Shown here: positions 1-29,007 of the stretch, piece by piece
How the letters are laid out: each line of letters begins with the position of its first letter
Position numbering within the stretch: the stretch's first letter is position 1
From: an uncultured Candidatus Saccharibacteria bacterium
Lineage (GTDB): Bacteria; Patescibacteriota; Saccharimonadia; Saccharimonadales; UBA4665
Assembly: GCA_964588575.1 (NCBI GenBank)
Contig: CAZPPY010000001.1
Location: 1 to 29,007, forward strand
DNA length: 29,007 nt
Direction of reading: 5' to 3'
Translations under genes and position numbers: made by a program
The notes under the pieces: model-generated
Told to the model about the DNA's origin: nothing
The model's input: only the letters and a program-made list of their open reading frames with translations
Database searches by the model: none

Positions 1-703
1 GGCCAAAGAAATGGCCAACCGCATACGTGATCAGCATGGCAGCCGCACCGCCTAAGACTACGCGAGCAATAGCACGCGGCCGGGGTGCGCGACCAACCGT
101 CGCGCTCAAGTAGCCGGTAATCACGAGTGCGATAAGCACGGCCACAAATGTGGCAGCCAGCCGTGCCGCATGGTTGACCGTAACAACGGTCGCCAGTGGA
201 ATGATACCGCCAAGCGTGAAAGCGGAAAACGATGCAATTGCCGCGCTGACCGGGCTGCTCAAATCTTCTTCATTAATGTTGAACTCGGCATCCAGGTGCG
301 CGCGTACCGCATCGTGGTCGGTCAATTCACGTGCCACTTGGTGTGCTGTTTTTGCTGATAGGCCTTTCGCCTCAAATGTTGCAGCAAGTTCTTCAAATTC
401 TTCCTCAGGATGATGCTCCAGCCGGTATTTTTCGACGCCGATATACGCACGCTCGGTGTCGCGCTGGCTGCTGACCGACACGAATTCGCCAACCGCCATC
501 GACAACGCGCCGGCGATCAATCCGGCGATCCCGGCGGCGAAAATCGCCGTCCGGCTATCGGTAGCACCTGCCACGCCGAGGATAATGCTCGACACGGAAA
601 CAATACCGTCGTTGGCACCTAGCACCGCGGCGCGTAAAGAGTTTAACCGCGCGTTTGACACGGGATCATGATTCAGATAGGGATCTGCACGTTTCAAAAA
701 CAT
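1..703 (-). CDS. VIT1/CCC1 family transporter (runs off the left edge; absent from the ORF track)
   Basis: Manual translation from ATG at 703: MFLKRADPYLNHDPVSNARLNSLRAAVLGANDGIVSVSSIILGVAGA...GALSMAVGEFVSVSSQRDTE. Contains the family motifs LRAAVLGANDG and SMAxGEYVSV. Confidence 0.93.
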   Translation of the reverse strand, partial: MFLKRADPYLNHDPVSNARLNSLRAAVLGANDGIVSVSSIILGVAGATDSRTAIFAAGIAGLIAGALSMAVGEFVSVSSQRDTERAYIGVEKYRLEHHPEEEFEELAATFEAKGLSAKTAHQVARELTDHDAVRAHLDAEFNINEEDLSSPVSAAIASFSAFTLGGIIPLATVVTVNHAARLAATFVAVLIALVITGYLSATVGRAPRPRAIARVVLGGAAAMLITYAVGHFFG

Positions 704-713
704 TATCGATTAT

Positions 714-1475
714 TTACTTTTCTTTGCTAATGAACTCACGCACGCTTCGGATCGTATCCATAAACTGCGCCGGGAAGATAATGGTACTGTTCTTTTCAGT
801 CGCAATGTCGTTCAGGACCTGGAGGTTGCGAAGCTGCAGTGCGATAGGATGCGCAGCGATAATGTCAGCTGCTTCACCAAGCTTCGCGGCGCTCAGCTGC
901 TCGCCTTCCGCGGCAATAACTTTTGCGCGTTTTTCACGCTCGGCCTCGGCCTGCTTAGCCATCGCCCGCTGCATCGTGTCCGGCAGCTGGATATCCTTTA
1001 CTTCAACCGTGCTGACCAGTACGCCCCATTTTTCAGTTGCCGCCTCAAGCACGATCTTAATCTTCTCGTTGATCGCCGTTGTTTCGCTTAAGACTTCATC
1101 GAGCGTACTTTGCCCGACAATGTTGCGGACCGTCGTCTGGGCAATCTGGTAGATGGCGGCGACGACATTCTGGATTTCGACCACCGACTTCACCGGGTCA
1201 ACCACTTGATAGTATGCAACCGCTGAAACGTCGATTGAGACATTATCTCTGGTAATGATCTTCTGGCTGTCAACCGGCAGCGTCACAATCTGCATGCTGA
1301 CTTTGTGCATTTGATCCACTACCGGAATAATCAGCCGGAGGCCTGGCTGCTTGACGTCTTTTTGCACGCGGCCAAGGCGGAAAATAACGCCGCGCTCATA
1401 CTGATTAATCACCCGAATGCCATTTACGATAATAATAAACAGGATGAACAGTATTATCCCCAGTACCACGCCCAT
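714..1475 (-). CDS. SPFH/band 7 (slipin/stomatin-like) membrane protein
   Basis: N-terminal TM helix, [43 protein letters not shown]; GGAGG RBS upstream. Confidence 0.95.
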
Positions 1476-1500
1476 AATCGCCTCCGTTAATGCTTAGTTT

Positions 1501-1513
1501 TATGATAGCACAA
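1501..1513 (-). promoter_or_regulatory. Extended -10 promoter (TG-C-TATCAT) of the SPFH-VIT1 unit
   Basis: Minus strand reads TTGTGCTATCATA; the hexamer lies 26 nt above the ATG. An identical 13-mer occurs at 11477-11489. Confidence 0.6.
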
Positions 1514-1528
1514 GTTCTTGTGGTTCAG

Positions 1529-1553
1529 CCGGTTTGCGAAATTCGCAAACCGG
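1529..1553. repeat. Perfect inverted repeat, 11-bp arms
   Basis: CCGGTTTGCGA-aat-TCGCAAACCGG. Confidence 0.85.
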
Positions 1554-1572
1554 AAGAGGAGGATCAATCGGA

Positions 1573-1621
1573 AATCCCGTCAGATATTTGGCAACCAAGG
1601 AACCAAATATCTGACGGGATT
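1573..1621. terminator. 19-bp-arm inverted repeat downstream of tRNA-Ala (terminator or REP-like hairpin)
   Basis: AATCCCGTCAGATATTTGG, 11-nt loop, CCAAATATCTGACGGGATT. No clear U-tract, so terminator function is uncertain. Confidence 0.5.
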
Positions 1622-1637
1622 GTAGTTTGATCGGACG

Positions 1638-1714
1638 TGGTGGAGCATAAGGGATTCGAACCCTTGACCTCATCCATGCCATGGATGCGCGCTAGCCAAC
1701 TGCGCTAATGCCCC
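1638..1714 (-). tRNA. tRNA-Ala (GGC)
   Basis: GGGGCATTAGCGCAGTTGGCTAGCGCGCATCCATGGCATGGATGAGGTCAAGGGTTCGAATCCCTTATGCTCCACCA: cloverleaf, G3:U70 pair, GGC anticodon, encoded CCA. Confidence 0.97.
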
Positions 1715-1798
1715 TCGTCGGCATCGGCTAGTGAAGCTAGCCGGCCGACGAGCAGAAAAAAAGTTTCATGCTCATCAGCCGCCTAGCTTGCTGCCGTG

Positions 1799-1850
1799 CC
1801 TCCTCTCAAAATTCCATTCAGTCGCTAACGCTCCTTGGATTGGAATTTTG
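1799..1850. repeat. Dispersed hairpin element, copy 1 (tRNA-Ala 5' leader)
   Basis: cctcctctcaaaattCcattcagtcg-ctaacg-ctccttggattgGaattttg; matches 12594-12655. Confidence 0.85.
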
Positions 1851-1908
1851 GAAAAACAACAATGAACAGGACAAATTTTAGCAGATTACTTCTTGAAATT
1901 GAAGTAGC

Positions 1909-2355
1909 TTACGACTTTTCATGCATCTCGTGCATGTGGCCAATATGAAAATTGGTCATCACAAAACGGTTGACGGGAACGGTGATAAGAAATGCGCCGA
2001 TGAGCGACAAAGCGTTACTCCACCAGAATAGCCAGGTGATAACGCCGGCATTCATAGCACCCGGAATAATCCATTCCAGCGTGTTGTCTACTACTTCCAT
2101 GGAAACAATAGAAATCGTGTCGGTCGACAAGGCTGTTTTCATTGCTTCGCGCGGCGCCAAACCCATTTTTCGGGCGCCCCGGAACGTCAAGCTATAACCG
2201 AATACAAACGCTAGTGCTATCGCGAGAGCAGTTTGAAAAATATTCGGCCAATTTAAATGCTGTCCGATTGCCGAGCCTACAATCTCACCGATACTGCACC
2301 CGGTTAGACAGTGCAGCGTATGCCGTATAGCGTCTCGACTAGCTGTATCTATCAT
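1909..2355 (-). CDS. DUF4396 family membrane protein
   Basis: TLHCLTGCSIGE and VPVNR motifs with several TM segments. Start set at ATG 2355 because the longer ORF overlaps the upstream gene. Confidence 0.85.
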   Translation of the reverse strand: MIDTASRDAIRHTLHCLTGCSIGEIVGSAIGQHLNWPNIFQTALAIALAFVFGYSLTFRGARKMGLAPREAMKTALSTDTISIVSMEVVDNTLEWIIPGAMNAGVITWLFWWSNALSLIGAFLITVPVNRFVMTNFHIGHMHEMHEKS

Positions 2356-2368
2356 AAATAGTAGTGTC

Positions 2369-2659
2369 CTAACTGAGTTCAAATACAGCAGGCATATAGG
2401 TTCGTGGCTCATCCTCGTTATTGCTGACAGCCAGGCCTGTTGCCCCGGCAAGTCCAATCAACGACGTCGTCACCACATCACCGAGGTACCCGTCAGTACG
2501 CATCTCCTCAAGCGTCACCCTTCCATCGCTTATTTCAAGCTCGCCACGCAACATGCCATTGAATCCCCAGGCTAGCTCTGCGGCAACTTTTTCGCCGTTG
2601 TAGACCGGGCGGCGTATGTCCAACTCGGGATACCGTAATGTTCCAATTTGACGCGCCAT
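2369..2659 (-). CDS. Hypothetical protein, 96 aa
   Basis: ATG with AGAGGGG RBS-like run; fills the gap without overlap; no family recognised. Confidence 0.6.
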   Translation of the reverse strand: MARQIGTLRYPELDIRRPVYNGEKVAAELAWGFNGMLRGELEISDGRVTLEEMRTDGYLGDVVTTSLIGLAGATGLAVSNNEDEPRTYMPAVFELS

Positions 2660-2719
2660 AATATTCCCCTCTTGTTATGCCCTTACCATACGAAAACATC
2701 AGGCCGCCTGTCAATCTTC

Positions 2720-2747
2720 AAAAAGAGCTCCGGAAGGAGCCCTTTTT
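2720..2747 (-). terminator. Intrinsic terminator of the ligA-rdgB operon
   Basis: Minus strand AAAAAGGGCTCC-ttcc-GGAGCTCTTTTT; A/T tracts on both sides. Confidence 0.75.
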
Positions 2748-2830
2748 TCGTGCGCGCCCACCCATGGGCGCGGGCATGAAATTTTGTTTTTGGAAATTTT
2801 TGTTTCACGCGCCCGATTGAAGCGCACGAA
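2747..2830. repeat. Nested palindromic (REP-like) element
   Basis: Outer arms TTCGTGCGC/GCGCACGAA; inner arms GGGCGCG/CGCGCCC and TGAAA/TTTCA around an AT-rich core. Confidence 0.6.
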
Positions 2831-2848
2831 CTATTTTAAGCATAAACA

Positions 2849-3397
2849 TTATTCTGTTTTTGTCAAGAATTCCCGCAACTGGTCGTGGGCTTCGCGGCGC
2901 ATGGACGTACGCATTTGTGTATCATCATCCAGCTCGGCACGAGTCTTGTCCATGCCTTCACTCACAAAGATTTCATCCCAGCCAAAACCATTGTCGCCGC
3001 GCGGATGATCAGCAATGCTACCGCGCATAGAACTGCTAAAAAAATATGGCGTTTTACCGTCAAACAAACAAAAACAAATAGCTGCCGTCGCTGCACGCGT
3101 TTGCTGGTTATCGAGCATCCGGCACATGCCTTCAGTGCTAACCTCCTGGATAAACCACTTTACGTAGGTACCGGGGAGTTTGCCAAACGCATCAAAGCTC
3201 AGCGCCACATCCTCAACAAGCACTGTCTTACCAATAGCTTGGTACGCCCGGCGCGCTTTATCCTCTACCACTTCGTGTAGATCAAGCGACTGTATTTCCT
3301 CCAAGTCAACTTTTTGATGTTCGATCGGGATTCCCAGCCACTTCGTTAAATAGTCAGCCTTGTGCTGGTTGCCGGTAATAAAAACAATTTCACTCAT
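2849..3397 (-). CDS. rdgB: Non-canonical purine NTP pyrophosphatase (Ham1/RdgB/ITPase family)
   Basis: TGNxxK, LEEIQS, VEDVAL, LPGTYVKWF, GFGWDEIF; ATGA overlap with ligA. Confidence 0.93.
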   Translation of the reverse strand: MSEIVFITGNQHKADYLTKWLGIPIEHQKVDLEEIQSLDLHEVVEDKARRAYQAIGKTVLVEDVALSFDAFGKLPGTYVKWFIQEVSTEGMCRMLDNQQTRAATAAICFCLFDGKTPYFFSSSMRGSIADHPRGDNGFGWDEIFVSEGMDKTRAELDDDTQMRTSMRREAHDQLREFLTKTE

Positions 3398-5427
3398 GGT
3401 TGCTCCAGTAATTTCAGTAAGTCTGCTTCGTTGATTTGTTTGATGCCAAGCTTGTTGGCTTTCGCAAGCTTGCTGGAGCCGACGTTTTCGCCGACAACCA
3501 AGTACGTCGTGTCTTTGCCAATGCTCGCCTGGAACGTGCCGCCAAGTGCGCGAATCCGTTCCGCGGCAATGTCACGGCCCATAGACGTCAGCGTGCCAGT
3601 AACAACAAAATTCTTGCCATGCAAGGGGCCTTTGGCTTTTGATTCGTAGTGCGGCTGCACGCCAAGCTCCGCGAATTTTTCCAGTAATTTTTGATTATCC
3701 GGATCGGCAAACCACGCCAAGATTGATTCCGCCACCACATCACCAATACCATTCACGTCCAGCAATTCATCAAGCGTCGCATGTTGTAATTTCTCAAGCG
3801 AACCAAACGCTTCTGCCAAATCGATCGCAGTCTGCGAACCAACGTGGCGAATTCCCAACCCGTATATAAAGCGCGGCAGATCAGGCGTCTTTCGCTCGCC
3901 AATCGCATCGACTAATTTTTGTGCCGAGATATCCGCAAAGCGGTCGAGCTCCAGGACTTGCTCTTTCGTCAATGTATAAATATCGGCCAAATTATGGACC
4001 AGTCCGGCGTCAACCAGCGCGGCAACATTTTTCTCGCCGAGCGTATCAATATCCAGCGCGCCTTTGGACGCAAAATGTATGAGCGCCTGCTTCAGCAGCA
4101 GCTTGCCGGTTGCGCCCTTCACCCGATATACTGCCTCACCCTCAGGACGCACAAACGTCAGCTCCGGATACTGGCGATGCAGTTCGCTTTCCATGTCAAA
4201 TGGATGTGTGCGCTCCGGCCGAAGTTCCGTTAATACTCGCGATACCTGCGGGATGATATCGCCGGCTTTAAAAATGATAACCGTATCGCCGACACGGATA
4301 TCTTTGCGGGCAATTTCATCGGCATTATGCAGACTGGCGTGCTGCACTGTCGTACCCGCAACGACCACAGGATCAAAAACCGCCACGGGCGTCGCAGCAC
4401 CTGTCCGGCCAATGCTGAGCACGATATCTTTTACGACCGTCGTAGCTTCTTCGGCCGCGTATTTGAATGCCACTGCGGCGCGAGGTGCTTTGCCGACAAT
4501 GCCAAGCTCCGCAAATAATTTGCGGTCATTGAGTTTAATGACTAAACCGTCTGTATTGAACGGCAAGTGGTGACGCTTCTCTTCCCATTCATCAACATAA
4601 TGCATAATCTCATCGACTGTGGTGAAGACGCGCGCTTGTGTATTCGCAGCCACGCCGAGTGCCCTGAGCGCCTGGTACACAAACATATTCGTGGGCACTT
4701 CGCTTGGATCATCGCGAATTAAATCATAAGCGCGGAATCTCAGTGGCCGGGCCGCCGCCAGCTTCGGATCCAGCTGGCGAATACTGCCAGCTGCCAGGTT
4801 GCGTGGATTGGCAAATAACGGCAAGCCGCTCGCTTCGCGCGCCTTATTTAACGTTTCAAAATCTTTCTTGTATATAATAATCTCGCCTCGGATTTCCGTT
4901 CGGCCACGGAGAAATTGTGTGTAATCCGCTGACGTTCGCAGCGCAAATGGAACACTGTCAATCGTCGCCACATTGGCTGTTACGTCTTCGCCGACAAAGC
5001 CGTCACCTCGGGTCACCGCCTGAACAAACTTGCCGTCTTCATACACCAGCGCGCACGCGAATCCATCCATCTTAATGTCGGTAAAATATTCGTGCGTATT
5101 CCCCGGCGCCAGCTTGTCGGTCCGTTCCACCCAGGCTTCTACTTCTTCGCGGCTAAATACATCATTCAGGCTAATCATGCGCGTGGTATGACGAACTTGC
5201 TTAAATCCCGGCAACGGCTCACCGGCAACGCGTTGCGTCGGACTGTCCGGTGTAATAAGGTCGGGATATTGGTCCTCCAATTCGCTCAGCTCGTGCTTGA
5301 GCGAATCTGCGGCCGCCTCACTCATCGTCGATTCGTCGAGCACGTGATAATGGTAACGATAGTCGTTGATGAGCGCCCGAAGACGCTCAATGCGTTTGCG
5401 TGCAGCGTCTTTATCCAATTTTTTCAT
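3394..5427 (-). CDS. ligA: NAD-dependent DNA ligase
   Basis: KMDG adenylation motif, TRGDGFVGEDVT, NPRNLAAGSIRQ, OB fold, HhH repeats and C-terminal BRCT domain. Confidence 0.98.
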   Translation of the reverse strand: MKKLDKDAARKRIERLRALINDYRYHYHVLDESTMSEAAADSLKHELSELEDQYPDLITPDSPTQRVAGEPLPGFKQVRHTTRMISLNDVFSREEVEAWVERTDKLAPGNTHEYFTDIKMDGFACALVYEDGKFVQAVTRGDGFVGEDVTANVATIDSVPFALRTSADYTQFLRGRTEIRGEIIIYKKDFETLNKAREASGLPLFANPRNLAAGSIRQLDPKLAAARPLRFRAYDLIRDDPSEVPTNMFVYQALRALGVAANTQARVFTTVDEIMHYVDEWEEKRHHLPFNTDGLVIKLNDRKLFAELGIVGKAPRAAVAFKYAAEEATTVVKDIVLSIGRTGAATPVAVFDPVVVAGTTVQHASLHNADEIARKDIRVGDTVIIFKAGDIIPQVSRVLTELRPERTHPFDMESELHRQYPELTFVRPEGEAVYRVKGATGKLLLKQALIHFASKGALDIDTLGEKNVAALVDAGLVHNLADIYTLTKEQVLELDRFADISAQKLVDAIGERKTPDLPRFIYGLGIRHVGSQTAIDLAEAFGSLEKLQHATLDELLDVNGIGDVVAESILAWFADPDNQKLLEKFAELGVQPHYESKAKGPLHGKNFVVTGTLTSMGRDIAAERIRALGGTFQASIGKDTTYLVVGENVGSSKLAKANKLGIKQINEADLLKLLEQP

Positions 5428-6392
5428 GCCAATAATTCTTTATATATGGTGTACAAGTAAACGTGCGCGGCAATGAGCGCCAGTATGGACAGCACAAAAA
5501 ACGTAGCTTGCGCTATTGACACCGCAAACAAAATAACCGGCACCATGACAACCGCACCCAGACAAACCAGCGCGACCGGCAGATATAGCAACTTTCGAAA
5601 GACCTGTCCGCGCCGGTACAGCACTAACTGCCGCGCACTGCGCAGCGCCTTCAGCGGGGTCATGCCAGGAATTGTGACAATGTATAGCGCAAATAGTGAC
5701 CCGCACAGCATATACACTGTCAGCCATGTCAGCGCCAAAAGTATACCGAACAAGACGAGCTTCTCCCAGAAGTACACCGCAATGCCGTTTGACATAATCG
5801 TGCTAAAAAACCAACCGCCAATGACGAATGGCAGGGCTTGGAGAAACACCACACCAAGCACCATGATGAACGGTACGAGTGGGTACATCCCCTGATAAAA
5901 CGGATCGCGCAAACGCACCTTGTGTCCAGCCAATACCTGTCGCGTCGCCCATATGACCGCCAGGCTCATGACGAGAACGATGACAAACTGGTACGCTCCC
6001 GCCGCCGTATTGACGCCGGAACCTGATGTAATAAGGGACGAAAAAACCGCAATCCCGGCTGCGACTTCGCCAGTAGTGCCAAACGTTTTGCCCAATGTTT
6101 CCTTGATCGTAGAAGCGTCCGTTGTACTACTCAGACTATTGACGAATACGATACTCAATATGGCATATACCGCTGCAATACCCAGAAAAATCCCGTGGTT
6201 CCGCCACATCAAGGCAGCGGTCTTTCTGCTCAGCAGCCAGACACTCGGCAAGCGTTCGGGGTATGGAATGCGCTTAAAACGAAACCGCCGATATGCTGGC
6301 AACTTCAAGCGCCGTGACTGTTTTACGTCTGTAGACTGAGCCGCGTTTGTGCGGATTTTTGTCTTTCCTTCACGAGTGGCAGTACGCGACAT
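5424..6392 (-). CDS. Hypothetical integral membrane protein (basic N-terminus, about 6 TM helices)
   Basis: Hydrophobic segments; ATGA overlap with ligA; TACAAT 7 nt above the ATG. Confidence 0.85.
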   Translation of the reverse strand: MSRTATREGKTKIRTNAAQSTDVKQSRRLKLPAYRRFRFKRIPYPERLPSVWLLSRKTAALMWRNHGIFLGIAAVYAILSIVFVNSLSSTTDASTIKETLGKTFGTTGEVAAGIAVFSSLITSGSGVNTAAGAYQFVIVLVMSLAVIWATRQVLAGHKVRLRDPFYQGMYPLVPFIMVLGVVFLQALPFVIGGWFFSTIMSNGIAVYFWEKLVLFGILLALTWLTVYMLCGSLFALYIVTIPGMTPLKALRSARQLVLYRRGQVFRKLLYLPVALVCLGAVVMVPVILFAVSIAQATFFVLSILALIAAHVYLYTIYKELLA

Positions 6393-6445
6393 ATGCCTTA
6401 TTGTATAGCGTAATGTCCGTCCAATCTAGCTGCCGGGCATTATCC

Positions 6446-7327
6446 TTACGCATGGTCCTCCATATGCTCAAGCCGTGCAATGCGGTCTTTGATCGGCGGA
6501 TGGGTGCTAAATAAATTCGTGATACTGTGCCGCCGAAGCGGGTTCGCAAAAAATAAATGTGCTGTTGCAGTATTCTGCCGCTTGAGCACGGTGCTGTTAT
6601 GCTCCAGCTTTTGCAGGGCACTAATCAACCCTTCCGGATAGCGTGTCGTCAATGCGCTTGTTGCGTCCGCCAAATATTCACGCTGCCGTGACACTGCAAG
6701 CTGGATGAGCATGGCAACGAATGGCGCCAAAAGTGCTCCAACGACACCAAGCAATACAAAAAGTTGATTCCCGTTATCCTCACGGTCGTTGCCGCGGAAC
6801 CACGTCAACCGCAGCATTATATCGGCTAGCAGAGATATAACCGCCGTTAATGCAAATGCGACCATTGAGACCCGTATGTCGTAATTCTTGATGTGTCCCA
6901 GTTCGTGCGCAAACACACCCTGCAATTCATCATCGTTCATAATGTCGAGCAGTCCGGTCGTCGCGCATACCGCTGAAGCATTTGGCTTCCGGCCGGTTGC
7001 GAAAGCATTCGGCGCCGGATCATCCATAACATACACGCGCGGCATCGGCAGACCATCTGTAATACTCAAATTCTCAATGATCCGCCACAAACGCGGATTA
7101 TCCGCTTTGTGGATTTCCCGCGCACCATTTACCGCCAGCGCCATACTGCTCCCGGCAAAATAGGTAAAGATGGTATATATTCCCGCGCCGATCAGGACAC
7201 CATAGAAAATGCTCGGCTGGCCGCCCAGGAGTTGGTTGAACAGCCAGGCAATAAGCCCGACGAACACAATGAATACTGCCATAATAATGACTGTTTTCCG
7301 TTTGTTGGCTGCAATTTCGCTATACAT
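6446..7327 (-). CDS. htpX: M48 family zinc metalloprotease HtpX
   Basis: PNAFATG, HELGH (HExxH), SRQREYLAD, LFSTHPP; follows lemA. Confidence 0.95.
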   Translation of the reverse strand: MYSEIAANKRKTVIIMAVFIVFVGLIAWLFNQLLGGQPSIFYGVLIGAGIYTIFTYFAGSSMALAVNGAREIHKADNPRLWRIIENLSITDGLPMPRVYVMDDPAPNAFATGRKPNASAVCATTGLLDIMNDDELQGVFAHELGHIKNYDIRVSMVAFALTAVISLLADIMLRLTWFRGNDREDNGNQLFVLLGVVGALLAPFVAMLIQLAVSRQREYLADATSALTTRYPEGLISALQKLEHNSTVLKRQNTATAHLFFANPLRRHSITNLFSTHPPIKDRIARLEHMEDHA

Positions 7328-7389
7328 AGCACGTTCTCACACTCCCGCCACTTGCCCTCAGTGAACCATCTGTTCCTGAAGACGCGCTG

Positions 7390-7956
7390 TTAGAATTTGA
7401 CTTCGACTGGCTCAGCAGCATTCGCGTATGCTGTATCGTCGAGTTCAAAGAATTCACGGTCTTTGTTAAAGCCAAGCATACCGGCAAAAATATTGGTCGG
7501 AAATACTTTGCGCTTTGTATTGAAATCGCGCACCACGCCGTTATAGAAGCGGCGGGAAGCCATGACCTTATCTTCCGTGTCAGTCAGTTGTGCCTGCAGG
7601 TCGCGGAAGTTGTCGCTGGCTTTCAGCTGCGGATAATTTTCGGCTACGGCGAAAAGACTCTTTAGTGTTTGCTGGAATTGGTTTTCGGCTTTTGCAGTCT
7701 CCGCGACGCCCTGCGCCTGCAGCGCATTGGCGCGGGCTTTGGTTACGTCCTCAAAGACATCTTTCTCATGCTTGGCATAACCTTTCACGGTATTGACCAG
7801 GTTTGGGATAAGGTCGTACCGGCGCTTCAGCTGGACGGTAATGTCGCTCCAGGCTTCATCGGCCTGTACATTTAATCGGACCAGTCCGTTATACATTCCG
7901 GCAAGCAGGGCGATAATCACAACGATGATTCCAACAACGATCAACAGCGTAAGCAT
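7390..7956 (-). CDS. lemA: LemA family protein
   Basis: N-terminal TM, LKRRYDLIPNLV, AENYPQLKA, RRFYN; AGGAG RBS. Confidence 0.96.
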   Translation of the reverse strand: MLTLLIVVGIIVVIIALLAGMYNGLVRLNVQADEAWSDITVQLKRRYDLIPNLVNTVKGYAKHEKDVFEDVTKARANALQAQGVAETAKAENQFQQTLKSLFAVAENYPQLKASDNFRDLQAQLTDTEDKVMASRRFYNGVVRDFNTKRKVFPTNIFAGMLGFNKDREFFELDDTAYANAAEPVEVKF

Positions 7957-8031
7957 GAACGGGTCTCCTTAATCTACAAGCTTTATTATACTACGGCAGC
8001 AGCCGCGCCGTCAGGTGTATCATAGGAAGTA

Positions 8032-9246
8032 ATGGTCCGCGTGAGAAAGAGAAGCAAACTTCGAGCATTACTCGTCTCTGTTGCTATTTTCTTGCTTTGC
8101 GGCACATACACCAGCTATGCACTGTTCCGGCCGCTGCCGCCAATCGTGCCGACATCAACCTTCACGTACACGCATACAGCGACATCATTGAACATCAATT
8201 GGCCAGCCAGTGGCGAATCTGCAATTGGCGCCGTGGGTTTCGGCGTCTTGGACATGCACGGTGGCGACACACCTTTACCGACCGCAAGTACCATTAAAAT
8301 ACTAACTGCTCTGGCGGTGCTCGCCCAAAAGCCCCTGCAGCCGGGAGAAGCCGGACCAACCATAGTCCTGACACAGGCCGATGTAGATAGCTATAACAAA
8401 TATCTAAGCGAAGACGGCTCGATCGTCAGAGTAGAAGTCGGTGAACAATTGACTGAATATCAGGCACTTGAGGCCTTATTGCTTCCGTCGGCGAACAATA
8501 TTGCCGAGACGCTGGCGCGCTGGGCATTTGGCTCAATGGATGCCTACAATACGTACGCCAATCAGTATGCCCAAAAGCTCGGCATGACCAATACGACTGT
8601 CACCGACCCAAGCGGTTTTCTGCCAACCACCGTCAGTACACCGCACGATCTGGTACTCCTCGGCGAGGCTGCTATGGCCAATAACGTTGTCAGCACTATT
8701 GTCGGTGAGCAAACGACCACCATTCCCGTACAAGGCATGATCCATAATGTAAACTTTTTGCTCGGCCAGGAAGGCATCATCGGCATCAAAACCGGTAATA
8801 ACGACCAGGATCCTGGCGTGTTTTTATCCGCGGCACAGCACAGCTTGGGCAAGCAAACCGTGACTATCATCGGCGTCGTCATGGGCGGCCCTAGCCTCGT
8901 GACAACGATGCGTAGCAGCCTGCCAATGCTCAGCAGCGCCGGCAGCGGCTTCTCGCTGCTGAAAATCGCCGCTGCCGGCGACACCATTGCTCAATATCAC
9001 ACACCGTGGACGAGCACTATTCATGCCGTCGCCGACAGCGACATAGCAATTGCTGCTTGGCGTAGTAGCACGGTTACCACATCAGTCAGTATGCACCAGC
9101 TGGCAACGCCCAAAGCTGCCGGGACTGTTGCCGGAACGCTCTCTGTTCATGGCAATACGATATATACGACACCAGTCGTCCTTGAGCAAGATATTTCCCG
9201 ACCTTCGATCATCTGGCGCCTGGTACACCCGTTCGTAGAAAAGTAA
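8032..9246 (+). CDS. D-alanyl-D-alanine carboxypeptidase (peptidase S11)
   Basis: SxxK (STIK), SxN (SAN) and KTG motifs; N-terminal TM anchor. Confidence 0.92.
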   Translation: MVRVRKRSKLRALLVSVAIFLLCGTYTSYALFRPLPPIVPTSTFTYTHTATSLNINWPASGESAIGAVGFGVLDMHGGDTPLPTASTIKILTALAVLAQKPLQPGEAGPTIVLTQADVDSYNKYLSEDGSIVRVEVGEQLTEYQALEALLLPSANNIAETLARWAFGSMDAYNTYANQYAQKLGMTNTTVTDPSGFLPTTVSTPHDLVLLGEAAMANNVVSTIVGEQTTTIPVQGMIHNVNFLLGQEGIIGIKTGNNDQDPGVFLSAAQHSLGKQTVTIIGVVMGGPSLVTTMRSSLPMLSSAGSGFSLLKIAAAGDTIAQYHTPWTSTIHAVADSDIAIAAWRSSTVTTSVSMHQLATPKAAGTVAGTLSVHGNTIYTTPVVLEQDISRPSIIWRLVHPFVEK

Positions 9247-9277
9247 AAAGACCCGAGATAGCCCCGGGTCTTTTTAC
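9243..9277. terminator. Bidirectional intrinsic terminator
   Basis: GTAAAAAGACCCG, 9-nt loop, CGGGTCTTTTTAC; contains the carboxypeptidase stop codon and abuts the tRNA-Val CCA. Confidence 0.85.
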
Positions 9278-9354
9278 TGGTGGGTTGTGAGGGATTCGAA
9301 CCCCCGACCCCCTCGGTGTAAACGAGGTGCTCTAGCCAGCTGAGCTAACAACCC
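9278..9354 (-). tRNA. tRNA-Val (TAC)
   Basis: GGGTTGTTAGCTCAGCTGGCTAGAGCACCTCGTTTACACCGAGGGGGTCGGGGGTTCGAATCCCTCACAACCCACCA. Confidence 0.97.
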
Positions 9355-9438
9355 TGGTGCGGACGAGAGGACTTGAACCTCCACACCTTGCGGCACAGCC
9401 ACCTCAAGGCTGCGTGTCTACCATTCCACCACGTCCGC
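9355..9438 (-). tRNA. tRNA-Leu (GAG)
   Basis: GCGGACGTGGTGGAATGGTAGACACGCAGCCTTGAGGTGGCTGTGCCGCAAGGTGTGGAGGTTCAAGTCCTCTCGTCCGCACCA; long variable arm. Confidence 0.97.
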
Positions 9439-9480
9439 GTAATTTGTCAAATGAACTCCAGCAGCACCCTGGAACCCATA

Positions 9481-9494
9481 TATCTTATCTGTTT
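9481..9494 (-). promoter_or_regulatory. Putative tRNA-Leu promoter motif (AAACAGA-TAAGAT-A)
   Basis: Identical 14-mer upstream of the other tRNA-Leu (12692-12705); contains a TAnnnT hexamer. Confidence 0.55.
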
Positions 9495-9514
9495 CCGCTT
9501 AAAAACTCAAGGGG

Positions 9515-9790
9515 TTAACGCGAGGTTTTGGTACGTTTGTTCTGCATACGGCGCTCCGCCCACGATGACACGCCCCGGAACGCTACCACACCCCAAACGG
9601 CATTGATGACAACAGATACGTACGCGCCCTTGGTAAGCGAATAGCTGACCAAGCAGATTGCCGCCACGAAATTGTCCAGCTCGTACCAGAGCGATGTGCC
9701 AGCCCACTTGCCGATGCTTGTGCGCCAAAATGCGAATAACAGCGCGACGCCGCCGATAACACCAATCCAATCGATGAAAGCAAATTGCAT
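9515..9790 (-). CDS. Small membrane protein, CBU_0592-like
   Basis: DWIGVIGG...LLFAF...YxLxN...N(A)VW pattern with 3 TM helices; starts 2 nt after the oxidoreductase stop. Confidence 0.75.
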   Translation of the reverse strand: MQFAFIDWIGVIGGVALLFAFWRTSIGKWAGTSLWYELDNFVAAICLVSYSLTKGAYVSVVINAVWGVVAFRGVSSWAERRMQNKRTKTSR

Positions 9791-9792
9791 GG

Positions 9793-11427
9793 TTAACTTC
9801 TCGGCAAATGATCGTATAAGTGATTTAACGTGTACGTCTGGCGCAAGAGCGGCTTGATATCTTCGGTCGTAACGCCGACTTTGACACCCGGGTTGAGCGT
9901 GCCGTACGGGTCGAAAATCTTTTTCAGTTTCTTGAACAGGCCATAGACTTCGTTGCCGTACATCTTTTCCAGGTATGGGGCCCGAATACGCCCTTCGCCG
10001 TGCTCGCCAGTAATCGTGCCACCCAGGCTTATAACCAATTTGTAGTATTCATCCATCACCCGGAAAGCTGTTTGGCGATCACCAACTTCGCCTAAGTCGA
10101 GATAGGGCTGCACGTGCACGTTCGCGTCGCCGGCGTGCCCCCAGACCGCTGCTTGCAGATGGTTGCGCTCCAGAATGTCATAGATACCCGCCAGGAACGG
10201 TTCGAACTGTTCCAACGGCACCGCGCCGTCCTCGATGATGGGGAGCGCTCGGGCATTGCCACTGCTATGCAGCAGCACTGCCGCCGACGCGTGGCGGATC
10301 TTCCAGATCATCTCCTGCTCCCTAGTATCGGTAACCACCGTGGTCTGTGCCGCCAACTTGTCCAAGACTTTGGCTGCATGGTTCGCGGTGCGTTTTTGTG
10401 AGCGGCCGGTTGCGTCGTACTCGACGAGAAGGACAAACTTGGGATATGGCTGGGCGAGCACGCCCTTCAGCTGCGCCGGGTTAATCGCTGCGACAAGGGA
10501 TAGCAAATTGCCATCCACCACTTCCATGGCACTTGGCGCGGGTTTCGCGGCCCGCAGCGACGACACTGCCGACTGTAATGCTTGCAGCGTGTCAAATGAT
10601 GCCATGACCAAGGTCGTTTCCGGGTTATGCAGTTCCGTCTCAAGTTCGATTTCAGTCACGATCCCGAGCGTCCCCTGCGACCCAACAATCAGCGGCGTCA
10701 GGTCGAATGAGCCGTCTTTGTGTTTGACGTCTAAAATATCGTACCCCGCCGCATTCTTGGTCACGCCGCGCGCCATGTATGCCAGGGTCGATTTGTGCTC
10801 CTCGAGCAACGCGTCCAACGAACGGTAGATTTCGCCCTCGAGTGTCGCCAAGCCGAGCTTCTTGTTCAGTTCGCGTGCCGACAGCCGCCCGGTCGTTATG
10901 ACTTCCCCGTTCGCCAACACGACGCGCAAGCTCTTCACGAAATCCCGCGTGCTGCCATATTTGACGCTCTTTTCGCCCCCAGCGTTGTTGCCGACCGCGC
11001 CACCGAGCGTTGAATATTCCATCGATGCCGGGTATGGCGGCAAAAAGCGCCCATGCGTTTGCAGTGTCTGCTGGAGCTTGCCGTAGTTGATGCCCGGCTC
11101 CACGGTGACCGCGCCCGTCTTGGTATCGAGCTCAAGGATACGGTTCATATGTGCCGGGAATACCATGACGATCCCACTGCCAATTGCCGCGCCGCTCTGG
11201 TCGGTGCCCGCGCCCCGGGCCGTGATCGGCATCACGCGGTTTCTCTCGGCGAGTTGCCAGGTGAAACGCGCAACTTTGCGGACATCGTTTTCGGTCCGCG
11301 GATATACGATAATCGCCGGTTTGATGGTGAATATGCTTGTATCAGTCGCGAAATAATTCCGTGCATCAGTAGAAGTGGTGACTTCGCCGGATACGTGCTC
11401 TTGCAGGTACTGGGCAATTTTGTTCAT
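9793..11427 (-). CDS. FAD-binding oxidoreductase (GlcD / D-lactate dehydrogenase-like)
   Basis: ARGAGTDQSG, STLGGAVGNNAGG, GSQGTLG, GHAGDANVH, GEHGEG. Start set at ATG 11427 (MNKIAQYL) because the longer start lies inside the promoter motif. Confidence 0.9.
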   Translation of the reverse strand: MNKIAQYLQEHVSGEVTTSTDARNYFATDTSIFTIKPAIIVYPRTENDVRKVARFTWQLAERNRVMPITARGAGTDQSGAAIGSGIVMVFPAHMNRILELDTKTGAVTVEPGINYGKLQQTLQTHGRFLPPYPASMEYSTLGGAVGNNAGGEKSVKYGSTRDFVKSLRVVLANGEVITTGRLSARELNKKLGLATLEGEIYRSLDALLEEHKSTLAYMARGVTKNAAGYDILDVKHKDGSFDLTPLIVGSQGTLGIVTEIELETELHNPETTLVMASFDTLQALQSAVSSLRAAKPAPSAMEVVDGNLLSLVAAINPAQLKGVLAQPYPKFVLLVEYDATGRSQKRTANHAAKVLDKLAAQTTVVTDTREQEMIWKIRHASAAVLLHSSGNARALPIIEDGAVPLEQFEPFLAGIYDILERNHLQAAVWGHAGDANVHVQPYLDLGEVGDRQTAFRVMDEYYKLVISLGGTITGEHGEGRIRAPYLEKMYGNEVYGLFKKLKKIFDPYGTLNPGVKVGVTTEDIKPLLRQTYTLNHLYDHLPRS

Positions 11428-11564
11428 CTGTTCTCGCTGTTTCTCCCCAAGCGGGTAAGCATGTTGTTCTACCTCGTATGATAGCACACAACGCTTATGT
11501 TCAGGTTGATTGTATTGTATAATTTCTTACAGTTAACTGATAAGTAATGATATACCGTGCCACC

Positions 11565-12200
11565 ATGGCTAACCAGAATAGAACCACATCGTACACTAAT
11601 GGTCACGTCGCCTTCTTTTATGCGACTCTCGCGGAACGCACGAAGCTGCTCGCGCAATACCTCAAAGAAGGCCTAGCGGCAAACGAGCTATGCGTGCTGT
11701 CGACTCCTGGGTCGCCTGGGCAAACGGTAGACGCGCTGCATATGGCCGGGCTTGACGCAAAAGATGCGTACGACCGAGGTGATTTACGAATCGTAGGCAT
11801 GTACCAGACATATATGCCCGACGGCGATTTCATGCCCGACACTATGCTCGAAAACGTTGTCGGCTTCATAGAGGATTCGGCCGCCAAAGGATATACCGGT
11901 CTTCGGGCTGCCGGCGAAATGCGCTGGATCAACGTCTATCCCGACCTCCAACACCAGGCGTCCCTGTATGAAACGAATGTCAACGGTATGTGTGGCATAC
12001 ATCGTGACTTCCTCGGACTATGCATGTACCCGCTCCTCGATGAATCCATCCCTATCCTACAAAGCGCCTTGCGCACACACCCCGCGTTTATCTATGACGG
12101 CCACATGCGCATTAACCCCTATGCCGGCGATGCCAGTACAGAAGAGCTTGAGAATGTCGACAGCATGCCTGCGTTCACTTCGCTGCTGTCTTGCACTTAG
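11565..12200 (+). CDS. Stand-alone MEDS (methanogen/methylotroph DcmR sensory) domain protein
   Basis: HVAFFY...YLKEGL...GYTGLRAAGEMRW...YE..VN...LCMYP...ALRTHP pattern; TATAAT at 11518-11523. Alternative start 11547. Confidence 0.82.
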   Translation: MANQNRTTSYTNGHVAFFYATLAERTKLLAQYLKEGLAANELCVLSTPGSPGQTVDALHMAGLDAKDAYDRGDLRIVGMYQTYMPDGDFMPDTMLENVVGFIEDSAAKGYTGLRAAGEMRWINVYPDLQHQASLYETNVNGMCGIHRDFLGLCMYPLLDESIPILQSALRTHPAFIYDGHMRINPYAGDASTEELENVDSMPAFTSLLSCT

Positions 12201-12406
12201 GCTTACCCCCTACGAACATGCGATGCCACCATACGTGACCGCTAGCCGCGAAAGGGTATGGTTCGTGTCTTTGGCGAGAGAGGACTCCCCGTCATACGCC
12301 TGGGCAAACATTCTTGCTTGGATGGCAAAAATACATGAGACGGCCAAGGGTGGAAAACTCAAGCGGCCACCGGTCGTTTTCGACCAAGGTTCGAGTTCTC
12401 CGGAAC

Positions 12407-12443
12407 AATATAAAATACCCGGCAAAACCGGGTATTTTATATT
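12407..12443. terminator. 16-bp-arm hairpin directly after the tRNA-Leu(CAG) CCA
   Basis: AATATAAAATACCCGG-caaaa-CCGGGTATTTTATATT. Confidence 0.75.
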
Positions 12444-12526
12444 GGTGCGCGAGAGAGGACTCGAACCTCCACACCTTGCGGCACTAGTACCTGAAACTAG
12501 CGCGTCTACCATTCCGCCACTCGCGC
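12443..12526 (-). tRNA. tRNA-Leu (CAG)
   Basis: GCGCGAGTGGCGGAATGGTAGACGCGCTAGTTTCAGGTACTAGTGCCGCAAGGTGTGGAGGTTCGAGTCCTCTCTCGCGCACCA. Confidence 0.97.
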
Positions 12527-12593
12527 ACGTCGGAACCTACACATAAGCCTCATTTTGCCATAAACGGCAAAAGCTTCGGCCTATTGCTATGTT

Positions 12594-12655
12594 CCTCCTC
12601 TCAAAATTGCATTCAGTCGTCCGCCAACCGGCGGACTCCTTGGATTGCAATTTTG
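12594..12655. repeat. Dispersed hairpin element, copy 2 (tRNA-Leu CAG 5' leader)
   Basis: cctcctctcaaaattGcattcagtcg-tccgccaaccggcgga-ctccttggattgCaattttg; matches 1799-1850. Confidence 0.85.
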
Positions 12656-12836
12656 CTTTAGCCGCAAAGAACAATTTGCTCAGAACGAGATTATCTTATC
12701 TGTTTTGGCGCTAAAACGCAAGCTTGTCGTATGTATAAATGTGCTCGTTCTGTCACTTCAGTTGCCCGGAAAAGGCAGATCGAGCCGCATTGCAACCTAA
12801 GACAGAACCTACTTGAGCGCAACAGGTTTTGTTTCT

Positions 12837-14615
12837 TTACCTTGTTACCCAGCCGCGGTGTATCATCCAGTCCTGGACATTGCGGAAACGCTCGGCGTCG
12901 GTATTGATCTGCCCGGCCGGCAAGCCATATATAACCGCGTGCGAAATGTACAGGAATCTTGGCTGGTACAAACCGAGCGCCGGGGCGTCCTGCAACCATG
13001 CTTTCAAGAATGACTGGTACTTCAGGCTGCGCAGCGTGGGATCCAGCCTCGTCCGGGCCGCTTCGAGCGACACATCGGTCGTGGAGGACGCGTATTCGGA
13101 GAAGTTGAACCGGTGCGCAGAGCGTACATCCGCCTGCGAGCTGTCCCAATATACGAACACATCCGGGTCGACGCCAATCGATACCCCATACAACACCGCA
13201 TCGTAGGAATGCTGGGTCAGGATAGACTGGAAATCGGCTGGCGATTGGGCTGATACCTGGGCGTCCACGCCAATTGCCCGCCATTGGCTCTGCAAAGCAG
13301 CCGCGACGGCCATGTAGTCATGGCTGCTTGGCACGGCCAATGTAAAACTTAGGCGCTGGCCGTGCTTCGTTACTATGCCGTCTGCGCCGGCCTGCCAGCC
13401 CGCACTCTTGAGGAGCGCCTTCGCCCGGGCATTGTTCGTGGTAGCCTGCGCGTATTTTTTCGTATAGCCAAGCTGGCCCTTCAACAATGGCTCATCCACG
13501 GGAATCGCCATGTAGCCAAGCTGGCCCACAACCGCCGCACGGTCGCTGCTGGCGACCAACGCCTGCCGTACTTTCATGTCGCGGAACAACGGGGTAGTTG
13601 TCTTGAAGAACACGTACACCCCGGCGGTCAACGGCAGGCTGTACACCTGTGATGAGGTATCTTTGGCGATTGCGTCTGGAACGCTATCAAGCCCAGCCAT
13701 GGCGGTAAGTTCCCTGTTCTGGTACGCATGGATCATGTCGTTTTCGTCGGCAAATGCATAGATATTGAACGCGCTTAATTTCGGCTCTCCCGCCCAGTAG
13801 TGGCTGAACGGCACGAGGCTGATTTGCGCTTCGGTTGAATCGCTTACCCCGGTTACGCCGATCGAATGCCACATGAATGGACCCGACCCGACCGGGTTAT
13901 TGGTATTGAACGGCGCCGACCGCAAGTCGACAACATTGGTCGATTTCAAGACATGCTCGGGCACGATGCCATTCGTCAGGCTGTACGGGAACGAGCTGAG
14001 CGGGTTCGGCAAAGTGAATGTCACCGTCAACGCGTCCTTGGCCGCAACTTTTACTCCTTGGAAACTACCAAATAGCGGCGATTCGGCATCAGGGTCTTGA
14101 ATCGTCTGGTAGGTGAACACAACGTCAGCCGCCGTCAACGGTTTGCTGTCGTGCCAGGTCAGCCCCGGCCGCAAACGCACCGTGTACACCATGCAGCTTT
14201 TATCAGCGGACCACGACTGTGCCAAATTGCCCACCAGCTGGTCCTGGCTGTTAAATGTTAGGAGCCCCGAAAACAAAAGCCTGGCCACGCTCGTATCGAC
14301 GTCGCTGACCGCGTACAACGGGCTGGCCGTCGTGAACGAACCATTAATGCCTTCTGAATAGATTCCGCCGGGGACCGGTTGCAAGACCTGGTAGTATGGG
14401 CGCAAATTGATTATTTGCAGGCCTGCAATCCCCCCGAGCAACAATACGAGCGCGACCCACGCGAACGCGAACCGCCAGACCTGTTTCAGGTGGCTAAGGC
14501 GCTCCAGGAAATTTTGCTCGAACTGCTCGCCAGCCTCATGGCTGATGTTTTCGACTTGCGAAGCACGGCGCCGCCACAAGCGGCGGATGCGGAGTTTGAA
14601 ACGGTGTGGGCTCAT
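12837..14615 (-). CDS. ABC transporter substrate-binding protein, family 5 (OppA/DppA-like)
   Basis: WHDSKPLTAADVVFT, PVGSGPF, KVRQAL, DPDVFVYWDSSQ; basic N-terminus followed by a TM anchor. No permease genes adjacent. Confidence 0.92.
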   Translation of the reverse strand: MSPHRFKLRIRRLWRRRASQVENISHEAGEQFEQNFLERLSHLKQVWRFAFAWVALVLLLGGIAGLQIINLRPYYQVLQPVPGGIYSEGINGSFTTASPLYAVSDVDTSVARLLFSGLLTFNSQDQLVGNLAQSWSADKSCMVYTVRLRPGLTWHDSKPLTAADVVFTYQTIQDPDAESPLFGSFQGVKVAAKDALTVTFTLPNPLSSFPYSLTNGIVPEHVLKSTNVVDLRSAPFNTNNPVGSGPFMWHSIGVTGVSDSTEAQISLVPFSHYWAGEPKLSAFNIYAFADENDMIHAYQNRELTAMAGLDSVPDAIAKDTSSQVYSLPLTAGVYVFFKTTTPLFRDMKVRQALVASSDRAAVVGQLGYMAIPVDEPLLKGQLGYTKKYAQATTNNARAKALLKSAGWQAGADGIVTKHGQRLSFTLAVPSSHDYMAVAAALQSQWRAIGVDAQVSAQSPADFQSILTQHSYDAVLYGVSIGVDPDVFVYWDSSQADVRSAHRFNFSEYASSTTDVSLEAARTRLDPTLRSLKYQSFLKAWLQDAPALGLYQPRFLYISHAVIYGLPAGQINTDAERFRNVQDWMIHRGWVTR

Positions 14616-14635
14616 AGATCCCTTGAAATAACAGC

Positions 14636-14848
14636 TTACCCGAAGATTCCCAGGACAAGCGACAGCGCGAACACTACCGCTGTGATAATGGTTATTTGGA
14701 AAATCGTCTTGTCGGTACCGCGCCGGGTTGTGTTGATTTCTCCGGTGCCACCGAGCCCCGCGCCAAGGCTGGCACCGCGCGTCTGCACAAGTATAAGGAC
14801 CGTCATGAGCAGCATCGACGCAAGGGTCAGGTAGTTAAAGATCGTCAT
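14636..14848 (-). CDS. secG: Preprotein translocase subunit SecG
   Basis: Two TM helices with ILVQTRGASLGAGLGG...TRRGTDK; 70 aa. Confidence 0.92.
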   Translation of the reverse strand: MTIFNYLTLASMLLMTVLILVQTRGASLGAGLGGTGEINTTRRGTDKTIFQITIITAVVFALSLVLGIFG

Positions 14849-15203
14849 GTTCTTTCTCCTCCAAAATGGCTGTTACCAGATAGTTTACCAGCCCGATGAT
14901 AATCCCCGCAACTATTGCCGCCCAGAAACTCGTGATATGGAGCGGCGGGTAGAGCACGCTGGCGAGATAGACGACGAGGCCGTTGACTACCAGGAGGAAC
15001 AAACCAAGTGTCAGGATGATTGCCGGCAATGAGAAAATAACAAGTACCGGTTTGATTAACATGTTAAGTACCGCCAATATGAAACCGGCTCCGATAATCG
15101 CGCCGGCGCTGTTGCCGTAGCTGATGTTGCTGCTCAGGAGCGCAGCCGCAAACCAGAGACCCAGGCTGCTGCCCAGCCACCGCAAAAGGAAGCGCTTTAC
15201 CAT
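14835..15203 (-). CDS. YvlD / 4-TM 'phage holin family' membrane protein
   Basis: LNMLIKPVLVIFSLPAIILTLGLFLLVVNG family signature; overlaps secG by 14 nt. Confidence 0.88.
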   Translation of the reverse strand: MVKRFLLRWLGSSLGLWFAAALLSSNISYGNSAGAIIGAGFILAVLNMLIKPVLVIFSLPAIILTLGLFLLVVNGLVVYLASVLYPPLHITSFWAAIVAGIIIGLVNYLVTAILEEKEHDDL

Positions 15204-15239
15204 ACGTACTATTGTACTAGCACCGCGCTTGCCTGCAAA

Positions 15240-16462
15240 TCATACCAGCATGCGCGGCAGCGCGGCAGACAAAACCTTGGCGCCAGTTTCAGTTATGACC
15301 ACGTCTTCTTCGATTCGCACGCCAATGTTTTCCTCTGGAATGTAAATCCCGGGCTCAATCGTAACGACCATGTTCGCCTCCAAGGGCTGCTGGTAATCGC
15401 CGGCGTCGTGCACGTCCAGCCCTAGGAAATGCGGGGCATGCGGGTAATATTGCTTGATGGATTCTTCGCTGATAACCTTTATCAGCCCAAGCGCGCGCAG
15501 CTTTTCGCCCATGAAATACCGGAGTTGCTGTTCATAGAATGCATAGCTGGCGCCGGGCTTCAGTTGGTTGATGCCAAATTCCAAGGCTTCATTGACCGCC
15601 GCCACGATATCCCGTTGGCGCTTGGTCGCTTTGCCCTTCACGACGGTGCGCGTGATATCCGCCACATAGTGGTCAACCTCGGCACCTACATCCATGACTA
15701 TCAACTCATTTATGCCGATCGTGGCGTTGTTGTCCGTGTTATGCAACACGCAAGCCCGTTTGCCGCCCGCAACGATCGGCTGGAATGCATGGCCGGCCGC
15801 GCCGCGTTTGCGTATGCCGGCCGCGAACGCCGCTTCTAGCTGGTATTCGTGCGTGTAGCCGTCAAGCTTCGGCTGCCGCGTAGATTCCTTGATTGCAGCG
15901 AGCGTTATATCGACGGCCTTTTGGATGGCCGCGAGCTCCTCGGGCTGTTTCGTCATGCGCATGCGCACCATGTGCTGCCGCAAATCAAGCAGCTCGATAC
16001 TCCCGTTCATTTCTTGCATCCTGCTCATCAGTTCAGCCCGCGCCGGGTTGGTATACATTCCAAGAACATCGATGTATTTCGGGTTGGCAGCGACCGTGGC
16101 GGCGTGGCGGACCCGCTCAAGCCGCGAAGCCAACAGCTTCCATCCAGCTTTTTCACCCACAACGGTATCGATCCCTGATATTTGCCGCAATGCGTCAATA
16201 TCGTAGGCGCCATCGAACAAATTCTTCACGTCACCGCGGTCTCGAAGAATTATGTATTCTTTGTCCTTGTCCATGACGAGGACCGCGTCCGGTTCGTCAA
16301 TGCCGGTAAGATACCAGAAATTGCGGTCCTGGTGGAACGGATAGGCCTCATCCCCAGCCTTTTGCAACGACCCGTTAGCTGTTATCACAATCGGGGCAGA
16401 CCCGTAAACAGCTCCCTCAGCTTCCGGCGATTGCCCGCGAAAAAGCCGCTCGTAAAGCTCAT
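15240..16462 (-). CDS. pepP: Xaa-Pro aminopeptidase (M24B) with an apparent 1-bp frameshift near 16402
   Basis: Metal ligands in DVG, DITRT, HFLGLDVHD, TIEPG, RIEED. ATG 16462 (GAGGT RBS) reads MSFTSGFFAGNRRKLRELFTG; one extra G joins it to SAPIVITANG in the 16388 frame. Confidence 0.88.
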
Positions 16463-16584
16463 ATATACCTCATCACCTCTTCTAAGCTATCCAGTATAGC
16501 AAATAATGCAAGCCCGTTCCGCGGCAATACCCCGAGTACCTATGGTATTCCGCCTAGTTATCCACAGCCCGAAAAAGCCTGAGC

Positions 16585-17166
16585 CTAGTGGATGATGCTA
16601 TGCTTGGCAAATTGCAAAAGGCCGCTGTAGTGCGAAGCAAACAGCCAAATATCGACGGCGAGCAGGGCGGGGATCACCATCAAATGTTCTTCCCATTTGC
16701 CCGTCGTCACGCGCAGGTGCTTCAACGGCGGGATGCCGAATTTAATGGGAATCGGCAGCAGCCACGGCACGCCTTCTTTGGTAAAGGTGTCCATTACCAG
16801 GTGCGATACCAGCCCGACCATGAACGCGTACCATATCAATCCGATGTCAGCGTGCGGCATCAACGGCTGCAAGAAATGCAGCAACACATTCGCCAAAAAG
16901 CCGAATATCACCAACCCGATAATTGAATGACTTAGGAACCGATGGCCGCCAACGAGCACGTCGAATACTTTGCCAAATACCCTGCCAACCGGCAAGTTGC
17001 GCCATAACGGCGCGGTTGGCTGGTCGATGTCCGGCACGATGCCGCCGATTTGGTTTGCCAAAACGCCAATAAAGACCGTTGACAATGCCAATGGCTGGGC
17101 ATGCCAAGCTAACGCCGCCAGCCCAAGCGCCGTGATCGCAGCAAGATCGTGGGTCCGTGCCGTCAT
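16585..17166 (-). CDS. Metal-dependent hydrolase, YdjM family (inner membrane)
   Basis: MTARTH, PDID, HRFLSHS, SHLVMDTFTKEGVP motifs. Confidence 0.9.
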   Translation of the reverse strand: MTARTHDLAAITALGLAALAWHAQPLALSTVFIGVLANQIGGIVPDIDQPTAPLWRNLPVGRVFGKVFDVLVGGHRFLSHSIIGLVIFGFLANVLLHFLQPLMPHADIGLIWYAFMVGLVSHLVMDTFTKEGVPWLLPIPIKFGIPPLKHLRVTTGKWEEHLMVIPALLAVDIWLFASHYSGLLQFAKHSIIH

Positions 17167-17175
17167 AAGTTATAG

Positions 17176-17577
17176 TCAGGCAGCAATTTGTTCGTCGCCG
17201 AGCAGCTTGCGCGCTTTGTTCAGCACTTCCACTGCCGGTGTCTCGCCTTTGATCGTGAAGTCGTCGGCCCCGATCGCTAGCGCCCGGTCAATCGATGATT
17301 TATCGTTTAACACCGAGTAGACGATCACGGGAATATCCTTGGTTGCTGGGTTTTGCTTCAACTTTCCCAGGACGTCAAAACCGCTTAGTTTTGGGAGTAT
17401 GATGTCGAGCAGCACCAGGTCCGGCGGCGATTGCTCCACCAGCTTCAATGCTTCCTCGCCGTCTTCAGCTTCAACGACTGTATACCCGTACATCGTCATT
17501 GCATCGCGGTAAATTTGGCGGAACGGCAACTCGTCTTCTACCAAAAGTATCGTGCGCTTGGTTTTGGCTTGGTCCAT
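17176..17577 (-). CDS. Single-domain response regulator (CheY-like receiver)
   Basis: LLVEDE, LLDIILP (phospho-Asp), conserved S and K; AGGAG RBS. Confidence 0.95.
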   Translation of the reverse strand: MDQAKTKRTILLVEDELPFRQIYRDAMTMYGYTVVEAEDGEEALKLVEQSPPDLVLLDIILPKLSGFDVLGKLKQNPATKDIPVIVYSVLNDKSSIDRALAIGADDFTIKGETPAVEVLNKARKLLGDEQIAA

Positions 17578-17626
17578 ATCGCTCCTTATATCTATATTAT
17601 TACTTGCTTTAGGCGCTTGATAAACC

Positions 17627-19330
17627 TTATGGTTTCATACCTTGGAGCCGAATGCAAACGGTTGTACCACTCTTGGATGTGGTAGACACGCTAATCGATC
17701 CGTTCATCATCGAGACAAGTTGGCGCGCCAGATACACGCCGAGCCCCGTCCCGCCTTCGGCAGACGGCGCATGGGCAAGTGGGCCGTCGTGAAGCTCGGT
17801 CTCGAACAGCATCGCCACCGTCGCTTTGTCCATGCCGCCTCCTTCGTCGCTTACCCGCACCTCGACTTCATTGTCTATGGCCACCACCGACAGCGTGATC
17901 GTTCCTTTCGCCGTGTGCACGATCGCATTGTCAACAATATTGCCGATCGCCTGGATCAACTTCTGGTCGTCGCCGCGGACGAACATGATCCCTGGCGGCA
18001 ACGACGCTTTGAGAATTAAGCCTTTTTGGGCTGCCCGGTCCCGGCGCAGTTTGACGACCAGTTCGACAACCGGGCCGATTTCCACCGGCTCGTTATGCAC
18101 CGTCACGTTGCCTTTTCCCGCCAGCGCGATGTCCAGCAGGTCAGCAATCAATCTGCCCGACCGGGCCGCTAACTCTTGAATGTGCGTGACGTATTCCAAC
18201 TGCTTGTCGTTCATTGCCCCGCCGATGCCGCCGAGCAAATTGTAGGCATACCCGTTGATTTCGCCAATCGGCGTTTTTAGCTGGTGCGATATCAGCGCGA
18301 TAAAATTATCCTTCAATTGGTCGAGCTTCTTGCTTTCCGTGGCATCATCAAAGACCGTTGTGACACCAATAACCTTGTTGCTCGCTACAATCGGCGCGAC
18401 CGTCCCGACGAATGGGAAAACCGACCCATTTTTACGGCGGTAGCTATATCCTGCGACAGGCTGCGGCAAAAGCGGCGCGGCAGCGTTATCTTCCACGAAT
18501 GCCAGCATTGGGCGGTGCGGCGCCGGCACCCGTTCGCCCTTCGCGTCGAATATTGGCAAGACTTCATCATATAACCGCCCGATGACCTCAGTGCGTTTCC
18601 AGCCGGTTAACTTCTCAAAACTATCATTCGCCAGGATGATCATGCCCTGCCGGTTGACCGCCACCAGCGCGCTGCCCATGGACAGCAAAATAGCGTCGGT
18701 TTCGGCATGGCGGGCAACCAGCGCATGCATCTCTTCGGCAAGCCGCTCGCGCTGTTGGATCAATTCGCTTACCAACCCGGTAATAACGGTGATAGCCAGC
18801 AGGCTCGCGCACGTCGTGACGAGCGTCGGGAAAAAGTTTTGTGCCTGAACATGTAGCACCGCGGCAGCTTCGTGCCGGTCGATAACAACCCGGAAATGGT
18901 CGAGCAGCGACAAAAGCAGGAACAACACAACGGCCGTCGCGCCCACCAGGTAGACTTCCAATTTCGCGAAAAAGGCTGAAGCCATGATGATGGGGATGGC
19001 ATAGAGCAGCGCGATTTGCGTTTCTATCCCTGCGTTGACATAGAATGCCGCGGAAACGATCACGATATCGAGCACAAGCTGGCCGACGACCAGCGAGGCG
19101 TACACTTCACGGCGTGCCGTGTTGATGTATGTCCCCACCAAGAAGCCCGCGTTGACAAGCAGGATAGCCCCCACGATCAATAGATCCGCGCCGACTTGCG
19201 ACGTGTAACCACTACTAGCCAAGAGAGTGATAACACTTGGAACCGCTACGGCCAAAACATAGAACCAACGGACGGCAACGTACCAACGTGCTCGCTTTCG
19301 TATATCGGCAATTGAAGTGACACCCTGCAT
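17627..19330 (-). CDS. Membrane-bound PAS-domain sensor histidine kinase
   Basis: About 5-6 N-terminal TM helices, PAS domain (NDSFEKLTGW), H-box SHQLKTP, N-box GNIVDNA, GGTGLG. Confidence 0.94.
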   Translation of the reverse strand: MQGVTSIADIRKRARWYVAVRWFYVLAVAVPSVITLLASSGYTSQVGADLLIVGAILLVNAGFLVGTYINTARREVYASLVVGQLVLDIVIVSAAFYVNAGIETQIALLYAIPIIMASAFFAKLEVYLVGATAVVLFLLLSLLDHFRVVIDRHEAAAVLHVQAQNFFPTLVTTCASLLAITVITGLVSELIQQRERLAEEMHALVARHAETDAILLSMGSALVAVNRQGMIILANDSFEKLTGWKRTEVIGRLYDEVLPIFDAKGERVPAPHRPMLAFVEDNAAAPLLPQPVAGYSYRRKNGSVFPFVGTVAPIVASNKVIGVTTVFDDATESKKLDQLKDNFIALISHQLKTPIGEINGYAYNLLGGIGGAMNDKQLEYVTHIQELAARSGRLIADLLDIALAGKGNVTVHNEPVEIGPVVELVVKLRRDRAAQKGLILKASLPPGIMFVRGDDQKLIQAIGNIVDNAIVHTAKGTITLSVVAIDNEVEVRVSDEGGGMDKATVAMLFETELHDGPLAHAPSAEGGTGLGVYLARQLVSMMNGSISVSTTSKSGTTVCIRLQGMKP

Positions 19331-19395
19331 GACGGAAATTCAACGTTTTATAGGGCTCAGTATACCGCTTATGCCCAAAATGCCAATGGGAATAC

Positions 19396-21108
19396 TTACG
19401 GCTGGGTTCCGGCGGATGCATCCTCGCGCTTGTATGGGCGCAAATATTGGCGGATAATCGCAGCTTTTCTGGCGCCAACTACTTTTTCCAGCTCGAAGTC
19501 GCGGGCCTGCACGACGCCGCGCGCGCTGCCGAACGTGCGTATAAGCTTCTTGCGCGTTGTCGGCCCAATCGTTGGTATATCATCGAGCGTGCTGGCGCTG
19601 ACGCGCTTCACTTTCAATACCGAGTGATAGCTTACGGCAAAACGGTGCGACTCATCCCGGATGCGCTGTAGCAGCTTTACCAAGTTTGTGCTATGCGGCA
19701 AACTTACCAATATAAAATCATCGCTTTCTGTCATATATCCGCCAAGCCGATGTAGTTCGCTCATATTTAGCATCACGTTACTCCCACCCATCATCCCCGG
19801 CCCGGTCGGTGATTCAGCGAATAGCAGGGCACCACTCCCTACAGCTGTCATCCCCGGCCTGACCGGGGATCCAGTGGTATTTTGCATCGCCGCTGCTGAT
19901 TCGTTATTTGATTGGATTCCCATTTTCACGGGAATGACGTGGCTTGCTTGATTCTTTTTAATAACAATTTGCTCCTCCCTTTTCGCCAGGCCGATAAACG
20001 GGATCTCTTTCAAGGCTGAGCCTTGAAATTCGGCAGCTTCGTCACGCGCCTTGATTGCCGCGTCCAGCTGGCCTTTCCCGCCATCGATCAATACCAAGCC
20101 GGGCTTGCCCCAACCCTTCACGTGTTTTTCGGCGAAGCGCCGCTTGATCGTCTCGTTCATGTTATAGAAATCGTTGTTATGGTCCTTTTTGGTCTTGAAC
20201 TTGCGGTACTCGCGTTTGTCGCTGACGCCGTTCGTGAAGACGACCATGCTCGCGACTACGTCGGTACCCTGCATATGCGAGATATCATAACCCTCGATCC
20301 TTCTCGGCACTTGCTCAATACTTAACAGGTTAACTAATTCATTCAGGGCATGATCTTTGCTAATGTCTTGGAATTCTTTGTCACTGAATATTACTTGACG
20401 TGTTAAGTTTCTAAGCGAGAAGAGTTGGTTACGCAACTTGGCTGCGCGCTCAAAGTCTTGGGCGGTGGCGGCTTGCTTCATTTCTTTCTCTATTTCCTTT
20501 TCGACGCTTTTGCGCTTCCCCTCTATGACCGCTATAAGCTTGCGCAGGTTCGCCCGGTAATCTTCCAGGCTGGTCTTGCCCTCTTCCAATCCTGGGTCCA
20601 GGCCGAGGTGATAGAACAGCGTGGCGCGTTTCTGCCCTAGAGTCCGGCGCGTGGCATAGGGGAATATACGGCGCAAACTCTTGAGGGCTTGCCGCACGCT
20701 CAGCGTGCTCAAGTACGGGCCGAAGTATTTGGCGCCATCATCAAGCGGGCGGCGCGTTGTCGTTACCGTCGGGTAGTCGCTGTTGTAATCGATCCGGATA
20801 TAGCTCAGCGACTTGTCGTCGCGCAGTAGGATGTTATACCGCGGCATGTAGCGGCGGATCATTTCCGCTTCTAGAAATAACGCCTCAATCTCGCTGTCGA
20901 CTACCATCCAATCAGTATCAACAATTTCTTCGACGAGCGCGTCGGTTTTCGGATCGCGCACCCGCGATTTCTGGAAATACTGCCGCACGCGGTTGCGCAA
21001 AACCGCCGCCTTGCCAACATAAATAATCTCGCCGGCAGCGTTCTTGTGGAAATACACTCCCGGCTCCTTCGGCAGGTCTTTTAATTTGTCGCTCAGTTGC
21101 TTGTTCAC
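19396..21108 (-). CDS. uvrC: Excinuclease ABC subunit C, carrying an in-frame palindromic insertion
   Basis: GIY-YIG (GVY...IYVGKA), UVR motif DFERAAKLRNQ, EGYDISH, DGGKGQ, RDESHRFA, HhH. Start set at GTG 21108, 7 nt below TACAAT. Confidence 0.96.
   Translation of the reverse strand: MNKQLSDKLKDLPKEPGVYFHKNAAGEIIYVGKAAVLRNRVRQYFQKSRVRDPKTDALVEEIVDTDWMVVDSEIEALFLEAEMIRRYMPRYNILLRDDKSLSYIRIDYNSDYPTVTTTRRPLDDGAKYFGPYLSTLSVRQALKSLRRIFPYATRRTLGQKRATLFYHLGLDPGLEEGKTSLEDYRANLRKLIAVIEGKRKSVEKEIEKEMKQAATAQDFERAAKLRNQLFSLRNLTRQVIFSDKEFQDISKDHALNELVNLLSIEQVPRRIEGYDISHMQGTDVVASMVVFTNGVSDKREYRKFKTKKDHNNDFYNMNETIKRRFAEKHVKGWGKPGLVLIDGGKGQLDAAIKARDEAAEFQGSALKEIPFIGLAKREEQIVIKKNQASHVIPVKMGIQSNNESAAAMQNTTGSPVRPGMTAVGSGALLFAESPTGPGMMGGSNVMLNMSELHRLGGYMTESDDFILVSLPHSTNLVKLLQRIRDESHRFAVSYHSVLKVKRVSASTLDDIPTIGPTTRKKLIRTFGSARGVVQARDFELEKVVGARKAAIIRQYLRPYKREDASAGTQP
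19847..19938. mobile_element. RPE/MITE-like palindromic element inside uvrC
   Basis: Terminal inverted repeats GTCATCCCC...GGGAATGAC with an internal hairpin at each end. Translates in uvrC as VIPVKMGIQ...GSPVRPGMT, the VIPxxxGI pattern typical of this repeat class. Confidence 0.82.
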
Positions 21109-21113
21109 AACTA

Positions 21114-21965
21114 CTATTGTACCGCCACCGCATGGCGGCCACAGGCTGTCAGTTCTTGAACTTGGCAGGATTTGCATACGACAAATTGTTTGTTGCAAGA
21201 TAAATCGGCGCAATTGATTTGCTCGCTTGTTTTGGCGCCGCAATGAACGCATATGCCAACGTCTTTTGAGTTGCCGCTAAACGCTAGCTTCATGCGCTTG
21301 TCGAAGACATAGCATTTGCCTTCCCAATGCCCGTCGTCACCGTAGGCTTCGCCGTACTTCACGATGCCGCCGTCGAGATGATAGACATCCTGAAAGCCTT
21401 TGTGTTTCATGTACGCGCTCAGATATTCACAACGAATATCGCCCGTGCAGTACGTCATTACCGGCTGGTCTTTGGGTAATTTCTCAAGTGTCTTTTTGAT
21501 ATCTTTGAATGTTTTGATTTTCGGCTTTATGGCACCTTTGAAAGCGCCGATTTCTGACTCGTAATCATTGCGGGCGTCGAGGATTGGCACGCCGGGATGC
21601 TCGTCAATAAATGTATGCCAGGCTTCAGGGCGCAGCGGCGTGCCTTTGTCGAACACGTCAAAATCTTCCCCAGGTGCCAGCGTCACGAGTTCTTTGCGTA
21701 CTTTGACGCTGAGTTTCGGAAAATCGTCGCGTGCGCCATCACTCCACTTATATTCAATACCTTTGAATTCGGGCGTGCGATTCATTTCGGAAATGTACGT
21801 TTTGACGTCGTCGAGTTCGCCGCCGAGCGTGCCATTGATGCCATGCTTCGAGATAATAACCCGCCCTTTGAGATGCAGGCGCTCGCACAATTCACGCTGC
21901 CAGCGCATGGTCATCCCCGGATCGGGAAGCGGCACGAACTTGTAATATAAAATGATCTTTTGCAT
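21114..21965 (-). CDS. trhO: Rhodanese-related tRNA U34 hydroxylase (YceA/TrhO family)
   Basis: LYYKF, GINGTLGG, LDARNDYE, YCTGDIRCE, GGIVKY, YVFDKR and a C-terminal Cys cluster. Confidence 0.92.
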   Translation of the reverse strand: MQKIILYYKFVPLPDPGMTMRWQRELCERLHLKGRVIISKHGINGTLGGELDDVKTYISEMNRTPEFKGIEYKWSDGARDDFPKLSVKVRKELVTLAPGEDFDVFDKGTPLRPEAWHTFIDEHPGVPILDARNDYESEIGAFKGAIKPKIKTFKDIKKTLEKLPKDQPVMTYCTGDIRCEYLSAYMKHKGFQDVYHLDGGIVKYGEAYGDDGHWEGKCYVFDKRMKLAFSGNSKDVGICVHCGAKTSEQINCADLSCNKQFVVCKSCQVQELTACGRHAVAVQ

Positions 21966-21968
21966 GGA

Positions 21969-23567
21969 TTAGAAAACCAGGCGCGACAACCAGATGCCAA
22001 CGAGCGCCACGAACAACACGCCCAATACAACTGCCGCGGTTACGTTTGCACGGACGAGCATTTGGCGGGCGGAATCGCGGGCAGCTTGTGGGTCGCGAGT
22101 TGGCAGCGTGATGCTAGCCTGCCGGGCTGGCTGGTGCCCTGTCACTCCGGCTAAGGTATCTTCGGCGACCGGCTCGGGCAAGCCGCTTGCAGTATGCCCC
22201 GTCACGTCCGGCGCGCGGTTGCGCAATTGGCGGTCAAGTTCGTGGTCGCGGGCATGCGAATCCATCTCGGCAGCCAAAACCGACAAGAAATTGCCGCCGC
22301 GCACAAACTCGTTGACGATCCGCCGTGCCGCACGTTCGGTAATCAAGCCGTTTTCGTAGATTTCGCGGACATTCGTGTCGGCGACTTTGATTGCTTCGCT
22401 CGTCTCTAATACGTCTTTGAGCGCCATTTTTTCCGCGTCGATATGGACCGGCTTTGCCGTCTCTTGGGCGGTCCCAGCACGCCGTGCCGTGCCGGCCTGC
22501 TCAAGCTTGGCGGCTTGCGCCCGCTCGGCATTTTGCCGTACCTTCGAATCAGCTTCGGCCGCGCGCTGCTGGCGCTTGGCAGCTTCGTTCGCGTATGCCA
22601 TTTTGCGGATCTTATCTTCGCTGAACGCAAGGGTCTCGTAGACACCCTTCATCTCGCTCTCAAGTTTTTCTTTGACGGGCTTGAACCGCTTCTCGGCCTT
22701 CATCCGCCCGCTGCGCCGGCCAAGCAAATTGCCGATAACACCGCCGACCAGCAAGCCAATTAAAAACGCACGTGATTCAGCGCCTTCGTCGCGCGGCGGG
22801 ACAACATTCGGGTTGGCGGCATACCGGGTCCAAAGCGGCACGTTTGGGTTGGGACCGGGAGCGGCATTGTAGGCCATAGGCTGCACGTTCGGTCCTGGCG
22901 GATGCGCCTGACCGCCGCCGGCATTGAATACTTGTGCCACGCCAAACGGCGGCTGGGAATCTGAATCCTCGTATTGCATCCCGCCCGCCGCGCCATTGGC
23001 ATGTGCCGATTCCTGCGCGGCACCGCCAAGCCCCCGTTTGTTGACAGTATCCTCGTACGCTTGGCTTGCCGCGTCGCCAACGCTCATCGTGGCATCGGTT
23101 TCAAGGTGCTGCCTGGCAGCGTCAAGGAATTCGTTGGCAGCAGTGCTCGCCGCGGTCTCCGCCACGTCGTCCAGCCCCGCTTGTTCTGCAGCGATAGTCG
23201 CCCGACGGTTCGTGATGCCGTCAAGCGCGACTTCGTGCGCCTCTTCCGGGCTCAACGTCCCCAGCTCCGCGATTACCTCAGCATCCTCCGGCGTCAACTC
23301 GTCGCTTGGCGGCGCGGTCTCATGTGCAGGCTTCTTTGCGTCTTCTGCGGGTTCCTCAGGCGATTCAGGCACAGCGTGCTTCTCCCGCGAGCGCTCCCAC
23401 ACCAAAGCACCCAATGCCTGCTGCTCGTTCGGTGCCGGTTGTTGTTCTTTGCTTGTCTTGGCTTCGGCATGGGGTTTCACCGGAGCCGATGCGTGCTCGG
23501 CTTCGCTGTCGTCGTCATCTGTATCTCGGCGGGTTTCGGGGGAAATGGCCATGTACGTTCTATCCAT
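21969..23567 (-). CDS. Hypothetical membrane protein (acidic low-complexity N-terminus, central GxxxG helix, coiled coil, C-terminal TM)
   Basis: Long ORF; AFLIGLLVGGVIGNLLGRR; terminal hydrophobic helix. Start set at ATG 23567, 7 nt below CATAAT; alternative 23552. Confidence 0.82.
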   Translation of the reverse strand: MDRTYMAISPETRRDTDDDDSEAEHASAPVKPHAEAKTSKEQQPAPNEQQALGALVWERSREKHAVPESPEEPAEDAKKPAHETAPPSDELTPEDAEVIAELGTLSPEEAHEVALDGITNRRATIAAEQAGLDDVAETAASTAANEFLDAARQHLETDATMSVGDAASQAYEDTVNKRGLGGAAQESAHANGAAGGMQYEDSDSQPPFGVAQVFNAGGGQAHPPGPNVQPMAYNAAPGPNPNVPLWTRYAANPNVVPPRDEGAESRAFLIGLLVGGVIGNLLGRRSGRMKAEKRFKPVKEKLESEMKGVYETLAFSEDKIRKMAYANEAAKRQQRAAEADSKVRQNAERAQAAKLEQAGTARRAGTAQETAKPVHIDAEKMALKDVLETSEAIKVADTNVREIYENGLITERAARRIVNEFVRGGNFLSVLAAEMDSHARDHELDRQLRNRAPDVTGHTASGLPEPVAEDTLAGVTGHQPARQASITLPTRDPQAARDSARQMLVRANVTAAVVLGVLFVALVGIWLSRLVF

Positions 23568-23649
23568 TAGCAAAATTATGCTTGTCTTTCTAACTTGGCT
23601 ATTATAAGATAGAGAGCGAATATTATCAATTAACCGGAGACGGCGAAAA

Positions 23650-23703
23650 ATGTACAGTGTCCTTTCAACCCAGGCTTTGCCGTGTGCTCCGGTGCTTGCA
23701 TAA
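23650..23703 (+). other. Candidate 17-aa leader peptide (MYSVLSTQALPCAPVLA)
   Basis: ATG...TAA inside the roughly 180-nt leader of the ABC pair; no homology evidence. Confidence 0.35.
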
Positions 23704-23761
23704 GCTTATCTCGATAGGCGGTGCACCAGCCACCCCAGACCAACAACGTACATCAACGTAA

Positions 23762-23784
23762 GCAGCCGCGTTAGGAGAGGCTGC
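23762..23784 (+). promoter_or_regulatory. Hairpin enclosing the SD sequence of ABC transporter 1
   Basis: GCAGCC-gcgttAGGAGA-GGCTGC ends 3 nt before the ATG at 23788. Confidence 0.5.
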
Positions 23785-23787
23785 GCC

Positions 23788-25560
23788 ATGAACACCACCA
23801 AACAGACCCTAAAATTCTACTGGCACCATGCCAAGCAGTACCCATTGTGGATCACGGTACTTATATTCAGCGTGCCCGCGACCGTGGCGGCTGGCTCGTT
23901 CATCCCGCCCCTCATCATCGCGAACATTTTGAACCGACTAAGCATGCATGCATACAATCCTGCCGACATCGCGGGCAGTTTCGGGCACGACTTGGTACTG
24001 TACGCGATCCTTGTTTTGGCGAGTGGCATCATAGGTTGGCGGATTGTTGACAGTGCCGTTTGGTACTTGGAAGGAAATGTAGAACGCGATATTGCCCAGC
24101 GCGTCTTCAAGCACCTGCTCGCGCAAAGCCCGACATTCCACGCCAACAGGTTCGGCGGCTCATTGGTATCGCACACCAACAAACTCATGGGCAGTTATAT
24201 TCGTTTTGCTGACACAACCATCTTCATGGTCATACCGCTTGTATGCGGGCTCGTCTTTGCCGGGATAATATTGACGCAACATGCCCCGGTATATGCAGCT
24301 ATCCTGATCGGTTTCGCGGTTATTTACATGGCTTCATCCGTGTTTGTGACCGCGCCTACACGACGCATCGCGGCCCAACAAGCGGGCGCCGAAAGCAAGC
24401 AGACCGGCAGCCTGGCCGATGCCGTGACCAATATTATGGCAATCAAGGCTTTTGCCAGCAGTACCATGGAAGAAGTTCGCTTCGCGAAAGCTGCGGACTA
24501 CACACGCAACCATTTGATGCGCCTGATGCGCGCCAGCCAAATGCAGCAAGCATACTTCAGCCTGATGGCCAATGGTATCCAGGCGCTGTCATTGACGATC
24601 GCTGTCATCGGCGCGACCCGTTTCCATGCTGATTTAGCCAGTGTCTTCCTGATCGCCAGCTACACCGGCACGATCGCGAGCAACTTGTTCCAGTTCAGCA
24701 ACAACGCATTGCGCAATTACAACCGTTCGTTCGGCGACGCCGAAGACATGGTCAAAGTGCTTGCAATCAAGCCGGAGATCCAAGACCCAGCCGTGCCAGA
24801 AGAAGCCCATATCACGCGGGGCGAGATCGAGTTCAAGGGTGTCACATTCGCGCACGAAGAGTCAAACGGCGCCTTGTTCGCGGGCTTGGACATCAAAATC
24901 AAAGCCGGCGAAAAAGTCGGGCTGGTCGGGCACTCCGGCTCTGGCAAAACGACGTTGACCAGGCTGCTGCTCCGCTTCAATGATATCCAGTCCGGCACGA
25001 TCGCGATTGACGGGCAAAACATTGCCTCTATCACCCAGGATGCCTTGCGGCAATCCATCGCGTACGTGCCGCAAGAACCTATCCTTTTCCACCGTTCGCT
25101 GCGCGAAAACATCGCGTACGGCAACCCGGGCGCGTCACAACAAGAAGTCGAAGGCGTGGCGAAACTCGCGCATGCCCAAGAATTCATTGCTGCCTTGCCG
25201 GACGGATACGAAACGCTGGTCGGCGAACGCGGCGTGAAGTTGTCTGGCGGACAGCGCCAGCGCATAGCTATTGCCCGTGCCATGATCAAGAACGCACCGA
25301 TACTGGTGCTTGACGAAGCAACTGCCGCGTTGGATTCAGAGAGCGAAGCGCTCATACAGGACGCGCTGTGGACATTGATGGAACAGCGCACGGCGATCGT
25401 AGTCGCGCACCGATTGAGCACGATCCAGAAAATGGACCGCATCATCGTCATGGATGATGGCAAAATCATCGAGCAAGGCTCGCACAAAGAGCTCTTGGCG
25501 ATGAACGGCCAGTATGCCCAACTGTGGGCGCGCCAATCGGGCGGATTTATCGAGGAATAG
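23788..25560 (+). CDS. ABC exporter, fused TMD-NBD (MdlB/MsbA-like), copy 1
   Basis: 6 TM helices, GHSGSGKT, LSGGQRQR, ILVLDEAT, AHRL. Confidence 0.95.
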   Translation: MNTTKQTLKFYWHHAKQYPLWITVLIFSVPATVAAGSFIPPLIIANILNRLSMHAYNPADIAGSFGHDLVLYAILVLASGIIGWRIVDSAVWYLEGNVERDIAQRVFKHLLAQSPTFHANRFGGSLVSHTNKLMGSYIRFADTTIFMVIPLVCGLVFAGIILTQHAPVYAAILIGFAVIYMASSVFVTAPTRRIAAQQAGAESKQTGSLADAVTNIMAIKAFASSTMEEVRFAKAADYTRNHLMRLMRASQMQQAYFSLMANGIQALSLTIAVIGATRFHADLASVFLIASYTGTIASNLFQFSNNALRNYNRSFGDAEDMVKVLAIKPEIQDPAVPEEAHITRGEIEFKGVTFAHEESNGALFAGLDIKIKAGEKVGLVGHSGSGKTTLTRLLLRFNDIQSGTIAIDGQNIASITQDALRQSIAYVPQEPILFHRSLRENIAYGNPGASQQEVEGVAKLAHAQEFIAALPDGYETLVGERGVKLSGGQRQRIAIARAMIKNAPILVLDEATAALDSESEALIQDALWTLMEQRTAIVVAHRLSTIQKMDRIIVMDDGKIIEQGSHKELLAMNGQYAQLWARQSGGFIEE

Positions 25561-25576
25561 AGAGCACCATATCAGC

Positions 25577-27352
25577 ATGACAAAGAGAACTGCCCACACT
25601 TCCGTACACGCCAAGGACACGCTCCGGCTGTATACACGCGCTACTCTCAAACATCGCAAAGAGTCGTTTCTAGCCCTTGCGCTGCCGGTCAGTACTGTCA
25701 TATTGGGGGTTTTCGTACCGTTTTACGCCAGCAAGCTGCTGGCAGACATTGTCACGCATGCCAGCAAGCAACGGCCGGATTTTGTTTTGTTCGCCAGCCT
25801 GGCTGCTATTGGTTTCCTGCTCAACACATATGGCATCCGTATATGTATGCGGCTGCAAGCCCGTGTGATGAACGAGCTGCATTCCAGTATGTTTGCCAGG
25901 CTACTCGAACGGAGTGTCGGTTTCTACAACAACCAGGTCGGGGGCAAGCTCGTCTCGGATGCGCTCGATTTCATCAATAGCTACGGGCAGCTTTTCAACA
26001 CTGCCTTCATTACGGCATTGGCGTTTGCGCTCACCACGAGTATTGGCCTTGTAATGGTATTCGTAAGCAACTGGCAGATTGGCCTATGTATTAGCATATT
26101 GCTGGCAGGGCTGGCGTATTGGTCCATCGTAGAAACCGCGAAACGCTCGGGCCTGCGCAGCCAACGGCTGGTCATTAGCAAGCGGCTGACAGCGCATCTG
26201 GCAGATAATATTGTCAATGCCGTGACCGTGAAGATGTTTGCCCGGGAAGCTAGCGAAATAGCAGAAAACAGCCGGTTAAACGCGCAGCTTGCCGATGCCC
26301 GGCAAAAGGACTGGCAACGCAGTGTCACGAGCGAAAGCGAACGCATGGGCGTGCTATTGCTCATGCAGGCCTGCCTGCTGTTGGTGCTCATCTGGCAGGT
26401 CGCTCACAATCCGCAAACCCTCGCTGCCGGTATCTTTGCCTTCACGTACACCATCACGCTCATTAACCGCTTCTTCTCCATCAACACCATGGTACGGCAG
26501 ATAGAGGAAAGCTTCCTACAAGCCTCGCCCATGACCGAGCTGCTCGGCGAGCCAATCGAGATCACCGACGCGCCGGATTGCCAGCCGCTTGTAGTCCGTC
26601 ACGGCGAAATCACCTGCCATAACGTGAAATTCCGCTACGCGGATACCTCGGGAGAAGAATATATCTTCAATGGCTTGGACTTGCATATCAAACCAGGAGA
26701 AAAAATAGGCTTGGTCGGCCATAGCGGCGGGGGCAAATCTACCCTGACACGCCTGCTCTTGCGGTTTGACGACACTTCAGATGGATCAATCACTATCGAC
26801 GGCCAGGACATCCGCGACGTTACGCAGGCCAGCCTGCGCGAGCAGATTTCATATGTCCCACAAGAACCGCTCTTGTTCCATCGCACCATACTGGAGAACA
26901 TCGCCTATGGGAATGAAGGCGTTTCGCGGGAAGAGGTGGAAGCAGCTGCCAAGCTCGCCTACGCCCACGACTTTATCTCCAAGCTCCCTCAGCGCTACGA
27001 CACCGTCGTCGGCGAACGAGGCGTGAAGTTAAGCGGCGGCCAACGCCAGCGCATCGCTATAGCGCGTGCCATCTTGAAAAACGCACCCATTTTAGTACTT
27101 GATGAAGCGACCAGCGCGCTGGACAGCGAAAGCGAGAAAGTCATCCAGGATGCCCTCTGGGAACTGATGGATGGCCGCACCGCTGTGGTCGTCGCCCATC
27201 GCCTGAGCACCATCCAGAAGATGGATCGTATCATCGTATTGGATGAAGGAAAAATAGTTGAAGAAGGCAGCCACAGGGAGCTCATAACGAAACAGGATGG
27301 CATGTACGCCAAGCTGTGGGCTCGCCAATCAGGCGGGTTTATCGAAGAATAG
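25577..27352 (+). CDS. ABC exporter, fused TMD-NBD, copy 2
   Basis: GHSGGGKS, LSGGQRQR, ILVLDEAT, AHRL. Start set at ATG 25577 to avoid overlapping copy 1. Confidence 0.95.
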   Translation: MTKRTAHTSVHAKDTLRLYTRATLKHRKESFLALALPVSTVILGVFVPFYASKLLADIVTHASKQRPDFVLFASLAAIGFLLNTYGIRICMRLQARVMNELHSSMFARLLERSVGFYNNQVGGKLVSDALDFINSYGQLFNTAFITALAFALTTSIGLVMVFVSNWQIGLCISILLAGLAYWSIVETAKRSGLRSQRLVISKRLTAHLADNIVNAVTVKMFAREASEIAENSRLNAQLADARQKDWQRSVTSESERMGVLLLMQACLLLVLIWQVAHNPQTLAAGIFAFTYTITLINRFFSINTMVRQIEESFLQASPMTELLGEPIEITDAPDCQPLVVRHGEITCHNVKFRYADTSGEEYIFNGLDLHIKPGEKIGLVGHSGGGKSTLTRLLLRFDDTSDGSITIDGQDIRDVTQASLREQISYVPQEPLLFHRTILENIAYGNEGVSREEVEAAAKLAYAHDFISKLPQRYDTVVGERGVKLSGGQRQRIAIARAILKNAPILVLDEATSALDSESEKVIQDALWELMDGRTAVVVAHRLSTIQKMDRIIVLDEGKIVEEGSHRELITKQDGMYAKLWARQSGGFIEE

Positions 27353-27359
27353 TGCCTGT

Positions 27360-27891
27360 TTAGCTGCCAGCGGGAGTTTCCTGGCCTGGACGAGGTCCTG
27401 CAACCTTGTCCAATGCGAGTTGCGCTAATGATACAACGGCGGCGCCTATATTCAGTTCAACGTATTCGTCAGGGACGCGAATTGCACTACCGTCTGGCTG
27501 GCCAATGAGCGTGGCATGGAAGTATCCAACCTTCCCGCTTCTAGCGCTGCCATTAAACTCATGCTCCCTTAGCGATATCGGCGATCCAACCTCGCCGCCC
27601 TGTCCGAGCACTATTGATAGAAAACGAGAGACGGAAGAAAGCTGTCTTTTTGGACTTCGCCGACAACTTTCCCGCCATTTTGGGCGTCAATGAGTTGTAC
27701 GGCGGATACATTTGCCCCAAGGTCAACCGGCACCAGGACGTACTTGCCCTCATCAATCGCATAAGCCAAAGCTTCTAAAGCAGTCAAGCCTATACGCTTC
27801 AGCTCATGGCTGCTTAATTCGTGTCCAAGGCGGCGATGATTGGCTCTATCTCGCCGCTAGCTTTATGCGTTCTCGTTCTTGCCATATACAT
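27360..27891 (-). pseudogene. Frameshifted hypothetical gene (one gene of about 177 aa, or two small genes)
   Basis: TAAGAT at 27911-27916 and a GGAG RBS precede ATG 27891. Three consecutive protein-like frames are linked by single missing bases near 27825 and 27622. Confidence 0.5.
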
Positions 27892-27920
27892 TGGCTCCGC
27901 TTATGTTGAAATCTTAGCGT

Positions 27921-27940
27921 AAAATGGGCAACTTCGGCCC
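27921..27940 (-). terminator. Possible terminator at the end of the rplY downstream region
   Basis: GGGC-cgaagtt-GCCC-ATTTT on the minus strand; short stem. Confidence 0.4.
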
Positions 27941-27943
27941 GTC

Positions 27944-28037
27944 TTCCCGTGCTCTGGCATGACTCGAGCGAACAAGGCATGAATTGGCAAGAGAATTTGT
28001 CTCATGCCAATGAACCCGAATCTTGCTGGCACGGAAA
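27944..28037 (-). ncRNA. Candidate structured RNA (94-nt irregular rod)
   Basis: Nested stems TTTCCGTGC/GCACGGGAA, GATTCGGG/CTCGAGTC and GGCATGA/TCATGCC; family not recognised. Confidence 0.4.
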
Positions 28038-28109
28038 CACTCTGCGTCATCAGGCTTGGCTTGAACAGGCCAAGAACTACTGAATTGGCACCACGCCAAG
28101 CTTCGCAGG

Positions 28110-28817
28110 TTAGGCGGCTTCTTTTTCTTTGCCAGATTCTTCGCCTTCGGCTGCAGCTTCTGGGACGGCTTCGGTTCCAGCCTCTTCTGCGGGCTGTTCA
28201 GCTTCGGCTGCGCCTGCTGCGGCAGCGTTTTCGGCCTCGAGCTTGGCTGACGTTGTAACGGCAGCAACCGAACGATCCATTTCATCTTCGTCGATTTCGA
28301 CGCCGTCAGGGATCACCAGGTCGCGGACCGTAACATGGTCGCCATCTTCGACGAGTTTCTCGGCATCATAGTACAACGCATCTGGAATCTTGTCCGGCAC
28401 TGCACGTACTTCGATCTCAGCAAGTTGTTCCAGGACAATCAGGCTGGCGCGCTCAGCCGGCGTTGAGTCTTCGCCTTCAGCATAACGCGGCTTGATCGGG
28501 ACTTCGGCTTCGACTTTCTGGTTCTTGTTCACTGCGTTGAAAACAACGTGCGACAATTGGTTTTTCTTCGGCTCGAACGTCGCTGATTTGATGAGCGCCG
28601 TGAACTTTTTGTCGCCCGCGGTTATTTGCACGGGGTGGTGGCGGCCGGCGCGCATGTAGACACGGTACAGGTCCAAGTATGGCGCCTGCACGTTGATAGA
28701 ATCTTTGCCGTGGTCATGAATGACCGCTGGTATTTGCCCATCCGAACGCAACCGTTTGACTGCTTTGCCGGTCACTTCGCGCACGGCGAGTGCCAGGCTG
28801 ATCGTATCATCAGACAT
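28110..28817 (-). CDS. rplY: 50S ribosomal protein L25 (long Ctc form, acidic tail)
   Basis: GKAVKRLRSDGQIPAVI, HVVF, VEAEVPI, IPDAL, VTVRDL; TG-G-TATACT promoter at 28842-28850 and GAGAGGGA RBS. Confidence 0.93.
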   Translation of the reverse strand: MSDDTISLALAVREVTGKAVKRLRSDGQIPAVIHDHGKDSINVQAPYLDLYRVYMRAGRHHPVQITAGDKKFTALIKSATFEPKKNQLSHVVFNAVNKNQKVEAEVPIKPRYAEGEDSTPAERASLIVLEQLAEIEVRAVPDKIPDALYYDAEKLVEDGDHVTVRDLVIPDGVEIDEDEMDRSVAAVTTSAKLEAENAAAAGAAEAEQPAEEAGTEAVPEAAAEGEESGKEKEAA

Positions 28818-28880
28818 AGTTCCCTCTCTTGTTGTCTCTTAAGTATACCATACCTACCCAGCGCACCACCCAAGAGGCGC

Positions 28881-28905
28881 AATTTCAAGGCTCAGCCTTG
28901 AAATT
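28881..28905. terminator. 11-bp-arm hairpin at the stop of the last gene
   Basis: AATTTCAAGGC-tca-GCCTTGAAATT; no long U-tract. Confidence 0.55.
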
Positions 28906-29007
28906 AGCCTGCAAGGATATGCTGGAGCTCATCCTGCATATTCTCCGTCTGTTCATAGTCTGACACAAATGACATGTAATCTTCGCCGTTAAATGTGCTC
29001 AATACCC
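28904..29007 (-). CDS. 3' end of an unidentified CDS entering from the right edge
   Basis: Open frame VLSTFNGEDYMSFVSDYEQTENMQDELQHILAG-TAA. Confidence 0.6.
   Translation of the reverse strand, partial: VLSTFNGEDYMSFVSDYEQTENMQDELQHILAG

Follow-up and report, generated by a model that had tools for sequence, protein, structure and literature searches.

Background

Bacterial pre-tRNA leaders are normally short, unconserved and unstructured; a functional tRNA spacer is exemplified by the 3'ETS-leuZ sponge of E. coli. In Firmicutes, STAB-SD and related stabilisers of mRNA 5' ends are found in the cryIIIA, ermC and aprE leaders, and in phage T4 gene 38 a hairpin bridges the Shine-Dalgarno (SD) sequence and the start codon. 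In the eukaryotic MALAT1/mascRNA system, RNase P makes the 3' end of an RNA at a downstream tRNA-like structure, a tRNA mimic. Dispersed non-coding hairpin repeats, which may be present or absent between close relatives, include the REP/REPIN-RAYT system and MITEs such as Correia, RUP and ERIC; REP/REPIN sequences are palindromes of 20-40 nt, often in inverted pairs, scattered in intergenic regions and not tied to a fixed gene boundary.

The element described here was detected in a 29,007-nt stretch of DNA (the window) from an uncultured Candidatus Saccharibacteria genome of 1.08 Mb in 162 contigs, 95.7% complete and with 3.6% estimated contamination. With ordinary pre-tRNA and pre-tmRNA leaders and with 3'ETS-leuZ it shares a putative co-transcription with the tRNA, a boundary at the RNase P site and the possible release of a separate RNA, but, in contrast to ordinary leaders, it is about 120 nt long, occurs on tRNAs of all identities and is kept across a class. 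It resembles REP/REPIN sequences and MITEs as a dispersed hairpin repeat, but is a two-domain unit of 118-136 nt, found mostly in one orientation and flush with position +1 of the tRNA. With STAB-SD leaders it has in common an SD-like tract (GAAAGGAGG there, GAGAGGAG or GAAAGGAG here), located in an untranslated leader beside a 5' hairpin, complementary to the 3' tail of 16S rRNA and without a start codon of its own. It differs from them in being a conserved two-hairpin fold on tRNA and tmRNA genes, which ends exactly at the mature 5' end, reaches 19 copies per genome and is putatively removed by processing.

At least a third of the sampled Saccharimonadia genomes carry this covarying fold on tRNAs of every identity and on the tmRNA, with a full-length SD tract beside the RNase P site, in leaders which are usually treated as disposable. 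The preferred explanation, held tentatively and at a probability of roughly 0.4, is a transcribed leader to which the 30S subunit binds and which RNase P removes; it is followed, in decreasing order, by a selfish element, a trans-acting RNA, a ribozyme or guide defining RNA ends, and a sensor leader. Each of these readings, if true, would be new for tRNA biogenesis, by way of a link to the ribosome, an abundant excised RNA, a means of defining 5' ends or a joining to RNA ends.

Architecture of the element

Both copies in the window (1715-1850 and 12527-12655) lie on the minus strand, which is that of the adjoining tRNA gene in either case, in agreement with the preliminary description of this DNA. 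Each is composed of a hairpin (P1), a single-stranded GAGAGGAG tract, a second hairpin (P2) of variable size and a GACGA tail. The features of the two loci, together with those of an empty comparator, are listed below.

1875..1883, minus strand: TGCTAAAAT, likely extended -10 element judged from the sequence, 25 nt upstream of P1 of copy 1
1715..1850, minus strand: leader element, copy 1, before tRNA-Ala(GGC), with about 45 nt inserted in domain 2
1807..1850, minus strand: domain 1 (P1) of copy 1, from the fold, the consensus structure and pair counts
1799..1806, minus strand: purine tract AGAGGAGG of copy 1, within the conserved UUGAGAGGAG; SD-like, unpaired in the consensus
1720..1798, minus strand: domain 2 (P2) of copy 1, a long hairpin with the insertion, from the alignment and the covariance model (CM) alignment
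1715..1719, minus strand: GACGA tail of copy 1; its last base is position -1 of tRNA-Ala (distance 0)
1638..1714, minus strand: tRNA-Ala(GGC) with encoded CCA (ARAGORN; Rfam, 64.1 bits; CCA check)
9439..9494, minus strand: tRNA-Leu(GAG), empty comparator, with the same promoter block as copy 2, a 42-nt leader and no CM match
12693..12721, minus strand: promoter-like block TTGCGT-17 nt-TAAGAT, 37 nt upstream of P1 of copy 2
12527..12655, minus strand: leader element, canonical copy 2, before tRNA-Leu(CAG), from CM matches
12602..12655, minus strand: domain 1 (P1) of copy 2, with an extended tip hairpin of 7 bp; fold z-score -4.5
12594..12601, minus strand: purine tract AGAGGAGG of copy 2, single-stranded when the precursor is folded
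12532..12593, minus strand: domain 2 (P2/P3) of copy 2, from the consensus structure and pair counts
12527..12531, minus strand: GACGU tail of copy 2; its last base is position -1 of tRNA-Leu (distance 0)
12443..12526, minus strand: tRNA-Leu(CAG) with encoded CCA (ARAGORN, Rfam, CCA check)

On the tRNA strand, P1 starts from a 10-bp A/U-rich stem, in which CAAAAUUSCA is paired with UGSAAUUUUG; a bulged CA separates this stem from two further pairs, beyond which are a tandem G-A/A-G loop and a tip whose length varies. Copy 1 has the same 10-bp base, CA bulge and tandem internal loop, and its tip is made of 2 bp and a GUUA loop. An invariant tract, UUGAGAGGAG, is located directly 3' of P1. The outer stem of P2 may be GAAGC:GCUUC, GGAAC:GUUCC or, in the copy preceding tRNA-His, CGAAC:GUUCG, so that the GGAAC:GUUCC stem of copy 2 covaries with the GAAGC:GCUUC of other copies; the interior of P2, fully represented in copy 2, contains a CGAAGC loop opposite CGAG and an inner hairpin, UUUUGCC:GGCAAAA. 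The tail is single-stranded and its last base corresponds to tRNA position -1, sometimes with 1-3 additional bases. When all copies were extracted from the genome, conservation and covariation turned out to be unbroken up to the base preceding the tRNA.

The similarity between the two copies had originally been noticed as four identical blocks on the plus strand, all of which are present: CCTCCTCTCAAAATT (1799-1813 and 12594-12608), CATTCAGTCG (1815-1824 and 12610-12619), CTCCTTGGATTG (1831-1842 and 12636-12647) and AATTTTG (1844-1850 and 12649-12655). The compensatory swap of a stem pair (C1814/G1843 versus G12609/C12648) and the variable tip, where one copy has ctaacg and its counterpart a 6-bp hairpin, were likewise found as described. 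A distance of 67-84 nt had been reported between the hairpin and the tRNA genes: the two values are right for the hairpin (84 nt, 1715-1798, and 67 nt, 12527-12593), but the sequence filling the gap is domain 2, hence the element as a whole is flush with the tRNA, the flagged hairpin is merely its 5' domain, and the boundaries had been misjudged.

Scores against the two covariance models were 64.1 bits (E 1e-10) with R1 and 67.3 bits with R2 for copy 1, and 121.4 bits (E 6e-23) and 114.4 bits, respectively, for copy 2. The variant domain 2 of copy 1 is common to its ortholog in genome G001 (locus L092). The insertion in this domain (1740-1790, minus strand) contains CUGAUGAG...GAAAC, together with a run of seven U followed by a 13-bp hairpin. 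A reading of CUGAUGAG...GAAAC as a hammerhead was discarded: stem II is missing, the motif is lost in the G001 ortholog and neither CM nor Rfam matches were obtained.

Conservation of the fold and strand specificity

Already in a set of seven copies from the same genome, folded by RNAalifold, compensatory changes are seen in 14 out of 40 pairs. A larger structural alignment was assembled from 81 copies, found in 17 genomes of the same order. Here 91% of the stem cells are paired, against 71% in shuffles and 30-45% in a control where the partners are slid by 1-3 columns, and changes on both sides are observed for 38 of the 40 pairs, including 22 of the 24 pairs of helices 3-5, which belong to domain 2. 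G-U pairs outnumber A-C mismatches (148 versus 52 and 101 versus 54, about 3:1 overall), which means that the fold is selected on one strand, as RNA, and points to a single transcribed strand. The predicted 244-nt precursor folds with the same P1 and P2, leaving the purine tract unpaired (z = -4.0), and the element has in general a compact, stable fold, with z-scores from -4.0 to -4.5.

Primary sequences are much less uniform than the fold: mean identity is 0.65 among the copies of the genome and about 0.70 within the genus, for paralogs and for copies on the same tRNA alike, and, at a copy-to-copy identity of about 65-80%, stems are intact throughout. What is kept over a wide range of lineages is P1 with a CCAAG/CUG asymmetric loop, the purine tract, a second hairpin, ranging in length from about 12 to 75 nt, and the GACGA end; the tip of P1 is frequently a GNNA tetraloop. 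The conserved internal loops suggest a tertiary fold. Additional tertiary pairs, proposed by a naive all-against-all covariation screen, were rejected as noise originating from conserved G and U columns.

Conserved internal loops within a multi-helix fold located in a leader are typical of aptamers, and the stable-RNA genes which carry the element are usually controlled by growth rate. Both features would agree with a sensor leader, riboswitch-like or protein-binding, which tunes tRNA output, for example to the growth state. This is the least likely of the readings considered, since no expression platform is found: terminator-like sites and terminator/anti-terminator alternatives are absent and the SD-like tract is unpaired, not sequestered, in the folds. 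Moreover the size of P2 is dispensable, the tip of P1 varies and Rfam reports no match; CsrA, taken into account as a partner, was dismissed, its gene being absent.

Location at tRNA and tmRNA genes

A CM search detects the element at 18-19 places in its own genome, at least 16 of which precede tRNA genes, for Leu, Ala, Arg, Met, Ser, His, Gly, Glu and Asp, out of a total of 29 tRNA genes found by ARAGORN. Another copy precedes, by 2 nt, the gene for the tmRNA (80.8 bits with the Rfam tmRNA model). As hundreds of further copies exist in relatives, chance similarity is excluded, and the proposal of a repeated, covarying hairpin family tied to pre-tRNA leaders was borne out by scanning the genome and its relatives with the CM.

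An enrichment at tRNA 5' ends had also been anticipated, and is evident in two sets of data. In relatives, a tRNA predicted by ARAGORN, whatever its identity, begins within 0-5 nt of the end of 65 of the 81 copies. Most of the remaining 16 abut a tRNA cut by a contig end, an interrupted tRNA or a tmRNA, the 5' end of the latter being abutted by two copies. An independent sample, made up of one genome per GTDB species, was scanned by using a pattern which contains P1 and the purine tract only. Matches were nearly all from Saccharibacteria, Saccharimonadia or Patescibacteria MAGs, and 77 of 99 model matches were flush (0-5 nt) with a tRNA in the sense orientation; given 130 tRNAs in 548 kb, the probability for a random place to be flush is below 0.001. 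tRNAs with a CAT anticodon are over-represented, accounting for 13 of the 65 and 20 of the 77 copies.

Some copies occupy spacers between two tRNA genes, such as Gly-Arg on contig C7 and Thr-Gly on contig C57 of the genome under study, and Ile-Ala, Ser-Ser and Phe-Gly in relatives, a position which implies that they are transcribed. RNase P RNA is encoded in the genome and is canonical in carriers and non-carriers alike. The element thus combines what is expected of a pre-tRNA 5' leader, namely the contact with position +1, the presence in spacers following tRNA-Gly and tRNA-Thr and the availability of RNase P RNA, with a transcription start that is putative. Direct pairing with RNase P RNA was considered and rejected, as CUCCUCUC, CUCCUUUC and UCGUC are absent from the RNase P RNAs of two carriers and two non-carriers.

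In a distinct arrangement, observed for 15 copies (11 in other classes and 4 in Saccharibacteria MAGs), the GACG end meets, to within -1 to +2 nt, a tRNA of the opposite strand at its CCA end. In genome G319, which belongs to another Patescibacteria class, one of these copies shares a block with the 16S promoter; a role as stable-RNA promoter block was rejected, since the other copies are without it. In the same genome a 113-aa membrane-protein ORF is found between two inverted element copies (L141:300-1120), each abutting a tRNA-Met gene at its CCA end, and this pair of tRNA genes is convergent.

tRNA-Ala(GGC), tRNA-Ala(CGC) and tRNA-Arg(CCT), in the window (trailer at 1626-1637) and on contigs C24 and C100, have trailers which begin CCA|CGTCCGA, the complement of the element's GACG tail, and no element is detectable at these trailers; a trailer starting with CCA|CGTC is common after tRNAs in other Patescibacteria.

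A composite structure was noted at L026:1220-1640 (contig C24 of the same genome, minus strand). Downstream of a copy with a short P2, 57 nt from the 5' part of tRNA-Asp(GTC) are present as a direct repeat, then a structured insert of 132 nt and finally the intact tRNA-Asp, a layout that looks like the scar of a T-loop insertion which brought its own tRNA 5' part. The succession of an element, the first 15-25 nt of a tRNA, 90-150 nt of other sequence and the whole tRNA recurs at L049, L096, L101, L210, L195, L234 and L249.

The purine tract and its possible role

The purine tract is invariant in eight copies of the genome and unpaired in all folds. In two relatives, the 3' tail of 16S rRNA reads ACCUCCUUUCU; 16S rRNA is missing from the assembly of the carrier genome itself, a point against the leader reading. 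Pairing with this tail extends over 8 bp, one of which is a G-U, for GAGAGGAG and over 9 bp for GAGAGGAGG, while GAAAGGAG, the variant of other classes, is its perfect complement. The tract is accordingly complementary to the anti-SD sequence and, as in STAB-SD leaders, is not followed by a conserved start codon; a small ORF downstream of it was rejected, no reading frame being conserved either.

In other Patescibacteria classes a few copies precede protein-coding genes. The GACGA tail is located from -1 to +1 nt relative to the start codons of the genes encoding L32, L11 and MraZ (rpmF, rplK and mraZ), and 13-17 nt before Hsp20 and tyrosine recombinase genes; Pfam alignments start at residues 1-9 of these proteins, which supports the start codons. 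The only SD sequence of rpmF, rplK and mraZ is about 75 nt upstream of the AUG, and the spacing between GGAG and AUG becomes 5-7 nt once P2 is looped out, as for the bridging hairpin of T4 gene 38; sites of the latter kind are, however, single-gene curiosities, whereas the element is reused, and mostly before untranslated genes. A good promoter, TTGACG-17-TATACT, is present upstream of the rpmF copy. The large variation of P2, against the constancy of P1, purine tract and GACGA, fits a spacer hairpin which joins two motifs. The purine tract would follow the logic of STAB-SD leaders and, in front of the three mRNAs, may be part of a hairpin-bridged ribosome-binding site.

According to the preferred explanation, the element would be a 5' leader module under structural constraint, transcribed as part of pre-tRNAs and pre-tmRNA, in transcripts that begin at a promoter 25-60 nt upstream, or else located in a spacer between tRNAs. 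The RNA would fold into P1 and P2, with the single-stranded UUGAGAGGAG and GACGA meeting at the foot of P2, and RNase P, cutting after GACGA, would separate a discrete RNA of about 120-170 nt from a tRNA with a mature 5' end. The purine tract may pair with the 16S rRNA tail and, P2 being looped out, the first base of the next gene would occupy the position of a start codon, 5-9 nt after GGAG. On the few mRNAs of distant lineages the module would act as a ribosome-binding site; on pre-tRNAs and pre-tmRNA, a docked 30S subunit might shield, or time, the 5' part of the precursor, as STAB-SD leaders do, with a benefit that is putative. Alternatively, the excised leader could act as an abundant SD-bearing RNA.

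Readings based on the 3' boundary

The conserved tail is always placed exactly at the RNase P site, and this is also compatible with the element being a trans-acting small RNA, such as an anti-SD or 30S sponge or a ribosome-associated RNA, for which the tRNA or tmRNA provides the RNase P signal defining the 3' end. In spacers, tRNA processing would set both ends of such an RNA; many copies would yield a tRNA-like abundance, and the fold is stable as well as compact. An analogous 3' end formation is that of MALAT1/mascRNA, from which the present case differs in that the partners are real, functional tRNAs; Rfam family RF01684 gave only a sub-threshold match, on a tRNA. Antisense tRNAs also form a cloverleaf and might be cut, partly accounting for the opposite-strand arrangement, but cleavage is then expected about 4 nt beyond the tail. 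Furthermore, the copies preceding start codons are devoid of a tRNA-like signal, and besides the SD-like tract no evident conserved region for target pairing is found. A trans-acting RNA is considered rather improbable.

The same boundary, exact to 0-3 nt before tRNAs, tmRNA and the AUG of rpmF, rplK and mraZ, might also be produced by the element itself, as a processing module which, whatever the downstream sequence, cleaves itself or guides a nuclease so that a 5' end arises precisely at the module's 3' edge. The products would be tRNA and tmRNA 5' ends made without RNase P and leaderless rpmF, rplK and mraZ mRNAs starting from AUG; such a module would mirror HDV-like ribozymes. The conserved junction where two single strands meet beside the scissile position would suit this activity, as would the GNNA tips and the internal loops, which suggest a tertiary fold. 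The presence of a canonical RNase P RNA in carriers and non-carriers speaks against it, as do the great variation in size of the P2 core and the absence of matches to Rfam ribozyme families even at E up to 10; no class of self-cleaving ribozymes is known to cut at its 3' edge without needing downstream sequence. A processing module is rated more improbable than a trans-acting RNA, and only slightly less so than a sensor.

Filled and empty loci

The leader reading places a promoter upstream of the element, except for copies in tRNA spacers, and the copies are found, as had been claimed, downstream of a conserved promoter-like block in the alignments. TGCTAAAAT is at 1883-1875, where it had been reported; TAAGAT is present too, at 12698-12693, one base away from its original placement. 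The TTGCGT-17 nt-TAAGAT block is kept before three Leu tRNA genes of the genome and, in four congeners (G002-G005), before the ortholog of tRNA-Leu(CAG). It is located 31-47 nt from the tRNA at empty sites and at least 37 nt upstream of P1 at filled ones, staying put in either case. A scan for consensus promoters and terminators, performed on both window loci, returned nothing above its thresholds, which weighs against the leader; a promoter function is inferred from the conservation of the block.

Insertion of the element between the block and the tRNA had been deduced from a 14-mer, AAACAGATAAGATA, and the distances agree: 42 nt separate it from tRNA-Leu(GAG), against about 165 nt in the case of tRNA-Leu(CAG). 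Empty sites in relatives, proposed as a check, were found: at the tRNA-Leu(CAG) locus G000, G001 and G002 carry the element, and G003 and G005 lack it. In G004 (L171:1565-1800) the place of the element is taken by a different insert, a leader of about 130 nt, apparently structured and unmatched by the model. Two tRNA-Leu(CAG) genes are present in the genome under study (window 12443-12526 and contig C11, 16241-16327), with the same promoter block and different element copies; given the contamination estimate of 3.6%, this may reflect strain heterogeneity instead of a true duplication.

Filled and empty orthologous sites within one genus are what a selfish, non-autonomous mobile element would leave, inserted at, or copied onto, tRNA gene ends, where RNA processing removes it at no cost. 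Its fold would be kept for the mobility machinery, and insertions in front of ORFs would be tolerated thanks to the SD-like tract. A REP/MITE-like family of this sort had been put forward at the outset, and the filled and empty loci lend support to its insertion-like behaviour. RAYT or IS200-type TnpA genes were looked for, as suggested, and Y1/RAYT transposases (PF01797) had no match in the 95.7%-complete genome, while six control genomes were positive. TnpB (PF07282) and reverse transcriptase (RT, PF00078) were not matched in the genome either, the search for an autonomous partner covering the Y1 transposase, TnpB and RT families. Terminal inverted repeats are absent, the ends of the element being CAAAAUU and GACGA; a comparison of filled and empty tRNA-Leu(CAG) loci revealed no target duplication, and no target motif is recognized on the left flank, where the 4-5 nt before P1 differ in all of nine copies from the genome. 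These results also set the element apart from IS200/IS605 derivatives, such as PATE and omega-RNA scaffolds, and the lack of RT from retroelement-derived sequences of the SINE-like or retron-like type. Over the class sample, RT shows no association with the element: 9 of the 56 carriers have it, as against 29 of the 95 non-carriers.

The REP/MITE label is further weakened by the strand-specific G-U bias, which indicates one RNA strand, by the age of the copies, which are diverged and still folded, and by their spread over the class and beyond. A selfish burst would give near-identical copies which then decay; here copies only 65-80% identical, and equally diverged whether paralogous or on the same tRNA, look individually constrained, and for this reason a functional leader is ranked first. 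A selfish element is regarded as unlikely, yet it is the strongest competitor of the leader, for which some observations are awkward. tRNA genes with empty sites, and entire genomes lacking the element, evidently function, and the differences among orthologous loci of one genus suit a dispensable or selfish sequence. The leader does not explain the 15 copies abutting the CCA end of opposite-strand tRNAs either. For a selfish element, the use of both +1 and the CCA end as boundaries, in either orientation, hints at a joining to RNA ends, and four of the five genomes with the opposite-strand arrangement carry RT genes, although the genome with most copies has none of the mobility genes searched. 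Encoded CCA was evaluated as a mark of retro-copying and set aside as uninformative, all tRNA genes in the genomes examined encoding it.

Distribution and database searches

Within the same order the element is present in 16 of 41 genomes, with 1-18 copies each, and in the class sample (Saccharimonadia) it was found in 56 of 151 genomes and 37 of 99 genera, with differences among families as large as 19 of 25 genomes in one and 0 of 21 in another. A sample of the phylum added 11 genomes from other Patescibacteria classes. Copy number ranges overall from 0 to 19, and complete single-contig genomes without any copy exist. Genomes with a single copy have it on different tRNAs, and copies partly cluster by genome. 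This patchy pattern suits a dispensable or selfish element and counts against the preferred leader. A phage origin was discarded, as pattern scans of viral contigs and a limited blastn search of phage genomes gave nothing.

A match to a described family was sought in Rfam 15. At the gathering threshold only tRNA and tmRNA were matched, and with E up to 10 or up to 1, for copies from the genome and distant ones, nothing was found on the element, over families including hammerhead, twister, pistol, hatchet, HDV-like ribozymes, riboswitches and r-protein leaders; a sub-threshold whalefall-1 match (24 bits, versus a threshold of 37) concerned the P2 arm. No description was found by full-text searches of the literature. 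The family, absent from Rfam and from the literature as searched, is a candidate for a new Rfam entry.

From a practical point of view, the element is a strong annotation marker for Saccharibacteria MAGs and explains many contig breaks at tRNA genes, where the repeat interrupts the assembly, as indicated by contig ends falling in copies. Contigs C107, C35 and C41 end in, or beside, an element copy, and the ends of contigs C127 and C153 overlap by 26 nt inside the copy preceding tRNA-His.

What the first reader, a model, noticed from the sequence alone, without database searches (positions are those of the whole stretch)
19790..19938. In-frame palindromic (RPE-like) element and a decayed second copy inside uvrC
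Seen: between GLAKREEQIV and the helix before RDESHRFA, UvrC has about 50 low-complexity extra residues. These are encoded by a 92-bp element with terminal inverted repeats (19847-19938) and a degenerate copy of its left end (19791-19817, 22/27 identical to 19848-19874, first 12 nt exact). The frame is open and the catalytic motifs are intact. Established: Rickettsia palindromic elements insert into coding genes and add peptide segments. Inference: the same process operates in a CPR genome, with two successive hits at one surface loop of the RNase H-like nuclease domain. This is the clearest unusual feature in the window.
Basis: partly seen in the sequence, partly recalled or inferred. Interest (0 to 1): 0.75.

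Follow-up and report, generated by a model that had tools for sequence, protein, structure and literature searches.

The report
Hairpin repeat element inside uvrC
A DNA-repair gene (uvrC) of a groundwater Saccharibacteria genome carries, in frame, three copies of a small hairpin repeat known from Neisseria (dRS3/NTS) and Rickettsia (RPE); the kind of event is known, but it is new for this bacterial group, and the same spot in uvrC is hit again and again in related lineages.

Summary
UvrC (window 19396-21117, minus strand) has a 165-nt, 55-codon in-frame insert (19783-19947) that 28 of 30 orthologues from related genomes lack.

**What the insert is.** It holds three copies of a roughly 30-nt hairpin, CGTCATTCCCG-N6/7-CGGGAATCCAGT. 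The third copy is decayed.

**What family it belongs to.** The hairpin is a CGTC-tagged REP, the same motif as Neisseria dRS3/NTS (the "Ssn-related motif") and, by the literature, Rickettsia RPE-6.
- It occurs 15 times in this genome; the 12 copies outside uvrC lie in no long open frame.
- It occurs 54 times in one congener, G001. There it flanks small GIY-YIG (Ssn-like) nuclease genes and sits in frame inside lepA, pheT (twice), alaS and argS.

**Effect on the protein.** AlphaFold2 models the insert as a disordered loop in an otherwise confident RNase H-like domain. The residues conserved across all 31 aligned UvrC proteins are intact.

**Beyond this genome.** Many other Saccharimonadales UvrC proteins carry inserts at this same codon position. 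Three more were confirmed as doublets in the DNA. The inserts are scattered over the UvrC tree, with at least 17 gains or losses.

**Verdict.** This is a new member of a known kind (in-frame REP/RPE insertion). The mobilising enzyme is inferred, not shown. Interest is moderate.

The parts
19396..21117 (-). uvrC open frame (GIY-YIG, UVR, RNase H-like and HhH parts). The exact start codon was not determined; the gene call on record starts at 21057, which cuts off the conserved LPKEPG.
   Evidence: Pfam PF08459, PF02151, PF27096. 61-82% identical to 30 orthologues. Matches solved UvrC 2nrt at E 2.6e-43.
19783..19947 (-). In-frame insert of 165 nt, 55 codons (residues 391-445 of the 573-residue frame).
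   Evidence: Absent from 28 of 30 orthologues. Coordinates. pLDDT below 50 for residues 397-442.
19909..19940 (-). Hairpin unit 1: the left arm of the doublet in gene orientation, short-loop type, read as VIPVKMGIQ.
   Evidence: R1 covariance model 37.0 bits, E 2.6e-6. DNA hairpin -4.6 kcal/mol with an 8-bp stem.
19878..19908 (-). Spacer of the doublet, with a small internal GC stem. It is conserved within the 92-bp family.
   Evidence: Alignment A3 with six doublets of the congener G001, 75% mean column identity. 71-77% identical to the spacers of two other uvrC-borne doublets.
19845..19877 (+). Hairpin unit 2: the right arm of the doublet, long-loop type, read as TGSPVRPGMT on the coding strand.
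   Evidence: R1 44.7 bits, E 2e-8. DNA hairpin -10.1 kcal/mol, z -3.2.
19788..19820 (+). Hairpin unit 3: a decayed copy in the same orientation as unit 2, 57 nt away. The canonical stem is no longer the predicted fold.
   Evidence: R1 32.7 bits, E 3.7e-5. 22/27 identity to unit 2. Fold.

Best explanation
The extra 55 residues of UvrC are encoded by a small cluster of a repeated DNA hairpin.

**The unit.** It has an unpaired CGTC head, an 8-bp stem that starts AT, a short loop and a CCAG tail. This is the CGTC-tagged REP, the same motif as Neisseria dRS3/NTS, also called the Ssn-related motif.

**The doublet.** Two units in inverted orientation, with a conserved 31-37-nt spacer, form a 92-bp doublet. 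The doublet belongs to a family of non-coding repeats that is dispersed in this genome and is much more abundant in one congener. A third, decayed unit lies beside it.

**How it got there (inferred).** The doublet arrived in uvrC either by transposition or by import of an already occupied allele through recombination. It survived because three things hold: its length keeps the frame, the units lack stop codons in most frames, and the site is a lineage-specific surface loop of the RNase H-like nuclease domain. The insert is then translated as a disordered loop and UvrC stays functional.

**What moves it (inferred).** The most likely mobilising or processing enzyme is the small GIY-YIG single-strand DNA nuclease of the Ssn type. 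The congener encodes it in unit-gene-unit cassettes. None was found in this assembly, so the copies here may be orphans or served in trans.

**Shown:** the anatomy, the family, the copy census, the empty sites, and recurrence at the same uvrC site in other lineages.

**Inferred:** translation, tolerance by the protein, and the mobilising enzyme.

The confidence given is for the identity and origin of the insert. For the Ssn link alone I would give about 0.4.
For: **The unit family**
- 15 aligned copies form 96.7% standard pairs. 15 cells carry compensatory changes, against a mean of 3.6 in shuffles, with 0 of 500 shuffles reaching the observed value.
- Census: 15 units in this genome, 54 in congener G001, 3-4 in G028 and G039. 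31 of the 40 relatives searched have none; three more have one weak match each, E 0.007-0.065.
- The 12 copies in this genome outside uvrC lie in no long open frame.

**Identity with known repeats**
- The pattern fits dRS3, ATTCCC(N8)GGGAAT.
- It fits NTS, CGTCATTCCCGCGMAVGCGGGAATCYRG. G001 has exact NTS matches. Two units of this genome are within 2 mismatches.
- The exact motif occurs in Neisseria lactamica and N. dentiae and in many phyla.
- The literature equates CGTC-1 REPs with dRS3 and RPE-6, and reports REPs inside repair genes, uvrC among them.

**Enzyme link**
- G001 has two unit-GIY-YIG-unit cassettes.
- Three of the 4 genomes with 3 or more units have an Ssn-like gene, against 3 of 37 others.

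**In-frame insertion as a process**
- G001 doublets sit in lepA, pheT (twice), alaS and argS. This genome's orthologues show clean gaps of 25-33 residues at those places.
- The doublet family shares its length and its spacer.

**Tolerance by the protein**
- The insert has pLDDT 31-36, within a domain at 80-95.
- T. maritima UvrC has a one-residue turn where this protein has 81 residues.
- 5 of 6 frames of the short unit and 4 of 6 of the long unit are open. The predicted peptides VIPAKAGIQ and TGFPVKPGMT match the insert.

**Recurrence at this site**
- R1 doublets occur at the same uvrC site in three more metagenomic genes.
- Inserts are scattered over the UvrC tree: 31-36 changes, at least 17 of them forced by well-supported branches.
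Against: - No Ssn-like gene and no Y1 transposase was found in this assembly. The assembly is 95.7% complete in 162 contigs, and it is a mixed bin.
- No target-site duplication or shared target motif was seen at 22 doublets, so the insertion chemistry is unknown.
- Ssn is shown in the literature only to bind and cut single-stranded DNA. It has not been shown to move the repeats.
- The published degenerate SRM pattern is no commoner here than in shuffled sequence (11 hits against 4-12), and only unit 2 fits it.
- Neither translation of the insert nor activity of this UvrC was tested.
- The second uvrC of the bin (contig C11) has a 26-27-residue insert at the same site with no significant match to the unit.
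Confidence: 0.8

Rival explanations
1. The doublet is a REPIN in the strict sense, mobilised by a REP-associated tyrosine transposase (RAYT, of the IS200/IS605 Y1 type) and not by an Ssn-type nuclease.
For: Inverted REP doublets with a spacer and no target duplication are the REPIN anatomy. G001, the unit-rich congener, has one Y1_Tnp match.
Against: - No PF01797 match in this genome.
- The G001 match lies at a contig end, and no unit was found on that contig.
- Seven other relatives have Y1 genes but no such units.
- The unit carries a CGTC head, not the GTAG head linked to RAYTs. The literature found no dedicated transposase for CGTC REPs.
Confidence: 0.1
2. The element is not active in this genome. 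The insert is an old, vertically inherited relic, possibly refreshed by gene conversion from other copies or moved between lineages as part of a uvrC allele by natural transformation. The scatter on the tree would then reflect many losses and allele exchanges, not many insertions.
For: - No nuclease or transposase partner in the assembly.
- The window's doublet is most like those in two other uvrC genes, 76-80% overall and 71-77% in the spacer.
- All clear cases share orientation and frame.
- Inserts go with a K in place of Q two residues upstream in about 10 of 17 independent contrasts, and almost never the other way.
Against: - The uvrC doublet of P0011 is closer to a pheT doublet of G001 (84%) than to the other uvrC doublets.
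- A second hairpin type (stem ATCTCTCGA...TCGAGAT) occupies the same site in another clade.
- Empty sites all have one length, including in outgroups, so each loss would have had to be exact.
- The protein sample was gathered by shared words with the query, which biases it toward look-alike inserts.
Confidence: 0.3
3. The hairpins in uvrC are kept by selection for a function of their own. They might serve as cleavage or binding sites for an Ssn-type nuclease that lower recombination of incoming DNA at uvrC, or as an mRNA structure that tunes UvrC synthesis.
For: - Units in four uvrC genes keep 34-45 bits, with compensating stem changes (CCCCGG/CCGGGG, CCCCGA/TCGGGG, CCCGGA/TCCGGG), while the genes differ by about 20-25%.
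- NTS repeats lower the integration of transforming DNA in Neisseria.
- Di Nocera et al. noted that repair genes are over-represented among REP-bearing genes.
Against: Unit 3 has lost its hairpin, and many lineages carry decayed inserts or none. Stem covariation is also a property of the family at large, so separate insertions of different family members explain it equally well. No functional test was run.
Confidence: 0.12
4. The segment is not a mobile repeat at all. It would be a low-complexity loop grown by local duplication or slippage, or an assembly chimera.
For: Units 2 and 3 are a 57-nt-spaced direct repeat. The loop region varies in length among UvrC proteins.
Against: Fifteen units on 11 contigs of this genome and 54 in a congener share sequence and structure. 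The exact motif occurs across phyla. Independent contigs from three runs carry the insert without differences.
Confidence: 0.02

Closest known systems
CGTC-tagged REPs (family CGTC-1) of Di Nocera, De Gregorio and Rocco 2013 (PMC3733652)
   Same: - CGTC head, 8-bp stem starting AT, 4-5-nt loop, CCA tail, mostly inverted dimers.
- Some copies lie in frame inside genes, notably repair genes.
- R. conorii uvrC (RC0864) and Xanthobacter uvrC (Xaut_2344) are listed with such inserts.
- REP-encoded peptides such as VIPAKAGI, SFPRKRES and DSRFRGND match the ones read here.
   Different: - The host is a Saccharimonadales (CPR) genome. That survey found these repeats in 5 phyla, mostly Alphaproteobacteria.
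- One uvrC codon position is occupied in many lineages here. That paper found that REPs in genes of the same function mostly lie at different sites.
Neisseria dRS3 / NTS repeats and the Ssn-related motif with SsnA GIY-YIG ssDNA nuclease (Nat Commun 2025, PMC11893778)
   Same: - The unit fits ATTCCC(N8)GGGAAT and the NTS flanks CGTCAT...CYRG.
- Congener G001 has exact NTS matches and unit-GIY-YIG-unit cassettes like NTS-ssnA-NTS.
   Different: - No ssn homologue was found in this assembly.
- Units here mostly carry a longer loop (GGCTTGACC type) and depart from NTS by 2-4 bases.
- In Neisseria the repeats cluster between genes. In-frame coding copies are not what that paper describes.
- Cleavage was not tested here.
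Rickettsia palindromic elements (RPE), as cited in PMC3733652
   Same: A palindromic repeat inserted in frame into housekeeping genes of a small-genome, host-dependent bacterium, adding a peptide segment. The literature equates RPE-6 and RPE-4 with CGTC-1 and CGTC-4.
   Different: No RPE sequence was compared directly here. The classic RPE-1 is longer. The insert here is a doublet plus a third unit.
REPIN-RAYT systems (Bertels and Rainey 2011, PMC3116915)
   Same: Two inverted REPs with a spacer act as the repeated unit. There is no coding capacity and no target duplication.
   Different: The head is CGTC, not GTAG, and no flanked RAYT was found.

Membership tests
CGTC-tagged REP (CGTC-1) | Unpaired CGTC (or TGTC/CCTC) motif at one end | tested here: met
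   The consensus of 15 units is nCGTCATTCCCG...; T, C and T of GTCAT are invariant and G and A are at least 90% conserved. Unit 2 has TGTC and unit 3 has CATC.
CGTC-tagged REP (CGTC-1) | Stem of 8-9 bp that starts with complementary A-T residues, loop of 4-5 nt, CCA tail | tested here: met
   8 pairs, 96.7% of cells paired; the first two pairs are A-T and T-A in 14 of 15 units. Predicted folds give 8-bp stems with 4- and 5-nt loops. The tail is CCAG.
CGTC-tagged REP (CGTC-1) | Units mostly arranged as inverted dimers | tested here: met
   2 dimers in this genome and about 18 in the G001 loci fetched, heads pointing outward.
NTS / Ssn-related motif | Match to CGTCATTCCCGCGMAVGCGGGAATCYRG with at most 1 mismatch (the paper's search rule) | tested here: not met
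   In this genome the best units have 2 mismatches (C14, C69). uvrC unit 1 has 4. Congener G001 has exact matches. The units here are therefore relatives of NTS, not canonical NTS.
NTS / Ssn-related motif | Fit to the degenerate SRM pattern and enrichment over shuffled genome | tested here: inconclusive
   Unit 2 fits. There are 11 hits in the genome against 4-12 in ten shuffles, so the pattern has no power here. The covariance model does: the 15 units score E 6e-9 to 4e-5, and the only other matches, at E 0.45 and 0.60, are opposite-strand partial hits on two of them.
NTS / Ssn-related motif | Spatial association with a small single-domain GIY-YIG (ssnA-like) gene flanked by the repeats | tested here: inconclusive
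   Met in congener G001: L170 units at 1448-1474 and 1783-1809 around a 97-residue GIY-YIG gene, and the same layout in L177. Not found in this genome with PF01541 or with the G001 protein.
NTS / Ssn-related motif | Site-specific cleavage of the single-stranded repeat by the Ssn protein | not testable with these tools
   Needs the purified protein and oligonucleotides.
Rickettsia palindromic elements | In-frame insertion in conserved protein genes, with orthologues lacking the segment | tested here: met
   uvrC here. lepA, pheT (twice), alaS and argS in G001 against this genome's orthologues.
Rickettsia palindromic elements | Sequence homology to a named RPE family | not tested
   No Rickettsia sequence was compared. 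The link rests on PMC3733652 (CGTC-1 = RPE-6) and on matching REP-encoded peptides in its supplement.
REPIN-RAYT | A RAYT (Y1 transposase) gene flanked by the same REPs, and a GTAG head | tested here: not met
   No PF01797 match in this genome. One match at a contig end in G001, on a contig where no unit was found. The head is CGTC.
Classical MITE | Target-site duplication flanking terminal inverted repeats | tested here: not met
   No duplication at 22 doublets.

The most novel reading that the evidence does not exclude
One codon position in a surface loop of UvrC may be a true landing site for NTS/SRM-type hairpin doublets across Saccharimonadales. It would be hit independently several times, or the occupied allele would pass between lineages by natural transformation. 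The hairpins would be kept intact inside the coding sequence because they do something there, for instance marking uvrC for an Ssn-type single-strand nuclease. That would tie a widespread repeat and nuclease system to a DNA-repair gene in bacteria that depend on DNA uptake.
Probability: 0.2. Interest if true: 0.75.

Novelty: new member of a known kind. Interest (0 to 1): 0.55.

Why it matters
- **New host group.** The dRS3/NTS/CGTC-REP repeat system, and in-frame insertion of the Rickettsia kind, are here found in a Saccharimonadales (CPR) genus. The full-text library searched returned no paper describing REP, REPIN or Ssn-type repeats in this group.
- **An old puzzle made testable.** Di Nocera et al. 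(2013) asked why REPs turn up in nucleotide-excision and recombination genes. The same UvrC position is filled in many lineages and empty in their close relatives. That gives a natural series for asking whether insertion is targeted, whether loss is exact, and whether the hairpins are under selection.
- **Annotation.** Extra low-complexity loops in CPR housekeeping proteins can be repeat-derived. Such repeats may also break assemblies: the congener richest in them lacks an assembled uvrC.

Tried and rejected
- **Rfam.** No family matches 19300-20500 even at E 1.
- **Published SRM pattern.** It is not enriched over shuffles in this genome.
- **My first loose regular expression.** It gave 14 hits against 8.6 expected by chance, so I replaced it with a covariance model.
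- **Units 2 and 3 as part of a longer 57-nt tandem duplication.** The flanks are no more alike than shuffled sequence, with 4659 of 5000 shuffles scoring as well.
- **The shorter insert of the second uvrC (C11) as a decayed copy.** No significant match to the unit, best score 2.6-4.8 bits. Homology is neither shown nor excluded.
- **Contig C1 as a mis-binned piece of congener G001.** Its tetranucleotide profile is closer to G001. But G001 has its own collinear region at about 73% identity for window 1-9000, so this is rejected.
- **A shared target motif.** The native GTCAT in the V-I codons upstream resembles the unit's head, but the five coding insertion sites of G001 show no such motif. Not supported.
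- **Ssn-like genes next to random NTS copies in other phyla.** Only 1 of 80 loci had one within 8 kb. This is uninformative, because those loci were picked by the repeat and not by the gene.
- **NCBIfam.** It has no model that names the G001 GIY-YIG proteins.
Full report
**The observation.**
- uvrC lies on the minus strand (open frame 19396-21252; the part homologous to orthologues is 19396-21117).
- In gene orientation the region reads as follows: a hairpin unit with head CGTCAT (19940-19909), a spacer, an inverted unit (19877-19845), 24 nt, and a second inverted but degraded unit (19820-19788).
- UvrC genes were fetched from 30 of the 36 related genomes that gave a match, plus a second copy in the same bin. 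Aligned to them, this protein has 55 extra residues between IVIKKNQ and SNVMLN.
- Twenty-eight orthologues have no residue there. Two have 8-10 extra residues, and the second copy has 26-27. The insert is window 19783-19947, 165 nt.
- Error-free Logan contigs from three runs of one groundwater study cover the insert. X1 covers all of it and both junctions; X2 and X3 span the 19783 junction and most of the insert. It is not an assembly chimera. No variant without the insert was seen, but contigs cannot show absence.

**A repeat family, not a chance palindrome.**
- BLAST and pattern searches of the whole assembly (1.08 Mb, 162 contigs) found the same roughly 30-nt hairpin on ten other contigs.
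- Fifteen copies align with consensus nCGTCATTCCCGnCnTGAnCGGGAATCCAGT.
- The 8-bp stem is paired in 96.7% of cells. 15 cells carry changes on both sides, against a mean of 3.6 in shuffles; 0 of 500 shuffles reach this, and slid controls drop to 62% paired or less.
- A covariance model built from these copies finds exactly these 15 in the genome at E below 1e-4, and nothing else below E 0.4.
- The 12 copies outside uvrC lie in no long open frame. Two are just upstream of likely gene starts.
- Among 40 related genomes, one congener (G001) has 54 units. G028 has 4 and G039 has 3. Thirty-one have none, including the four other congeners; three more have one weak match each.
- In G001 most units come as inverted pairs with their heads outward.
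- One size class of 91-93 nt, to which the uvrC element belongs, also shares its spacer; mean column identity is 75% over the whole element.
- No target-site duplication is visible at 22 doublets.

**What the unit is.**
- The hits span Proteobacteria (Neisseria lactamica and N. dentiae among them), Dehalococcoidia, Planctomycetes, Parcubacteria, Saccharibacteria and a Nanoarchaeota bin.
- The motif fits the Neisseria dRS3 definition ATTCCC(N8)GGGAAT (PMC3898611). It also fits the longer NTS, CGTCATTCCCGCGMAVGCGGGAATCYRG, including head and tail (PMC11893778).
- That paper shows that NTS is bound and cut, as single-stranded DNA, by the small GIY-YIG nuclease SsnA. It shows that ssnA homologues are often flanked by the repeat, and that the pair is widespread. 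It remarks that NTS-ssnA-NTS looks like an insertion sequence.
- Independently, Di Nocera et al. 2013 (PMC3733652) defined CGTC-tagged REPs: an 8-9-bp stem starting AT, a 4-5-nt loop, a CCA tail, mostly as dimers. They equated CGTC-1 with dRS3 and with R. conorii RPE-6.
- They also list REPs inside genes, many of them replication and repair genes. Examples are a CGTC-1 unit in R. conorii uvrC and a CGTC-3 dimer in Xanthobacter uvrC. They note that in many species such genes are the only REP-bearing coding sequences.
- That is also the case here: uvrC is the only coding copy in this assembly.
- The REP-encoded peptides in their table (VIPAKAGI, SFPRKRES, DSRFRGND) are what the consensus unit gives in its open frames. 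The uvrC insert reads VIPVKMGIQ...TGSPVRPGMT.
- By the NTS paper's own search rule (at most 1 mismatch), the units of this genome are relatives and not canonical NTS. The best have 2 mismatches and uvrC unit 1 has 4. G001 has exact matches.

**The enzyme link.**
- G001 encodes three small GIY-YIG proteins.
- Two of them, 65% identical to each other, are each bracketed by a unit on either side with heads outward. One cassette lies between queA and tgt.
- One of these proteins is 60% identical to a protein beside an NTS in a Methylotenera bin, which points to horizontal movement of the cassette.
- Of the four genomes with three or more units, three have an Ssn-like gene, against 3 of 37 others. 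Fisher p is 0.007, but relatives are not independent and the sample is small.
- In this genome neither PF01541 nor the G001 protein finds anything beyond the two uvrC genes, and there is no Y1 transposase.
- The copies here are therefore orphans, or the partner gene is unassembled.

**In-frame insertion is a process in this genus.**
- In G001, doublets lie inside long open frames of lepA, pheT (two sites), alaS and argS.
- This genome's orthologues align on both sides with clean gaps of 25-33 residues.
- Different reading frames of the unit are used at different sites.
- The short-loop unit has stops in only one of six frames, and the long-loop unit in two. Frame-preserving copies in tolerant loops can therefore survive in essential genes.

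**Effect on UvrC.**
- In an AlphaFold2 model built from a 31-sequence alignment, the RNase H-like domain scores pLDDT 80-95. Residues 397-442 score 31-36 and have no secondary structure. They lie between strand 383-387 and helix 452-457.
- The N-terminal part is poorly modelled with this shallow alignment, and I draw nothing from it.
- Against solved UvrC of T. maritima (2nrt), the match breaks exactly here. The solved protein has one residue where this one has 81: 55 from the insert and about 26 from a lineage-specific extension.
- All columns that are invariant across the 31 proteins are kept.
- That the protein works, and that the insert is translated, are inferences.

**The same site in other lineages.**
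- A protein search with residues 340-500 returned mostly UvrC proteins that their sources assign to Saccharimonadales.
- Of the 120 best hits, about 45 have the uninserted length. The rest carry 5-80 extra residues at the same position.
- Many read as translated units in the same orientation and frame, for example IKKPASVIPAKAGIQSKAESPKAMQNQTGSRIKSGMT.
- DNA was obtained for six of these genes. Three of them (L201, L202, L203) have a doublet at this site scoring 34-44 bits per unit.
- One (L199) has a different hairpin, with stem ATCTCTCGA...TCGAGAT. One (L204) has a short insert with no hairpin. One (L200) is an empty relative of L199.
- On a tree of 144 UvrC proteins with the insert columns removed, presence of an insert needs 31-36 changes. 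At least 17 of them are forced by well-supported branches. This holds with FastTree and with IQ-TREE.
- Filled and empty genes are often nearest neighbours, though the closest pair examined still differs by 17% in DNA.
- The window's doublet is most like those of two other uvrC genes (80% and 76%). The doublet of P0011 is most like a pheT doublet of G001 (84%).
- Together with the second hairpin type, this argues for more than one origin at this site, or for gene conversion from other copies.
- Inserts go with K in place of Q two residues upstream in about 10 of 17 independent contrasts and almost never the reverse (median p 0.004). That fits co-transfer of linked sequence or a target preference.
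- The sample was gathered by shared words with the query, so it over-represents look-alike inserts. Among species representatives the insert is rare: 1 of 30, plus two short ones.

**What remains open.**
- Whether the third unit is an older arm, a local duplication or a second hit.
- What moves the doublets, and with what target rule.
- Whether the scatter on the tree is due to gains, exact losses or allele exchange.
- Whether the hairpins in uvrC are under selection.

**Novelty.** The kind of event is known (REP/RPE in frame, including in uvrC), and the repeat and its nuclease partner are known. Three things are new: the host group, the set of housekeeping genes hit in one CPR genus, and repeated occupancy of one UvrC codon position. 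I file it as a new member of a known kind, of moderate interest.

Noticed in passing
window 10801-28850 against contig C11 of the same assembly (L042 holds C11 7000-10500): The bin holds two collinear versions of the same ~18-kb region, rhodanese-uvrC-histidine kinase and beyond, at 66-79% DNA identity. It therefore mixes two related populations. Which contigs belong to which was not resolved.
   Followed up: partly
L179 2776-2843; L182 1006-1097 and 2054-2144; L184 1072-1150; L193 1070-1149 (congener G001): Hairpin doublets lie in frame inside lepA, pheT (two sites), alaS and argS. This genome's orthologues have clean gaps of 25-33 residues at those places.
   Followed up: yes
L170 1448-1809 and L177 1448-1807 (congener G001): Unit-gene-unit cassettes encode 87-97-residue GIY-YIG proteins. 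One lies between queA and tgt. This is the same layout as NTS-ssnA-NTS in Neisseria.
   Followed up: partly
L043-L122 (scan of one genome per species): The exact head-stem-tail motif occurs in at least 120 stretches from very distant groups, including Dehalococcoidia, Planctomycetes, Parcubacteria and a Nanoarchaeota bin.
   Followed up: no
L066 6147-6416 (Methylotenera bin): A GIY-YIG protein 60% identical to the G001 Ssn-like protein lies 4 nt from an NTS-type unit. That identity is high for such distant hosts and suggests horizontal transfer of the cassette.
   Followed up: no
L199 about 2150-2260 (uvrC of P0018) and relatives P0024, P0027, P0028, P0015: A second kind of insert sits at the same uvrC position, with a different stem (ATCTCTCGA...TCGAGAT) and peptides such as VIPTEVEG...DLSTDARDD. 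The model built here does not detect it.
   Followed up: partly
UvrC residue 388 of the 573-residue frame (window about 19954-19956) and the same column in 144 relatives: Genes with an insert mostly read IKK just before it, while empty genes mostly read IQK or IHK. The association holds across independent contrasts. The cause is unknown: linked transfer, target preference or sampling bias.
   Followed up: partly
contig C109 of this assembly, bases 2-163: A lepA fragment is 100% identical over 54 residues to lepA of congener G001, while the main lepA (C79) is 68% identical over the compared stretch, the insert gap counted. This is another sign of mixed populations in the bin.
   Followed up: no
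window 21057-21117: The gene call on record for uvrC (553 residues) starts at a GTG inside the conserved LPKEPGVYF motif. Orthologues start about 17-20 residues earlier, so the start is probably one of the GTG codons near 21108.
   Followed up: no
congener G001, contig C18 ending near 15.9 kb: G001 has a region collinear with window 1-8944. Nothing corresponds to window 9001-29000, uvrC included. The repeat-richest genome lacks an assembled uvrC, possibly because repeats broke the assembly there.
   Followed up: no
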